Source: Candidatus Multivorans sp. (lineage in GTDB: Bacteria; Acidobacteriota; Thermoanaerobaculia; Multivoradales; Multivoraceae). From it: a stretch of DNA of 64,000 bases. The notes under the pieces were generated by a model, which did no database searches, was not told the origin of the DNA, and saw only the letters and a program-made list of their open reading frames with translations. Position 1 is the first letter of the stretch; every line of letters begins with the position of its first letter. Position numbers and translations under genes: made by a program. The DNA is taken from the NCBI GenBank assembly GCA_965205295.1, contig OZ242167.1:135788-199787 (forward strand), given 5' to 3'. Positions 1-64,000 of this stretch are shown here, piece by piece.

Positions 1-348
1 GAGCCCGCCCAGAACCCACAGCTTGCCGTTGAGGCCGACGGCGGCGTTGGCGCGCACGCCTACCGGCGTTTCCGTGAGTCCGTTCCACTCGCCGCCGGCG
101 TCGCTGTCCAGCTTCCTCAAGTCGAGCGCCATCACGGTTCGTTCTCACAGGGGATCCTCGACCGAGCCCCGGAGCTCCCACCCCCCGGCGACGACGAGCT
201 GGTCGCCGACGATTGCGAGGCCGTGCGAAGACCGGCCGGCCGGAAGCTCCGGAAGCCGCTCCCAGCGATTCTCCGCGGGCAGAAAGCGGGCCGCACTGCG
301 CACGGAGTGCAGCTCGTCCGGCGCCCGCCTCGGGTTGTTCGCGCGCAT
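1..348 (-). other. Kelch-repeat (beta-propeller) protein fragments in two reading frames (145..348 and <1..132); possibly one gene with a frameshift, partial at window edge
   Basis: Minus-strand translations HGLAIVGDQLVVAGGWE and GEWNGLTETPVGVRANAAVGLNGKLWVLGG look like Kelch blades. The two pieces are in different frames separated by a stop, and the 5' side abuts the cytochrome c gene. Confidence 0.25.
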
Positions 349-394
349 CCGCTACCTGATCAGACGGCCGGAGTCGGTTCAGCCAATGGGGGAA

Positions 395-928
395 TCAGCC
401 GCAGTCCATGCTGTTCGAGCGCACGTACGCGATCACCTGCCAGATCGTGTCGTCGGGAATCTTGCCCCCGAACGGGAGCATCTCCGTGTCGGGGACACCC
501 TTCGTGATCACGCGAAAGAGATCGGCGTCCTCGCTGCCGTGCTGCCAGTTGCAGTCGAAGAGGTTCGGCGCGTCCTTCGTGACCCCCGGCTGCGTGGAGT
601 GGCAGTAGCCGGTGCAGACGGCCCGGAACATGCGCCGGCCGGCCGTGATCGCTGCGGGATCGTCGAGGTAGGCGGCAACGGGAGAGGAACTCGTCGCGGC
701 CGTCGATGCCGTTGGCTTCGCGGCCGTGGCTTCGGTGGCCGCGGCCGCGTCTCCGGCGGGTTCCGGCTGCGCGGATGCCGCGGACTGTGCGTCGCCTGGA
801 GCCGGGGCCGCTGGCTGATCGGCGGCCGGTCCGCCGCCGGTTGCACACGCGGCCAGCAGGACAGGCAGGACGAGTCGCGTGAGCGGCGCCCGACGGGTCG
901 GCTCGGTTCGTGGTTCGCTGTTGGACAA
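395..928 (-). CDS. c-type cytochrome with a single CxxCH haem site (CTGYCH) and a lipoprotein-like signal; XoxG-like electron-acceptor candidate for the adjacent PQQ dehydrogenase
   Basis: ORF 177 aa. N-terminal hydrophobic segment ends in LLAAC, followed by an Ala/Pro-rich linker and a class I cytochrome c fold motif CxxCH. Same strand and immediately downstream of the xoxJ-like gene. Confidence 0.75.
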   Translation of the reverse strand: MSNSEPRTEPTRRAPLTRLVLPVLLAACATGGGPAADQPAAPAPGDAQSAASAQPEPAGDAAAATEATAAKPTASTAATSSSPVAAYLDDPAAITAGRRMFRAVCTGYCHSTQPGVTKDAPNLFDCNWQHGSEDADLFRVITKGVPDTEMLPFGGKIPDDTIWQVIAYVRSNSMDCG

Positions 929-952
929 GGCGTTGCTCCTCTGCCTGGCGGG

Positions 953-1768
953 CTACTCGCCGCCGACGCCTAGCGCGCGGATCGCGGCCGGCGACGACAC
1001 GGTGGTGAAGGGTTGGGTTCGGAAGATGCCGTACCGGGCGGCAAGTCGATCCAGCGTGCCGTCGCGCCGCAGGTCGTCGAGCACTCGCTCGATCTCGGGG
1101 CCGAGGCGGTCGCCGGCTCGTACGGCCGCGTGCTCGTTGAAGCGCAGGCCGGTGGGAGGCTCGAACCCGCCAACCGGCGCCCTCTGAAGCCGCGCCAGGG
1201 CCGGGCCCCAGATCAGGGCCGCGACGGCTCGACCGTCGTCCACGGCGTCCGCCACGTCCGCCGCGGTCGGCTGCGAGGTCCAGTCGAGACCCAGGGCCTG
1301 GGCCGCGAAGTGACCGAGCGACTGGAGCCGGACCGCGACCTTGCGGTCGGCGAAGGCGCTTGCCAGGCGGTCCCACTCAAGAGCCTCCGCGCCGGGCATG
1401 TAGATCTCGAAGGCGGCCGCGTAGTACGGCGGCGTGAGGTCGAGTGCTGCTCCCAACCGGCCCAGCGCCAGCTCGCCGGGGATCGAGGGCGAGAGATCGC
1501 AGTCGCCGGCCACGAGATCGTCGAGTGGCAGGTCGGTGTCGTCGATCTCGGAGTAGGGCGGGGCGTTCGGGCGCCACACGGGCACGAAGTCGCGCCCGAG
1601 GCGCCGGGCTGCCTCGCTGAACAGGTCGTGGTCGAAGCCGGAGGCGCCGGTGCGGTCGGCGCGCGGGAGGTCGTCCTCGAGCAGGCAGACGCGCAGGTCC
1701 TCCGCCTGGGCGGGAACGACGGCCCAGAGGAGAATCGACAGCACACCGGCCGGCGCCAGGCGGGTCAC
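953..1768 (-). CDS. xoxJ: periplasmic solute-binding-protein-like protein of the quinoprotein-dehydrogenase-associated (MoxJ/XoxJ) type
   Basis: An in-frame GTG at 1768 gives M-TRLAPAGVLSILLWAVVPAQA as a signal peptide. This GTG overlaps the TGA stop of the upstream PQQ dehydrogenase (GTGA), indicating translational coupling. Family-3 SBP-like sequence sits between the PQQ-ADH and the cytochrome c. Confidence 0.6.
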   Translation of the reverse strand: MTRLAPAGVLSILLWAVVPAQAEDLRVCLLEDDLPRADRTGASGFDHDLFSEAARRLGRDFVPVWRPNAPPYSEIDDTDLPLDDLVAGDCDLSPSIPGELALGRLGAALDLTPPYYAAAFEIYMPGAEALEWDRLASAFADRKVAVRLQSLGHFAAQALGLDWTSQPTAADVADAVDDGRAVAALIWGPALARLQRAPVGGFEPPTGLRFNEHAAVRAGDRLGPEIERVLDDLRRDGTLDRLAARYGIFRTQPFTTVSSPAAIRALGVGGE

Positions 1769-3561
1769 TGCGTGAGTTCGAAGACCAGCAGGACGCTGCC
1801 CTCCGGCAGCGACGGAGCGGTGCCGACCGTGGTCTGGACGATGCCGCCGCCGCCCGAGCCGACGGCCATGAAGGTCCGCCCGTCGTGCTGGTAGGCGATC
1901 GGATGGCTGCGGATTCCGGAGCCGGTCTGGTAGCGCCACACCTCGTCGCCGGTCTCGGCGTCGAAGCCGAGCAGGTGACCGCTCGCGTTGCCGGTGATCA
2001 CGAGACCGCCTTCGGTGCTGAGCACGCCGGCCATCATCGGCGTCGGATCCCGGTAGCTCCAGCGGGTCTCGCCGGTGCTCACGTCGATGGCCGACAGGTG
2101 GCCGTAGGACTTGCCTTCGACGGTGTCCGACGGAATCGGTTCACCGCCGAAGAAGGGGATGCCCTCGACGAAGACGACGAGGCCCTTGCGGAACATCATG
2201 CAGCTCTCGATCGTCGGCACGTAGGCCAGGCCGGTGACCGGACTGTAGGCGCCGGCGTAGGCCGCGTTGTTGCCGCCGGCAAGGCCGGGGCAGACGCGCT
2301 GGGTCGGCTCGTCGGCGGGCTTCATCGCCGGGTTGACCACGGGACGGCCATTCTCGTCCAGCGTCGCCCAGTTCAACTGATGAACGTACTGGTTGGCATG
2401 CAGGAAGCCGCCGTCACGGCGGTCCAGCACGTAGAAGTAGCCGTTCCGGTTCGCCTGGACGAGGGCGGGGATCGTCTGCTCGTTGACCTGTACGTCGACC
2501 AGCCACACCTCCGAGTTGCCGTCGTAGTCCCAGACGTCGTGGGGCGTGAACTGGAAGTGCCACTTGCGCTCGCCGGTTGCGATGTCGACCGCCAGAACGC
2601 TGTCGCTGTACAGGTTGTCGCCCTCGCGCGTGTCGCCGTTCCAGTCGGGAGACGGATTGCCTGTGGTCCAGAACAGGGTCCTGGTCGCCGGGTCGTAGCT
2701 GCCGGTGGCCCAGGTGGGAGCGCCGCCGGTCTTGTACGAATCGCCGGCCCAGGTCTCGACGCCGGGCTGGCCGTCGTCGGGCACCGTGTAGTGGCGCCAG
2801 AGCCGCTTGCCGGTCTCGACGTCGTAGCCGTCGAAGAAGCCGCGCACCCCGTACTCGCCGCCGCCGATGCCGATTACAGCCACGCCTTCTGCGATGAGGG
2901 GCGCCGAGGTGATCGAGAAGCCGGAGGCGTAGGGCTCGACCTCGGTGTTCCAGAGCAACTCGCCGCTCTTGCGGTTGAAGGCGAGCAGCCGGGCGTCCAG
3001 GGTGCCCATGACGACCACGTCTCCGGAGATGCCCACCCCCCGGTTCACCGGTCCGCAGCAGATGCGCAGATCGGAGGGGTTCTGGTGGTCGTAGCGCCAC
3101 AGCAGACTGCCGTCGCCGGCGTCGTAGGCGAGCAGGCGGTTCATCGACGAAGTCAGGTAGAGGACGCCGTCGTAGACCACGGGCGAGGACTCGAGCTGGC
3201 CCGAGACGCCGGTCTGGGCGATCCAGGCCAGCCGCAACCCGGAGGCGCTCTCGGGAGTGAGTTCGGTGATCGGCGAGTGGCGCCAGCTTCCGTAGTTGCC
3301 GCCGTAGTGGAGCCAGGACTCACGGGTCGGGGCCGCTTCGAGCAGCGACTGCTCGACGGGCCCGGCGCCGTCGCCGACTGCGCCGGTCGCCGTCCAGTGG
3401 GTTTGCGGGCCCGCGGCTACGCCTTCCTCCTGAGCAGCGAGCGGGATCGCCAGAGTCGCGAAAACGATCGCCAGGTAGATCGTGGAGCGCCATCGGTGAG
3501 CTCTCGCCTGAATCTTCGTAGTCCCGGCGTGCGCTGTCTCTTGAAGCGGCGTGGCTCGCAT
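1765..3561 (-). CDS. xoxF: PQQ-dependent alcohol/methanol dehydrogenase, XoxF/PedH-type (lanthanide-type D-Y-D active-site signature)
   Basis: ATG at 3561 (MRATPLQ..., signal-like N-terminus). Eight-bladed PQQ propeller with tryptophan-docking repeats. The vicinal disulfide C-C (RICCGPVNRG) is typical of the MDH/ADH type I quinoproteins. The motif PHDVWDYDGNSE has Asp two residues after the catalytic Asp, where MxaF has Ala. The six-frame ORF extends spuriously to 3744. Confidence 0.8.
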   Translation of the reverse strand: MRATPLQETAHAGTTKIQARAHRWRSTIYLAIVFATLAIPLAAQEEGVAAGPQTHWTATGAVGDGAGPVEQSLLEAAPTRESWLHYGGNYGSWRHSPITELTPESASGLRLAWIAQTGVSGQLESSPVVYDGVLYLTSSMNRLLAYDAGDGSLLWRYDHQNPSDLRICCGPVNRGVGISGDVVVMGTLDARLLAFNRKSGELLWNTEVEPYASGFSITSAPLIAEGVAVIGIGGGEYGVRGFFDGYDVETGKRLWRHYTVPDDGQPGVETWAGDSYKTGGAPTWATGSYDPATRTLFWTTGNPSPDWNGDTREGDNLYSDSVLAVDIATGERKWHFQFTPHDVWDYDGNSEVWLVDVQVNEQTIPALVQANRNGYFYVLDRRDGGFLHANQYVHQLNWATLDENGRPVVNPAMKPADEPTQRVCPGLAGGNNAAYAGAYSPVTGLAYVPTIESCMMFRKGLVVFVEGIPFFGGEPIPSDTVEGKSYGHLSAIDVSTGETRWSYRDPTPMMAGVLSTEGGLVITGNASGHLLGFDAETGDEVWRYQTGSGIRSHPIAYQHDGRTFMAVGSGGGGIVQTTVGTAPSLPEGSVLLVFELTQ

Positions 3562-3721
3562 CGACAAACTCCCTCCTGTGCAACGTCCAAGATGTCGCGG
3601 AACGGTGCTCTCGTGCCGCCGTTGACGCGAACCGCGGATGATACCGTGCAGCGCGTTTTCGGTTTCCAGCGACACCGGGCCCGGCGCCCGAGTTGCCTGC
3701 CACGCCAAGGAGAAGATCAGA

Positions 3722-4837
3722 ATGACGGACGACGACAGCGGCACGCAGAGCCTCTACGGCCGGCTCGACCCGGACCAGGTCAGCGCCTTCGCCTTGAAGG
3801 TGTGGAAGTACAAGCAGGGCGAGCTGGTCTCCCTGATGATCCACCTCGGCGATCGCCTGGGCATCTACCGGACGCTGCGGGGCTTGGGGCCCGTCACCGT
3901 GTTGGAGTTGGCCGAGGCGAGCGGACTCAAGGAGCGCTGGCTGCTCGAGTGGCTGCGCGGCCAGACGGCAGCCGGGCTGATCGAGTACCACGCGGCCGAG
4001 AACGGCGGCGAGCCGCGGTTCGAGTTCACCGACGTGGCTGCCGCGGTGCTGGCCGACGAAGAGCGGTCCGTGGCCTTTGCCGCCGGCGCTTTCGGCTACC
4101 CGCCCGATCACGCCGTGATCGACGGCCTCGCGGAGGCGTTCAAGACCGGAGTCGGTCTCTCGTACCAGCAACTCGGCCCCTGCGCCGCCCATCGCACCGA
4201 GCGGATGCTCGGTCCGTGGACCCGGCAGGCGTTGGTGCCGCGGATCATCCCGGCGCTCGACGGGGTCGAGGAACGGCTGCGGTCCGGGATCGACGTCGTC
4301 GATGTCGGCTGCGGCGGCGGCGTGGCGCTCCTGTCGCTGGCGCGCGCCTTCCCGGCGTCGCGCTTCGTCGGCTACGACCCGTCCGAGCACGCGATCGAGA
4401 TCGCCGGCGAGCGGACCAGGGAAGCCGGCGTCGCCAACGCGGAGTGGCGGGTCGCGCGCGGTGAGGATCTGCCGGCGTCGCCGACCTTCGACCTGGTCGT
4501 CACCTTCGACTGCATTCACGACATGACGCGGCCGGATCGGGTGATCTCCGCCATCCGCGGCGCCGTCCGGGACGACGGCACCTGGCTGATCAAGGACATC
4601 CGCAGCAGCCCCCGGTTCGAGGACAACCTCCGCAATCCGGTGCTTGCGCTGCTCTACGGGTTCTCCGTCTCGGCCTGCATGTCGTCCGCCCTGTCCGAAC
4701 CGGACGGCCTCGGCCTCGGAACTCTCGGTTTCAACCCGGTGGTGGCGGAGCGGATGGTGCGTGAAGGCGGCTTCACGCGCTTCCGGATGCACGACTTCGA
4801 CGACCCGGCGAACCTGTACTACGAAGTCCGACCGTAG
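3722..4837 (+). CDS. class I SAM-dependent methyltransferase (small-molecule/O-MT type)
   Basis: ATG at 3722 is preceded by AAGGAGAAG. Motif I is VVDVGCGGGV, with an acidic motif II downstream. Divergent from xoxF. Confidence 0.75.
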   Translation: MTDDDSGTQSLYGRLDPDQVSAFALKVWKYKQGELVSLMIHLGDRLGIYRTLRGLGPVTVLELAEASGLKERWLLEWLRGQTAAGLIEYHAAENGGEPRFEFTDVAAAVLADEERSVAFAAGAFGYPPDHAVIDGLAEAFKTGVGLSYQQLGPCAAHRTERMLGPWTRQALVPRIIPALDGVEERLRSGIDVVDVGCGGGVALLSLARAFPASRFVGYDPSEHAIEIAGERTREAGVANAEWRVARGEDLPASPTFDLVVTFDCIHDMTRPDRVISAIRGAVRDDGTWLIKDIRSSPRFEDNLRNPVLALLYGFSVSACMSSALSEPDGLGLGTLGFNPVVAERMVREGGFTRFRMHDFDDPANLYYEVRP

Positions 4838-4906
4838 CGGCCTGACTACCTGAAGGAGGTTGAGTCGACGTCCGGCGAGGGCCCTACTCCGAAACCCGCT
4901 GGCTCG

Positions 4907-6555
4907 TCATTGTGGAAGGACCGCGAACGGAGGATTCGCGTCCTCCCAGGCCCGTATTCCCTCCCAAAGACCTGTCGCTTCCAGCCACTCCCGCGACATC
5001 GCCAGCCGCAACCCGCTGGCTATGCTCTTCACGCCGACGGTCTTGGGCATGTCCCCAAGGACGTGCCTTAGTCCGCTTCGCAAGATCTCCATCATGTCGT
5101 GTCCCCGTGCGACAAACCAGGGAGCTTCATCCAGGAGCTCCTCTGTGCGGTCCTGCCAAGCCTTTCGATCCAGGGCGGACCTGGCGACAACAGCGCTGAT
5201 GAGGGCGGCTTCCCCTCACCGTCGACGAGTTCGCAGTGCTTGTCTCGCCGCTCCCTCCAGAACCGCATGTCGTCTTTGCCTTCAAGGACGAGAAACGCCC
5301 CGGAGTGCGCTTGGCGGTGCATCTCGATTTCGGCTGCCAGGACGCCTGGCGTCTTGTTGCCGAACAGCATCTCGGTCTCTATCGGAGGAAGGGACGGGGC
5401 GTATTGCGGCCGTTGTGCCGTTGGCCGCCGCCGTGGGCCGTCAGACCTGGTCGCCAAGCCCCACCATGAGGTCGTCCCGCTCGCCGATGATGTAGGGCGA
5501 GTGGGTCGCCACGATGGCGTCGAAGGCGGACAGCTTGGCGAACTCCAGCAGGTCGGGAAGAAAGCGCTTCTGCCACGAGACGTGCAGCGAGAGTTCAGGC
5601 TCGTCGATGAGTACGATCGTGTTCCTCTTGGCTCGGAACAGGAGGTCGTAGTGCAACACCAACTCATGCTGCTCGCCAGACGAAAGCGAGCTGAGCGACA
5701 ATTTGGCGCCGGAGTCGGTCTCGGCCACGAAGCCGCCTTCGCGATCGACTCGTAACCTCTTGTGTCTGAACTTTCCGTTGATGCTGTCCAAGAGGCTTCG
5801 CACACGTCTGGAAAGATCGGCGAGAGCTTGGAGTTTCCGTTCCGTGTCTTGAACATAGAGCGTCATCACCCGGGCCGTCATCTCGCGGGCCTGTGGGTCG
5901 TCCAACTCAGATTTTACATCCGGGCGGTGACTGGGTTGCTCGCTGGCTTCGTCCAGGATTCCGAGAGATTTCAGTTGATCGGTCTCACTCTTCAAGGCCG
6001 TCATGCGTTGTTGAAGCTGCTCACTAGGGAAGCTGTCTCTGGCCGCCACGAGTCGCTGAGGGAACGTCTGGTCCAACACCTGTGCCTGTCTGCCGTAACT
6101 CGCCATTGTCTCGCGAAGTCGCTCGCCGAATTCCCGGCTTCGTTCCAATACAGTCGGCACCGCGGAGTCGCTGAACCGAGGGTTGGACCAAGGATTGGAC
6201 CAAGCCCTTGGATTCGGTCTGGAGCGCACTAGGCGTTGGGTTTCGATGAAGTGGACGCTGGCGTTCTCAAGGAACGCTTGAAACCACGGCGGGAGTCCCG
6301 AATCGGGGGTGCCACGAGTGGACGCGAGCAACCCCAGGAGCTTGCCCTTGGAAGAAAGTTCTCCTTCGCGAAGTTCGTCGAGGGAAGGCGGAAGCGGCAG
6401 GTAGGGTGGCGCGATGTCGTCGGCTTCGGCACGGAGGGGAATTTCGGCTGCCCTCGTATCACCGAGTCCACGGTCATGAACGACATCGATCAGATCGGCG
6501 GCGCGTGCGAAGTGTCCGTCTTCACGCCTCCTGGAAACGGCGGGCCGTACAGCGG
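4907..6555 (-). pseudogene. degraded OLD-family ATP-dependent endonuclease gene (ABC-type ATPase plus TOPRIM), N-terminally truncated and frameshifted, inside a lower-GC islet
   Basis: Frame 1 (5441..6555) carries the ABC signature LSLSSLSSGEQ, Walker B VLIDEPELSLH and H-loop ATHSP, but no Walker A. Frame 2 (5092..5370) has a TOPRIM-like AFLVLEGKDD. Frame 3 (4907..5215) continues with a coherent protein. The shifts occur at about 5441 and in a C4 run at 5212-5215. Local GC is about 55-58% against about 70% in the flanks. A 12-nt tandem duplication at 6183-6206 gives PWSNPWSNP. Confidence 0.45.
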
Positions 6556-8649
6556 TCACTGCCAGCGCAGGTCGACCCGGTCGATCGCCACGCCGTTCGG
6601 CGGCAGCGCTTCGCCGGCGTCGAAGGGGACTTCGAGGACGAGAGGAGCGCCTGAGAGCCACGGGGCGGCGGGCAGCTTGCGCGTCTGCCAACCGGTCGGG
6701 TCGCTGCCGTCCTCATCGGTGAAGGTCAGACGGCCGATCTCGCGGCTGCCGGAGCGGGCGATCAGGGTCAGCGGCGCGGGACGGTTTCGCACCGGCCGGA
6801 CGGTCACGGTGAGTTCCACCTGGTTGCCGCCGGGTATCACGGGCGCTTCGGCACGCGTGCCTTCCGGGAACACCCATGCTTCCGGGTACCGCGTACGGTC
6901 CATGATCCAGCGTTCCGGGTCCAGATTGCCGCCGCTCCGCTGGATCGCGGCGCTCTCGATCTCGAGCCGCCGCGTCGGCAGGGCGCCGGCGAGGACGGGG
7001 AGGGCGGCGAGGGCGAGCACGGGGATGCCGGCAAGCGCCGCCGCGATTGCCTTGTGCCGGACGCGCCCCGCAACGAGAGCGAGGCAGACGGCCGCGAGGG
7101 GGACCAGCCAGGTCGCACTTCGGGGCCGCGTGGCCGAGGGCAGAAAGCGCGCGAAGTCGACACCGCTGCGAGCCTCCAGGTAGTGGATCAGGTGGTGGCG
7201 GCCGTCGGCCAGGTTGTAGGTCCAGCCCGGTTCCACCACGTAGAGCACGGCCAGCGCCCCGCTTAGAAGGGCCAGCACCAGGGCCAGCGCCGTCATGCCC
7301 GCCGGGAGGCCGCCGGCAGCGGCCCCGGATGCCGAGGCGGCGCGGCCGGACTCGAGTCGCCGTTCGAACAGCGGCGCCAGCAGCAGGGCGAGGAAGGGCA
7401 ACACGACGAGGCCGTACCGAAACGGCGGCGACCAGCCGCCGTACCACTCGCGGCGCGAGGCGACCAGCAACAGTGTCGGCAGGGCGATCAGCGCGACCTC
7501 GAACAGGAGGCGGCGGTTGCGCCGCCAGGCGACCACGGCGGCGGGAAACAGGAGCAGCCAGATCGGTGCGCAGGCGACGAGGCCGTAGGCGACATCGAAG
7601 AACAGCCCGTTCAGACCGAGCGCGATGCTGGTCGCCGATTCGCGCGAGGGGGTCAACTCGCTCCACGAGTGCATGCCGAGCACGGTTCCGAAGCGCGCGT
7701 GGTTCAGCCACAGGACCAGGGCGCCGGCGGGAGCGAGGATTGCCGCCAGCCGCAACATGCCGCGGCGCCGGCGTCCGGGTTCGAGACGCAGCACCCAGAT
7801 CAGGGCGAGCGCGGCGCTGACCAGGACGAGTCGGACTTTGATCGCCGGCAGCAGGGCCAATGCTCCGGCGAGCAGTAGCCAGAGGCCCCAATTCGCACGG
7901 GAGGCGTCGAGTGGTCGGCCTTGCGCGCCGGCTGTGAGGCGGGTGATCCACCGGTAGGCCGCGACCGCGAGCAGAACGGCGGCGACGTCGGCCCAGATCT
8001 GCTGGCTGTAGAGCAGGAACGGGGCGGCGAAGCCGAAGGTCAGATAGACGAGGAGTCTTGCCCGGGAGTCCGGGCTGAACGCGGTGAGATCGAGCACGAG
8101 CCAGGCGCTGAGCGCGGCCAGCGCCGCGATCACGATCATGGCGCCGGCCCTGCCGCCCAGGCGGTATGCCGGCGCCATGACTGCCTGCAGCAGGGCGCCG
8201 TGCCGCGAGTGGACCGCGCCGTCCGGCTTCTCGGGGTCTCCAGGCTGCGGTTCGATCGCCCGGGGCATGAAGTTGAGCGAGTCCCGGTCGCGGTAGTTGT
8301 TCGCCAGATCGAGGTCGAAGTCGTGGGCGATGCTGTGGGTTGCCAGGAGGAACCAGGGCTCGTCGCCGTCGGGCGCCCGCGTACTCGTCGACCACGGAAT
8401 CAGCGCCAGGTAGAAGCCGAAGGGCAAGAGCAGAAAGACGAGCGGCGGCCGCGGCGAGGTCGCGGAGCGGTCGAGTAGCGGTTCCAGCGCCAGGACGCGG
8501 CAAACGACGTAGAGCAGACCCAGCGCCACGGCGCCGCCCACGCCCAAGGGCTGCCACCCGTCAACGCCCAGGAGCGGCGCACCGAGCGCCGACGCGCCGA
8601 GTAGCCCGGCGGCCGCCAACGCCCAAGTTTCCATGCCGCCGCGGACCAT
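6556..8649 (-). CDS. polytopic integral membrane protein, GT-C/ArnT-like (glycosyltransferase family 39-like) candidate
   Basis: ORF of 697 aa, or 692 aa from the second Met at 8634, with more than 10 predicted hydrophobic helices and periplasmic loops plus a C-terminal soluble domain. It lies 40-55 nt downstream of coxL on the same strand. Confidence 0.5.
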   Translation of the reverse strand: MVRGGMETWALAAAGLLGASALGAPLLGVDGWQPLGVGGAVALGLLYVVCRVLALEPLLDRSATSPRPPLVFLLLPFGFYLALIPWSTSTRAPDGDEPWFLLATHSIAHDFDLDLANNYRDRDSLNFMPRAIEPQPGDPEKPDGAVHSRHGALLQAVMAPAYRLGGRAGAMIVIAALAALSAWLVLDLTAFSPDSRARLLVYLTFGFAAPFLLYSQQIWADVAAVLLAVAAYRWITRLTAGAQGRPLDASRANWGLWLLLAGALALLPAIKVRLVLVSAALALIWVLRLEPGRRRRGMLRLAAILAPAGALVLWLNHARFGTVLGMHSWSELTPSRESATSIALGLNGLFFDVAYGLVACAPIWLLLFPAAVVAWRRNRRLLFEVALIALPTLLLVASRREWYGGWSPPFRYGLVVLPFLALLLAPLFERRLESGRAASASGAAAGGLPAGMTALALVLALLSGALAVLYVVEPGWTYNLADGRHHLIHYLEARSGVDFARFLPSATRPRSATWLVPLAAVCLALVAGRVRHKAIAAALAGIPVLALAALPVLAGALPTRRLEIESAAIQRSGGNLDPERWIMDRTRYPEAWVFPEGTRAEAPVIPGGNQVELTVTVRPVRNRPAPLTLIARSGSREIGRLTFTDEDGSDPTGWQTRKLPAAPWLSGAPLVLEVPFDAGEALPPNGVAIDRVDLRWQ

Positions 8650-8689
8650 CTTCGTCCGGCAGTGTACCGACGGCCGGCGCGCGTCTACT

Positions 8690-10954
8690 TCACGCGGCGC
8701 CGCCTAACGCCGCGAGGACCCTGGGTGGCGTCATCGGCAGCTCGGTGAGTCGGGCGCCGCAGGCATCGGCGATTGCGTTGGCGACCGCGGCCGCGGTAGG
8801 AATGACGGGCGGTTCGCCGACGCCGCGGGCGCCGAAGGGCCCGCTGTCCGAGGGCACCTCGACAAGCACCGTCTCGAGTTCGGTCGGACCGTGGACGAAG
8901 TGAGGCAGGGCGTAGTCGTTCAGGGTCGCTGTCAGCAGTTGGCCGTCGTCGCTGTAGGCCATCTCCTCGTAGAGCGCCCAACCGATGCCCTGCATGGCGC
9001 CGCCCATCATCTGCCCTTCGACTGCCGGCGGGTTGATCGCGCGTCCGCAGTCCTGGACCACGACCACCTTCTCGACCTTCACCCGGCCTGTTTCCCGGTC
9101 GACCGCCACCTCGGCGAGCTGGGCGCAGAAACCGGGCGCCTGACCGGTCTGGGCGTGGCGTCCGTGGCCGAACACCGGCGCCTGCCGGCTGCCGAAGCGC
9201 ATCGTGCGTTGGGCGATTTTCTTGAGCGGAATGGCCTTGTCGGGCGATCCCTTGACCCGGACCTCTCCGTCCACGATCTCCAGGTCTTCGGGTGCTGCTT
9301 CGAACGTGGCCGCGGCCAGCTCCAGGGTCTGCTGCCGGGCCTCACGGGCGGCCTGAATCACTGGCGGCCCGACCGTGTAGAGGATCTTGCTGCCGCCGGA
9401 CGAGCCCGCGAAGGGACCGCTCGAGGTGTCGCCGGTGGCGATCGTGACCCGTTCCGGCTCGACGCCGAAGGCCTCGGCCGCGATCAGGGCCAGACTCGTG
9501 TTCGTGCCGGTGATGTCGGCCGAACTGATGTGAACCTTGAGCGTACCGTCGCCCTGGAGCGCGCAGGCGGCAGCCGCGGGCTCCGTGCCGCCGGGCCAGG
9601 CCCCGAGCGCGATGCCGACCCCGCGCCCCTCGGCCCTTGCCTGCTCGCGGTTCTGCCACGAGGGGTGGGCCTGCAGCGCTTCCAGCACCTGGCGCTGGCC
9701 CATGCCGGCCCAGGGCATCCCGGAGGCCATCGGCTGGCCGGACTCCGAGGCGTTGAGCAGCCGCATCTCGAGCGGGTCGAGCCCCAACTCCTGGGCCAGT
9801 TGATCGAGCACGGTCTCGACCACGAACGCCGCCTGCGGCGCCAGCGGCGCACGGTAGGCGCCGATCGAGGGCTTGTTCGTGACGACCTCGTAGCTGCCGA
9901 CGGATTGATTCGGCGTCTGGTAGGAACTGCCGAGCAGGGTGCCGGCGAGTGCGGTCATGGAAGATGGGAAGCAGCCGCAGTCCATCGCCAGCTCGGCTTC
10001 CAGCGCCGTCAGTTCGCCGCTCCGCTTGGCGCCGGCGCGGATCGTGATCCGGGTCGCAGGCGCCGGAGTGGCGGCCAGCATTTCCTCGGTGCGGCTCATC
10101 ATCAGTCGCACCGGGCGCTGGAGCTGCGTGGCGGCGATGGCCAGGAGCGGTTCGTAGAGCAGGAACTTGCCGCCGAAGCCGCCGCCGACCGGCGTGCCGA
10201 TCACGCGCACCTGCTCGTGGGACAGGCCGAGCACGTAGGCGACCGTGTCCCGGATGTAGAAGGTCGCCTGGGTGGAGCTGTAGATCGTCATCCCGGTGCC
10301 CATCGGGTCCGGATCGACCAATGCCACGTGCGGTTCGAGGTAGGACTGGTGAACCGACGCGGTGGTGAAGCTCCGCTCGACCACGGCGTCGGCAGCGGCG
10401 AAGCCGGCGGCGAGGTCGCCGCGGTCGAAGCGCATGCGGTTCGTCACGTTGGGCGACGAGGGACCCTCGCCGCCGTCGTCGCCCGCGCCTCCGGCGCCGT
10501 GCGCTGCCGCCTCCGCGGACTGGCCGGGCAGGCCATTGGGCCACACCGGCGGCGCCGAAGGGGCCTCGGCCTGTTCGAGGGTGACCACGGCGTCGAGCGG
10601 CCGGTAGTCGACCTCGACCGCTTCCGCTGCATCCGCGCCCCGGGCCTCGTCCTCGGCCAGGACCAGGGCGACCGGATGGCCGACGAAGATCGCCCGATCG
10701 CGCGCGAGCATGAGCATGGCTCGGCTATTGGCCGGGAGTTCGGGCAGATCCGCTGCCGTGATGACGGCGGCGACGCCGGGCATGGCCTTCGCCGCCACGG
10801 TATCGATGCTCAGCACCTCGGCGTGCGCGTGCGGGCTGGTGACCAGACGGGCATGGAGCAGCCCGGGCCGCTCGAGGTCGCCGCAGTAGCGCAGCGAGCC
10901 CTTGACCTTGGGTTTGCCCTCGAGCAGTTTTGTGGGGGTGCCGATCGCCGCCAT
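8690..10954 (-). CDS. xanthine dehydrogenase / aldehyde oxidase / CoxL-family molybdopterin-binding large subunit
   Basis: ORF of 754 aa with the characteristic MoCo-binding large-subunit sequence (GGGFGGK, SIGAYRAP, GVGEPP). No adjacent FAD (CoxM) or 2Fe-2S (CoxS) subunit genes are in the window. Confidence 0.85.
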   Translation of the reverse strand: MAAIGTPTKLLEGKPKVKGSLRYCGDLERPGLLHARLVTSPHAHAEVLSIDTVAAKAMPGVAAVITAADLPELPANSRAMLMLARDRAIFVGHPVALVLAEDEARGADAAEAVEVDYRPLDAVVTLEQAEAPSAPPVWPNGLPGQSAEAAAHGAGGAGDDGGEGPSSPNVTNRMRFDRGDLAAGFAAADAVVERSFTTASVHQSYLEPHVALVDPDPMGTGMTIYSSTQATFYIRDTVAYVLGLSHEQVRVIGTPVGGGFGGKFLLYEPLLAIAATQLQRPVRLMMSRTEEMLAATPAPATRITIRAGAKRSGELTALEAELAMDCGCFPSSMTALAGTLLGSSYQTPNQSVGSYEVVTNKPSIGAYRAPLAPQAAFVVETVLDQLAQELGLDPLEMRLLNASESGQPMASGMPWAGMGQRQVLEALQAHPSWQNREQARAEGRGVGIALGAWPGGTEPAAAACALQGDGTLKVHISSADITGTNTSLALIAAEAFGVEPERVTIATGDTSSGPFAGSSGGSKILYTVGPPVIQAAREARQQTLELAAATFEAAPEDLEIVDGEVRVKGSPDKAIPLKKIAQRTMRFGSRQAPVFGHGRHAQTGQAPGFCAQLAEVAVDRETGRVKVEKVVVVQDCGRAINPPAVEGQMMGGAMQGIGWALYEEMAYSDDGQLLTATLNDYALPHFVHGPTELETVLVEVPSDSGPFGARGVGEPPVIPTAAAVANAIADACGARLTELPMTPPRVLAALGGAA

Positions 10955-11074
10955 GTTCGTCTCCGCCGGTGAATCCTCACGCCCGTTATCGGGCGCGCGG
11001 ATGGAACCAGGATTGTGGGGGGCGATTGTACGGAACTGAGCTCTGAGGGGTCCAGGGCCCGACGCGATTCGGAC

Positions 11075-11113
11075 AAGGAAAAGAGCCCCGAGGGCGTTTG
11101 CTCCTCGGGGCTC
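11075..11113 (-). terminator. rho-independent terminator candidate (11-bp GC stem, 9-nt loop, then TTTTCCTT on the minus strand)
   Basis: gagccccgagg / cctcggggctc inverted repeat at 11083-11113; the minus strand continues TTTTCCTTGTCC. It lies about 385 nt downstream of the rne stop and upstream of coxL. Confidence 0.5.
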
Positions 11114-11497
11114 CGGTGACGCTCTTGGACCGCGGTTTGCGCGGCTCGGTCGAGCGTGTTCTTGGCCGATGGGATGGCGTGGGATCGCTTCCCGAAGGAG
11201 GCGCCCTACGCCAGGCAGGGGTTACCTAGGGAGCCGCCACCTCCATCAAGCCGCATCTGCAGTACTCCACTAGACCACCTCCTTTCCGGGCACATCCACA
11301 AAGTGGTGGGTCCCACCCCACCCGGTCGCGGGATCGCCCCGATTGACCCCGGGACCGCCGCTCGCGCCTCGTTGACGGAGCGGAACGACTGGCACGATGC
11401 TGTTCGATCGGCGGGGCAGTTGTCAAACCCCCGTGTCTCCAGGGGGTTGCGCGCGCCCGGACGGGTCGTCGAGGAGCGGCGCTGTCTGGTGTCGCCG

Positions 11498-13495
11498 CTA
11501 CGGGTTGCCGCCGTCCGAGGGCTGCGACTCGCCGCCCTCGGTCGCGGTCGGGGCTCGCCGGGGTCGCCGCCGGCGTCGCCGTCGCTTGGTCGGCCGGGGG
11601 CCGCCGTTGCCGGTCGCCGCTTCGGCGGCGGCGGGCTGGCCGTTGGCGGCCGGCGCCGCCTCTGGCGCCGGCGTGTCGATGCCCGGCACCTTGATGGCGG
11701 CCGTGTCCGCGCTCGGTCGGGGAGTGGGCGCCGCCGCGTTCGCGGCCACCGGCGCCCCGCCGTCCTGCGAGGCGGCGTCGCCGTTCTTCGGCTGCTCGTC
11801 CTTCGCCCTGGCCTTTCGTGTGACAGCGGAACGGCGTCTGCGACCGCCTCGGCGCCCACGTTTCTTCGGCGTTGCCTTGGCCGCGCCGTCCGGTCCGTCC
11901 TCGTCCACCTCCTGGGGCTGGTCGAAGGCCTCGTTGTCGCCGATCGACGGCGTGGCCAGCATCTCCTGTTCGAGCTTCTTCTCCTGCGCCTCTTCCCGCT
12001 CGCGCTTCTTCACTTCGTCCAGATCGCGAGCGGTCCAACTGATCTCCGGCTCGCGGCCCTGCATTTGAGGCTCGCCCGAGATCTCGATCTCGAGATCGAA
12101 CTCCCGTTCGAGCTTCGCGAGCGCTTCGCGGTTCTGGTTCTGCAGGTAGTTGGCAAGCTGCGGCGGTAGGGCCATCTGCACGCCCCGCATGTAGCCGGCG
12201 GCGCCGTGGGACTCGATGTTGCGCAGCAGGCGCAGTGCGACAAGGTCCGGACTGGCGACGCGGCCGGTGCCGCCGCAGTTCGGGCAGTCGCTGTGAGTGC
12301 GCAACTGGAGCGCCTGGTGGATCCGCTGGCGGTTGATCTCGAGCAGCCCGTTGTCGCTGATCCGGCCGACGCTGGAGCGCGCCTTGTCGGCCTTCATCGC
12401 GTCCTTCATCGCCTTCTCTACCTTGCGGCGATTGCGGGGACTGCGCATGTCGATGAAATCGACCACGATCAGGCCGCCGATGTCGCGCAAGCGAAGCTGC
12501 CGGCCGACTTCGGCCGCGGCCTCGATGTTCGTGTTGACCGCGGTCTCCTCCTGACTCGATGCCTTCTTGGAGCGGCCGGAGTTGACGTCGATCGCGGTCA
12601 GGGCCTCGGTCGGGTCGATGACGATCGAGCCGCCGGCGCGTAGTTCCGCCCGGCGTTCGAAGATGTTCTCGATCTGAGGCTCCAGTTCGTAGACCGAGAA
12701 CAACGGCTTGCGGCCGGTGTAGCGGTGCAGCGCCGTCTTGCTGCGCGGCATGAAGGCCCGCATGTACAGCTCGGCGCGTCCGTGGGCGCCGTCCTCGTCG
12801 ACCCAGACCTCCTCAATCGCGCTGTCGAGGTAGTCCCGCAGTCCCTGCAGCACGATGTCCTGGTCGCTGTAGAGCAGCCTCGTGCCCTTCGCGTCGCGGG
12901 CGTCCCGGGAGATGCGCTTCCACAGCCGGAGCAGCGAGTTCATGTCCCGGCTCAGGGCCGTCTTCGTCTGGCCGAGGGCGTTGGTGCGTACGATCACACC
13001 GCCGCCCTCCGGCACCGGCAGCGATTCCGCCATCGCTTTCAGCTTGAGGCGAACCTCCTCGGTGTCGACCTTGCGGGAAACGCCACTGGTCTTGTCGAAG
13101 GGCGAGAGCACCAGGTAGCGCCCTGCCAGACTCAGGTTGGTGGTCAGGGCGGCGCCCTTGTTGCCCTCCGGCTCGCGCGTGATCTGAACCACGATCGGGC
13201 GGCCGCGAACGAGTACGTCCTCGATCTTGGGCCGCTGGGACTTGGACGCCGCCTGGTAGTACGCATCGGGCACGACATCCTGGATGGCCAGGAAGCCGTG
13301 TTTCGAGGCGCCGTAGTCGATGAACGCGGCGTTGAGGCTCGGCTCGATGTTGGCGATCTTGCCGTAGTAGATGTTGCCGCGGGTCAGCCCCCGCTCGGCG
13401 ATATCGATCTTGAGGTCTTCGAGTATCGAGTCATTGGCGATGGCGATGCGGAGCTCGCTTGAGCTTCGCGCGTTGATGAGCATTCTTCGGGTCAC
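11498..13495 (-). CDS. rne: ribonuclease E/G (catalytic N-terminal domain with S1 fold plus Arg/Pro/Ala-rich C-terminal scaffold-like tail)
   Basis: N-terminus M-RRMLINA matches RNase E/G. Conserved DNase I-like and S1 regions are present. The 665-aa length and low-complexity basic tail favour RNase E. Confidence 0.85.
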   Translation of the reverse strand: MTRRMLINARSSSELRIAIANDSILEDLKIDIAERGLTRGNIYYGKIANIEPSLNAAFIDYGASKHGFLAIQDVVPDAYYQAASKSQRPKIEDVLVRGRPIVVQITREPEGNKGAALTTNLSLAGRYLVLSPFDKTSGVSRKVDTEEVRLKLKAMAESLPVPEGGGVIVRTNALGQTKTALSRDMNSLLRLWKRISRDARDAKGTRLLYSDQDIVLQGLRDYLDSAIEEVWVDEDGAHGRAELYMRAFMPRSKTALHRYTGRKPLFSVYELEPQIENIFERRAELRAGGSIVIDPTEALTAIDVNSGRSKKASSQEETAVNTNIEAAAEVGRQLRLRDIGGLIVVDFIDMRSPRNRRKVEKAMKDAMKADKARSSVGRISDNGLLEINRQRIHQALQLRTHSDCPNCGGTGRVASPDLVALRLLRNIESHGAAGYMRGVQMALPPQLANYLQNQNREALAKLEREFDLEIEISGEPQMQGREPEISWTARDLDEVKKREREEAQEKKLEQEMLATPSIGDNEAFDQPQEVDEDGPDGAAKATPKKRGRRGGRRRRSAVTRKARAKDEQPKNGDAASQDGGAPVAANAAAPTPRPSADTAAIKVPGIDTPAPEAAPAANGQPAAAEAATGNGGPRPTKRRRRRRRPRRAPTATEGGESQPSDGGNP

Positions 13496-13894
13496 AAAGT
13501 CTCCGGGTGACGGCGAGTGCGCCGTCGGTTGAATCGGTGTGGACGTCTCCGGATGCGCGGGCGCCAGGCCGCGATGGGATTCCGTGAACGGAACCCGCTG
13601 GGCGGCTGCCCTGCGTTCGCTGCAGTTCCACCTGCGCGAATCGGTTGTAGTACCGGAGCGTCATTTCGGGCGGCGGGTGTAGCCTTGAGTGCACCACGGG
13701 CTGTTCAGACGGCCCTCGGGCGACATGAGTCGTCTCAGAATGGACGGACTGTCTAGAGGACAAAGGCTGAAGCCAAGCGCTGACTCGTGCTATCGAGCTA
13801 CGTGGCGCTTGCCTGATGGGGCCAGCGTCACCGCCGAGGCAGCAAGCATACCATTTTCTTGACTTTGCGATTCAAACACGGCCACTGCCCTTAG

Positions 13895-15592
13895 ATGAAA
13901 CCTCTGCACGGCGACATTCGCGGGCTGAAGGCCTCACAGCGCGGCGCGCTCGAACGGACCTATCGGCGGAAGGTGCGACCGGATCAGGTGGTCTCCACCG
14001 AACTGGCTCGTCACCTGTGCGCGCTCTCGCGTGAGATTGGACGTCAGGTGGGCGTGCTGCTGACCCGCGACGGCGCGGTCAGCAAGGTGATCGTCGGCGA
14101 CGCCAGACAGCTCGAGATTCCCGATATCGGGCGCCTGCGGGGCGGCCCCGGACGCTTCCGGCGGCTGCGTCTCGTCCATACCCACCTGCATGGCGAGAGT
14201 CTGACCGCCGACGATCTCAATGACCTGGCGCTGCTGCGACTGGACATGGTCGCGGTCGTTCAGGCCCTGGAAGACGGCTCGGCGGGCGGTATCGAAGTCG
14301 CGTATCTGGCGCCCGAGCCGACCGCCGACGGCGCCGGCGAGGGCGCGCAGTTCCTCCGCGTGCAGGCGCCGCAGGTCTACCAACTGGAACTCGACTTCGC
14401 GGCAACCATCCGTGCAGTTGAGCGGGAGATGGGCCGGCGCCGTAGCGGGCGCGAGGCGGAGCGGGAACGCGCGCTGGTGATCGGCGTCCGGCCGGACGAC
14501 GGCCACTTCCTGGAGACGGTCGAACTCGTGCACTCGGCGGGTGTCGAGGTGGCGGGCGTCATACGCCAGCGCCGGTCGCGCATTCACCCGCGCACCGTCG
14601 TGGGGCGCGGCAAGCTGACCGAGATCGTGTTGCAGAGCATGCGGGCCGGCGCCGAAGTGGCGATCTTCGACATCGACCTCAAGCCGGGGCAGGCCCGCGC
14701 GTTCGAGGACGCGACCGGCCTCAAGGCGATCGACCGCACCCAACTGATCCTGGACGTGTTCGCGCAGCGCGCCCGCTCCCGGGACGGCAAGCTGCAGGTC
14801 GAGCTGGCCCAGTTGCGGTACTCCCTGCCGCGGTTGACCGAGAGGGACGAGGGCCTGTCGCGGCTCACTGGAGGCATCGGTGGCCGCGGACCGGGCGAAA
14901 CGGTGCTGGAGGTGGGCCGCCGGCGGATCCGCGACCGGATCCGCAAGCTCGAGAAGCAGGTCGAGGGACTGTCACGGCAGCGGGATGTCGCCCGCAGCCG
15001 GCGGCGCGACCGGGGGGTGCCGGTGCTGTCCCTGATCGGCTACACGAACGCCGGCAAGAGCACGCTTCTCAATGCGATGACCCGGAGCTCGGTGGAGACC
15101 GCGCCGCAACTGTTCGTGACCCTCGACCCGATCAGCCGGCGGATTCGCTTTCCGAGGGAGGGGGAGGTGGTGATCACCGACACGGTCGGTTTCATTGCCG
15201 AACTCCCACCCGACCTGGTGCGGGCGTTCCGCGCCACGCTGGAGGAACTCGGCGACGCGGACCTGCTGCTGCATGTCGTCGATGCCTCCGATCCGGCTTG
15301 GCGCGCCAAGGCGAAGGCGGTGGACGGGTTGATCGATGAACTGTCGCTCACCTCGAAGCCTCTCCTGGTGGTGCTGAACAAGTGCGACCTGGTGACCGAG
15401 GAGCGTGCCCGGCTGCTGGCGGATCAGCTCGATGCGATCGCGGTCAGCGCGCACACGCGGGCGGGCCTGGACCGGCTCGTAGGCGCCGCCGAAGAGGCGA
15501 TGGGAAGGGCTGCGCCGCTGCTGCCGGGGGCGGCCCCGAACCGGGGCGCGGCGGCGGCCGGGAACGCGGGCGACGCCGCGACCGTAGAATGA
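13895..15592 (+). CDS. hflX: GTPase HflX, with N- and C-terminal extensions
   Basis: G1 is GYTNAGKST and G3 is DTVGF, with NKCD further on. The HflX N-domain is preceded by about 150 extra residues, so the exact start is uncertain. Confidence 0.8.
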
Positions 15593-15598
15593 AGGGCC

Positions 15599-16066
15599 AT
15601 GGACAAGCGTCGCGAGCCTTGGCCAGCCAGGGTCATCGTCTACTACGACGGCGACTGCGCGCTCTGCAACTGGTCGGTGGCGCGGTGTCTGGCCCGGGGT
15701 GTGCCGTCGGGGGTCCGCTTCGCGCCCCAGGACGGTGAGTTGTTCAAGCGCCTGACCGGGATGCGGCCCGACCTCGCCGGGCTCGACAGCATGGTGATCC
15801 AGAGCTTGCCCGCCGTTCACGCGCGCCAGGGCACTTCGCCAGCCGATTCAGTGGGCGAGATCCGGGTGCGCAGCGAGGCGGTGATCTGGCTGGCGTCCCA
15901 GTTGCGCGGGCCGGAGCGCTGGCTCGCACTGCTCCCGTGGATGGCGCCCCGACCGGTCCTCGACTGGGGCTACAGGCTGGTGGCGCGGAATCGCCAACGC
16001 GTCGGGCGACGGCTGGCCGAGTGCCCGGTGCCGACGCCGGAGCAGCGGCGCTACTTCCTGGCGTGA
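15599..16066 (+). CDS. thiol-disulfide oxidoreductase, DCC family (DUF393)
   Basis: YYDGDCALCNWSV motif. It starts 6 nt after the hflX stop. Confidence 0.75.
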   Translation: MDKRREPWPARVIVYYDGDCALCNWSVARCLARGVPSGVRFAPQDGELFKRLTGMRPDLAGLDSMVIQSLPAVHARQGTSPADSVGEIRVRSEAVIWLASQLRGPERWLALLPWMAPRPVLDWGYRLVARNRQRVGRRLAECPVPTPEQRRYFLA

Positions 16067-16818
16067 GCGCGGCCAGGGGAGTCCCCGCGAGCCTGGCTCG
16101 GGCTCTTCCTCGGGACATTGCCGTGGCCGCGAGGCTGATCGGCAGCCTGGACGACCTGATCGAGGAAGCGCGAAGTCTGGCGATCGAGTTGCCGGGCGCC
16201 CTCGAAGGCGCCATCGACAAGCGCCGGCGGGAGTACCTGGCCGGCCGGATCGCCGCCCGGCTTGCGCTCAGGGAACTGCTCGGGGCGTGTGCTTCACAGG
16301 GTGGCCTTGGCGCCGACGAGGACGACGTACCGCTTTGGCCGGACGGTGTCGTCGGTTCGATCTCCCACGGCGCGGGCGCCGGGTTCGCCGCGGTTGCGGC
16401 GGCGAACCGGTACCTGGGTCTGGGTGTCGATGTGGAGCGCGTCGTGTCGGTGAGGCAAGCTGCTCGTCTCGGGCCGCGGGTGTTGACCGATCGGGAAAGG
16501 GAGCTTCGTCGCGGCGGGAACGGCGGCTTGACCGAGGCGGAGATGTTCACGCTGGCGTTCTCGGCCAAGGAGAGTGCGTACAAGGCCCTGTTTCCGGTCC
16601 ACCGGCGCGTACTCGGGTTCTCGGATGTCGAGCTCGAACGCCGGGACGGAGCGGAGGGAACCGATCGCCGCGGTGACCTGCAACTCCGTGCGACTCTCGG
16701 CCGCGATGCGGGCGCAACGGCAACCCTCGTTGGCTGGTACGCGGTCACGTGCGATGCCGACGGTTTGAACGGTGCCGAAAACCGTCGCATGTGGACCCTG
16801 GTGCTGGCTGGCCCTTGA
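16063..16818 (+). CDS. 4'-phosphopantetheinyl transferase (Sfp/EntD type)
   Basis: A GTG start overlaps the preceding stop (GTGA). Motifs GSISHG and FSAKESAYKA are present, and the gene is about 250 aa. The six-frame ORF begins spuriously at 15937. Confidence 0.7.
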   Translation: MSAARGVPASLARALPRDIAVAARLIGSLDDLIEEARSLAIELPGALEGAIDKRRREYLAGRIAARLALRELLGACASQGGLGADEDDVPLWPDGVVGSISHGAGAGFAAVAAANRYLGLGVDVERVVSVRQAARLGPRVLTDRERELRRGGNGGLTEAEMFTLAFSAKESAYKALFPVHRRVLGFSDVELERRDGAEGTDRRGDLQLRATLGRDAGATATLVGWYAVTCDADGLNGAENRRMWTLVLAGP

Positions 16819-16850
16819 CGTCCGTCAAATGACTGCCGTATCGTCGTCAA

Positions 16851-17336
16851 ATGACGAAAGCCGATGCCTCCACCGTACTTGAGACCTACGCCAACTCGGC
16901 CGACCTGCCGGTAACCGAGGCTGCCTGTCTGGGAACGCTCCTCGGGATCGAGGATGCCGAAGTCCTGAGCAACCTGGAACTCGCGCGCCGGGTTGGCCGC
17001 GGCCTGCCCACGGACGCGGTGTCCGTGCTGACGGAGATTCTGGGCGCCAGGAACATCGTAGGACCGGTGATCCCCGAGGCCACGCTGCGGCGTACCCGCA
17101 ACGCAGGCAAGCCCCTGTCGAGGGAGATGAGCGAGCGGCTCTACGAGCTCAGCCGCGTCGTCAATGCGCTGAGCCGGGTGTACCACGGGGACCGGGAGGG
17201 AATCGAGGCCTACCTGACGTCGCGGCATGCTCTGCTGGATGGCGAGAGGCCGCTCGATGTCGCCTGCTCGAGTTCCGCCGGCGCGCGGGCGGTGCTCGAT
17301 GTGATTCATCAGGCCGAGGCCGGCTTTCCCGTCTGA
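16851..17336 (+). CDS. Xre-like HTH / DUF2384 antitoxin (MbcA/ParS-type) of a RES-Xre type II TA pair
   Basis: 161 aa with the characteristic C-terminal toxin-binding region. Its stop overlaps the start of the RES gene (ATGA). Confidence 0.7.
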   Translation: MTKADASTVLETYANSADLPVTEAACLGTLLGIEDAEVLSNLELARRVGRGLPTDAVSVLTEILGARNIVGPVIPEATLRRTRNAGKPLSREMSERLYELSRVVNALSRVYHGDREGIEAYLTSRHALLDGERPLDVACSSSAGARAVLDVIHQAEAGFPV

Positions 17337-17818
17337 TGGTGCGGCGGCTTGCGTCGCCGATGTCGGCGTATCGCATCGGCGACGCCGACGGGAGGTTCCC
17401 GGTGTGGAGCGCGGAAGGCGCCAGGCGCACTGCCGGTAGATGGCACGAGGCAGGCGCCGAGGTGATCTACGCCTCGCGGAACTACTCGACGGCCATGCTG
17501 GAGATGCTGGTCGGCTGGTCAGGGCGGGTTCCACCGAACCAACACTCCGTGGAGATCGTCCTGCCCGCGGGAACCAGCTACGAGGTCGTGGCGACCGACG
17601 TCCTGCCGGACTGGCATCGGCAGACCCGCGCAGCGTCTCAGCGCTTTGGCCGGGACTGGTACCAGGAGCGCCGAAGCGTGATCCTCGTCGTGCCCTCGGT
17701 CGTGGCGCGCATGGAGAGCAACGTCGTCATCAACACGGGCCATCCCGACTACGAGGGCCTGCCGGTCGAGGTCGGGCTGGAGACGCCCGTATGGTGGGAC
17801 CGGCGTCTGTTCCCGTGA
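17336..17818 (+). CDS. RES-domain toxin (MbcT/ParT-like NAD+-targeting toxin)
   Basis: 160 aa. R-E-S region GRWHEAGAEVIYAS. Translationally coupled to the upstream antitoxin. Confidence 0.75.
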   Translation: MVRRLASPMSAYRIGDADGRFPVWSAEGARRTAGRWHEAGAEVIYASRNYSTAMLEMLVGWSGRVPPNQHSVEIVLPAGTSYEVVATDVLPDWHRQTRAASQRFGRDWYQERRSVILVVPSVVARMESNVVINTGHPDYEGLPVEVGLETPVWWDRRLFP

Positions 17819-17851
17819 ATGGCCGGGGCCGATCGGAGAACGAGTCAAACC

Positions 17852-19786
17852 TCAGCGGTTGCGCTGAATCGGCACTTCCAGCCAGGAACCGTCCGGACCG
17901 CCCCGGTGAATCGTCACGGTTGGTGCGGCGACGCCTTCCGGGTCGGGGTACAGCGCGTGATTCGCGGCGTCGGCGCCGGCGATGGTCAGGCGAAGGCGGT
18001 GGCCCTGGTCGATCGTGATCGCGGTGCCCATCAGGTCGATCAGGAGTTCCGTGGCTTCACCCGGCAGCGGTTCGAGGTCTTCCGCGTTGCCGCGATGGAA
18101 GGGGAGGCCGAAGTCGTCCCATGGCGCCTCGCCGACCGCCCGGTAGGAGGCGCGGAGCGCTCCCTCGGTCACGTAGTGCGAACGTCCATCCGCGTCGATT
18201 TCCTCCAGGTAGACGAAGAAGTCGCCGTCGTCGTGGCTGGAGCTGACGTTCAGGCGCAGCACCGGATAGCCGACGATCGTCATCGACTCCGCCATCGGTT
18301 CGGTGGTGTACGTGAGCGCCTTCTCGTTCTCGGCCGATCGCTCGTCGAAGAAGGTCGTACCACGGCGGTCCTGACGTCGGGAACCGTGGCCGTTCATCCA
18401 GCGGGAGAAAGAGCCCATGGCCGACGTGTAGTCGACGGTGTATTCGTCCTGGCCGGAGTTGCCGGCGGAGTCGCCCAGCAGGCCGCCGGCGGCGAGTTCG
18501 AAGCGCTGGGCGGTCAGCCCGGCCGGCGGCCAGACATCTGTGCCGATCCAGGTCGAACCTTCCTCGGAGCGTTCCTCGTCCAGACTCGCCGTGACCTCGG
18601 GGTCCTCCGGCAGGGTGTGGTTGCCCTCCATGACGTAGTAGTGGACCGGCGGTTCGTCCATGACCCCGTTCTCGATGCCCTTGAGCCAGTGGTCGTACCA
18701 GCGCAGGAACTCGGCCTTGTGCACGTCGCCGCCGTAGCCGCCGCTGTGGACCCAGGGTCCGATCATCATCTTCTGCGGCGCCGAATCGAGGCTGGCGTAG
18801 AGCATCGGCTGTTGCGAGGTGTAGATGTCGTACCAGCCGACCAGGTGGTAGATCGCGATCCCGGAGGCATCGACCGCTTCCAGATCGTCGATGGTGCCCG
18901 TCGTGTCCCAGTCGGCGCGGGCGCTCTCCGTCTCGTAGGCCCAATCGCGGAACGCCGCGGCCTCGGCGCCGACCAGGTCCTGCGCCCAGATGTTGGCGGC
19001 GTGCTCGGCCACTGCCGCGTCGCGCATGGCGCCGGAGGCGTCGTCGTCGACCGGGGCGGGCGCCGTCGACAGATCGGCCTGTCTGGTGCCCGAGCCCCAG
19101 GTGTCGATGAACTCGTTCTTGTAGGTGCCGCCCCGGAACACGAAGTCGTAGGGGGTCGGCCCGGCCATCTCGGCGAAGATCGCCTTGAGCGCCGGCGGCG
19201 CCTGGGTCGCTGTCTGGTACTGGGTCATGCCGGGATAGGAGCGCCCGTGCATGCCGACGTTGCCGTCCGACCAGGGCTGCGCCGCGATCCACTCGATGAT
19301 GTGGAACGAGTCCGCGGTCTCCTCGATCGAGAAGGCGCCGTTGTGGACGCCGAACGAGGCGCCGGTGCCGCGGGCGTCGGCCACGACGACCGTGTAGCCG
19401 CGGTGCAGCATGTGCTGGAGGACCGGATCCTGTTCGCCGGTAGCGAAGAGTTGGGGGTTGCCGTTCTCGTCCTCGGTCAGGAAGGCGCGGGTGTAGCGGG
19501 TGTAGTGGACGATCGTCGGCAGCGGTTCCGAAGCCTCCGCACCGCCGGCCGTGGGGATGAAGTAGTCGACCGAGACGCGGACGCCGTCGGCCATCGGGAC
19601 GTAGACGGAGTAGCGGTTGGCGCCGTCGTGGGTCGCTTCTCTCGCATAGGCGCCGAACTGGCTGGGCTGGTGGGCGTCCGAAGACGACGGATCGCCGCCG
19701 CCCGGAGCACATGCGGCGGCTTGGACGAGGACGGCCGCTGCGATCAGGCCGCGGATGGCTGCCGGGAGGTTCTGCTCTGTTCTCAT
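17852..19786 (-). CDS. CocE/NonD family alpha/beta hydrolase (X-Pro dipeptidyl-peptidase S15 fold), secreted
   Basis: 644 aa. Signal peptide and nucleophile motif GRSYPG. A C-terminal beta-sandwich domain is typical of the family. Confidence 0.8.
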   Translation of the reverse strand: MRTEQNLPAAIRGLIAAAVLVQAAACAPGGGDPSSSDAHQPSQFGAYAREATHDGANRYSVYVPMADGVRVSVDYFIPTAGGAEASEPLPTIVHYTRYTRAFLTEDENGNPQLFATGEQDPVLQHMLHRGYTVVVADARGTGASFGVHNGAFSIEETADSFHIIEWIAAQPWSDGNVGMHGRSYPGMTQYQTATQAPPALKAIFAEMAGPTPYDFVFRGGTYKNEFIDTWGSGTRQADLSTAPAPVDDDASGAMRDAAVAEHAANIWAQDLVGAEAAAFRDWAYETESARADWDTTGTIDDLEAVDASGIAIYHLVGWYDIYTSQQPMLYASLDSAPQKMMIGPWVHSGGYGGDVHKAEFLRWYDHWLKGIENGVMDEPPVHYYVMEGNHTLPEDPEVTASLDEERSEEGSTWIGTDVWPPAGLTAQRFELAAGGLLGDSAGNSGQDEYTVDYTSAMGSFSRWMNGHGSRRQDRRGTTFFDERSAENEKALTYTTEPMAESMTIVGYPVLRLNVSSSHDDGDFFVYLEEIDADGRSHYVTEGALRASYRAVGEAPWDDFGLPFHRGNAEDLEPLPGEATELLIDLMGTAITIDQGHRLRLTIAGADAANHALYPDPEGVAAPTVTIHRGGPDGSWLEVPIQRNR

Positions 19787-19821
19787 CGTTTCGGCTCCCC
19801 TCTGTTTGTTCCCGGGGCTGT

Positions 19822-21858
19822 CTATTCGGAAGGCTGGGCAGAGCCGCCTGACCCGTCAGGTCCGGGCAGCCGGTAGGCGACCAGCTCGAACCGCGCGCCG
19901 CGTCCCCCGAGCGCGAACACCAGGTACTGCCGGCCTCGATGGAGGAAGGTGATGGGGCTGCCGTCGGTGTGCGCGGGCAAGTCGATCTCGCCGACGAGTT
20001 CGCCGGTCGCCTTGTCGAACGCGCGCAGCGCCGGGGTCTCGACGCGCCAGTCGTCACGGCCCGCGCCCGCTGCCGTCGCCTCCTGGTCGATGGCACGGAA
20101 GGCGAGCGACCGGCCGGCGGTCACGAACAGGAGGGTCTTCGTCGCCACGACGTGGCCGCGGGCCCCGGAGCCAAGGCTCGGCAGGTCGAGCCCGGCGAGC
20201 GCCGGATGGCGGCGCGGGCCGTAGCCCAGGGGCGCCGTCCATGCGATCTCGCCGCGGTTCATGTCGTAGGCGGTGACCCTGGAGTAGGGCGGCTTGACCA
20301 GGGGCAGGTCGCGCGGGCCGCGCACGTCGCTGTTGATGCGGCCGACGTAGTCGAAGGCCGAGCGGCTTGCGTCCGGCTTGCCGAGCGTATTGACCACGGG
20401 CCAGGTGAAGGACGGCACGTAGAGCATGCCGGTCTCGGGGTCGAAGGCGCCGCCGGGCCAGCTCGCGCCGCCGCCGTAGCCGGGCATCAGAAACGTGCCG
20501 CGTTCCGTGGGCGGCGTGAACAGCGGGCCGTACTGGTAGCGGGAGAGGATGGCCCGCGCCTCGCTGCGGAGCTTGGGCGTGAAGTCGATCAGATCGTCCG
20601 GACCGATGCCCTGGCGGTCGAAGGCCGGCGGCTTGGTGGGGAAGGGCTGGGTCGCCGACGTGCGCTCGCCCACGATGCCGGTTTGCGGCACTTCACGCTC
20701 CAGGATCGGCCACACGGGCTCGCCGGTACTCGCGTCGAAGACGTAGAGGAAGCCCTGCTTGGAGAGCTGCATCGCGGCGCGGATGGTCGTGCCCTCGACC
20801 TCGATGTCGCCGAGGATGGCGGAGGTCGGCAGGTCGTAGTCCCACAGGCCGTGGTGGACCATCTGGAAGTGCCAGCGCCGCTCCCCGGTCTCGCAGTCAA
20901 CCGCGACCAGCGACTCGGCGTAGAGGTTGTCGCCGAGGCGGTGTCCGCCGTACCAGTCGTTGGTCGGCGTGCCGAACGGCAGATAGGCGAGGCCGAGCTC
21001 CGGGTCGGCGCTCATCAGCGTCCACACGTTCGTGTTGCCGCTGACCTTCCACGAACCCTTCTTCCAGGTATCCCGCCCGGGCTCGCCCTCCCGCGGGATC
21101 GAGTGGAAGGTCCAGAGTTGCTCGCCGGTACGGACATCGAACCCGCGCACGTCGCCCGGCGGCGCTTCGGGCGAGCGGGGACCGTCGGAGACGGACGAGC
21201 CGACGATGACGACATCGCGGCACAGGGTGACCGGCGAACTGACGCTGTAGGCCCGGCGGACCACCTCGCGGCGCAGTCCCAGGGTCAGGTCGACTCCGCC
21301 ACCGTCGCCGAATGAGGAGATCGGTTCGCCGCTGAGCGTGTCCACCGCGCGCAGGAAGGAGTCGCCGCCGGCCCAAAGCAGGCGGCCCCCGTCACCCGGA
21401 AGGTCGGGGTCGTCCCAGTAGGTCGCTCCGCGGTGGACGAAGCCGAGGTTCGCCGGACGGCCCTGGAGGTAGGCCTGCGGATCGTAGGTCCAGAGACTCG
21501 TTCCCTGCTCGATGTCGACCGCCGCGATCTGCCCGTAGCCGGTCGTCACATAGAGCCGGTCGCCGACCTTGATCGGGATCGCCTCATGATTCCGCGGGGT
21601 CGTGCGCCGCCCGGTCGTCGCGCCATCTCCGGTCATCAACTCGTTGTCCGGCGACGACCACCGCCAAGCGACCTCGAGCTCGGCGAAGTTGTCGCGATCG
21701 ATCTGATCGAGCGCGGCGTACCGCTGGCTCGCGTTGTTGCCGGTAACGACCTGCCAGTCTGTGTCCGCAGGCTCCTGGGCAGCACCAGCGACCCCGAGCG
21801 CCACCGTCACCCCGACTGGTAGCCACCTCAGACCCCGACAACGCCTCTGGCCAAGCAT
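19822..21858 (-). CDS. PQQ-dependent dehydrogenase, soluble glucose/aldose-dehydrogenase-like (mGDH-like catalytic propeller without the N-terminal membrane anchor)
   Basis: ATG at 21858 (MLGQRRCRGLRWLPVGVTVALGVAGAAQE, signal peptide). Motif MVHHGLWDYDLP resembles the mGDH active-site region. No vicinal Cys pair. The six-frame ORF reads through to 24402 and gives a spurious 1526-aa product. Confidence 0.75.
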   Translation of the reverse strand: MLGQRRCRGLRWLPVGVTVALGVAGAAQEPADTDWQVVTGNNASQRYAALDQIDRDNFAELEVAWRWSSPDNELMTGDGATTGRRTTPRNHEAIPIKVGDRLYVTTGYGQIAAVDIEQGTSLWTYDPQAYLQGRPANLGFVHRGATYWDDPDLPGDGGRLLWAGGDSFLRAVDTLSGEPISSFGDGGGVDLTLGLRREVVRRAYSVSSPVTLCRDVVIVGSSVSDGPRSPEAPPGDVRGFDVRTGEQLWTFHSIPREGEPGRDTWKKGSWKVSGNTNVWTLMSADPELGLAYLPFGTPTNDWYGGHRLGDNLYAESLVAVDCETGERRWHFQMVHHGLWDYDLPTSAILGDIEVEGTTIRAAMQLSKQGFLYVFDASTGEPVWPILEREVPQTGIVGERTSATQPFPTKPPAFDRQGIGPDDLIDFTPKLRSEARAILSRYQYGPLFTPPTERGTFLMPGYGGGASWPGGAFDPETGMLYVPSFTWPVVNTLGKPDASRSAFDYVGRINSDVRGPRDLPLVKPPYSRVTAYDMNRGEIAWTAPLGYGPRRHPALAGLDLPSLGSGARGHVVATKTLLFVTAGRSLAFRAIDQEATAAGAGRDDWRVETPALRAFDKATGELVGEIDLPAHTDGSPITFLHRGRQYLVFALGGRGARFELVAYRLPGPDGSGGSAQPSE

Positions 21859-22005
21859 CGAGGAACAGTAGCAGCGGCCACAGGGATGCCGGTCAGTGTG
21901 CAAACCGCTTCGCCGGTTTCGTGCCTTCGTCTCAGCTACCACCTCTGGAAGCCCACCGCACCGACAATCCGGTGCGGTGAACGCCAAGCCGACCCCGTCC
22001 AGCCT

Positions 22006-22166
22006 GCGCAGGGCCTCAGGGGGTAAGGGACCCAGCGGGCTCGAAGCGAGCGACGCCCGATTACACAACGCCGGGCAATGTCCAACCGGAGCGAGCGTAG
22101 TGAAGTGCGCGCCAACCTCCCCGTATCCGAGAAAGCGCGCACGTCCGCTGGGTCCCTTACCCCCTG
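22006..22166. repeat. 22-bp perfect inverted repeat (cagggggtaagggacccagcgg / ccgctgggtcccttaccccctg) flanking a 117-nt spacer; MITE-like or large structured-RNA element
   Basis: Arms at 22006-22027 and 22145-22166 are exact reverse complements. The element lies in the 353-nt gap between fadB (stop 22212) and the PQQ dehydrogenase start (21858), both on the minus strand. Confidence 0.8.
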
Positions 22167-22211
22167 TGGCCCGGAGCGGGCGGGTGAGCCCCGCGCCCCG
22201 CGCCGCCGCCG

Positions 22212-24314
22212 CTAGCCGCTGAGCCGGCCGCCGGCGGCGGCCGTCTTGCGCAGCAGCGGCGCCGCCTGCCACTGGTCGGGGTCGAAGCGGGCGGCGTAGT
22301 CGTCGAGGATTTCGACGATGCGGTCGAGGCCGAACTCGTCGGCCCAGAACATGGGGCCGCCTCGGTAGACGGGCCAGCCGTAGCCGTTGATCCAGATGAC
22401 GTCGATGTCGCTGGCGCGGACGGCGATGCCTTCCTCGAGAATCTTCGCTCCCTCGTTGACGGAGGAGAGCAGGCAGCGGTTCAGGATCTCCTCGTCGTCG
22501 ATGTCGCGCTGCTCGATGCCGAGCCGTGCCGCCAGTTCCCGGGCGAGGTCCATGACCTCCGGGTCGGGCGCCGCGGCGCGCGTGGCAGGGTCGTAGACGT
22601 AGTAGCCGCGGCCCGTCTTCTGGCCGCGCCGGTCCCGCTCGCAGAGCATCTCGCGCAAGGTGCTCGACGACGAGATCTTCGCATCCCAGCCCACGTCCAG
22701 GCCGGCGAGGTCGCTCATGCGGAACGGGCCCATCGGCATGCCGAAGTCGTAGAGCACGCGGTCGATGTCCCACGGCAGCGCGCCCTCGAGCACCAGCCGG
22801 TCGGCCTGGAGGCGGCGCTGGAAGAGCATGCGGTTGCCGACGAAACCGTGGCAGACGCCGACCAGGACCGGCGCCTTGCCGATCGTCCGGGAGATCGACA
22901 TGGCCGTCGCGACCGCGTCGGGCGCGGACTTCTCGCCGCGGACGACCTCGACCAGCTTCATGACGTTGGCCGGACTGAAGAAGTGCATGCCGACGACGTC
23001 CTCGGGCCGCCCGGTCTCGGCGGCGATCACGTTGATGTCGAGGTAGGACGTGTTCGTGGCCAGCAGCGCGCCGGGCCTGGCGATCCGGTCGAGTTCGGAG
23101 AAGACGCGCTTCTTGAGCTCCAGGTCCTCGAAGACGGCCTCGATGACGAGGTCGCATTCGGCGAGCGCCTCCCGGTCCGTGCCGCCGTCGAGAAGCGCCA
23201 TCCGCTCCTCGGCCTGGTCCTCGGTGAACCGTCCGCGGGAGGCGCTGCGGTCGTAGTTGCGCCGCACGGTGGCCAGGCCGCGGTCGAGCGCGTCGCGGCT
23301 CTGCTCGACGACCTGAACCGGCAGCCCGGCATTGGCGAAGGCCATCGAGATGCCGCCGCCCATCGTGCCGGCGCCGAGGACGCCGACGCGGCGGATGTCG
23401 CGGACCTCGGTATCCGCCGGGATGTCCGGGATCTTCCGGGCCGCGCGTTCGGCGAAGAAGTAGTAGCGCTGGGCCCGCGATTGCGGGTCCGCGTGGAGTT
23501 GCCGCGACAGCTCGGCCTCGCGCATCAGCCCTTCGTCGAACGGCAGCTCGGCCGCCGCCTCGACGCACTGAATGCACGCTTCGGGGGCACTGAACCCTCG
23601 CGTCCTGCGGGCGATCCGGCGGCGGAAGTCGTCGAAGAGCCCCTGGTTCTCGCGCACCGCGTCGCGGTGGCTCTCGATGTCCCGGACCCGCGGCAGGCCC
23701 CGGCCCTCGGCCACGGCGCGGAGGGCGAACCGGAACGCGCCGACCGCCAGGCTGCTGCCCCCCAGCACGTCGACGACGCCGTCGATCAGGCCCAGGTCGA
23801 GCGCTTCGGCGGCGGTGATGTGCTCGCCGCTGGTGACCATCTCGAGCGCCCGCGGCACGCCGACCAGGCGGGGAAGGCGCTGGGTGCCGCCGCCGCCCGG
23901 CAGGATGCCGAGCTTGACCTCGGGCAGACCGAGACGCGCCCGCGCATCGGCGACCCGGAAGTGGCACGCCATCGCCATCTCCAGCCCGCCGCCCAGCGCG
24001 GTGCCGTGGATGGCTGCCACGAACGGCTTGGGGGACTTCTCGATCATGCGCCGGACCTCGTTCGTGTCCGGGGGCAGGCGTGGCTTGCCGAACTCGCGGA
24101 TGTCGGCGCCGGCGATGAACGTCCGGCCGCGGCAGACGATGACCGCAGCCTGCATCTCGGGGTCGTTCGCAACCGCGGGCACAGCCGCCGCGAGCCCCTC
24201 GCGGACGTGTTGGCTCAGGGCGTTGACCGGCGGATTGTCGATCCAGATCGCGCCGACGACGCCAAGTCCCGGCTCCTCGTGTCGTTCGACGGCTACGGAC
24301 TGGCTGAGCTGCAT
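22212..24314 (-). CDS. fadB: fatty-acid oxidation multifunctional enzyme (enoyl-CoA hydratase/isomerase plus 3-hydroxyacyl-CoA dehydrogenase), FadB/FadJ type
   Basis: ATG at 24314 is preceded by GGGGAG. The crotonase domain is followed by a Rossmann [12 protein letters not shown] and 3HCDH C-terminal domains. About 700 aa. Confidence 0.8.
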
Positions 24315-24515
24315 GGCGGCGATCTCCCCTACGATTGGCGCGGGGAGGATACCCGGCCTTCTGGGAACCCGTGTGGCGCGTTCCGCGCCACACGTGAACC
24401 ACTCCGTGCGCCCGTCATCGAGCGCACGGATGGCACGCGGGCGTCCCGCCCGCATCCGGCGCCGTCGCCTGCCGTACTATTGAGCCACATCCGCTGATCG
24501 AAGGAGGTTGAACCG

Positions 24516-25535
24516 ATGCTCCGAAACGACTCGCGCTTCGCCGGCGTGGCCAAGCTGCTCCTGCCCGCGGTTCTCCTGTTCTCCACGGGGACGCTGGCAG
24601 CCGACGACTGGAAGGCCCCGCGCACCGCCGCCGATCAACCCGACCTGCAGGGCATCTGGGCCAACAACAGCGCGACCCCCCTGGAGCGGCCGGAGGCGTT
24701 CGGCGAGAAGGCGACGCTGACCGACGAGGAGCTGGCCGAACTCAAGCGGCGGCTCAACGAGATCCGGGAGAGTTCCCAGGCCGGCGACCTGCTTGGCGAC
24801 TACCTGATCCAGCGCGTGCTGGAGGACCCGGAGTTCCGCGGCTTCGACCAGGTGACGGGGAACTACAACTCGTTCTGGCTCGTCGACCGGGAACTCGACA
24901 ACCGCACCTCGCTGGTGATCGATCCACCGAACGGCCGCATTCCGGCACTGACGGACCAGGCCATGGAACGTGTGCGGGCTGGGGTGGCCTACGGCGACGA
25001 GGCGCCCGCCGGTCCTGAGGACATGCCCGTCAGCGTGCGCTGCATCAGCTACGGCGTGCCGAACACGCTGGCCGGGTACAACAGCTACTTCCAGATCCTC
25101 CAGACGGCGGACCACGTCGCGATCCTCCAGGAACTGATCCACGACGTGCGCATCATCCCGCTGGGCGAGCCCGAGCCGCTCGCCGACGATCTGCGGCTCT
25201 GGCACGGCAACTCGCGCGGCTGGTTCGAAGGCGACACCCTCGTGGTCGCGACGTCGAACTACTCCGCCGACGGCAGTTCCAGGTCGAGGGCGACGGACGG
25301 TCTGAAGGTGACCGAGCGCTTCACCCGCACCGGCCCGGACGTGATCGAGTGGGAGATCACCTACGACGACGAGGCGACCTGGGTCAGTCCCTGGACGATG
25401 ATGATCCGCCTCGCCCGCACCGAGGACCCGATCTTCGAGTACGCCTGCCACGAGGGCAACTACGGCCTGACGAACATCCTCTCCGGCGCCCGCGCCCAGG
25501 AGCGGGAGGCGGCGGCGAGCGGCGGCGGTCACTAG
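24516..25535 (+). CDS. secreted protein of an uncharacterised family (paralog 1 of 3 in this window; conserved DPPNGRIP, W-G-S-G-W-G-TLVV-T-N, EYACHEGNY motifs)
   Basis: GGAGG RBS and a signal peptide (LLLPAVLLFSTGTLAADD). 339 aa. Clear similarity to 42242..43333 and 62722..63759. Confidence 0.7.
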   Translation: MLRNDSRFAGVAKLLLPAVLLFSTGTLAADDWKAPRTAADQPDLQGIWANNSATPLERPEAFGEKATLTDEELAELKRRLNEIRESSQAGDLLGDYLIQRVLEDPEFRGFDQVTGNYNSFWLVDRELDNRTSLVIDPPNGRIPALTDQAMERVRAGVAYGDEAPAGPEDMPVSVRCISYGVPNTLAGYNSYFQILQTADHVAILQELIHDVRIIPLGEPEPLADDLRLWHGNSRGWFEGDTLVVATSNYSADGSSRSRATDGLKVTERFTRTGPDVIEWEITYDDEATWVSPWTMMIRLARTEDPIFEYACHEGNYGLTNILSGARAQEREAAASGGGH

Positions 25536-25568
25536 GCGGACGGTAGCGCGTCGCGGACGGTGCGTCCG

Positions 25569-27133
25569 CTACTCGATTGCCTCGAGCGGCACGGCGCTTC
25601 GCAGTTGGAGCCCTTGCCGGATCACTCGGACTTCCGGCGCGATGGCGGCGCCGGACGGCTGGTCGGTGTGGTACGTCAGCACGTGTTGATGGCGCAGGTC
25701 GTCTTCGATCTGCTTGAACACGCCCTGGATCCGTTGCGTCCATGGCGGAGTGTCATCTGTAACGTCGACGTGGAAGAGGCGGCCGCCAGTTTGGCGGCTG
25801 ATCGTTTCGAGCCGCTTCCGGTGTTGTCGCCGTCGACTCCTGGTCCTCTTGTTCGGTCGGTCGAGTTCGATGAAGTAGATCGGAAGACCAAGCCGCACCG
25901 CAAAGTCGGCGGACTGGCTTGGCGTGGTGCGGCTGTGCTGGTCGAAGCCGTCGGTGACTACGACCAGCGCTCGGCGACCCGGTTCCCTACCGTACTGGAG
26001 CAAGGAGAACAGGATCCCGTCGTTCAGTGCCGTGCCCATTCTGGGGACGAGCAATCTCACCTGGCTCGCAAGCAGGCGCTTGTTTCCGGTCAGCCGTTGG
26101 GCCAGGCGAACTGTGCCGGCGAAGTCGACCACGAAGGCCCGATCGTCTGGTGAAAGTGCAGCGTCAAGAAAGCCGGCGGACACGTCCCTCGCCTGATGCC
26201 AGATGGGCAGCATGCTGTCTGACATATCGATCGCCAGACCGAGAACCAGGGGACGTAGTGAGCCGTATGGAGATTCTCCACCAAGCGCTTCCTGCCGCCC
26301 TCGCGGATCTCGAAATCCTCCGGCTTCAGGCCGCTCACGGGGTCCCCGTCGCGGTCGCTAACCAGCAGTTGGAGCTGGGCCAACTGGATGTCGATCTCGT
26401 CCTGGTACACCGCGCCCTGGAGAAGTTGGGCGTCTTCCAACTCGCGGCCGCCGGCGAGCGTCGCCGTGACCCGGACGAAGTCGTCGGCTGGGTTGTACTC
26501 CATCAGGGACTCGACCGGGATCGTACGGGGAACGCCGGGAGCCGCGTCCTCGCCGAAGTTGTTCATGGTCTCTACCAGGAGTTCGCCGCGATAGAACGCG
26601 CCCCGTTCGAGCTTCGCGGACCGGGGCACCGAGACATCCGCCTCGATCCGTAGCGCGTCGTACCCGTCCGCATCCACGCGGCGCATCGTGGTGATGCGGA
26701 CGCCAAAGGGAACGTCCAGTTGGTTGAGGGTCATCCTGTCGGTTCCGAGGACGTTGCCCAGGGCGTCGCAGGCCCGGACTTCGAGCATCTGTTCGCGAGG
26801 CGGATTCGCCAGTTCGATGGGGGCTTGGTAAGGCGGCTTCTTTACGCGCTTCACTGGGTTGCCGTCGAGGACGAATTCGACCGCCCTGATCAGTGGGTGA
26901 ACAAGCAGGGTCTGGATCTCGACCTTGCCGCTGAACGGTTCGCCGTAGCCGCGGTCCGGCGGCACGATGTGAATCATCAGCCGCCCCGTGTCCGCCGAGG
27001 CAACGGCTGCCTCCCTGGCGGAGTTGTCCTGAGCGCTTGCCGGTGCGTGGACCGCTACGCAGGTCACCAGAGCAAGTGCCGCCGCGGCCATCGTCTTGGT
27101 GGCGCGGGCGTGGTCCGAATCGGCAGCGGTCAT
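25569..27133 (-). pseudogene. Acidobacteria-type secreted VWA (MIDAS) domain protein, copy A of a tandem array; single-base frameshift in a G4/C4 homopolymer
   Basis: The N-terminal frame (26090..27133) and the C-terminal VWA frame (25569..26225) join if one C is added to the run at 26249-26252; this restores ...HTAYVPLVLGLAIDMSDSM, matching copy B. It lacks the N-terminal domain present in copies B-D. Confidence 0.6.
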
Positions 27134-27155
27134 CTGGCTTCTCTCGACATCCGCC

Positions 27156-29222
27156 CTACTCGATCCCCTGGAGCGGCACCGCGCTCCGCAGGTTGAGCCC
27201 CCGCCGGGTCAGTCGGATCTCAGGCTCGACCGCCGTGCCGGGCGGCTGGTCGCTGTAGTAGGTCAGCACGTGCTGGTGCCGCAGGTCTTGCTCGATCTGA
27301 TCGAAGACGTGCTCGATGTGGTCGGTCCACCGCGGCGTGGTGGCGTAGAGCTCGATGCGGAAAAGGCGTCCGCCGGTTTGCTCGCTGATCCGGCTGAGCC
27401 GTTTCCGCGCCCGTTGCCGCTGTGCCGTTCGTGTGACGTTGAGCGCGACCACGCCGGATGAGTCTCCGGTACCCGGACCCGATGCGTCCAGTTCGATGAA
27501 GTAGATCGGCAGGCCCAGCCGCTCCGCGAGGTCGGCGGACTGTTCGGGTTGGGATCGACTGTGCTGGTCGGCGCCGTCGGTGACCACGACCAGGGCGCGG
27601 CGCCCGGGCTCGCGGCGGTACTGGAGTAGAGAGAACAGGAGCCCGTCGTTGAGCGCCGTGCCGCCCATCGGAATCAGATGGTCAAGCCGGCTTTGCAGCA
27701 GCGGTTGGTCTGCCGTCAGTGGCTGGACGAGGCGCACCGTGTCGTCGAAGTCGACCAGGAAGGACCGGTCGCCAGGCTCCAGGGCGGTCTCGAGGAAGCC
27801 CCGGGCAATGTGCTTCAGGCGCCTCCAGGTGGAGAGCATGCTGTCCGACGAGTCGATCGCCAGCCCCAGGACCAGGGGCACGTCGTAGGCGGTGTGAAGG
27901 GCCACCGCCGGGTGCTTCCTGCCGTTCTCCCGGATTTCGAAGTCCTCCGGCGAGAGCCCGCTGACAGGATTCCCGTCGCGGTCCGTGACCAGCACCTGGA
28001 ACTGAACCAGTTGGACGTCGATCTCGCTCTGGTAGTCCGCTCCCTGCAGGAGTGCCGCGTCTTCCCGCTCACGGCCGTCGGCGAGCTTCGCCACAACACG
28101 GATGAAGTCGTCCGGTCGGCCGTCCTCGATCAGTGCCTCGAGGGAAATGGTGCGCGCGACGCCGGGCGCCCCATCTTCGCCGAAGGTGTGCGTTGCCGAC
28201 ACGAGATTCTCGCTGCGGTAGAACTCGACCCGCTCGAGTGTCGCCGCGCGCGGCAGCGACACGGAGGCCGCCACCCGGATCGCGGGGTCCCCGTTTGCCT
28301 GCGCGCTGTGAATCTCGGCGATGTGGACGGCGAAGGGCCGGTCGATCTGGTTGAGGAGGATCTCGTCCCTTCCGATGTACTCGTTCTTTCTGTCGTAGGC
28401 GAGGGCCTCGAGCTTCTGCTCGCGGGGTGGGTCGGCCAAACCGATGCGGGTCGTGAAGGGTCGGTTGCGAACGCGCCTGGTCTGTTTGCCGTCGAGCAGG
28501 AACTCCACTTCGCCAACGCGCGGATCGACGATCAGGGTCTGGATTTCGACTCTGCCGCTGAGCAGTTCGCCGACCCTGCGTTCGGGCGGCACAATGCGGA
28601 TCGTGGTGGGCTGGCCGGCACCGGCGGCCAGGGAATCCGAGGCAGGCGACACTTCCGGGCGGTCGTAGACCGTACTGAACTCCAGCCGAGGTTGGGACCG
28701 GACGTTGAGGTCGGTCATCCGCACAAGCTGGTCGTTCAGCAGGAAGAAGGTGTCGAACCGGCGCCAGTGCGAAGCGACCATCTCGATCGTGAGGCGTTCG
28801 TCGGTTTCGAGAAGGCGCCCGTCGACGCCGCGGCCAAGCGAGTGCTGCCGGCCGTCGAGCGCCAGGACACGGATGCCGCCGCGGTCGTCGAGGAGCACCA
28901 GGGCGTCATCGAGAATCCGGATCATCACCGTGCCGTAGCGCTCCGCGAGAGCCTGGGCCAGCTCGTCCACGGTCGGCGATCTGCGTTTGGGCGCCACTCG
29001 CATGCCCTGGACCTTGAGGACCGGATCGTCGCTGAGTTCGTCGTTCCTGATCCAGGGGCCATGCAGGTTGGAAAAGGGGACGTCCGGATGGACGCCGGTC
29101 CTGCTCGGTGGCGGAACGCCTTGGGCGGATGCCCCGGCAGCCCACACGGAGACCGCGAGCGTGAGCGCTGTCGAGGCTGCCGCGCAGCCGATCGCGGCAC
29201 GACGTAGGGCTCCGGCTCTCAC
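27156..29222 (-). CDS. secreted VWA (MIDAS) domain protein with Acidobacteria-type VWFA-related N-terminal region, copy B
   Basis: 688 aa. Signal peptide, then an internal Ig-like/VWFA-related region (EIDVQLVQFQVLVTDRDGNPVSGLSPEDFEIRENG), then MIDAS DSSDSM...GGTALNDG...VVVTDG. Confidence 0.8.
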   Translation of the reverse strand: MRAGALRRAAIGCAAASTALTLAVSVWAAGASAQGVPPPSRTGVHPDVPFSNLHGPWIRNDELSDDPVLKVQGMRVAPKRRSPTVDELAQALAERYGTVMIRILDDALVLLDDRGGIRVLALDGRQHSLGRGVDGRLLETDERLTIEMVASHWRRFDTFFLLNDQLVRMTDLNVRSQPRLEFSTVYDRPEVSPASDSLAAGAGQPTTIRIVPPERRVGELLSGRVEIQTLIVDPRVGEVEFLLDGKQTRRVRNRPFTTRIGLADPPREQKLEALAYDRKNEYIGRDEILLNQIDRPFAVHIAEIHSAQANGDPAIRVAASVSLPRAATLERVEFYRSENLVSATHTFGEDGAPGVARTISLEALIEDGRPDDFIRVVAKLADGREREDAALLQGADYQSEIDVQLVQFQVLVTDRDGNPVSGLSPEDFEIRENGRKHPAVALHTAYDVPLVLGLAIDSSDSMLSTWRRLKHIARGFLETALEPGDRSFLVDFDDTVRLVQPLTADQPLLQSRLDHLIPMGGTALNDGLLFSLLQYRREPGRRALVVVTDGADQHSRSQPEQSADLAERLGLPIYFIELDASGPGTGDSSGVVALNVTRTAQRQRARKRLSRISEQTGGRLFRIELYATTPRWTDHIEHVFDQIEQDLRHQHVLTYYSDQPPGTAVEPEIRLTRRGLNLRSAVPLQGIE

Positions 29223-29242
29223 CCGCGTCTCTTCCCGGCGGA

Positions 29243-31528
29243 CTACTCGACCGCGTCGAGCGGCAGGGCGCTTCTCACCTTGTGCCCCTTCCGGGTCACC
29301 CGGACTTCCGGTTCGAGTGCGGCGCCGAAGGGGCGCTCGCTGTAGTAGGTCAGCACGTACTGGCGCCGGAGCTCGTCCTCGATGTGGTCGAACACGTTCG
29401 CCATCTGGTCGATGGACTCGATCTGGAACAGGCGCCCGCCGGTGGGGCCGGTGATCAGACGCATGCTGTTGCGCAGGTTCGCGTCCTCCATCGAGGTCGG
29501 GCCGAACCCGACCGAGCGCATGGCGACGACGTAGACGGGGACGCCGAGGCGCTTGCCGAAGTCGATCGCCCGGGTCGGGTCGGAGCGGCTGTTCGAGTCG
29601 AAGCCGTCTGTGACGACGACCAGGGCCCGGCGGCCCGGCGCCTCGCCGTACTGGAGCAGGGAGAACAGGATCGCGTCGTAGAGGGCGGTGCTGCCCTGCG
29701 GAAAGAGGCGTCCGAGGCCGCGCGCCAGCAGCGGCTTGCTGCCGGTGAGTGGCTGCACGAGGCGCAGGGTGGAGTCGAAGTCGACCAGGAACGCCTGGTC
29801 GCGAAAGGTCAGGGCGCCGTTGAGGAACGCCTCGGCGATCGCGTTCGTCTGTTGCCAGATCGGCTCCATGCTGCCCGACGAGTCGATTGCGAGGCCCAGG
29901 GAGAGGGGTACGTCGTTCGAGACGTAGAGCTTCTCGACCTGACGGAGTTCCCCGTCCTCGCGCACCTCGAAGTCTGCCGGTTCGAGGCCGCCGACCGGGC
30001 TGCCCGAGCGGTCCACCACGAGGACCTGGAGCTGCACGAGCTGGACGTCGATCTCGCTGCTGAACTCCGCGCCCTGGAGCAGTTCGACATCCTCGAGTTC
30101 GCGGCCGTCGCCGAGGCGCGCCACAACACGGATGAAGTCCTGGGCCGAGACGCCGGACGTGGGCACGTCGGCGATGACGTCTCGCACGCCGCTCGGCCCT
30201 GCCTCTCCCTCGAAGTGGTCGAAGGCGGCAACGAGCTGCTCAGTGCGGTAGAACTCGACCCGCTCCAGGGTCTCGGTGCGCGGGACCGAGATACCGGCCT
30301 CGACGCGTACCGCCTGTTCGCCTGCGCCGCGGGTCGGGCCGATGCCTGCGATCCGTACCGCGAACGGCGGATCGAGGCGGTTCAGGACGATCTTGTCGCT
30401 GCCCGCGTAGGCGCCCCGGGCTCCAAGGGCCCTGACCTCGATGGTGTGCTCGCGCGGCGGGTCTGCGAGTTCGATCCGGGCTTCGAAGGGTGGCCGGGTG
30501 GCCCGGGCTGTTTCCTCGCCGTCGAGCAGGAACTCGACTACGGCGATCTGCGGGTCGATGGTCAGGGTCTGGATTTGGACGCGCCCGCTGAGCAGTTCCC
30601 GGTGGCCCTTCTCGGGCGGCAGGATGCGGATCGTCGCCGGCCGGGCGCTGCGGGCAGCGTCGGTGCGCTCGGCCCGCCCGTCCGAAACTCCTCCGACCGG
30701 CGGCAGGTAGTCCGCCTTGTTGAAGCCGCCATCGTCGTCCGGCCTTGGGGCGGCGTCGGCCGCGCGCGACGTGGTCGTGGGCGCCGGAGACGGGGGTGCG
30801 TCGCCTGAGCGCTCGTAGACCGTACGGAACGAAAGATCGGCGAAGCGGCCGCCCTGCAGGTCGGTCACGAGCACGAGCTGATCGCCCTCGAGGTAGAAGG
30901 TCTCGATCCGTTGACGGCCCTGGGAGGACGACTCCACTTCGAGCGAGGCGCCGACGAAACGGGCGCGGCTGTGACCGCCGAAGCCATCGGCGATGTCGCG
31001 TCCGTCGAGGAAGAGGACGCGGTCTTCGCGCTTCGCGTTGCGGATGAGGACCTGAGGTTCGTCGATTCGGATCATCAGCACGTCCAGGCGCTCGGCGAGT
31101 TCCCTCGCCATCTCCCGCATCCCGGACGGGCCGTCCTGGCTGCCGCCCTGGCCGCCGCCGCTTCCGCCGCGTCCGCGGCCGAAACCGCTCTGGCCGCCGC
31201 GGCCGAAGCCGCCGGTGGGGCCACCGCCGGGAGTTGCGCCCTGGGATCGTCCGGGCCCGCCGCCGAAGGTCTGGCCGTAGGACTCCTCGAGCTTCTCGAC
31301 CGGGTTCTCGCTCAGCCGCTCGTCGCGAATCCAGATGCCCGGGATGGCGGCGACCGGATCACCCGCGGCCCCGGCTGAGGGTTCTTCCTGGGCGGCCGGG
31401 TCCTGGGCGCCGGCGGGGTTCCCATTCGGCAGCAAGAGGGCGACGCCGAGGATGCCTGCAGCCAGCACTGCCGGTGGGATGCGGTGCGAGCGCCGCCGTC
31501 GGCGCCGGTTGTCGGTGTTCCTGGTCAT
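29243..31528 (-). CDS. secreted VWA (MIDAS) domain protein, copy C (contains a Gly/Arg-rich low-complexity insert)
   Basis: ATG at 31528 (MTRNTDNRRRRRRSHRIPPAVLAAGILGVALLLPNGNPAGAQ). MIDAS DSSGSM. An in-frame upstream stretch to 31822 encodes 2 TM-like helices with strong codon bias, so an alternative start at 31822 (GTG) cannot be excluded. Confidence 0.7.
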   Translation of the reverse strand: MTRNTDNRRRRRRSHRIPPAVLAAGILGVALLLPNGNPAGAQDPAAQEEPSAGAAGDPVAAIPGIWIRDERLSENPVEKLEESYGQTFGGGPGRSQGATPGGGPTGGFGRGGQSGFGRGRGGSGGGQGGSQDGPSGMREMARELAERLDVLMIRIDEPQVLIRNAKREDRVLFLDGRDIADGFGGHSRARFVGASLEVESSSQGRQRIETFYLEGDQLVLVTDLQGGRFADLSFRTVYERSGDAPPSPAPTTTSRAADAAPRPDDDGGFNKADYLPPVGGVSDGRAERTDAARSARPATIRILPPEKGHRELLSGRVQIQTLTIDPQIAVVEFLLDGEETARATRPPFEARIELADPPREHTIEVRALGARGAYAGSDKIVLNRLDPPFAVRIAGIGPTRGAGEQAVRVEAGISVPRTETLERVEFYRTEQLVAAFDHFEGEAGPSGVRDVIADVPTSGVSAQDFIRVVARLGDGRELEDVELLQGAEFSSEIDVQLVQLQVLVVDRSGSPVGGLEPADFEVREDGELRQVEKLYVSNDVPLSLGLAIDSSGSMEPIWQQTNAIAEAFLNGALTFRDQAFLVDFDSTLRLVQPLTGSKPLLARGLGRLFPQGSTALYDAILFSLLQYGEAPGRRALVVVTDGFDSNSRSDPTRAIDFGKRLGVPVYVVAMRSVGFGPTSMEDANLRNSMRLITGPTGGRLFQIESIDQMANVFDHIEDELRRQYVLTYYSERPFGAALEPEVRVTRKGHKVRSALPLDAVE

Positions 31529-31884
31529 GGGGAGACGAATGCCGAGACGAATGCGTGCAGGATACAGGCCAACGGCGTTCCCGACGCGCAGACTCCTAAC
31601 CTGCCAGCAGCAGTTCGCGCACGCCCACATCATGCGGTCGCGCAGAAACAGGAACCGCGCGCCGTTCGAAGCCGCCTGGACGGCGCCGTGCAGGATCATC
31701 GCGCCGCTTACGGGGAGGAGGCTCGTGAGCACGGCCATCAGCGCCAGGCCCCCGGCCATGCCGAGGACCCCGGAGACGATCGCCGTCGCGAGCACCGTCA
31801 ACAGGATGACGGTCGCGATCACGTGGAAGAGCGTTCCGGTGCTACCAATATCTGCGGCGGGAGGCAGGCAGGCGTTTGGCGGCG

Positions 31885-34077
31885 CTACTGAAGCGCTTCG
31901 AGCGGCAGCACGCTCTTCACGGTGAGACCCTTGCGCGTCGTCCGGACCTCCGGCTCGACGCCCGCTCCCGGTGGACGGTCGCTGTAGTAGGTCAGCACGT
32001 GCTGGTGCCGGAGGTCCTTGTTGATCCGGTCGAAGACCCCTTGCATGTCTCTGGCCAGGACGGCCCGGGACTGGCCAGGGTGGATACGGAACAGGCGGCC
32101 GCCGGTTTGACGGCTGAGTCTCTTGATCAGGGGACCCCGGGGATCATTCCAACCGAGAGCGATGGAGTAGATGGGGACCCCCATTCGTTCGGCGTACTCG
32201 GTGACCTGCGCGCGCTTGGAGCGGCTGTGGAGATCGTCGCCGTCGGTCACGACGATCAGGGCGCGGCGGCCCGGTTCGTTCCGGAACTGGAGGAGGGAGA
32301 ACAGGACCCCGTCGTTCAGCGCGGTGCCGCCCTGGGCGAGCAGCCGGTGGAGTCTGGCCTTGAGCAGGGGCCGGCTTCCAGTCAGCGGCTGGAGCGGCCG
32401 GACCGTGTCATCGAAGTCGACGAGGAAAGCTCGATCGTCCGCGGCCAGGGCGCCTTCGAAGAAGGCCCGAACGACCTCGTGTAGTTGGCGCCAGACGAAG
32501 TACATGCTCTCCGACGAGTCGATGGCGATGCCCAGAACCAGGGGGACGTCCTCCGAGACGTGCAGGTCCTTCGCCGGGCGCCAGGCGCCGTTCTCGCGAA
32601 TCTCGAAGTCCTCGGCCTTCAGGTCGCCTACCGGGTCGCCGTCGCGGTCGACGACGAGGATCTGGAGCTGCACGAGTTGCACATCGATTTCGCTGCGGTG
32701 TTCGGCGCCCTGGAGGAGTTCGGCGTCTTCCATCTCCCGGCCGTCGGTGAGCTGCGCCGTGACGCGGACGAAGTCGCCGGGCGAGACGCCCTCGATCAGC
32801 GTGTCGACGGGGATGGTGCGTGCCTCACCGCGATTCGCGGCTGGGTCGAGGTCGTCGAACGTGGCAACCGGATGATCGCCGCGGTAGAACGCGACGCGTT
32901 GGAGCGCCGCGGCGCGCGGCACGGAGACGCTGGCTGCGACGCGGAGCGCCGAAGAGCCTGCCCGGCCTACCGATCGAATCTCTGCAATGCGGACTCGGAA
33001 AGCCGAGTCGAGACGGTTGAGAACGATCCGGTCGGAACCGGCGAGCTTTCCCGAGTCGCTGTAGGCCCGGACTTCCAGCGTCTGTGGACGGGGAGGGTCG
33101 TCGAGCCGGACGCGGGCCACATACGGCGGTTTCCTGGCTTCCTTCGCCCGCACGCCGTCGAGGAAGAACTCGACCGACTGGATCAACGGATCGATGACCA
33201 GGGTCTGGACCTCGACCGGACCGGAGAGTAGTCCCCGGTACTGGCGTCGTGGCGGCACGATGCGGATCGCGGCCGGCCTCACGAAGCGGCCCTGCTCGAC
33301 CCTGGCAGGCCGCCCCGGGGGCGGCTTGCCGTCGGCGTGGTCGTACACGGTCTGGAAGAGGAACTCGGGGGTCGAGAAGTTCTGGGTCTCGGTCAGGTGG
33401 ACCAGCCGCTCGCCCCGCCGGTAGATCGTCTCGATCCAGAGCCAAGCCTGACCGGTTCCCTGCGTGACGATCTCGAGCGAATCCTCGGCGAGGAAGACGG
33501 TGGTCAGGTTGCCCTCGCTGTCGTACCGGGCGTAGCCGTCGGTCCGTACATTGAGGTTCTCGCGCTTGGCGTTTCGAACCAGAACGTCCTGCCCGGCGAA
33601 GTCGATCACGAGGCGGCGGCGGCGGTTGGCAAGGTCTTCGGCGAACTCCCGCAGCCAGCCCGAGACGAAGCCTTCAACGAAGTGGCTGGCGAGGCGCTCG
33701 ACCGGGTCGTCGCTGAGTTGCGCGTTCCGGACCCAGGCGCCTTCCAGGGCAATGGAAACGTCGGCGGCGCCGGACTCGGGGGCGCCGCGGGCAGGCGCCA
33801 CCTGGGCGCGAGCGGGCGGCGCGGTCGCAGCCCCGAAGGCGATGACGGCGAGGACGGCCCCCAGCGATGTCGCCCGGCGGAGGCCGAGCGGAGTTGGGAC
33901 ATGGATCAGCACGGCTTTGCCAGAGGTTAACCGGGCGGTTCCCGGCACTGGCGTGGAGAATGCAAGGTCGGGGCCGGACGGCGCGGCCGCCGGTCGCGCA
34001 TGCGATCTCCGAATTCGCCGCCCCGAGGGTGGCGGTGGCCGCCGGCTGTCGCCCCTTGGTGACGGCGGTGTCCCCAT
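31885..34077 (-). CDS. secreted VWA (MIDAS) domain protein, copy D
   Basis: The first ATG is 34077, only 36 nt from the divergent dppB start; an alternative GTG lies just before the signal peptide (LIHVPTPLGLRRATSLGAVLAVIAFGAATAPPARAQ). MIDAS DSSESM. The six-frame ORF extends spuriously to 34809. Confidence 0.7.
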   Translation of the reverse strand: MGTPPSPRGDSRRPPPPSGRRIRRSHARPAAAPSGPDLAFSTPVPGTARLTSGKAVLIHVPTPLGLRRATSLGAVLAVIAFGAATAPPARAQVAPARGAPESGAADVSIALEGAWVRNAQLSDDPVERLASHFVEGFVSGWLREFAEDLANRRRRLVIDFAGQDVLVRNAKRENLNVRTDGYARYDSEGNLTTVFLAEDSLEIVTQGTGQAWLWIETIYRRGERLVHLTETQNFSTPEFLFQTVYDHADGKPPPGRPARVEQGRFVRPAAIRIVPPRRQYRGLLSGPVEVQTLVIDPLIQSVEFFLDGVRAKEARKPPYVARVRLDDPPRPQTLEVRAYSDSGKLAGSDRIVLNRLDSAFRVRIAEIRSVGRAGSSALRVAASVSVPRAAALQRVAFYRGDHPVATFDDLDPAANRGEARTIPVDTLIEGVSPGDFVRVTAQLTDGREMEDAELLQGAEHRSEIDVQLVQLQILVVDRDGDPVGDLKAEDFEIRENGAWRPAKDLHVSEDVPLVLGIAIDSSESMYFVWRQLHEVVRAFFEGALAADDRAFLVDFDDTVRPLQPLTGSRPLLKARLHRLLAQGGTALNDGVLFSLLQFRNEPGRRALIVVTDGDDLHSRSKRAQVTEYAERMGVPIYSIALGWNDPRGPLIKRLSRQTGGRLFRIHPGQSRAVLARDMQGVFDRINKDLRHQHVLTYYSDRPPGAGVEPEVRTTRKGLTVKSVLPLEALQ

Positions 34078-34113
34078 CGGGTTCCGCTCGCCTGTATTCT
34101 CTGACGCCTTCCC

Positions 34114-35064
34114 ATGAAGACATACATCCTGCGGCGGCTCCTGGCGATGGTGCCGACCCTCTTCTTCGCCAGCCTGATCGTGTTCGTGTCGATGCGGATC
34201 ATTCCCGGTGACGTGATCGACCTGATGCTGGCACAGAACGATGTCTCGACCAGCCTCGATCGGGAGGCCCTCGAGGCGGCGATGGGGCTCGATCAGCCGA
34301 TGGCGACGCAGTACCTGCGCTGGGCCGGCGATGCCCTGCGCGGCGACCTCGGCCAGTCGCTCTGGCGCAGCACGCCGGTGGCGGAGCAGATCATGGACCG
34401 GCTGCCGGTGACCTTCGAGCTTGGTCTGCTGGCGCTCGTGGTGGCGCTGTCGGTCGCGGTGCCGATCGGCATCCTCTCGGCCACTCGCCAGGATTCCGCC
34501 CTGGACTACACGGCGCGGTCGTTCTCGCTCCTGATGCTCGCGGTGCCCGGTTTCTGGCTCGGCACCCTGGTCATGGTCTTCCCGTCGGTCTGGTGGCGCT
34601 GGGCGCCTGCGCTCGAGTACACGCCGTTCTTGGTCGATCCGCTGGCGAACCTGAGCCACCTGATCGTGCCGGCGATCCTGCTCGGGCTGTCGATGTCCGC
34701 GATCACCATGCGGATGACTCGCACGATGATGCTCGAGGTGATGCGTCAGGACTACGTCCGCACGGCGCGTGCCAAGGGTCTGAGCGAGCGTGCCGTGGTC
34801 GTCCAGCACGCGCTGAAGAACGGGCTGATCCCGGTCGTCACGCTGATCGGCCTGCAGGCGCCGCTACTGATCGGCGGCACGGTGGTGATGGAGCAGATCT
34901 TCGTCATTCCAGGCATGGGGCAGTTGCTCCTGGACGGCGTCTACGAGCGGGACTATCCGGTGATCTCCGGCGTCTTCCTGGTCGTCGGAGTCGCGATCCT
35001 GCTGATCAATCTGCTGGTCGACCTGAGCTACGGCTGGCTCGATCCGAAGGTGCGGTACGGATGA
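34114..35064 (+). CDS. ABC transporter permease, DppB/OppB type (peptide/nickel family)
   Basis: MKTYILRRLLAMVPTLF N-terminus, 6 TM segments and the EAA-like loop. Confidence 0.85.
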   Translation: MKTYILRRLLAMVPTLFFASLIVFVSMRIIPGDVIDLMLAQNDVSTSLDREALEAAMGLDQPMATQYLRWAGDALRGDLGQSLWRSTPVAEQIMDRLPVTFELGLLALVVALSVAVPIGILSATRQDSALDYTARSFSLLMLAVPGFWLGTLVMVFPSVWWRWAPALEYTPFLVDPLANLSHLIVPAILLGLSMSAITMRMTRTMMLEVMRQDYVRTARAKGLSERAVVVQHALKNGLIPVVTLIGLQAPLLIGGTVVMEQIFVIPGMGQLLLDGVYERDYPVISGVFLVVGVAILLINLLVDLSYGWLDPKVRYG

Positions 35065-35071
35065 GCGCCGG

Positions 35072-35968
35072 ATGACCACTGTTGGCGCGATCCCCGCGGA
35101 CGCCCTGCCGGGGCGTGACCAGCCTCGCTGGTGGCGCTTCACCGTCCGCCTGTTTCGCACCAAGCCGCTGGGCGCCGCCGGCGCCGTGCTGTTCCTGATC
35201 TTCCTGCTGAGCGGCGTCTTCGCGGGCGTGCTCGCCCCGTACGGCATCAACGAGACCGACCTGACGCATCGCCTCGAGCCGCCGTCCCGGCAGTTCCTGC
35301 TCGGCACCGACCACCTGGGTCGCGACCTGTTCTCGCGGGTCCTGATGGGGGCGCGGCTGTCCATGATCGTCGGCTTCTGCGCCGCCGGCTTGGCGACCGT
35401 AGTGTCGATTGTGATCGGCTTGCTCTCGGGCTATCTCGGCGGCTGGTTCGACCTGCTCACGCAGCGCCTGGTCGACGCCTGGATGACCTTCCCCGACCTG
35501 GTGCTGCTGATCGTCATCGTGTCCGTGGTCGGTCCCGGCATCACCCAGATCGTCATTATCCTGGGGCTGCTCTACGGCATCGCCGGGTCGCGGATCGTGC
35601 GGGGTGCTACGACCTCGGTGCGCGAGCACGTCTATACCCAGGCCGCGCAGTCGATCGGCGCCGGCACCTTCCACATCCTCCGTCGTCACATCCTGCCCAA
35701 CGTGATGCCGGTCGTCATCGTCCTGTTCACGACCCGTGTCGGCGCGGTCATCCTGTCGGAGGCGGCGCTTTCGTTCCTGGGCCTGGGGGTGCCGCCGCCG
35801 GCGCCCACCTGGGGCGGCATGCTGAGCGGCGACGGTCGCACCTACCTCTACCTGGGGCCCTGGCTGGCGTTGGCGCCGGGCGTCTGTCTGACGGTGGTCG
35901 TCTATTCGGCGAACATCTTCGGCGACGCGTTGCGCGACCTTCTCGATCCGAGAATGAGGGGCACGTGA
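35072..35968 (+). CDS. ABC transporter permease, DppC/OppC type
   Basis: Typical OppC N-terminal helix and BPD_transp_1 fold. It begins 8 nt after dppB. Confidence 0.85.
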   Translation: MTTVGAIPADALPGRDQPRWWRFTVRLFRTKPLGAAGAVLFLIFLLSGVFAGVLAPYGINETDLTHRLEPPSRQFLLGTDHLGRDLFSRVLMGARLSMIVGFCAAGLATVVSIVIGLLSGYLGGWFDLLTQRLVDAWMTFPDLVLLIVIVSVVGPGITQIVIILGLLYGIAGSRIVRGATTSVREHVYTQAAQSIGAGTFHILRRHILPNVMPVVIVLFTTRVGAVILSEAALSFLGLGVPPPAPTWGGMLSGDGRTYLYLGPWLALAPGVCLTVVVYSANIFGDALRDLLDPRMRGT

Positions 35969-36039
35969 GCGCGTTCGAGGACCATGCGGGCGCATCGTTC
36001 CTGGAGTGCCAGGCCCAGAGTGCCAAGTAGAGTACGGCC

Positions 36040-37038
36040 GTGAACGCCGACGAGCCATGGCGTTGGACGCCGCTTGAGAGCATGCCTGAAGGCGCCGAGT
36101 CCTGGGCTCTGCCGGGCCAGGCGGAGCAGGAGGCGGCCTGGGCCGATCATCTCGATGCGCTCAAGCGGGATGCGGCCAGGGAGCGCTTCATGCAGGGCTG
36201 GTTGCGCGAGCGCGTGCGGGCCTTCGCCATCGAGACCGGGCAGATCGAAGGGCTCTACACGTTGCGCTACGGCGTCACCGAGCAGTTGGTGGCGGAGGGC
36301 TTCGCGGGGGTAGTGGGCGCACACACACGGGAAGCGCTTGACGACAAGACCATCCGCGGTCTGCTCGAGGACCAGGAAGCCGCCTACGACATGGCGTTCG
36401 AGGATGTCGCAAGCGGCCACGCTCTTTCGGAGCACATGGTCAAGAGCTGGCATCAGTTGCTGGCGCGCCACCAGGAGACGGTCACCGCGCTGGACCTTGC
36501 GGGCCGCCGGGTCGCCGTGCCTTTCAGGACCAAGGGGCGGTGGAAGACTCAGCCCAACAATCCGAGGCGCGCTGACGGCCAGGTTCATGAGTACTGCCCA
36601 CCGGAGCAGGTCCAGTCGGAAATGGACCGTTTCTTCGCTGTGTACGAGGGCGTGCGGAATCGCGGCTATCCGGTCAACGTGGAGGCGGCGTGGCTGCACC
36701 ATCGCTTCGTGCGCACCCATCCGTTCCAGGACGGCAACGGGCGAGTGTCCCGGCTGCTCATGGCATGGGCGTACCTGAAACGCTCCCTGCCGCCGCCAGT
36801 CATCACCGCAGAGGGAAAGCCCGCGTACCTGAACGCCTTGGAGATCGCCGACGGGGGCAACCTCAAGGCGCTTTCGGACCACATCGGCGGCCTTTTGGTT
36901 GTCTCCATGATCGGCGCCAACCAGTTGGCCCAACAGGCGCTTGCGGGCAGGCTCGACCGGCCCAACGGAAACGGCGGGCGCACGATCGGCGACCGGTACC
37001 ACTCGCCACCGGACGGCGGAGGCTCTGGCTCGGCATGA
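36040..37038 (+). CDS. fic: Fic-family protein (class II: inhibitory TxxxEG helix plus HPFxDGNGR active-site motif), putative AMPylase
   Basis: HPFQDGNGRVSRLLM, with an upstream IETGQIEG matching the [S/T]xxxE[G/N] inhibitory motif. GTG start. Its stop overlaps the ATG of the downstream SBP (ATGA). Confidence 0.8.
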   Translation: MNADEPWRWTPLESMPEGAESWALPGQAEQEAAWADHLDALKRDAARERFMQGWLRERVRAFAIETGQIEGLYTLRYGVTEQLVAEGFAGVVGAHTREALDDKTIRGLLEDQEAAYDMAFEDVASGHALSEHMVKSWHQLLARHQETVTALDLAGRRVAVPFRTKGRWKTQPNNPRRADGQVHEYCPPEQVQSEMDRFFAVYEGVRNRGYPVNVEAAWLHHRFVRTHPFQDGNGRVSRLLMAWAYLKRSLPPPVITAEGKPAYLNALEIADGGNLKALSDHIGGLLVVSMIGANQLAQQALAGRLDRPNGNGGRTIGDRYHSPPDGGGSGSA

Positions 37039-38786
37039 GATCCAAGCTCCCGCACGCGGGAATCCTCGCCGTCCTCCTGACCGCCTGCCTCGACGGGCCG
37101 GACCGCCGCTACGGCGCGGCCTCGGGCACGGACATGGGAAACGGCGGCCTGACGTCGGGTCAGGGGGCGCCCGAGGCGCCCCAGTACGGCGGCGAACTGA
37201 ACGTGGGCACGGTCTACGTGACCTTGTCGGCGCTGTCGTGGGACACGACGGACTGGAACTGGAAGCAGAACCACGACACCGGGATGTTCTACGAGCAACT
37301 CTTCGTCGGCGATCTGGACCAGGCGGCGGTCCGGGGCGGCGACCAGCGATTCGTTTCCGAGGCCTACCTGTCCCCCGAGACGATTCGCGGCGAGCTGGCC
37401 GAAAGCTGGGAGTGGGAGGACCCGCTGACGCTGGTCATCGCGTTGCGGCGCGGCGTCTACTTTGCCGACAAGCCGGGGGTCATGGCGCGGCGCGAGCTGG
37501 ACGCCCACGACGTCGTCTTCAGCTTCGAGCGCCTGCGCGACAGCCCAAAGGCGATCCCGACCTACTTCGATCACATCGACCGCGTCACAACTCGTGACGA
37601 ACACAGCGTGGTGTTCGAGTTCGGCGAGTTCAACGCCGAGTGGGACTACCGGTTCGGCTACGGCTACTTCTCAGGCATCGTGCCGCGCGAGCTGGGCGAC
37701 GTGGACCCGAAGGACTGGCACAATGTCACAGGATCCGGCCCGTTCTCGCTCGAACGGTTCATCGCGGGCAACTCCCAGACCTACGCTCGCAACCCAGACT
37801 ACTGGGACCGGACGACGATCGGCGGCGAGAGTTACGAAATCCCGTTCATCGATCGGCTCACCTACCGCACGATCAAGGACGAGGCGACGTACCTGACCGC
37901 ACTGCGCACGGGCAAGCTGGACACGCTCGAGAGCATCCGCTGGATTGCCGTCGACCACCTGAAGAAGACGACGCCGGAGCTGCGCTGGTCGCGGTGGTTG
38001 TCCACTGGCGGCAACTTCATGGTCATGCGGGTCGACCAGGCGCCGTTCGACGACCTGAGAGTGCGCCGGGCGATGAATCTGGCAATCGATCAGCGCGAGA
38101 TCGTCGACCTGTTCTTCGGTGGCAATGCCGAGTTGTTCGCCTATCCCCAGCACCCCACCTTCGAGGGCTACTACGAGCCGCTGGAGGCGATGCCGCCGTC
38201 GGTTCAGGAGCTGTTCGAGTACAAGCCCGAGAAGGCGCGCAGCCTGATCGCCGAGGCTGGCTACCCGGACGGCTTCACGTTCCGGGCGCAAGTGTCCGTC
38301 AGCAACCCCATGCGGATGGAGTTGGCGCCCCTGCTGGCGAGCTACCTGGACCGGATCGGCGTGACGATGGAGATCGAGGTGGTCGAGTACGCGGCGTACC
38401 TGTCGATGATGACCACCCGCACCCACGGTCCCGGCTACATGATGGGCAGCGGCCACGTGAACCCGACGACGACGCTGCGCAAGAACTTCGTCACCGGCCA
38501 GACCTGGAACCCGTCGATGTGGTCCGACCCGGAACTCGACCGGCGCATTCACGAGATGTTCCTGACCCGCGACGACGCCGAGAGGCAGGAGATCATCAAG
38601 CAGATCACGAAGGAGATGCTCGATGAGGCGCCCTACATCTGGCTGCCGGTGCCGTACGTCTACACTGCCTGGTGGCCGTGGGTGAAGAACTACGGCGGCG
38701 AGCTGCGCGCCGGCGCCGTGCGTCCGGGTCCGATCTACGCGCGGCTATGGATCGACGAGGAGATGAAGCGGGAGATGGGGTTTTGA
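37035..38786 (+). CDS. ABC transporter substrate-binding lipoprotein, family 5 (peptide/nickel/opine)
   Basis: MRSKLPHAGILAVLLTACLDG lipobox, 583 aa, SBP_bac_5 fold. Confidence 0.8.
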   Translation: MRSKLPHAGILAVLLTACLDGPDRRYGAASGTDMGNGGLTSGQGAPEAPQYGGELNVGTVYVTLSALSWDTTDWNWKQNHDTGMFYEQLFVGDLDQAAVRGGDQRFVSEAYLSPETIRGELAESWEWEDPLTLVIALRRGVYFADKPGVMARRELDAHDVVFSFERLRDSPKAIPTYFDHIDRVTTRDEHSVVFEFGEFNAEWDYRFGYGYFSGIVPRELGDVDPKDWHNVTGSGPFSLERFIAGNSQTYARNPDYWDRTTIGGESYEIPFIDRLTYRTIKDEATYLTALRTGKLDTLESIRWIAVDHLKKTTPELRWSRWLSTGGNFMVMRVDQAPFDDLRVRRAMNLAIDQREIVDLFFGGNAELFAYPQHPTFEGYYEPLEAMPPSVQELFEYKPEKARSLIAEAGYPDGFTFRAQVSVSNPMRMELAPLLASYLDRIGVTMEIEVVEYAAYLSMMTTRTHGPGYMMGSGHVNPTTTLRKNFVTGQTWNPSMWSDPELDRRIHEMFLTRDDAERQEIIKQITKEMLDEAPYIWLPVPYVYTAWWPWVKNYGGELRAGAVRPGPIYARLWIDEEMKREMGF

Positions 38787-38830
38787 GGGCGACTCCGTCA
38801 CCGCACGTTGGCGGAGGCGCCTGACCCGTC

Positions 38831-39826
38831 GTGAGCGAGCCGCTGCTCCGGATCGAGGATCTGACGGTCACCTTCCGCGGCGGGGACGGCGGCAGGCGGC
38901 CGCCGGTGCGCGCTGTGACCTCGCTTTCGCTTGACGTCGCGCCTGGCGAGACGCTGGCGATCGTCGGCGAGAGCGGCTCGGGCAAGAGCGTCAGCGCGCT
39001 CTCCATCCTGCGGCTGATTCCCGAGCCGGGACGGATCGAGAACGGTCGTATCCTGTTCGAGGGCCAGGACCTGCTGGCGCTCAACGACGCCGGTGTCCGG
39101 AGGGTTAGGGGCAACCGCATCGCGATGATCTTCCAGGAGCCGATGTCGTCGCTCAATCCGGTGATGACGATCGGCCGCCAGGTCGCCGAACCGTTGCGCC
39201 TGCACCGCGGGCTCAAGCGTCGCGAGGCGCTGGCGCAGGCCGTGGAGCACCTCGAGTCCGTCGCCATTCCCGATGCCGGGAAGCGGCTTGGCGACTACCC
39301 GCACCAGTTCTCGGGCGGCATGCGGCAGCGGGTCATGATCGCGATGGCGCTTGCGTGCCATCCACGGCTGCTGATCGCCGACGAGCCGACGACCGCGCTC
39401 GACGTGACGGTGCAGGCGCAGATTCTGGAGCTGCTCAAGGAGCGCACCCGGGAGGCGGATTCGGCGCTCATCCTGATCACCCACGATCTCGGCGTGGTCG
39501 CGCGGTATGCCGACCGGGTGGCGGTCATGTATGGCGGCCGGATCGTGGAGAGCGGCCCCGCGGCCGCGCTCTATGCCGACCCCCGTCACCCCTACACTCA
39601 GGGGCTGCTGCGCTCCGTTCCCCGGCTTGAGGGTGATTGCGGCGCGCGCCTGGACTCGATCGAGGGACAGCCGCCGGACCTCGCTGCGCTTCCCGCGGGT
39701 TGCGCCTTTGCCCCGCGCTGTCCGTACACGCACGAGCGGTGCCTGGTGGCGCCGCCGCCGCTCGACGCCGTGGCGGGCGGGCGGGCCAGGGCGTGCTACG
39801 GCTACGAAGGGGAGCCGGCGCCGTGA
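38831..39826 (+). CDS. ABC transporter ATP-binding protein, DppD/OppD type
   Basis: Walker A GESGSGKS, signature FSGGMRQR, and the C-terminal oligopeptide-transporter extension. Confidence 0.85.
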
Positions 39827-40914
39827 CGGACGCGGGCCCGAGTCCGGTGGGGGAGACGGTCACGGAGTTCGTCGCCGGCGCCGAGGGCAGTGCGGCAGCG
39901 GTCTCCGGCCGCCGGGTGCTGCTCCGGGTCGAGGATCTGAAGGTCCACTTCCCGGTCACGGAAGGCGTGCTGATGCGACGCCTCGTCGGCTCCGTCAAGG
40001 CAGTCGACGGTGTGTCCTTCGAACTCCGGCGCGGCGAGACGTTCGGCCTGGTGGGGGAGAGCGGCTGCGGCAAATCGACCACGGCGATGGCGATCCTGCG
40101 CATGCTCGAGCCGACAGCCGGCCGCATCGTCTTCGACGGCATGGATCTCTCCCAGGCCAATCAGCGTCAGCTCCGGCCGATTCGGCGCCGGATGCAGATG
40201 GTGTTCCAGGATCCCTTCGGCTCGCTCAATCCGCGCATGCGGGTTCGCGAGATCGTCGGCGAACCGCTCAAGGTTCACGGGCTGGCGGGGAATCGCCGGC
40301 GTTACCGGGAACGGGTCGCGGAGTTGCTCGATCTGGTCGGCCTGCTGCCGGCGATGGGCGATCGCTACCCGCACCAGTTCTCGGGCGGCCAGCGGCAGCG
40401 GATCGGCATCGCACGCGCCCTGGCGCTCGAGCCCGATCTGCTGATCTGCGACGAGGCGGTGTCGGCCCTCGACGTCTCGATCCAGGCCCAGGTGCTCAAC
40501 CTGTTGATGGACCTGCAGGAGCAGCTCAGCCTGACCTACCTGTTCATCGCACACGACCTGTCGGTGGTGCGTCACATCAGCGACAGGGTCGGAGTGATGT
40601 ACCTGGGCCGGATCGTCGAGGTCGCCGACCGGGACGAGCTGTTCGAGCGGCCGCGACACCCGTACACCGAGGCGTTGCTTGCGTCCGTGCCGACGCCCGA
40701 TCCGGTCATCGAAGCGGCGAGGCCCCACCGGTTCGTTGGCGGCGAGGCGCCGAGCGTCCGCAAACCGCCGCCGGGCTGTCCGTTCCATCCCCGCTGCCCG
40801 AAGGCGCTCGACGAGTGCAGCCGGGTGCGGCCGACCCTGGAAGCCGTGGGCGGTGCTCAGGTGGCCTGCCACCTCTATCCGGGATCCGACAGGCCCCAGA
40901 ACGGCGCCGGGTGA
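39823..40914 (+). CDS. ABC transporter ATP-binding protein, DppF/OppF type
   Basis: A GTG start overlaps the preceding stop (GTGA). Walker [10 protein letters not shown] and signature FSGGQRQR. Confidence 0.85.
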
Positions 40915-40972
40915 GGTTCTGCGGTCTCTGAGTATCCAGCGGATCTTCCGGCCCAGCTTCTACGGCTGGCAC

Positions 40973-42196
40973 ATGGCCGGTGTCGGATTCCTGATTTATG
41001 GTCTGGGGATCGCCCCGGCCTACTACAGTTGGGGGTTCTTCGCGCCCGCTGTGATCGCGGAACTCGGTCTGTCTCGCCAGCAGATCGGCCAGATGTTCGG
41101 CGCCTTCACCCTGGTCATGGCGTTGGCCGGTCCGGTGGCGGCCTTTGTCATCCGTCGCTTCGGCGTACGCGCTGCGGTGACCGGCGGCGCGCTGGTCGCG
41201 GCGGCCGGTTTCTGGATGGTGAGCCGGGCCGAATCGGCGATGGAGTTCTACCTCGGCTTCTCGCTCGTCGGAGGCATCGGCATCGGCCTCTCGACCGTGC
41301 TGCCGGCTCAGGCGCTGGCCGTGTTCTGGTTTCGGAGGTACCGCGCTCGTGCCACTGCCGTCATCCTGCTGGGTGCGGGAGTCGTCGGCGGTTTGGTGAC
41401 GCCGGTCGACGCCGTCATTCTGCGTCACTGGAACTGGCGTACCGGTTGGCAGATCATCGCCGGCATCTCGGTGTTGGTCGCCTTGGTGGCGGCGGCCCTG
41501 ATCCGGAATCGACCGAGCGACCTGGGCCAGCGGCGTGACGGTCTGGCGCCCGCCGACCGAGAGGAGGCGGAGGACCCGAAACCTCCTGAAGCCGCGGCCG
41601 GATTCGGTGTCGTGGCTCGGGCGGTCTGGACGCCCCACTTCTGGATCGCCGGTTTCGCGGCGGGGGCGAACACGATCTCCTGGCGTGTGATGAGTGCACA
41701 CGGCGCCCTTCACCTGGAGGATCTCGGCTTTGCCTCGACGGCGGCGGGGGCGATTCTGGGTGTCCGGGTCGGCGCCAGCTCCTTCGGCCGGTTGAGCGGC
41801 GCCCTGGGAGACTTCATGGCGCCGACCCGGGTGCTGGCGCTCGCCACGGTGCTTCACGGGGTTGGACTGGCGGTTCTGGCCACGGCCGATTCGGCCCTGG
41901 TCGCCTATCCCTGCGTCTTCGCGTTGGGAGTTGCCTACGGCGCCGCCTACACGAGTGCCGCGGTCGTGTTCGCCGAGTTCTTCGGGCGCGGCGCCTTCGT
42001 CGGCACCGTCGGCGTGAAGATAGCCATCACGGGCGTCCTGGGTTACCTGGCGCCGACCCTGGCGGGCGCGGCTGCCGACCGCACGGGGTCGTACGCCGGC
42101 ACGCTGTGGATCCTGGCTGGTCTTGGACTGCTGGGGGGCGTGGCGATCTGGTTCTGCCGGCCGCCGGACCGCTCGCTGTTTGCGCCCCGGTCGTAG
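40973..42196 (+). CDS. MFS transporter
   Basis: 12 predicted TM helices and a central hydrophilic loop. The first in-frame ATG is at 40973. Confidence 0.7.
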   Translation: MAGVGFLIYGLGIAPAYYSWGFFAPAVIAELGLSRQQIGQMFGAFTLVMALAGPVAAFVIRRFGVRAAVTGGALVAAAGFWMVSRAESAMEFYLGFSLVGGIGIGLSTVLPAQALAVFWFRRYRARATAVILLGAGVVGGLVTPVDAVILRHWNWRTGWQIIAGISVLVALVAAALIRNRPSDLGQRRDGLAPADREEAEDPKPPEAAAGFGVVARAVWTPHFWIAGFAAGANTISWRVMSAHGALHLEDLGFASTAAGAILGVRVGASSFGRLSGALGDFMAPTRVLALATVLHGVGLAVLATADSALVAYPCVFALGVAYGAAYTSAAVVFAEFFGRGAFVGTVGVKIAITGVLGYLAPTLAGAAADRTGSYAGTLWILAGLGLLGGVAIWFCRPPDRSLFAPRS

Positions 42197-42241
42197 GCGG
42201 GTCGATACACTGGCGGAGCAGTCTTCCGGGGAGGAACTCGC

Positions 42242-43333
42242 ATGGGCAAGCACACGGCCTCGATCGCGGCCTTCATCGTTGCCGGGCTGGCTTCGGCCGC
42301 GCTCTCGGCGCAGGACGGTTCAGCGGAGCTTGAACGAACCGCCTGGGGCGCCCCGGACCTGCGGGGAGTCTGGGACTTCCGCACGATCACGCCGCTCGAG
42401 CGCCCCGAGGAGTTCGGCGAGCGGGAGCATCTCAGCGCGGAGGAGGCCAGCAACTTCGAAGAGCAGACGCTGGCGCGGCGCAACAAGGATCGACGAACCG
42501 ACGATGGCCTGTCCGCGCAGGCCGACGTGGCGAACGCCTACAACCAGTTCTGGTGGGACTACGGCGACAAGCTGACGGACGACCGGCGGACATCGCTGAT
42601 CGTCGATCCGCCCGACGGCCGGATTCCCGAGTTGACCGAGGCCGCGAAGGGCCGGATCGCCCAGCGAACCGAGGCGCGGCGACGGCCGGCGCACGGTCCC
42701 GAAGACCGCGGCGTTGCCGAACGCTGCATCCTGGGGTTCAACGCGGGACCGCCGATGAGCCCCAGCGCCTACAACAACAACGTCCAGATCTTCCAGACCG
42801 AACACACGGTCGTGCTGCTGGTCGAGATGGTTCACGACTCTCGGATCGTGCCCCTCGACGGGCGCGCACCGCTGCCGGAGGATGTCCGCCAGTGGCGGGG
42901 TGACTCGCGGGGGCACTGGGAGGGCGGCACCCTGGTGGTCGTGACGACGAACTTCACCGACCAGACCAGCTTCCGGGGTTCCGGCGCGAACATGCGTCTG
43001 ACCGAGCGGTTCACCCGGGTGGAGGAGGATCGGCTGGTCTACGAGTACACGATCGACGACCCGGAGTCGTTTGCGCGTCCGTGGACCGCCGTCGTGCCGA
43101 TGACGAGAAACCCGTTGCCGATGTTCGAGTACGCGTGCCACGAAGGCAACTACGGCATGTACAACCTGCTCTCGGGCGCCCGCGCTGAGGATGCCGAGGC
43201 GGCCGCCAGGGCGGCGGAAACTTCGGGCGGCGCCATCCATGCGCCCGATGACGGGCGCACGGACTGGTTCACGGTGGCGCGGATCGCGCCACTCGGGTTG
43301 ACGCCGGCCGAAGCGCGGCAAGCGTTCCCTTGA
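42242..43333 (+). CDS. secreted protein of the uncharacterised EYACHEGNY family (paralog 2 of 3)
   Basis: GGGGAGGA RBS and a signal peptide. Motifs DPPDGRIP, WRGDSRGHWEGGTLVVVTTN and FEYACHEGNYG are shared with 24516..25535 and 62722..63759. Confidence 0.75.
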   Translation: MGKHTASIAAFIVAGLASAALSAQDGSAELERTAWGAPDLRGVWDFRTITPLERPEEFGEREHLSAEEASNFEEQTLARRNKDRRTDDGLSAQADVANAYNQFWWDYGDKLTDDRRTSLIVDPPDGRIPELTEAAKGRIAQRTEARRRPAHGPEDRGVAERCILGFNAGPPMSPSAYNNNVQIFQTEHTVVLLVEMVHDSRIVPLDGRAPLPEDVRQWRGDSRGHWEGGTLVVVTTNFTDQTSFRGSGANMRLTERFTRVEEDRLVYEYTIDDPESFARPWTAVVPMTRNPLPMFEYACHEGNYGMYNLLSGARAEDAEAAARAAETSGGAIHAPDDGRTDWFTVARIAPLGLTPAEARQAFP

Positions 43334-44193
43334 CCATCGCCACTGTCGGTCTGCTCCATCCCGGAGCGATGGGGGTCACCGTCGGCGCTTCCGTGGCGGC
43401 GTCTGTGCGGGTCGTGTGGGCGTCCGAGGGACGAAGCCGTGAGACTCGTGCCCGGGCCGAAGGCGCCGGCTTCGAGGACCTGGAGACGCTCGTTGCGGCG
43501 ACCGCGGCGGCCGACGCGGTGGTGTCGGTCTGCCCGCCGCACGCCGCCTTGGCGCTCGCCGAGGCGGTCGCCGCCACCGGCTTCGACGGCCTGTACGTCG
43601 ATGCGAACGCGGTGTCGCCTGCCACCGCACTCGAGATCGCAGGGGCCGCCACGGCGGGAGGCGCGCGCTTCGTGGACGGCGGCATCGTCGGCCCGCCCGC
43701 GGTTCGGCCCGGCACCACGCGGCTCTATCTCTCCGGCGACGGTGCGCCGGAGACGGCGGCCTTGTTCGCCGGTTCCGCGCTCGAGGCGGTCGACCTCGAG
43801 GCGAAGGTCGGCGCCGCCTCGGCGCTCAAGATGTGCTACGCCGGCTTCACCAAGGGCAGTTCGGCGCTACTCCTGGCCCTGCGCGCCGCGGCACGCGCCT
43901 ACGGCGTCGAGGACGGTCTGCTCGGTGAGTGGGCCCGGTCTCAGCCGGGATTGGAGCAACGAAGTGTGAGGTCGGCGTCGGCGACGGCCCCGAAGGCATG
44001 GCGCTTTGCCGGCGAGATGGAGGAGATCGCCGACACGATGGCGGCGGCTGGTCTGCCCGAGGGCTTCCACCGGGCCGCGGCTGAGGCCTACCGCCGGCTG
44101 GCCGAGTTTCGCGGCGAGCCGGAGAGCGTGCCGGTGGAGGATGTGATTGCCGCCCTGTTGGATGGCGGCCCTACTCTGGGAGGCGGCTGCTGA
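43330..44193 (+). CDS. NAD(P)-binding oxidoreductase-like protein (6-phosphogluconate-dehydrogenase-type Rossmann domain plus DUF1932-like C-terminus)
   Basis: A TTG start overlaps the preceding stop. N-terminal beta-alpha-beta TVGLLHPGAMG. 287 aa. Confidence 0.5.
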   Translation: MTIATVGLLHPGAMGVTVGASVAASVRVVWASEGRSRETRARAEGAGFEDLETLVAATAAADAVVSVCPPHAALALAEAVAATGFDGLYVDANAVSPATALEIAGAATAGGARFVDGGIVGPPAVRPGTTRLYLSGDGAPETAALFAGSALEAVDLEAKVGAASALKMCYAGFTKGSSALLLALRAAARAYGVEDGLLGEWARSQPGLEQRSVRSASATAPKAWRFAGEMEEIADTMAAAGLPEGFHRAAAEAYRRLAEFRGEPESVPVEDVIAALLDGGPTLGGGC

Positions 44194-44484
44194 ACTGAGC
44201 GAGGAGACTGCGCGGCAGAAACCGGGTGCGACGGCGTCCCCGCCGGCATCCGGCGTGAAGCGCCGGATGCCGGAAGTTCTGCCCCGCCAGGGCGACGGCG
44301 TCGTGTCCGCTGGTCGCCGTGAATTGTCCGTTAGTGGACGCTACGGGTCCGGTGAAATTGACCTCAGGTTCACTAGCCTTACTGCGTGCAGCGAACCGGA
44401 AGCCCGGAGACGCTGAGCAGTCGGGGTGCGGCGATCCACGGGATCTTCGTACCAGTTGAAACGATGCCCCACGTCGAGGGATCA

Positions 44485-45165
44485 ATGTCTGTAAGTAGAG
44501 AAGGGGCGTCCGGCGGTCACCCCGGATTCCCATCGAGTGAGCTTCAGGGGTTGGTCAGCGCCCTGGTCGATCAGACGCTTGTGGGTCTGGTCTGTCTTGA
44601 CGGTCGCGGAGTGATCGTCGAATCGAACGCTCGCGCGCGGCAGGTACTTGGTGCGGACGGTGGTCTCCGCGAACGGAATGGACGGCTGGGTACTCATCGC
44701 CTCGACGACGCTGCGGTCTTCGAGCGTTTGCTGCAGGCCGCGCTCGATGGGTCAGCCGTTCCCGGGGTCGGCGCTTCGGCCGTTCTGGGTGCGTGGCCGG
44801 GCCAGCGACCGCTGACCGTTCATGTCAACCCGGTGCCTCCTGTTCAGGATGGCGGCTCGAGCGTTGCGGCTCTTGTGACGATCGTCGATCCGTGGGTCAT
44901 GATTCCGGTGGATCCGGAACAGGTCGGCATCTCCCTGGGCCTGACACCTGCGGAGAGCGGTGTCGCGGCGTGGCTGGCCGAGGGAAGTACGGTAGGCGAG
45001 ATTGCCAAAGCTACAGGCCGGTCTCCTCAAACGGTCCGCTGGCTGGTCAAGCGGGCGCTGGCCAAGACCTGGTGCCGCAGGCAGGCCGATCTGGTCCGGT
45101 TGGTTCTTTCGACCTCCCGGTTGCCGGTTCCCCAACCGGTTCCCCAGCTTGCACAGCCGGAGTGA
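44485..45165 (+). CDS. LuxR/GerE-family transcriptional regulator with an N-terminal PAS-like sensor domain (copy 1 of tandem pair)
   Basis: C-terminal HTH LTPAESGVAAWLAEGSTVGEIAKATGRSPQTVRWLVKRALAKT. The start was chosen by alignment with copy 2 (MSVSRE...), with GAGGGA RBS. Alternative ATGs lie at 44386 and 44464. Confidence 0.7.
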   Translation: MSVSREGASGGHPGFPSSELQGLVSALVDQTLVGLVCLDGRGVIVESNARARQVLGADGGLRERNGRLGTHRLDDAAVFERLLQAALDGSAVPGVGASAVLGAWPGQRPLTVHVNPVPPVQDGGSSVAALVTIVDPWVMIPVDPEQVGISLGLTPAESGVAAWLAEGSTVGEIAKATGRSPQTVRWLVKRALAKTWCRRQADLVRLVLSTSRLPVPQPVPQLAQPE

Positions 45166-45420
45166 ATGCGCGGCCGACCGCAGCGCGTCGTGAGCGGTGT
45201 CAGGCGCTAGACGGCGGGAACAGTTTTCCGCCGGACCGTCCGACTTGTCCCTCCCATTTTAGGGGGTTCATCGGGGTGTTGCCGTACTCTTGTGAAAATT
45301 TTAAGTTCTCTGTCAAGCGCGACAGATCGGAACCGTCGGTTGATGGGTCCCTGCCCTGCGTTCGCGAAAGGCGGGCGCCGACTCCTATGGCCTCCCGCTT
45401 GACCTGACAAGCCCCGATTG

Positions 45421-46098
45421 ATGTCTGTTGCAAGGCATGGCTCCTCTTCTGGTGAGCCTCATCCAGGCCCCGGCAAGTTGAAAGGTGTAGTGGGCACATT
45501 GGTCGACCAGGACCTGGTCGGGTTGATCTGCCTCGACCGTAAGGGTGCGGTCGTCGAGTCCAACGCCCGCGGCCGCGACGTGCTGCTGGCGGACGGGGGA
45601 CTCCGCGAACGGAACGGCCGGCTGGCTGCGCATCGCTTCCAGGACGCCGAAGCCTTCGAGGACCTCCTGGCCGCCGCGCTCAGCGGAACGGACGAGCCAC
45701 CGCACGCGTCAGTAGCGGTCCTCGGTGCGTGGCCCGATCAGCGTCCTCTGACCGCTTGGATCAATCCGGTAGCGGGGAGCCCCGACTGCAGCCCGCGGAT
45801 TGCGGCGCTGGTGGTGGTCGTCGACCCGTGGCAAGCGACTCCGGTGAATGCGGAACAGATTGCGAGATCTCTCGGACTGACGCCCGCCGAGAGCCGCGTC
45901 GCGGCCGCCCTGGCCGAAGGCAAGACAGTGGCCGACATCGCGCGGACCACGAATCGGAAGCCCGAGTCGGTGCGTCAACTGGTCAAGCAGGCCCTCTCCA
46001 AGACCTGGTGCTCCAGACAGGCTGAACTCGTTCGCGTGGTTCTGGCGACCTCGAGGCTGCCGGTTCCGGCGCCAGGGAAGCCGCAGGCGAGCGACTAG
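45421..46098 (+). CDS. LuxR/GerE-family transcriptional regulator with an N-terminal PAS-like domain (copy 2)
   Basis: The HTH LTPAESRVAAALAEGKTVADIARTTNRKPESVRQLVKQALSKT is a close paralog of the upstream gene. Confidence 0.7.
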   Translation: MSVARHGSSSGEPHPGPGKLKGVVGTLVDQDLVGLICLDRKGAVVESNARGRDVLLADGGLRERNGRLAAHRFQDAEAFEDLLAAALSGTDEPPHASVAVLGAWPDQRPLTAWINPVAGSPDCSPRIAALVVVVDPWQATPVNAEQIARSLGLTPAESRVAAALAEGKTVADIARTTNRKPESVRQLVKQALSKTWCSRQAELVRVVLATSRLPVPAPGKPQASD

Positions 46099-46125
46099 GC
46101 GCCGCGGCGCACCACGGGCGAAATG

Positions 46126-46158
46126 AAAAAGGGCGACCCCGGAGGGTCGCCCTTGATT
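46126..46158 (-). terminator. rho-independent terminator (9-bp GC stem gggcgaccc / gggtcgccc, 4-nt loop) followed by TTTTTCATTT on the minus strand; terminates groESL and may also act for the convergent LuxR gene
   Basis: An A5 tract lies 5' and ttgatt 3' of the stem on the plus strand; on the minus strand there is a T5 tract. Located between the LuxR stop (46098) and the groL stop (46262). Confidence 0.65.
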
Positions 46159-46261
46159 CGTTCAGCAGAGCCCGGGTGGCGCGAACCGCGTCACCCGTGA
46201 ACCAGTCCGAGCGTCCGTCATCGGGCGCTCGGATGGAACGACGACCTGGAAGGTCAGACGG

Positions 46262-48227
<1,966 letters not shown>

Positions 48228-48365
48228 CAGTACTCTCCTCCTTCTTGCTTGGTCTTGCTTGGTGTTCAACATGGAAGTCGTTCGGACCATTCGGGGCCCC
48301 GCCCGCCCGTGGCGTTCGTGGCTGCCGTGTTCTTCCCGCTTCCCGGCCATTCGGCAGGAGTGCTG

Positions 48366-48392
48366 TTAGCACTCAAGCCGGACGAGTGCTAA
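48366..48392. promoter_or_regulatory. CIRCE operator (HrcA binding site) TTAGCACTC-N9-GAGTGCTAA upstream of groES
   Basis: Exact match to the CIRCE consensus at 48366-48392, about 140 nt upstream of the groES start. Confidence 0.9.
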
Positions 48393-48561
48393 CAGTAGAG
48401 CCGCTGGCGCCCGAATGTCAACCGTCCCTGACAGTTCGATGGCAATCCGCGGGCGAGCGCGGACGATATCGAGTGGAAGCGGTAGAGTCGCTTGGTCCTG
48501 CGTTGGAGGGATGACCGGTGGGTCTACGGGAAGTCGGGCGAGAAGAAGGGGAGAACTGTCT

Positions 48562-50394
48562 GTGAGGAAACCACACGGGAGCAGAGGAGGTCTGCCCACT
48601 TCCGCCATCGTTCGTGGACTCGCCATGGTGCTGGTTGCCGCCCTGGCGCCTCTAGCCGTCTCGCCTTCGAGTGTGTCCGCTCAGGAGGACGCGCCGACCG
48701 CGGCGGCGGTGCCGGTCGAGGAGTTCGAACTCGACAACGGCATGCGCTTCCTGCTCGTGCGGCGCCCGGAGCTGACCACGGTGGCGGTCGCCTGGGCAGC
48801 CCATGTGGGCTCGGCGAACGAGCGGCCGGGGATCACCGGTCTGGCTCACTTCTTCGAGCACATGATGTTCAAGGGCACGCACACGATAGGCACGAAGGAC
48901 ATCGAGCGGGACCTCGAGATCATCGCGGAGCAGGAGGCGGTCCAGGAGAAGGTCCGCGCCGAACTGCGCGAGCAGCGTCGCCGCTACCGGCTGGGTGAGA
49001 TCGACGATCCGTACGACCCGGCCCACCGGACCGACACCCTGAACGCCCTCCGCGCCGAGTTCCAGGAGCTCGTCGAGGAGCAGCGAGAACTCATGGTGAA
49101 GGACGAGCTGGACAAGGTCTACACCGATGGCGGCGGCACGAGCCTGAACGCCTTCACCAGCGAAGACTTCACGGTCTACATCAATCAGTTGCCGGCGAAC
49201 AGGCTCGAACTCTGGTTCTGGCTCGAGTCCGACCGGCTGCTGAATCCGGTGTTCCGGGAGTTCTACTCCGAGCGCGACGTCGTCTACGAGGAGAGGCGCC
49301 TGCGCACCGAGTCGACGCCGACGGGCCGCTACGACGAGCAGGCGGACGCCATGTTCTGGCAGTCCCACCCGTACAGTTGGCCGGTCGTGGGTTGGCCGTC
49401 CGACCTGGAGGTGATCAGCAAGGCGCAGGCCGACGAGTTCTTCGGCAGCTACTACGCCCCGAACAACCTGACTGGTGTCCTGGTCGGCAACTTCGATCCG
49501 GCCGAGGTCCGGGAACTGGCCGAACGCTACTTCGGCCGGCTGGAGCGGAGCGAAGGCGAGGTCCCGGATGTCGTCACGCTCGAGGCGGAGCAACTTGCCG
49601 AGAAGCGGCTGACCGCCGAGTGCGATTGTCAGCCGCAACTCCAGGTCCGGTACCACGCGGCGCCGTTCGGACACGCGGACGGGTACGCACTCGACGTGAT
49701 CGCGGGCGTCCTCAACGGCCGCACCGGGCGCCTCTACGAGGAAATGGTCGAGGGCGCCGAGGTCGCGTCCAGCGCCAGCGCCTTCTACGAGGCGAGGAAG
49801 TACGCCGGCGTGTTCAACCTGCGGTCCGAGACCAAGGGCGAGGCCACGCCCGAACAGCTCCTGGCCGCCTGGGACCAGGTCGTCGAGGAACTGATCGCCG
49901 AACCGGTGCCGGAGGACGAACTGTCCAAGGTCAAGAACCGGGTGTCGGCGGATACCTACCGGCAACTACGCAGTCCGTTCTTCCTGATGATCCAGTTGGC
50001 GGTCAGCGACGCGCTGGGCGACTGGCGCTACCTGAACACGGTGGCGGAGCGCACGAACCAGGTCACGGCGGAGGACGTGCAGCGGGTGGCGGCGAAGTAC
50101 TTCGAACCGTCCAACCGGCTGGTCAGCCTCTACTACCGCAAGGCGGGCTCGGAGGCGCAGGAGATCCCCGCCGAACTGGAGGCCCTGCCGCCGGAGATGC
50201 GGACGGCCCTGATCTCGCAGGCGAAGGCAATCGAGGCGATCGAGGATCCGGCTCAACTGGAGGCGGTTCTCGAGCAGATCGACGCCCAGGCGGCCCAGGT
50301 GCCGGAAGAGATGCGGCCGGCGCTCGACTGGATGCGGGGTGTGATCGAGGAACGGCTCGCCGAACTGGGGGAAGGCGAAGGGGGTGAGCGATGA
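48562..50394 (+). CDS. M16-family zinc peptidase (pitrilysin/insulinase-like), secreted, active-site subunit
   Basis: GTG at 48562 is preceded by GGGGAG and gives a signal peptide. The inverted zinc motif HFFEHMMFKG (HxxEH) is present. Confidence 0.8.
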   Translation: MRKPHGSRGGLPTSAIVRGLAMVLVAALAPLAVSPSSVSAQEDAPTAAAVPVEEFELDNGMRFLLVRRPELTTVAVAWAAHVGSANERPGITGLAHFFEHMMFKGTHTIGTKDIERDLEIIAEQEAVQEKVRAELREQRRRYRLGEIDDPYDPAHRTDTLNALRAEFQELVEEQRELMVKDELDKVYTDGGGTSLNAFTSEDFTVYINQLPANRLELWFWLESDRLLNPVFREFYSERDVVYEERRLRTESTPTGRYDEQADAMFWQSHPYSWPVVGWPSDLEVISKAQADEFFGSYYAPNNLTGVLVGNFDPAEVRELAERYFGRLERSEGEVPDVVTLEAEQLAEKRLTAECDCQPQLQVRYHAAPFGHADGYALDVIAGVLNGRTGRLYEEMVEGAEVASSASAFYEARKYAGVFNLRSETKGEATPEQLLAAWDQVVEELIAEPVPEDELSKVKNRVSADTYRQLRSPFFLMIQLAVSDALGDWRYLNTVAERTNQVTAEDVQRVAAKYFEPSNRLVSLYYRKAGSEAQEIPAELEALPPEMRTALISQAKAIEAIEDPAQLEAVLEQIDAQAAQVPEEMRPALDWMRGVIEERLAELGEGEGGER

Positions 50395-51932
50395 TGGCGC
50401 GCGTGCACTTGAGGGTTGGCCGCCGGCAACTGAGTGTCCTGGTCTTCCCGGCCCTGCTGGTCGGGCTGAATGCCCCCGGCAGTGCCCAGAGCGGCGGCGA
50501 GATCGTCGATCATCCGACCAAACTGACCTACGGCCCGCTCGACTTCGAGCTGCCGGATGCGGACTCCTACCGGCGCGAGCTCGCGGCCGGCGTTCCGGCC
50601 TACCTGGTGGAGGACCACGCCCTGCCGCTGGTCGACATCACGGTGCGCCTCCGCATCGGCGCCTACCTGGAGCCGGCGGAGAAGACGGGGCTGGCCGGCC
50701 TCACCGGCAACCTGATGCGGACGGGCGGCGCCGGCGAACTCGAAGCGAAGGCCTTCGACGAAGCGGTGGAGGCGGTCGCCGGCGATTTCTCGTCACGGAT
50801 AGGCAGCACCGACACCCGAATGTCGATGAACTGCCTGTCGACGGTGCTCGACGAGTGTCTCGACCTGTTCTTCTCCATGCTCAGCGACCCCCGCTTCGAT
50901 GTGGAGCGCCTCGATCTCGCCAAGCAGAACGAGTTGGAGAGCCTGAAGCAGCGCAACGACGATCCCGCCTCTGTCGCGGGCCGCGAAGGCCAGTGGTTGC
51001 TCTACGGACGCGACCACGTCGAATCCCGGTTTGTCACCGAAGCCTCGCTTTCGACGATCGAGCGGGGAGACCTCGCCTCGTTCCACCGCAGGTACGTCCA
51101 TCCTCGGCACATGGTCATCGCGGCCGCCGGCGACTTCGACGGCGACGAACTCGAGGCCAAGCTGTCGGCGCTGCTCGACCGTTTCGATGGCGAAGGGACG
51201 CAGCAGGCGCCGTGGCCGCCGCAGGGGGCGGAGCACGAGCCTCCGGCGGGCGTCTACGTTGCCCGGCAGGACATCCCGCAGGGGCGGGTGCAGATCGGCC
51301 ACCGGACCTTCCAGCGCGAGAACTGGGACGATCCCGACCACTTCGCGCTGGCGATGATGGACAGTGTTCTCGGCAACGGCGGCTTCACCACCCGGTTGAT
51401 GAAGAGGATCCGCTCGGACGAGGGACTCGCGTACGGCGCCTACTCGAACTTCGGTATCGGCAACCACTGGCCCGGCAATCTCAGCGTCACCTTCCAATCG
51501 AAGAGCGAGACGGTGGCCTTCGCGGCGAAGATCGCGCTCGAGGAGATCGACCGCCTGCGGGCGGAACCGGTCCCGGAGGACGAACTCCGGACGGTCAAGG
51601 CGTCCGTGATCGAGACCTTCCCAGGCAACTTCGAATCGGCGCTGGCGGTGGCGTCCATTTTCGCCCAGGACGAGTTCCTGGGCCGGCCTCACAGCTACTG
51701 GCGGACGTACCGCGAGAACGTCGAGGCAGTGACGCCGGCGGACGTTCAGCGGGTGGCCGAGCGCTACCTCGCCCCGGACAAGCTGGTCATGCTGATCGTC
51801 GGCGACTGGGAGGCGATCGAGCCGGGCGACAGTGACGGCCGCGCCACGATGGCGGAGATCGCGGCGAAGATCGGCGGTGGGGTCACCATGCTGCCGGCGC
51901 GGGATCCGCTGAGTCTGGACGTCGTCGAGTGA
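50391..51932 (+). CDS. M16-family peptidase homolog (likely non-catalytic partner subunit), secreted
   Basis: The ATG overlaps the upstream stop (ATGA). M16 fold without the HxxEH motif. Signal peptide present. Confidence 0.75.
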   Translation: MMARVHLRVGRRQLSVLVFPALLVGLNAPGSAQSGGEIVDHPTKLTYGPLDFELPDADSYRRELAAGVPAYLVEDHALPLVDITVRLRIGAYLEPAEKTGLAGLTGNLMRTGGAGELEAKAFDEAVEAVAGDFSSRIGSTDTRMSMNCLSTVLDECLDLFFSMLSDPRFDVERLDLAKQNELESLKQRNDDPASVAGREGQWLLYGRDHVESRFVTEASLSTIERGDLASFHRRYVHPRHMVIAAAGDFDGDELEAKLSALLDRFDGEGTQQAPWPPQGAEHEPPAGVYVARQDIPQGRVQIGHRTFQRENWDDPDHFALAMMDSVLGNGGFTTRLMKRIRSDEGLAYGAYSNFGIGNHWPGNLSVTFQSKSETVAFAAKIALEEIDRLRAEPVPEDELRTVKASVIETFPGNFESALAVASIFAQDEFLGRPHSYWRTYRENVEAVTPADVQRVAERYLAPDKLVMLIVGDWEAIEPGDSDGRATMAEIAAKIGGGVTMLPARDPLSLDVVE

Positions 51933-51990
51933 AGGGTTCGGAAGCGGAGTGCCGCGGGCGGACACCTGGCGGTGAGCAGGGCGTGATCGT

Positions 51991-53346
51991 TTGCAGGCGC
52001 TAGACAACTTCCTGCAGGTCGTCGTGGGGTACGCCTGGGGCATGCCCCTGGTCGTCCTGCTGATCGGTTCGGGCGCCTTCTTCTGCCTCTACCTGCGCCT
52101 CCGGCCCCTCTTCCACATGGGGCACGCTACGGCGGTCACGCTCGGGAGGTACGACTCCGACGACGATCCGGGGCACATCAGCCACTTCCAGGCCCTCTCC
52201 ACGGCGCTGGCGGCGACCATCGGCGTCGGCAACATCGGTGGCGTGGCGATCGCCGTGACCCAGGGCGGCGCCGGTGCCGTGTTCTGGATGTGGGTGGCGG
52301 CGGTCGTAGGCATGGGGACCAAGTTCTGTTCCTGCACCCTGTCGCAGATCTACCGTGGCCGGGACGAGCGGGGCACGCTCCAGGGCGGTCCGATGTACAC
52401 GATCGAACTTGGCCTGGGAAAGAAGTTCCGGCCGCTGGCGATCATGTTCTGCTCCTTCGGCCTGTTCGGTTGCCTGCCGATGTTCCAGAGCAACCAGGTC
52501 GCGGAGTTGCTGAATTCCCAGTTCGGACTCGATCCGATCCTGACCGGCGTGGGCTGCGTGGCCCTGGTGGCTCTGGTCGCGTTCGGCGGCGTCGAGCGGA
52601 TCGGCGCGGTGACGGCTCGCTTCGTGCCCGCGATGTGCCTGCTGTACCTGGGCATGGCCCTATGCGTCCTGTTCGTGCGTTCGGACGTGGCCGTCGAGGT
52701 GTTCGCCCGCATCTTCCGCGAAGCCTTCACCGGCACCGCCGTGGCCGGCGGCGCGATGGGGATCGGCTTCCAGCAGGCCATGATGATCGGCGTCCGCCGC
52801 GCGGCGTTCTCGAACGAAGCCGGGCTTGGCACTGCGCCGATCGCGCACGGCGCGGCGAAGACGAGCGAGCCCGTGCGCGAGGGCCTGGTCGCCATGCTGG
52901 GGCCGTTCATCGACACGATCGTCGTGTGCAGCCTGACCGCCTTCGTCATCCTGTCCAGCGGCCTGGAGACCGTCGGTGAGATCACCGGCGTTTCGCTGAC
53001 CGCGGACGCGGTCCAGAGCGCCCTCGGTACCACGGGCCGCGCGTTGCTCGTACTGATCGTGATGATGTTCGCGATCTCGACGATGGTGAGCTACTCGTAC
53101 TACGGCAAGCGCTGCTTCGCCTACCTGTTCGGCGCGAAGCACGACGGGCTGTACACCTGGTTCTACCTCGGGGGCATCTTCCTCGGCGCTTGGTGGAGCG
53201 CCAGCATGGTGATCAACCTGATCGACACGGCCCTCGCGTTGATGGCGGTGCCGAACCTGATCGCGACCCTGCTGCTGGCGCCCAAGGTGAAGCGTGCGGC
53301 ATTCGACTACTTCGGCCGGTTACGGGCGTCCCGCCGAGCATCTTGA
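51991..53346 (+). CDS. alanine/glycine:cation symporter (AGCS family)
   Basis: 451 aa. Typical AGCS N-terminus and multiple TM segments (GVGNIGGVAIA). Confidence 0.85.
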   Translation: MQALDNFLQVVVGYAWGMPLVVLLIGSGAFFCLYLRLRPLFHMGHATAVTLGRYDSDDDPGHISHFQALSTALAATIGVGNIGGVAIAVTQGGAGAVFWMWVAAVVGMGTKFCSCTLSQIYRGRDERGTLQGGPMYTIELGLGKKFRPLAIMFCSFGLFGCLPMFQSNQVAELLNSQFGLDPILTGVGCVALVALVAFGGVERIGAVTARFVPAMCLLYLGMALCVLFVRSDVAVEVFARIFREAFTGTAVAGGAMGIGFQQAMMIGVRRAAFSNEAGLGTAPIAHGAAKTSEPVREGLVAMLGPFIDTIVVCSLTAFVILSSGLETVGEITGVSLTADAVQSALGTTGRALLVLIVMMFAISTMVSYSYYGKRCFAYLFGAKHDGLYTWFYLGGIFLGAWWSASMVINLIDTALALMAVPNLIATLLLAPKVKRAAFDYFGRLRASRRAS

Positions 53347-53365
53347 GGGCGACCGCGGTTGCCGG

Positions 53366-53737
53366 CTACCTGGGGAAGTAGCGAACGTCCCGCAGACCTT
53401 CGAAGTCCGAGTCCTGGGTCCAGAGTTCCGCTTGTTCCGAGTACGTGGTCGCGAGGATCGTGGCGTCGGCCATCGGCAGCGAGAATTCGAGGGACAACTG
53501 CGCCGCACGGAGCGCGAGTTCGGCGGACAGGTCGATGACCGTACCTTGCTGCATGGCCGCAACGGCCTCCAGTGCCTCGGCCTCGGAACGCTGTCGGGCC
53601 ATGACCCTGAACACCTCGTAGAGGCAAATCACGGGTACGAGGAGCCTCCTTGTGTCGAGGATGGGCTCTTCATACAGATCTGCACGCTCGGAGTCGGCGA
53701 GGAACTCAAGCCACGCCGACGAGTCGACGACGTTCAC
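53366..53737 (-). CDS. vapC: PIN-domain ribonuclease toxin VapC
   Basis: N-terminus MNVVDSSAWLEFL and conserved acidic PIN residues. Overlaps the upstream antitoxin by 4 nt. Confidence 0.8.
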   Translation of the reverse strand: MNVVDSSAWLEFLADSERADLYEEPILDTRRLLVPVICLYEVFRVMARQRSEAEALEAVAAMQQGTVIDLSAELALRAAQLSLEFSLPMADATILATTYSEQAELWTQDSDFEGLRDVRYFPR

Positions 53738-53940
53738 AGTCGATCGGGCTCGCGGTCGACCGTCGTGTCGATTCCCTTGGCGAACCCTCGGTATTCCCGC
53801 ATCGGCTTGACCGGAATCAGTTCGATGCGCCCGCCGAGGCGAATCGCCTGGATCTTCTGACCTGGCTTGAGCCGTAGAGCCTTGCGGATCTCAAGCGGGA
53901 TGACGACCTGGTACTTGGGTGAAAGGGTCACTTCGGTCAT
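53734..53940 (-). CDS. vapB: AbrB/MazE/SpoVT-type antitoxin VapB
   Basis: 68 aa. Swapped-hairpin barrel motif (YQVVIPLEIRKALRLKPGQ). Confidence 0.75.
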   Translation of the reverse strand: MTEVTLSPKYQVVIPLEIRKALRLKPGQKIQAIRLGGRIELIPVKPMREYRGFAKGIDTTVDREPDRL

Positions 53941-53984
53941 GGTCGTACAACGGTAGCACGATCGATCGTGTTGCCGTATGACGG

Positions 53985-54680
53985 GTGCTCCGACGGGATG
54001 AAGAGGGTGGGTTCCTCCGCAGTAGAGTCGACGGCATGGCAGCCAGCGCGGTCGCGGTCAGCCTGGCGCTAGCCGTCGGGCCGGCGCCGGCGCTTGATCT
54101 CTGTAGCCCCGATCTCGCTGCCGGCGGTGGAATCACGCAGGGCGGCGAGCTTGGGTTGGCGCAGGATCTGCCCCCTGTCGGGCAGTGGAGCGTGTCAAGC
54201 CGTGCTGCCGGCCGCCGGATCCGGGAAGGCTGCGGCTTCGGCCTCATCGAAGAGCCCCTGGCGGCAGTGCGCGACGTGGTCGACGCGGCGGAGGAGTTCG
54301 ACGAGTTCATGCCACGGATGCTCGAGTCCGATGTCGAGCCGGTCTCGCCGGGCGTCTACCTGAACCGGCAGGTCTTCGACATGCCGTTCCCGGTGCGGGA
54401 CAGGCGGTACACGCTACGGGTCGAGACCGAGACCTTCGCCACCGGCTCGGGTACCGGCTGGCGAGCTGGCTGGACCTACGTTGAAGGCTCCGGCAACGTC
54501 CGGACCAGCACCGGTTCTTGGACCCTGATTCCGCTCGCCCCGGAGCGCACCGTCCTTGTGTATCGGGTGCTCAGCGACCCGGGCGGCATGCTCTCTGCTC
54601 GGATTTTGGACTACGCGGCGCCCCGCATGCTTCGGCAGGTGCTTGACGCGATTCGGGAGAGAGTCCAGAGCCGCAGATGA
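53985..54680 (+). CDS. hypothetical protein, possibly SRPBCC/START-like ligand-binding fold
   Basis: 231-aa ORF with coding-like composition; only a weak resemblance to the polyketide-cyclase/START superfamily. Start uncertain (alternative M at 54033). Confidence 0.35.
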   Translation: MLRRDEEGGFLRSRVDGMAASAVAVSLALAVGPAPALDLCSPDLAAGGGITQGGELGLAQDLPPVGQWSVSSRAAGRRIREGCGFGLIEEPLAAVRDVVDAAEEFDEFMPRMLESDVEPVSPGVYLNRQVFDMPFPVRDRRYTLRVETETFATGSGTGWRAGWTYVEGSGNVRTSTGSWTLIPLAPERTVLVYRVLSDPGGMLSARILDYAAPRMLRQVLDAIRERVQSRR

Positions 54681-54731
54681 TGCAGGAACCGGATGCCGGG
54701 CAGATGGCCGTCTCCGGCCGGCCAGGCGCCG

Positions 54732-56507
54732 TCAGAAGGCGACCGCGGCGCTGTTGCTGCGGTTGTGGGAGGCGGCGCGGAGTTCGCCGGTCTGGGGGTC
54801 GCGGCTGATCGCGATCCACACGCCCTCGCCGCCGAAGCGGGCGCCTTCGGTGTCGAACTCGACGTAGTCGTAGCCCGTCTCGTCCAGAACGTGCGTGGGG
54901 AAACGGCCCTTGGGGACCGCGACCTTGACGCCGGCGGGCGTGAACGAGGGCATGAAGAAGTCGGGGGCGTCGATCGCCTCGTCGACCGTCATGCCGAAGT
55001 GGATGACGTTCTGCAGGGCCTGGAAGGTCCGTTGGTGCAGGCCCGAGCCCATCGAGGCGAAGCCGAGCACGGCCTTGCCGTCGCGGAACAGGATGCCGGT
55101 CTCGGTGGGCGACTCGAGTCGGTTGCCGGGGCCGGCGCGGGCGATCTGCATCTGCTGGAAGGAGGCCGGGTCGCCGATCGTGACGCCGCCGGTGACGATC
55201 GCCGTCTTGCCCCAGAGGACGCAGTTGATGCTCTGGGTCATGGCGGCGATGTTGCCGTGGCGGTCGACCGCCACGACATCGTCGGAGTGCTGCGGCGGCC
55301 GGGGCGAGAAGGGAGTCGGAATCCTGCCGCCCTCGACCAGGGGCCAGAGCTTGGCCGCGTTCGCGGGGTCCAGCATGCCGCCGGTCGACAGGTCGACGCC
55401 GGGGTACATCTGGCCGACCATCGCGTCGGGCAGAAAGTCCAGCGCGTAGAGCTGGGTGATGTCGAGCGCCTTCTTGAGCGCCGTGCCCGATTCGGACCAG
55501 TGGCCGTCGGCGGCCAGGCCCGAAGCTCTCGCCAGGTGCTGAGCGAGGATCAGGGAGGCGCCGCCGTTGTTGGGCGGCGGGTTGGTGTAGACCCGGTAGC
55601 CGTTGCCCAGGTCGGCCTGGAGCGGTTCGCTCCAGATCACCTCGTAGGCCGCTAGATCCTCAAGCGTCATGCGGCCGCCGTCGGCCTGGACGGCTGCAAC
55701 AAGGCGTTCGGCCCACGGCCCCGTATACATGTAGTCGACGCCTTCGGCGGCCACCGCCCGCAGGGTCTCGGCCAACGCTGGTTGGCGGAACGTGTCGCCC
55801 GCCGCGTACGCCGATCCGTCGGCCTTGAGCAGCGTGGCGCGGGTCTCCGGCAGGCGGGCGAGGTCTTCGGCGCGCAGGGTCCAGTAGGACGCCATCCGCT
55901 CCGAGATGGCGAAGCCCTCCTCGGCAACGGCGACCGCCGGCTGGAACAACTGCTCGAACGGGAGCTCACCGAACCGCTCGTGCGCCGAGCCGACACCCTT
56001 CATGAAGCCGCCGACCAGGGCCGTCCGGCCGCTCGGATCGCGGCCCAGCATGCCGCGCTCGGGATCGCTCAGGTCGACGCCGCCTGGGATCGACATCGGG
56101 TTCGTTTCCGCGAGCACCGTGTTCCACTCGGCGTTCATCGTGTACACGGTGTCGGTCGAGGCGTCGTAGTACACGAGCGACATGACCCCGAAGTAGCTGA
56201 TCGGCGCTCCCGCGGTCAGCGCCACCTGGGTGAGCGCCGATGTGAGCAGGGCGTCCATCGCGTTGCCGCCCTGCTTCAACGCTTCGAGTCCGGCGCGCGC
56301 GGCGAGCGCGTTGTAGGCGACGCTGACGGCGCCGTTCCTGCCCGTGGCGACGCCGGCGTTCCGCCGGTACTCGCTCTGGGCTTCGAGGTAGCGGTCGTAG
56401 TCCTGCCGCCACTGCTGCGGCCTGAGGTCGGCTTCGTCGTTCGCGGCAACCGGCAGCGCGGCGACCAGCAGGAACAGGAGTGCGATTCGGATCGATCTGA
56501 ACGTCAT
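54732..56507 (-). CDS. ggt: gamma-glutamyltransferase / glutathione hydrolase proenzyme
   Basis: ATG at 56507 is preceded by AAGGAG. Signal peptide. GGT family sequence; the conserved autoprocessing Thr site is inferred from family membership and was not located. Confidence 0.85.
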   Translation of the reverse strand: MTFRSIRIALLFLLVAALPVAANDEADLRPQQWRQDYDRYLEAQSEYRRNAGVATGRNGAVSVAYNALAARAGLEALKQGGNAMDALLTSALTQVALTAGAPISYFGVMSLVYYDASTDTVYTMNAEWNTVLAETNPMSIPGGVDLSDPERGMLGRDPSGRTALVGGFMKGVGSAHERFGELPFEQLFQPAVAVAEEGFAISERMASYWTLRAEDLARLPETRATLLKADGSAYAAGDTFRQPALAETLRAVAAEGVDYMYTGPWAERLVAAVQADGGRMTLEDLAAYEVIWSEPLQADLGNGYRVYTNPPPNNGGASLILAQHLARASGLAADGHWSESGTALKKALDITQLYALDFLPDAMVGQMYPGVDLSTGGMLDPANAAKLWPLVEGGRIPTPFSPRPPQHSDDVVAVDRHGNIAAMTQSINCVLWGKTAIVTGGVTIGDPASFQQMQIARAGPGNRLESPTETGILFRDGKAVLGFASMGSGLHQRTFQALQNVIHFGMTVDEAIDAPDFFMPSFTPAGVKVAVPKGRFPTHVLDETGYDYVEFDTEGARFGGEGVWIAISRDPQTGELRAASHNRSNSAAVAF

Positions 56508-56545
56508 GGCGTCTCCTTGGGGCTTCGCTGTTCTGTCGAGTGGCC

Positions 56546-57793
56546 TCAACCCGGGTGGGCCAGCACGACGACCACATTCTGACCGCCGAAGCCGAAGGCG
56601 TTCACGAGCGCCACGTTGGTGGGGTGGGCCCGGGCCCGATTCGGGACGTAGTCCAGGTCGCAGTTTGGGTCCGGTCGTTCCAGGTTGATCGTCGGGGGGA
56701 TCGTGCCCTCACGAATCGTCTTGACCGCGGCCAGGGCCGATACCGCGCCGGCCGCCCCCAGCATGTGGCCGACCTGGGACTTGGTGGCGGTCACCGCGAC
56801 CTCCCGGGCGTGTTCGCCGAGGGCTGCCTTGATCGCCAGGGTCTCGGCAACGTCGCCCAGCGGCGTCGCCGTGCCGTGGGCGAACACGGCGTCGACTTCA
56901 CCAGGGTCGACCGCGCTCGACTCGAGGGCGCGGGTCATTGCGGCGGCAGCGCCCGCGCCGTCGGGACGCGGCGCGGTCAGGTGGTGCGCGTCGGCGGTGA
57001 CCGCGCCGCCCCTGACCTCGGCGTAGGCGCGGGCGCCCCGCTGCTCCGCGTGCCGTTCGGTCTCGACCACGAACGCGGCGGCGCCCTCTCCAAATACGAA
57101 ACCGTCGCGGTCGGCATCGAACGGTCGGCTCGCGGCCCGCGGGTCGTCGTTGCGGGTAGAGAGGGCCTGCAGACGGGAGAACGTGGCGACGATCAGCGGC
57201 GTGATGCACGCCTCTGTGCCGCCGGCGACCACCGCGTCGACCTCTCCCGAGCGCAGCAGCCGGTAGGCCTCCAGCAGGGCGTAGTTGCCGCTCGCGCAGG
57301 CCAGGGTCGAGGTGGTGGTGGGGCCGGTGACGCCGAGCTCGATCGAGATCAGGCACGAGACAGCGTTCGGCATCACGTCGGTGATCAGGAAGGGGTTCGC
57401 CTTGCGTGGGCCGTGCGCGACCAGTTGCCGGGTGCCGTTCTCCATGCTCGCCACGCCGCCGCCGCCGGTGTTGAAGGTGATCCCGTAGCGGTGAGCTGCG
57501 GCGGGGTCGATCTCCAGATCGGCGTCCAGGAGGGCCTGCTTGGCCGATGCCACGGCGAAGTGGGTCGACCGCGCCAGCCGGCGGGCCGCCTTGCCGGCCA
57601 GCCACTCGGTGGGGTCGAAGTCCCGTACCTCGCAGGCGATCTTCACCTTGAAGGCCTCGGTGTCGAACGAGGTGATCGGCCCGGCGCCCGAGTCGCCGGC
57701 CTTCATCCGTCGCCAGAAGGTCTCGACATCGTTGCCCACCGGTGTGACGGCGCCGAGCCCGGTGATCACGATCCGGCCGTTGTCCGTTGGCAT
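56546..57793 (-). CDS. fabF: beta-ketoacyl-ACP synthase II
   Basis: Active-site Cys (LACASGNYA) and the His-His pair (HGTATPLGD, GHMLGAAG). 415 aa. Confidence 0.85.
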   Translation of the reverse strand: MPTDNGRIVITGLGAVTPVGNDVETFWRRMKAGDSGAGPITSFDTEAFKVKIACEVRDFDPTEWLAGKAARRLARSTHFAVASAKQALLDADLEIDPAAAHRYGITFNTGGGGVASMENGTRQLVAHGPRKANPFLITDVMPNAVSCLISIELGVTGPTTTSTLACASGNYALLEAYRLLRSGEVDAVVAGGTEACITPLIVATFSRLQALSTRNDDPRAASRPFDADRDGFVFGEGAAAFVVETERHAEQRGARAYAEVRGGAVTADAHHLTAPRPDGAGAAAAMTRALESSAVDPGEVDAVFAHGTATPLGDVAETLAIKAALGEHAREVAVTATKSQVGHMLGAAGAVSALAAVKTIREGTIPPTINLERPDPNCDLDYVPNRARAHPTNVALVNAFGFGGQNVVVVLAHPG

Positions 57794-57904
57794 CCGGTGA
57801 GGATAGCGCCGTCTGCCGGGCGCTGCGGGCGGCGTGAGCCGTTTCTCCTGCGCTACGCTCGCCGTTCGCTATCTGCAAGAGGTCCTAAGCCGGGGAGTCC
57901 GAGT

Positions 57905-59674
57905 ATGAGTCGAGAGCGTTTCCTTCGATTGCCCCTGCGGATTGCCGCGGCGACGGCGCTCGTGTCTCTGGTGGCGCCCTCGGCCGGCGCCCAGTCGGAG
58001 GGCGCCTTCGTTCCCGTCACCGACGCGATGCTGGAGGAACCGGATGCAGGCGACTGGTTGCACTGGCGCCGCACCCAGAACGGCTGGGCTTACAGCCCGC
58101 TCGATCAGATCGACCGGGAGAACGTCGGCGACCTGACCATGGCCTGGTCGCGCGGTCTGCAGCCGGGCAGTCAGCAGGGGACGCCGCTGGTCTACGACGG
58201 CGTCATGTACTTCCCGAACCCGAGCAGCGTCACGCAAGCCATCGACGCGGCGACCGGCGACCTGCTGTGGGAGTACAAGCGGCCGATCCCGAAGGACATC
58301 GCGACCCACGTCGGCGGTCTGGAGACGGTCAACCGGAGTCTCGCGATCTACGGCGGATTGATCATCGACACGGCAAACGACGGCTACGTCTACGCGCTGG
58401 ACGCGGTCACTGGCGAGCTCGCGTGGGAGACCCAGATCGTCGACTACGAGGTCGACCCGGCCAGGCACTCGACCGGACCGCTGGTCGCCGCCGGTCGCGT
58501 GATCTCGGGTCGGAGCTGCCGGCCGAACCGGGGTCCCGAGGCCTGCTTCATCGCGGCTCATAGTGCTGTGACCGGCGAAGAACTCTGGCGCCGGCCGCTG
58601 ATCCCACGGCCGGGCGAGCCCGGCAACGAGACATGGGGCGACTTGCCGTACGAGGACCGGCACCACGTCGGGTCCTGGATGGCGCCGAGCTACGACCCGG
58701 AGCTCGAGCTGCTCATTCTTGGCACGTCGGTCACCTCGCCGGCGCCCAAGTTCCTGCTCGGCGGCCACGAGAAGAGGCACCTCTTCCACAACTCGACCCT
58801 GGCGCTGGAGGTCGACACTGGTGCGGTGCGCTGGTACTACCAGCACCTGAACGATCACTGGGACCTGGACCACCCGTTCGAGCGGCTGCTGGTCGATACG
58901 GTGGTGGCGCCGGACCCGGAGGCCGTCGCGTGGCGGAATCCCCGGCTTCAACCGGGTGAGGTCCGGAAGGTCGTGACCGGCGTTCCGGGCAAGACCGGTC
59001 TCGTCTACACGCTCGACCGCGAGACCGGCGAGTTTCTGTGGGCGCGGCCGACGGTTCCGCAGAACGTGATCGAGCGGATCGACGGCGCGACTGGCGTAGT
59101 AGTCGAGAACCCCGAAGTCGTGTTCACCGAACTGGAGCAGGAGAGGCTGATCTGTCCGTCGCTCCTCGGCGGCAAGGACTGGGAGGCCGGCGCCTACAGT
59201 CCGCTGACGAACACGATGTACTACCCGCTCCGGAACTTGTGCTCCCAGATGACGACACGCGTGGGCCGCGGGGCCATGCACTACGCGCTGGTGAACGAGA
59301 CCCAGTTCGCGCCGGGGAAGGAACTGCTCGGCACGGTCTACGCGATCTCCGCCGAGACCGGTGAAACGCGCTGGCTCCACGAGCGCTTCGCGGTGACGAT
59401 GTCGCTCGTCGCGACTGGTGGCGGTCTCGTGTTCGGCGGTGATGTGGGCGGCCGCTTCTGGGCTCTGGACCAGGAAACCGGCGAAGTGCTGTGGGAGATC
59501 AACCTCGGCTCCTCGGTGACCGGTTTTCCGGTCAGCTACGCGGTGGACGGCCGGCAGTACGTGGCGGTTGGTACCGGCGCCGAGGGCGGGTCGACCTCGA
59601 CCTTCCGGAGGTTGACGGCGGAGCTTCGTCCGAGCTCCAACAACACGCTGTTCGTGTTCGCGCTGCCCCGGTAA
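57905..59674 (+). CDS. PQQ-dependent dehydrogenase (third quinoprotein in the window), secreted
   Basis: ATG at 57905 is preceded by GGGGAG. Signal peptide. Eight-bladed propeller repeats; HWDLDHP in the active-site region. The six-frame ORF begins spuriously at 56540. Confidence 0.75.
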   Translation: MSRERFLRLPLRIAAATALVSLVAPSAGAQSEGAFVPVTDAMLEEPDAGDWLHWRRTQNGWAYSPLDQIDRENVGDLTMAWSRGLQPGSQQGTPLVYDGVMYFPNPSSVTQAIDAATGDLLWEYKRPIPKDIATHVGGLETVNRSLAIYGGLIIDTANDGYVYALDAVTGELAWETQIVDYEVDPARHSTGPLVAAGRVISGRSCRPNRGPEACFIAAHSAVTGEELWRRPLIPRPGEPGNETWGDLPYEDRHHVGSWMAPSYDPELELLILGTSVTSPAPKFLLGGHEKRHLFHNSTLALEVDTGAVRWYYQHLNDHWDLDHPFERLLVDTVVAPDPEAVAWRNPRLQPGEVRKVVTGVPGKTGLVYTLDRETGEFLWARPTVPQNVIERIDGATGVVVENPEVVFTELEQERLICPSLLGGKDWEAGAYSPLTNTMYYPLRNLCSQMTTRVGRGAMHYALVNETQFAPGKELLGTVYAISAETGETRWLHERFAVTMSLVATGGGLVFGGDVGGRFWALDQETGEVLWEINLGSSVTGFPVSYAVDGRQYVAVGTGAEGGSTSTFRRLTAELRPSSNNTLFVFALPR

Positions 59675-59768
59675 TCCCTGCAGGTCCGTCGGGCCTGACC
59701 CGAGTCTGAAGCTTGAGACAGCGGTTTGCCGTGGGCAGCCGGCCCCATTTATTGTAGTAACATGAATT

Positions 59769-60038
59769 GTGCTGATCGAGTTCGACGCGGCAAAGCGCTC
59801 GGCCACCCTCAAGGCCAGGGGCCTCGACATGGCCCGGGCCGGCGAAGTGCTCGCGGGTGCGACGCTGACCGTCGGGGACGACCGGCAGGACTACGGAGAG
59901 GACCGCTTCATCACGATCGGTTTCCTCGACCACCGGATGGTGGTTCTCGTTTGGACACGGCGCGACGGCGCCTACCGGATCATCAGCATGAGGAAAGCCA
60001 ATGAACGCGAACGAACGCTCTACGGCCCCAGATTCTGA
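59769..60038 (+). CDS. brnT: BrnT-family ribonuclease toxin (DUF497)
   Basis: 89 aa. ...RIISMRKANERERTLY C-terminus typical of BrnT. Overlaps the downstream antitoxin gene. Confidence 0.75.
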   Translation: MLIEFDAAKRSATLKARGLDMARAGEVLAGATLTVGDDRQDYGEDRFITIGFLDHRMVVLVWTRRDGAYRIISMRKANERERTLYGPRF

Positions 60039-60258
60039 GAAGGACCTCGCTCCGGACCTTTCCGCCGACGGCTGGCCGGAGAAGTTCGCTCAGGCCAGAG
60101 TTCGCCGGGGCAGGCCGCCAAGCGCGAATCCGAAGGTGTCGACGACCATCCGTCTGTCGCGCGACGTCATCGACCACTTCAAGGCTGGCGGTCGCGGATG
60201 GCAAACGCGGATCGACGCGGCGCTTCGCGAGTGGATCGGCAAGGGGGACGCCGCTTGA
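60001..60258 (+). CDS. brnA: BrnA-family antitoxin
   Basis: 85 aa. Overlaps brnT by 38 nt in the typical brnTA arrangement. C-terminal RHH-like region. Confidence 0.65.
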   Translation: MNANERSTAPDSEKDLAPDLSADGWPEKFAQARVRRGRPPSANPKVSTTIRLSRDVIDHFKAGGRGWQTRIDAALREWIGKGDAA

Positions 60259-60885
60259 CGTGGCAGCGGAGAACCTGGAGAGGGGCGCTAGTTCTAGTGT
60301 GGTAGGCCGTCAGCACGTCGAGCGCAGCGGACCGGACGCCTTGATACCATGTTGGATCGCGCACCGTTTCCTCGAGCACGTCCGAAAGCGCCGGTAGCGG
60401 CTCCCCGTCAGCCAGTATCTGCATCAGCAGTATCACGTACGACTGGTGTTCGTCGGCCCGCTCGTCGTCTGTCTGGACTTCTCGGAACGTTCCTTCGAGT
60501 TCCGGTGACACGATCGCTCCGATACCTGGGTTCGGCCCGATCGAACGGCTGCACCACGGATTCCAGTGGGACTCCCGCCGGAGGTCCAGCACGAGCATGT
60601 CTCGGGACTCGTCAATGCGGGTCTCCCGCTGGCGCGGATCCTCGCGCTGCTGTGTCCATAGCGCTGCTCGAATCGCTGGGTTCCCGAACCACGGATCCGC
60701 ATGCCGCCATTGACCGACTCGGGCAATCGGGCTCGCTCAACAGTTTGGCTCCCGCGACAGTCGCGGGTCCAGTGCGGGCGCAATCGTAGCTTTGGCTCGT
60801 CGGCCACGAATACCTTGCACCGTAATGCATTGCTGTGCTATGTACTGTCCTCGTCGTCGCGTTCCAGTCGACGGAAGGGATGAAG

Positions 60886-61272
60886 ATGAACATCAGCAAG
60901 GACCTGGTAGCCGCCTCGGCCGCGCCGCTGGTGCTGGCGATCCTGGTGGAGGGTGACAGCTACGGCTACGCGATCATCAAGCGGGTGGGGGAGTTGTCGA
61001 ACGGCCATCTGAAGTGGACGGACGGCATGCTCTATCCGGTCCTTCACCGCCTCGAGCGTCTCGGCTTTGTCGAGGCGCGTTGGGCCACGGCGGAGACCGG
61101 CCGGCGGCGCCGGTACTACCGCATCACCAGGGCGGGGCGGGCGCGCCTGAAGACGCAGAGGCGGCAATGGCAGGTGGTCGACGCCACGTTGCGCGGAATC
61201 TGGAGGATGTCTTCGACGGCGGTCGAGGCAGGACAAGCGCCGCCGGGATGGCGGCTGGAGCCGGCATGGTGA
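60886..61272 (+). CDS. PadR-family transcriptional regulator
   Basis: Winged-helix motifs GYAIIKRV...LYPVLHRLE...RRYYRITRAG. The ATG at 60886 has better RBS spacing than 60880. Confidence 0.8.
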   Translation: MNISKDLVAASAAPLVLAILVEGDSYGYAIIKRVGELSNGHLKWTDGMLYPVLHRLERLGFVEARWATAETGRRRRYYRITRAGRARLKTQRRQWQVVDATLRGIWRMSSTAVEAGQAPPGWRLEPAW

Positions 61273-62651
61273 GGCACGACGACGCGCTCGAAGCGCAGAT
61301 CAGCCAGTGGCGGAGCTGGCTGCGACGGCGGCCGGCGATCCGCGATACCGACGTGGAAGAACTCGAAGGCCACCTTCGCGATGTGGTCGCGGCGCTCCGC
61401 GCTAGCGGCCTTGCCGCCGACGAGGCGTTCCTGGTGGCCGTCAAGCGGATGGGCAACCTCGACGCGGTGTCGCGTGAGTTCGCCCGCGAGCATTCCGAGC
61501 GGCTCTGGAAGCAACTCGTGATGCCGACGGCCGTGGACGGCGCGGCGCACCGGAGCGCGCTGCGCGAGACGGTCGTTGCGGTAGCGCTGGCAGTCGCCGC
61601 GGCCGCGGCGATCAAGCTGCCCGAGCTGTTCGGCTATCCCCGGATCGGGTCGGGAAATGGCTTCTTCGACACCCACCTCCTGTACTTTCCCAATGTCAGT
61701 TTCTTCGTGCTCCCGTTCCTGGCCGGCTACTTCGCGTGGAAACGCCGGCTGAACCGGGCAGGTTGCGTGCGGCTGGCCCTGGCGTTTGCCGCCGGTGCGC
61801 TGGCCATCAACGTCTTCCCGTCCGCGCCGCCCGGTCACACGGTGACGCTAGCGGCGCTCCACCTGCCGATAGCACTGTGGCTGGTCGTGGGCATCGCCTA
61901 CACCGGAGGACGCTGGCGTGACGGCAGCGGCCGGATGGACTTCGTGCGCTTCTCCGGCGAACTGTTCATCTACTACGTGCTCATGGCCCTCGGCGGCGGT
62001 GTCCTCATGGTTTTCACCGGCCTCACCTTCGCCGCCATCGGCGCGAACACGGAGTGGTTGGTGCTGGAGTGGATGCTCCCGTGCGGCGCGATGGGGGCCG
62101 TCATCGTCGGCGCGTGGCTCGTGGAAGCCAAGCAGGGCGTCATCGAGAACATGGCGCCCGTGCTGACGCGCCTGTTCACGCCGCTGTTCACCGCGGTGCT
62201 GCTCGCCTTCCTCGGCACCATGGTGTGGACGCGCAGCGGCATCGACGTGGAGAGGGAGGTGCTCATCGGCTTCGACCTGCTCCTGGTGGTCGTGCTCGGT
62301 CTGCTGCTCTATTCGGTCTCGGCACGCGACCCGCAGGCCCCGCCGGGCGTGTTCGACGCGCTGCAGCTTCTACTCGTCCTCTGCGCGCTGGTCGTCGACA
62401 TCGTCGCACTGGCCGCCATCGCCGGGCGGATCTCCGAGTTCGGCGTCAGTCCGAACAAGTTGGCTGCACTGGGTGAAAACCTCGTTCTGCTGGTCAACCT
62501 GACGTGGTCGGGCTGGCTGTACGCGCGCTTCCTCGCCGGCCGTGGCCCGTTCTTCGCCCTTGAGCGCTGGCAGACGGCCTACCTGCCGGTCTACGCAGCG
62601 TGGGCGGCCTTCGTCGTCGTCGCCTTTCCGCCGCTGTTCGGCTTCAAGTGA
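61266..62651 (+). CDS. PadR-associated integral membrane protein with an N-terminal cytoplasmic domain
   Basis: The ATG overlaps the padR stop by 7 nt. 461 aa. Soluble N-terminal about 100 aa followed by at least 8 hydrophobic helices. Confidence 0.6.
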   Translation: MVRHDDALEAQISQWRSWLRRRPAIRDTDVEELEGHLRDVVAALRASGLAADEAFLVAVKRMGNLDAVSREFAREHSERLWKQLVMPTAVDGAAHRSALRETVVAVALAVAAAAAIKLPELFGYPRIGSGNGFFDTHLLYFPNVSFFVLPFLAGYFAWKRRLNRAGCVRLALAFAAGALAINVFPSAPPGHTVTLAALHLPIALWLVVGIAYTGGRWRDGSGRMDFVRFSGELFIYYVLMALGGGVLMVFTGLTFAAIGANTEWLVLEWMLPCGAMGAVIVGAWLVEAKQGVIENMAPVLTRLFTPLFTAVLLAFLGTMVWTRSGIDVEREVLIGFDLLLVVVLGLLLYSVSARDPQAPPGVFDALQLLLVLCALVVDIVALAAIAGRISEFGVSPNKLAALGENLVLLVNLTWSGWLYARFLAGRGPFFALERWQTAYLPVYAAWAAFVVVAFPPLFGFK

Positions 62652-62721
62652 GGCCCGGGGGCATCGCCGGCCGCTGCTAGGCTCAGCCGGTCCACGAACA
62701 GCGCGTAGCAGGAGGTCGAGA

Positions 62722-63759
62722 ATGAGGTTTCGAGGATTCTCCCTGTCTTTCAGTCTGTGTGCGGCGGCGAGCCTGCTCCTCGTACCGTGCCTCGCGGCCG
62801 AGGAGATTCCGCGTACGCCGAGCGGCAGGCCGGACTTTTCCGGCAACTACGACCTCTCGTCTCTGACGCCGCTGGAGCGCGATCCCCGGTTCGGCGACCG
62901 GCTGTACCTGACCGAGGAGGAAGCGCACGGCATGGCGGATGGCACCGCGGCGGCCAATGCCCGCGACCTGGAAGCCCGCGACGCGAGCCGTGACGTGATC
63001 GCGGGACGGTCGGAGGAGGGGTTTCGGGGCGTCGGCGGCTACAACCTCTTCTGGCTCGACCGCGGTACGGCGGCCTTCACCGTCGACGGCAAGTACCGGA
63101 CGTCGGTGCTCACCGATCCGCCGAACGGCCGCTTCCCGCCGGTGACGGAGGCGGGCGAGGCGCGCCGCGCGAACATTCCGCCGTTCAGCTACGAGAACAC
63201 GGGTGCGGCCTGGTGGCTCGAGAACGGTGACGACCCCTACGACGGGCCGGAGTCGCTCACCCTGGGTAACCGGTGCGTCTTCCACCAGGGTTCGACGCTC
63301 CCGATCGGCCCTCGGGCCTACAACAACCTGAAGACGATCATTCAGACGGACACCCATGTGGTCATCATGATCGAGTGGATGCACTGGGCGCGGATCGTCC
63401 GCCTCGACGCCGAGCACCTGCCGCCCGAGTACCGTTCCTATGCCGGCGATTCGATCGGAAGCTGGGACGGCGACACGCTGGTGATCGACACGACGAACAT
63501 CCTCGGAGACTGGGGCTTTCACCGGGAAGGCCTCCACATCGTCGAGCGTCTCCGGTTCCAGGACGCCGACAATCTGTTCTACGAGTTCACGGTCAGCGAT
63601 CCGGAGCACACGGCGCCCTACAGCGGCTCGCTGCCGTGGCCGCGCACCGACAGCCAGCTCTACGAGTTTGCCTGCCACGAGGGGAACTACTCGATGGGCA
63701 ACACGCTGCGCGGCGCCCGTTACCTGGAGCAGGAGCACCACGAGAAGCATGGGCGTTGA
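62722..63759 (+). CDS. secreted protein of the uncharacterised EYACHEGNY family (paralog 3 of 3)
   Basis: GCAGGAGG RBS and a signal peptide (FSLSFSLCAAASLLLVPCLAAEE). Motifs DPPNGRFP, W-G-W-GDTLVIDTTN and YEFACHEGNYS. Confidence 0.75.
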   Translation: MRFRGFSLSFSLCAAASLLLVPCLAAEEIPRTPSGRPDFSGNYDLSSLTPLERDPRFGDRLYLTEEEAHGMADGTAAANARDLEARDASRDVIAGRSEEGFRGVGGYNLFWLDRGTAAFTVDGKYRTSVLTDPPNGRFPPVTEAGEARRANIPPFSYENTGAAWWLENGDDPYDGPESLTLGNRCVFHQGSTLPIGPRAYNNLKTIIQTDTHVVIMIEWMHWARIVRLDAEHLPPEYRSYAGDSIGSWDGDTLVIDTTNILGDWGFHREGLHIVERLRFQDADNLFYEFTVSDPEHTAPYSGSLPWPRTDSQLYEFACHEGNYSMGNTLRGARYLEQEHHEKHGR

Positions 63760-63834
63760 AGAGGCGTTGAGCGTCGCACCCGGCGGAATGGCCTCGGGTG
63801 GAGAACGCGGTCCGATCTTCAACCCCGTGAGTCG

Positions 63835-64000
63835 ATGAAACGCACCCTGCTCCTCTCGCTATGGCTTCCGGCCGGGATGGTGGTTCTCACGCTTGTCCGG
63901 TTCGTCTTCGAGCCGGGCTTCGGCGGCGAGGGCCCCCCGGCTCTGATGGCGGTGCCGGCAATGTTCCTGGGGCTGGTCTTGGCGTGGCCCGGCGCGATCC
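63835..64000 (+). CDS. membrane protein, N-terminal fragment (continues beyond window)
   Basis: MKRTLLLSLWLPAGMVVLTLVRFV... is hydrophobic. The window ends after 55 codons. Confidence 0.3.
   Translation, partial: MKRTLLLSLWLPAGMVVLTLVRFVFEPGFGGEGPPALMAVPAMFLGLVLAWPGAI

Follow-up and report, generated by a model that had tools for sequence, protein, structure and literature searches.

The window, a 64,000-nucleotide stretch of contig OZ242167.1 from Candidatus Multivorans sp., raises the question of what is encoded by three genes whose products resemble each other and no characterised family, and whether the proximity of two of them to PQQ dehydrogenase genes bears on their role. An earlier note on this DNA had described three such open reading frames with signal peptides and shared sequence blocks, all of which could be confirmed on the + strand:

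24516..25535, + strand: copy 1, A clade, 339 aa (ORF; GC3 0.92; AF2 model with pLDDT 80)
24516..24599, + strand: predicted Sec signal peptide of copy 1, 28 aa, cleavage between TLA and AD (sequence inspection)
25434..25463, + strand: signature F-E-Y-A-C-H-E-G-N-Y of copy 1, residues 307-316 (invariant alignment columns)
42242..43333, + strand: copy 2, A clade, 363 aa (ORF; >8000 homologs)
42242..42310, + strand: predicted signal peptide of copy 2, 23 aa, cleavage between LSA and QD (sequence inspection)
43124..43153, + strand: signature FEYACHEGNY of copy 2, residues 295-304 (alignments)
62722..63759, + strand: copy 3, A clade, 345 aa (ORF; AF2 model with pLDDT 74.5)
62722..62796, + strand: predicted signal peptide of copy 3, 25 aa, cleavage between CLA and AE (sequence inspection)
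63661..63690, + strand: signature YEFACHEGNY of copy 3, residues 314-323 (invariant alignment columns)

The predicted signal peptides (MLRNDSRFAGVAKLLLPAVLLFSTGTLA before AD in copy 1, MGKHTASIAAFIVAGLASAALSA before QD in copy 2 and MRFRGFSLSFSLCAAASLLLVPCLA before AE in copy 3) were read from the sequence by eye rather than with a predictor, and the conserved family blocks of copy 1 begin at residue 35, past its signal peptide. For copy 3 the ORF finder placed the start at 62542; starting from the Met at 62722 gives an ordinary signal peptide and agrees with the ortholog in another genome locus (L153). A GGAGG Shine-Dalgarno sequence is located 8 nt 5′ of copy 2.

Composition-adjusted pairwise BLASTP yielded significant alignments between all three proteins (41% identity and E 8e-71 for copies 1 and 2; 34% and 2e-44 for copies 1 and 3; 36% and 1e-60 for copies 2 and 3), which speaks against the motif artefact that the earlier note had named as a refutation, and MAFFT aligned about 90 invariant columns, including every block of that note. 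The GC3 of the three + strand frames amounted to 0.83-0.92 in a window of 68% GC, and long antisense ORFs (e.g. 24477-25532, minus strand) failed the GC3 test. The E-values, the GC3 and the existence of thousands of homologs rule out a compositional or GC artefact. Homologs of copy 1 in related MAGs are 86-96% identical and share the same synteny, and the MFS / copy 2 / DUF1932 gene order is retained in a relative. All three ORFs are real and encode Sec-exported paralogs, which belong to a very large bacterial family without annotation.

This family comprises more than 22,000 clusters at 50% identity. We provisionally defined its A clade by a signal peptide together with the blocks P-D-L-x-G-x-W, T-P-L-E-R, R-T-S-L-x-x-D-P-P-x-G-R, E-R-C, G-D-S-x-G-x-W-E-G-x-T-L-V, E-R-F and, near the C-terminus, E-Y/F-A-C-H-E-G-N, all of which were found in three of three window proteins (family HMM scores of 517, 485 and 319 bits). 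A shorter sister clade, referred to as the B clade, carries KCVEF or KCVEFxEE, and both clades jointly display the signature E-(Y/F)-x-C-x-E-(x)-N. Among 155 diverse family members (copy 1 numbering), C176 (155/155) and C311 (150/150) were found to be fully conserved, next to E206 (154/155), E313 and N315 (148/150 each) and H312 (146/150). H209 is conserved in 83% only, and the sole invariant His adjoins a Cys; this His is lacking from the B clade and likewise from sphingomonad relatives of the family. Mature copies 1-3 contain exactly two Cys each, in R-C-(I/V) and A-C-H-E, and the possible disulfide that had been proposed between them fits with export, with their 100% conservation and with the barrel topology described below. 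The conserved residues may also form the structural or metal-binding core that the earlier note suggested.

The earlier view of the family as uncharacterised was borne out by database searches. Pfam-A 2025 revealed no family at E<=1 for the three window proteins, and for 114 aligned members at E<=0.1 it returned three isolated single-member chance matches alone (E 0.04-0.07). NCBIfam 20.0 gave no match for copies 2 and 3 and two chance-level matches, far below cutoff, for copy 1 (E 0.065 and 0.2), and the best PDB matches by sequence for profiles A1 and A2 were both unrelated proteins (E 0.057 and 0.91). With the Pfam, NCBIfam and PDB profile searches all negative, membership of a known family was rejected. 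Every database name found for family members was 'hypothetical protein', and a literature search for the ACHEGN motif, DUF6152, DUF6644 and PQQ plus lipocalin yielded nothing on this family; a recent lanthanide/PQQ preprint concerns another small periplasmic protein. The family and its operon module (see below) appear to be undescribed.

The fold of the family was approached via AF2 models of copies 1 and 3 (pLDDT 80 and 74.5, respectively), both of which predict a helical segment at the N-terminus that packs onto an antiparallel beta-barrel of FABP/calycin-like type, with a long helix at the C-terminus. The best Foldseek matches of both models were FABP/CRABP/CRBP barrels (TM normalised to target 0.45-0.55; E 6e-4 to 1e-2), with an rmsd of mostly 3.3-5 Å over about 114 columns for copy 3. 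This FABP-type similarity is weak and spans only approximately one-third of the protein, and because the best E is only 6e-4, common ancestry with FABPs is not established. Lipocalin_5 was seen solely as a separate fused domain, in one protein (P0212). The earlier note had overlooked the FABP-like fold, as it had the sister B clade and the close partnership with DUF6152 and DUF6644.

In both models, the pLDDT fell below 50 within or beside the two most conserved loops, including residues 314-316 of copy 1 and 321-323 of copy 3 inside the signature motif. In the model topology, the two Cys flank an eight-strand run, one beside its first and one beside its last strand and both at the same end, where a disulfide would link the loop that precedes the first of these strands with the one that follows the last. 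Such a disulfide would bring the poorly modelled invariant loops Y-N-x-x-W and C-H-E-G-N-Y to one mouth of the barrel, where invariant Arg, Glu, Gln and Tyr residues on the strands would join them. As modelled, this barrel mouth looks like a candidate polar site, shared by all paralogs, for a ligand or cofactor.

The following PQQ dehydrogenase genes and intervening region were identified in the window:

19822..21858, − strand: PQQ dehydrogenase near copy 1, soluble homolog of the membrane glucose/quinate/shikimate dehydrogenase family (Pfam PQQ, E 1.6e-178)
57905..59674, + strand: PQQ dehydrogenase near copy 3, methanol/ethanol-like (Pfam PQQ, E 9e-60)
59675..62721, unstranded: about 3 kb between the latter gene and copy 3, carrying PadR (60826-61272) and a perm_prefix membrane protein (to 62651) (blastn synteny break; Pfam, NCBIfam)
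1765..3561, − strand: third PQQ dehydrogenase, methanol/ethanol family, distant from all family copies (NCBIfam TIGR03075, 526 bits, cutoff 480)

That two of the three copies lie within about 3 kb of a PQQ dehydrogenase gene, as had been noted before, is correct (2.7 kb for copy 1 and 3.0 kb for copy 3). The enzyme at 19822-21858 (374 bits with NCBIfam TIGR03074, below cutoff) shares 45% identity with the PQQ domain of the fusion proteins discussed below and is likely a partner-type enzyme; its arrangement with copy 1 is retained in two other loci (L001 and L169). The enzyme at 57905-59674 matches positions 1-2512 of L153 with 85% nucleotide and 89% amino acid identity, and in L153 the orthologs of this enzyme and of copy 3 (81% identity) are 38 bp apart, with a gene of the B clade, one of the A clade and then DUF6152 coming after them. 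In the window, the B-clade gene is absent 3′ of copy 3, where an unrelated membrane ORF begins that is cut by the window end, and tblastn with 12 DUF6152 proteins detected no DUF6152 (best E 0.04). The immediate neighbours of the three copies are unrelated genes, and the window neighbours at large (FadB-like, VWA array, MFS, DUF1932, PadR) were discarded as functional clues because they are heterogeneous and conserved among close relatives only. The window genes are 'orphan' A-clade copies, two of which keep an ancestral linkage to PQQ dehydrogenase genes.

Across 80 genome loci, 13 of 13 PQQ dehydrogenase genes were located at most 4 kb from a family gene, 7 of them within 1 kb, and 0 were found at 4-9 kb despite 400 kb being available. 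Moreover, 17 cluster members from several Acidobacteriota MAGs (e.g. MDE2924591.1 and MCY3964689.1) are PQQ dehydrogenase::family fusions without a signal peptide between the two parts, and 390-aa stand-alone versions with their own signal peptide share a 90%-identity cluster with them. Copy 3 is 46% identical to the C-terminal domain of two fusion proteins (P0287 and P0409), and belongs to a subclade that elsewhere occurs fused to PQQ dehydrogenase. An apparent three-domain fusion (P0410) was dismissed as a gene-call artefact because, behind a broken sulfatase, a separate signal peptide precedes its family part. The fusion-type PQQ dehydrogenase clade was also found in fusions with a sulfatase and with a different domain from outside the family, so a C-terminal fusion alone does not imply an electron acceptor.

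Two loci (L098 and L117) revealed co-oriented and abutting or overlapping genes in the order PQQ dehydrogenase, B, A, DUF6152, DUF6644, DUF6644, and two others (L157 and L153) the order PQQ dehydrogenase, B, A, DUF6152; related forms occur in L064, L082 and L083. Because the A proteins across operon loci are mostly 33-60% identical and GC ranges from 48 to 69%, several lineages share this operon. A same-strand family gene is present directly upstream in 43 of the 48 DUF6152 loci with enough upstream DNA. The association with PQQ dehydrogenases that had been suspected from the window thus stands, but its description as 'loose' does not, given the family-level distance enrichment, the recurrent fusion, the orthologous adjacency and the conserved operon.

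The dehydrogenases heading these operons are diverse. Those of L098 and L117 are 37-40% identical to residues 150/168-794 of E. coli Gcd and are without its N-terminal membrane domain, and those of L153 and L157 belong to a different, alcohol-dehydrogenase-like clade; in one marine lineage, a GMC flavoprotein with a TAT small subunit is located upstream of the module. Operon heads from different clades, together with the GMC case, argue for a role common to dehydrogenases generally and not for one concerned with the product of one substrate, and a product-processing enzyme specific to one substrate was down-weighted since the heads differ in clade and cofactor type. Other redox neighbours include class II cytochrome c lipoproteins with a C-terminal CxxCH, which are often nearby, and a PRC-type cytochrome c, and one protein (P0141) is a CXXCH::family fusion. 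DUF6644 is a small polytopic membrane protein with a conserved His in its first helix, and one such protein shows a weak match to DUF2214 (E 0.0015). The DUF6644 HMM showed no similarity to the membrane domain of E. coli Gcd and matched nothing that was tested; homology with that domain was consequently rejected, leaving a functional analogy alone. Because the operon combines periplasmic sugar/alcohol dehydrogenases with two unknown families, the family is probably part of an undescribed periplasmic oxidation system.

With a probability of roughly 0.38, we favour the family as a periplasmic accessory subunit linking soluble dehydrogenases to the membrane via a cofactor, quinone or electron relay. 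In a module composed of a soluble periplasmic dehydrogenase (usually PQQ-dependent), B-clade and A-clade proteins, DUF6152 and two DUF6644 membrane proteins, the A and B barrels would serve as carrier or adaptor subunits that couple the dehydrogenase to a membrane acceptor. The enzymes coupled in this way would be ones that, unlike their characterised relatives, have no membrane anchor or cytochrome c partner. Coupling might proceed through a held redox-active small molecule (quinone-like or another cofactor), or through docking of the enzyme to DUF6152 and DUF6644. A precedent is offered by YceI/X158 domains, which are lipocalin-like, were purified with ubiquinone-8 and have been implicated in extracytoplasmic electron transfer (PMC10154616). 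Counting against such coupling, no redox-cofactor motif was recognised in the family, which has no CxxCH and one invariant His only. The weak Foldseek matches point the same way, as do the lack of DUF6152 and the unrelated immediate neighbours in the window, and the recurrence of neighbours (HupE_UreJ_2 and the His-rich DUF6152) that are associated with or reminiscent of metal handling. Moreover, approximately 85% of the family genes in the genome loci, many of them in tandem arrays, have neither a PQQ dehydrogenase nor DUF6152 within 1.5 kb, so the role may exceed dehydrogenase coupling.

A bolder form of the coupling proposal, which we regard as doubtful, is that the A and B barrels, DUF6152 and the DUF6644 pair constitute a hitherto unknown path by which soluble dehydrogenases of the periplasm reach the membrane quinone pool without depending on a c-type cytochrome. 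PQQ-dependent enzymes would be its main users, next to some flavin-dependent ones, and it would take the place of both the mGDH membrane anchor and the cytochromes c that partner alcohol dehydrogenases, possibly centred on a protein-held quinone or a His-brace-type metal centre. If true, this would explain how the respiratory chain is supplied by the many 'orphan' quinoproteins that Acidobacteriota, Gemmatimonadota and marine Gammaproteobacteria possess.

The metal-related neighbours might in turn indicate a cofactor or metal chaperone, whose barrel would bind PQQ, Ca/lanthanide, copper or another metal and deliver it to the dehydrogenases or to DUF6152, with DUF6152 and DUF6644 as a CopC/CopD-type metal-handling pair and HupE_UreJ_2 as permease. 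The many invariant Arg, Glu, Asp, Asn, Tyr and His residues of the family agree with this, as do the invariant mature N-terminal His1-His2, N-P-H29 and E49 of DUF6152, the presence of HupE_UreJ_2 in 13/41 long loci and the TonB-dependent receptor adjoining the module in Croceibacterium. The window PQQ dehydrogenases also gave sub-cutoff matches to NCBIfam TIGR04528 ('acido-empty-quinoprotein'), which we take to be a model built for Acidobacteria quinoprotein homologs thought to lack PQQ synthesis, and scavenging of PQQ and lanthanides is widespread (PMC12124388; bioRxiv 10.64898/2026.07.10.737718). However, the module also accompanies a FAD-type GMC dehydrogenase needing neither PQQ nor lanthanide (in one lineage only), periplasmic cofactor supply has no obvious need of inner-membrane proteins, at least 6 paralogs per locus would be unusual for a chaperone, and the CopC/CopD likeness is an analogy only, with the DUF6644 HMM matching nothing tested. 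We consider a chaperone unlikely.

Less likely again is an enzyme in which the barrel provides a catalytic scaffold (Cys, His, Glu, Asn, Arg, Tyr) for substrates or products of periplasmic catabolism, e.g. in lactone, keto-sugar or aldehyde processing or a step of glycan breakdown, with paralogs specialised by substrate. Catalytic calycins do exist, such as lipocalin-type prostaglandin D synthase with its active Cys, and the invariant polar constellation including C-H-E-x-N would suit catalysis. Catabolic enzymes typically show paralog expansion and tandem arrays, the neighbours include sulfatase, GH39-like, G8-domain, NHL/SGL lactonase-like, VOC, cyclase and amidohydrolase genes, and the same PQQ dehydrogenase clade carries a sulfatase or other enzyme-like domain at the same position. 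Nevertheless, the linked PQQ dehydrogenases stem from clades with different substrate classes, and some 30 residues invariant across paralogs of only 34-44% identity point to one common ligand and not to varied substrates. In addition, the B clade and the sphingomonad clade do without His312, a disulfide in an exported protein is the simplest account of both Cys, and the obligate A-B-DUF6152 gene triad resembles a complex rather than a pathway step. Least probable to us is a generic periplasmic ligand-binding or stress calycin for a hydrophobic or anionic small molecule without a specific dehydrogenase tie, for which the closeness to PQQ dehydrogenase genes would merely mirror the joint expansion of two secreted families that are both abundant in the same oligotrophic bacteria. 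Most copies are indeed orphans with heterogeneous neighbours, both families are highly expanded (three of each in the window alone), and the fold family classically comprises binding proteins. Co-expansion, however, sits poorly with the peak of PQQ dehydrogenases at family genes (7 within 1 kb, 0 beyond 4 kb), the recurrence of fusions in several MAGs, the tightly packed operons in divergent lineages and the family gene at 90% of DUF6152 loci.

Soil and marine Acidobacteriota, Gemmatimonadota and Gammaproteobacteria possess many periplasmic PQQ dehydrogenases, for most of which no physiological electron acceptor or maturation factor is known. Genetically tied to these enzymes, to DUF6152 and to DUF6644, the family is a concrete candidate for this missing link, and the analysis provides a family definition with A and B clades and a defined operon. 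Cultured carriers of a simplified module are Novosphingobium humi, Croceibacterium atlanticum and Paracoccus denitrificans, which makes the module accessible to genetics; the respective locus tags are NYQ05_RS20625/20620, WYH_RS16155-16165 and PDEN_RS23965/23970. Should coupling prove wrong, a structure would still be worthwhile, as the family is new, highly conserved, periplasmic and calycin-like and has an invariant polar site.

Compared with known systems, the predicted fold resembles FABP/CRABP/CRBP proteins and calycins in its antiparallel beta-barrel (TM normalised to target of about 0.5 over about 114-170 columns) and, in the secondary structure of the models, FABPs in a helical element between the first strand and the remainder. 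FABPs clamp their anionic ligand with an internal Arg and Tyr, and the family too has invariant Arg, Glu and Tyr on its strands. Unlike FABPs, with which it shares 7-18% identity, it has no match to Pfam Lipocalin, Lipocalin_2, Lipocalin_5 or FABP, is 2.5 times larger, carries about 130 additional N-terminal residues as well as a long helix at the C-terminus, is exported and putatively Cys-stapled, and has mostly polar or charged invariant residues. DUF6152 and DUF6644 recall CopC/CopD, a periplasmic metal-binding protein with a small membrane protein, in that DUF6152 is small, exported and beta-rich with a mature N-terminal His, and is encoded with the polytopic DUF6644, but no Pfam CopC or CopD match was found. 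MxaJ and XoxJ of methanol dehydrogenases are likewise periplasmic, non-catalytic accessories encoded with a PQQ dehydrogenase; they adopt a solute-binding-protein fold (Pfam SBP_bac_3), whereas the family is without an SBP_bac_3 match and is predicted to form a beta-barrel.

YceI/X158 proteins (e.g. Cellvibrio Cbp2D/E) are alike in concept only, as quinone-carrying extracytoplasmic lipocalin-like barrels encoded with cytochromes or membrane redox proteins (PMC10154616). The family has no Pfam match to YceI, no YceI entry was present among the top 50 Foldseek matches of either model, and quinone binding by the family would be purely conjectural. A cupredoxin (azurin, amicyanin) was rejected because the required set of Cys and two His (plus Met) with a C-x(2-4)-H-x(2-4)-M loop is absent, with no conserved Met and no Pfam copper-binding match, and a haem c acceptor because no CxxCH is present in the window proteins. 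The acceptors of characterised PQQ dehydrogenases (cytochrome cL/c550 such as MxaG, XoxG and ExaB, the C-terminal cytochrome c of quinohemoprotein alcohol dehydrogenases, and the N-terminal ubiquinone-reducing membrane domain of mGDH) differ from the family, which has no CxxCH or haem signature, and in their fold. The likeness is one of position: the family gene lies directly downstream of the PQQ dehydrogenase gene or is fused to its C-terminus, in operons without the usual cytochrome c gene and next to mGDH-like enzymes without the membrane domain.

Three exported paralogs of the family, all belonging to the A clade (signature E-Y/F-A-C-H-E-G-N-Y), are encoded in the window:

24516-25535, + strand, copy 1, ORF of 339 aa
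42242-43333, + strand, copy 2, ORF of 363 aa
62722-63759, + strand, copy 3, ORF of 345 aa counted from the Met at 62722

The window has a GC content of 68% and contains spurious long ORFs on all strands. Frame GC analysis revealed a typical coding pattern for copies 1-3 (GC3 of 0.83-0.92, with low GC2), and the antisense ORFs overlapping them failed this GC3/GC2 test. Pairwise BLASTP with compositional adjustment aligned the three proteins over nearly their full length at E = 8e-71, 2e-44 and 1e-60 (41%, 34% and 36% identity, respectively), and together with the coding GC3 this upheld the earlier note's claim of three paralogs; the three-way alignment also recovered every shared motif block that it had listed. 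The signal peptides it had proposed were likewise recognised by eye in all three sequences (a basic n-region, a hydrophobic core and an A-x-A-type site), with predicted cleavage at …TLA|AD in copy 1, …LSA|QD in copy 2 and …CLA|AE in copy 3, and the conserved blocks start a few residues past these sites. The finding is real, was correctly described and is more interesting than stated.

The same note had been unable to place the family in any characterised group, and database searches agree. Pfam gave no match for copies 1-3 and no credible match for 114 aligned family members, NCBIfam gave copies 1-3 only two chance-level matches (both to copy 1, E of 0.065 and 0.2, far under cutoff), and PDB profile searches with the family gave no match. 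Word-indexed searches yielded at least 8000 matches; among the matches listed, all were unnamed or "hypothetical" and none carried a precomputed Pfam domain. When 1.84 billion cluster representatives were searched exhaustively with a profile, 22,142 clusters scored E<=1e-3, and 2,038 reached E<=1e-30. Species-representative genomes contain at least 595 family loci, the best 80 of which stem mostly from Acidobacteriota (Vicinamibacterales, Bryobacterales) and also from Pseudohongiella, other Gammaproteobacteria, Gemmatimonadales and Phenylobacterium. The closest relatives of the window are MAGs labelled Acidobacteriota/Holophagales, in which local synteny is identical. Across 155 diverse members the two cysteines already noted as invariant (C176 and C311, copy 1 numbering) were never substituted, while H312, E313, N315, E206, R212, E267, R175, G231 and S132 were each conserved at >=95%.

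AlphaFold2 models of copy 1 (pLDDT 80, pTM 0.79) and copy 3 (pLDDT 74.5) revealed the same layout: an N-terminal part with a short strand and helices, a barrel consisting of a first strand, a helix and a run of eight antiparallel strands in succession (copy 1 residues 190-301), and a C-terminal part in which the signature-motif loop is followed by a long helix. For both models, the top Foldseek matches in the PDB were solely FABP, CRABP, CRBP and SAHS barrels (TM normalised to target of 0.45-0.55; best E of 6e-4 and 1.4e-3; for copy 3, rmsd mostly 3.3-5 A over ~114 columns). Because these matches are all FABP-type barrels, the C-terminal two thirds are modelled as a calycin/FABP-like barrel, in the sense of resemblance rather than of shown membership. 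In both models pLDDT dropped below 50 in or beside the two most conserved loops, Y-N-x-x-W and C-H-E-G-N-Y, which would fit loops that become ordered around a ligand, cofactor or partner. Since the run of eight strands is even-numbered, the C176 segment before it and the C311 segment after it should exit at the same end, and this topology, in an oxidising compartment, would make a C176-C311 disulfide the simplest reading.

The genomic context was surveyed by clustering all ORFs of 80 genome loci together with those of the window. The family often occurs in several copies per locus: 77 loci hold 131 of its genes, and tandem arrays reach six genes. All 13 full-length PQQ dehydrogenase (PQQ-DH) genes lay within 4 kb of a family gene and 7 of the 13 within 1 kb, with none at 4-9 kb although 400 kb was available at that distance. 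Genes for DUF6152 proteins were within 1 kb of a family gene in 10 of 12 cases, most of them co-oriented and abutting or overlapping. Motif inspection further revealed a shorter sister clade (B clade, ~270-290 aa) that retains both cysteines, E206, R212, E267, R268 and D285, and that has (E/D/Q)-F/Y-K-C-V-E-F-x-E-E where the A clade has E-Y-A-C-H-E-G-N; B, A, DUF6152 is a recurrent order. A metagenome scan from the DUF6152 side added 80 further loci; in 43 of the 48 loci whose upstream DNA spanned at least 1 kb, the gene immediately preceding DUF6152 was a family gene in the same orientation, and two family genes were upstream in 15 of 32. The complete co-oriented operon, with abutting or overlapping genes, reads PQQ-DH, B, A, DUF6152, DUF6644, DUF6644 (the last two encoding membrane proteins) in loci L098 and L117; L157 and L153 carry PQQ-DH, B, A, DUF6152, and variants occur in L064, L082 and L083. 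Identity among the A proteins from these loci is mostly 33-60% (75% for L098 vs L117) and GC ranges from 48% to 69%, so several lineages are represented.

Reduced versions of the module are carried by cultured Alphaproteobacteria. Specifically, in Novosphingobium humi DUF6152 is accompanied by a GH39-like gene and a divergent member (EYNCLENY), and two DUF6644 genes are transcribed divergently; Croceibacterium atlanticum combines a pair of DUF6152 genes with a divergent member (EFQCSEN) and a TonB-dependent receptor; and Paracoccus denitrificans has DUF6152 and DUF6644 alone. The latter pair (PD1222 plasmid 1, PDEN_RS23965/23970; L085 8986-9846), without a family member, offers a handle on the partner proteins in a genetically tractable species. 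Together with the B-clade motif, the divergent members give E-(Y/F)-x-C-x-E-(x)-N as the superfamily signature, with His312 specific to the A clade. In a DUF6152 alignment (A4; L015-L086), the mature proteins begin with His-His after predicted signal-peptide cleavage and His1-His2, N-P-H29, W and E49 are invariant, so that the N-terminus looks like a candidate N-terminal-His metal site.

The window itself carries three PQQ-DH genes, all with sub-cutoff matches to the NCBIfam "acido-empty-quinoprotein" model:

1765-3561, - strand, PQQ-DH of the methanol/ethanol family
19822-21858, - strand, PQQ-DH, soluble homolog of membrane glucose/quinate dehydrogenase
57905-59674, + strand, PQQ-DH, alcohol-DH-like

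The direct neighbours of the three copies are heterogeneous and their arrangement is retained in close relatives only:

Copy 1: a FadB-like gene on one side, five VWA genes on the other
Copy 2: an MFS transporter before, a DUF1932 protein after
Copy 3: a PadR regulator and a "permease-prefix" membrane protein before

The gene after copy 3, an unrelated membrane protein, is cut by the window end. The VWA genes (25569-34809, - strand) are five consecutive VWA_2-domain paralogs that lie immediately downstream of copy 1 and measure 218 to 974 aa, and the array is also present in relatives (L169). Elsewhere the window contains a type II toxin-antitoxin pair (16851-17818, + strand; Xre-like antitoxin, then RES-domain toxin) and a candidate Fic/DOC-domain ORF (36040-37038, + strand) with alternative overlapping frames, which overlaps the start of an SBP_bac_5 gene in an Opp-type ABC transporter operon (35072-40914).

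Metagenome contig L153 shares synteny with the window: its positions 1-2512 match window 57118-59668 (85% nt; PQQ-DH 89% aa) and 2553-3598 match 62698-63755 (81% nt; copy 3 81% aa). The orthologs of the PQQ-DH and copy 3 are there only 38 bp apart, and next come one B-clade gene, one A-clade gene and DUF6152, while in the window ~3 kb (59675-62721) holding PadR (60826-61272) and the permease-prefix protein (to 62651) separate them. L001 and L169 preserve the placement of copy 1 relative to the PQQ-DH at 19822-21858. The association in the window is therefore a remnant of real linkage: the proximity pointed out in the earlier note is borne out, but its description as loose is not.

Moreover, in database proteins P0287 and P0409 (984-1021 aa) a complete PQQ-DH runs directly into an A-clade domain, the junction falling exactly at the mature N-terminus of the latter (…LVAFALPAA(Q/E)(S/N)D|IPRMPGGEPDLSG), with no signal peptide in between. 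As the P0409 cluster comprises 17 members, drawn from several MAGs (e.g. MDE2924591.1, MCY3964689.1, MDE2851035.1; contigs up to 4 Mb) and the same 90%-identity cluster includes stand-alone 390-aa versions with their own signal peptide, the fusion is genuine and recent, all such fusions being confined to one narrow clade. The fused A-clade domain is closest to copy 3 (46%) and the fused PQQ-DH to window 19822-21858 (45%). In proteins from related MAGs, this PQQ-DH clade is also joined to a full sulfatase (P0411, 1345 aa) and, at its C-terminus, to a domain of ~330 aa of no known affiliation (P0423); L082 and L083 (3711-11444) show the order A, B, DUF6152, PQQ-DH, sulfatase, PQQ-DH(::A). Other fusions comprise a CXXCH-containing alpha-toroid protein with the family (P0141, a single sequence), the family with Lipocalin_5 (P0212) and a tandem duplication (P0005); P0410 was rejected as an artefact.

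The PQQ-DHs heading the operons belong to different clades: those of L098 and L117 are 37-40% identical to residues 150/168-794 of E. coli membrane glucose dehydrogenase (Gcd) and lack its N-terminal ubiquinone-reducing membrane domain, whereas L153 and L157 have alcohol-DH-like enzymes. One marine lineage (L099, L101, L102 and L103, ~670-6400) instead encodes a flavoprotein dehydrogenase (GMC oxidoreductase), its TAT-signal small subunit (Gluconate_2-dh3) and an Acyl_transf_3 protein directly upstream of the B-clade gene and DUF6152, with no cytochrome c subunit gene in this operon. The module operons lack the usual cytochrome c partner gene and include two small membrane proteins. Recurring nearby are class II cytochrome c lipoproteins (C-terminal CxxCH), PRC-type cytochrome c, another CxxCH-containing family and HupE_UreJ_2 (13 of 41 loci). 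A conserved trio, mostly divergently transcribed, adjoins family-DUF6152 operons (metagenome loci L089-L103, L098, L117, L125, L144); its genes encode a HupE_UreJ_2 membrane protein, a class II (c'-like) cytochrome c lipoprotein whose CxxCH is C-terminal, and a TM-anchored protein of 188 aa that has no Pfam match (motif HAPFTGIHGWFWEN).

The family is exported, is predicted to form a FABP-like barrel carrying an invariant set of polar residues, and is tied genetically to DUF6152, DUF6644 and periplasmic dehydrogenases. The diversity of the operon-head PQQ-DHs, the GMC lineage, the presence of two small membrane proteins where the usual cytochrome c partner gene is missing, and the recurring cytochromes and CxxCH proteins point to a generic, dehydrogenase-independent role, and on these grounds we tentatively rank first, at a probability of roughly 0.38, a coupling role in which the A and B barrels would connect soluble dehydrogenases with an acceptor in the membrane. 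A quinone-like molecule might be bound by these accessory carrier or adaptor subunits, in the manner of the lipocalin-like YceI/X158 domains (PMC10154616).

Against coupling, the family contains no redox-cofactor motif, His312 is missing from the B clade, ~85% of family genes are orphans, and recurrent neighbours are tied to or reminiscent of metal handling (HupE_UreJ_2; the DUF6152 His residues). Such neighbours would suit a cofactor or metal chaperone, which we consider unlikely. An enzyme, for which the invariant polar residues might speak and which the diversity of the operon-head PQQ-DHs places behind coupling, is less likely again, and least likely is a generic binder without any tie to dehydrogenases, a reading that the orphan genes would allow and that the operons and fusions oppose. 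Returning to coupling, the more far-reaching proposal of a new, c-type-cytochrome-independent route from periplasmic dehydrogenases to the membrane is doubtful.

At the fold level, the nearest relatives of the family are the calycins (FABPs). The nearest system-level analogies are the electron-acceptor partners of PQQ-DHs, the MxaJ/XoxJ accessories, whose SBP fold is absent here, and the YceI-type quinone carriers; the defining features of these groups that were tested (Pfam domain, CxxCH, copper ligands, SBP fold) are all absent from the family. Since neither the A family, the B clade nor the module with DUF6152/DUF6644 was found in the literature and family libraries searched, we rate family and module as a new kind, built on a familiar barrel architecture and with a putative function.
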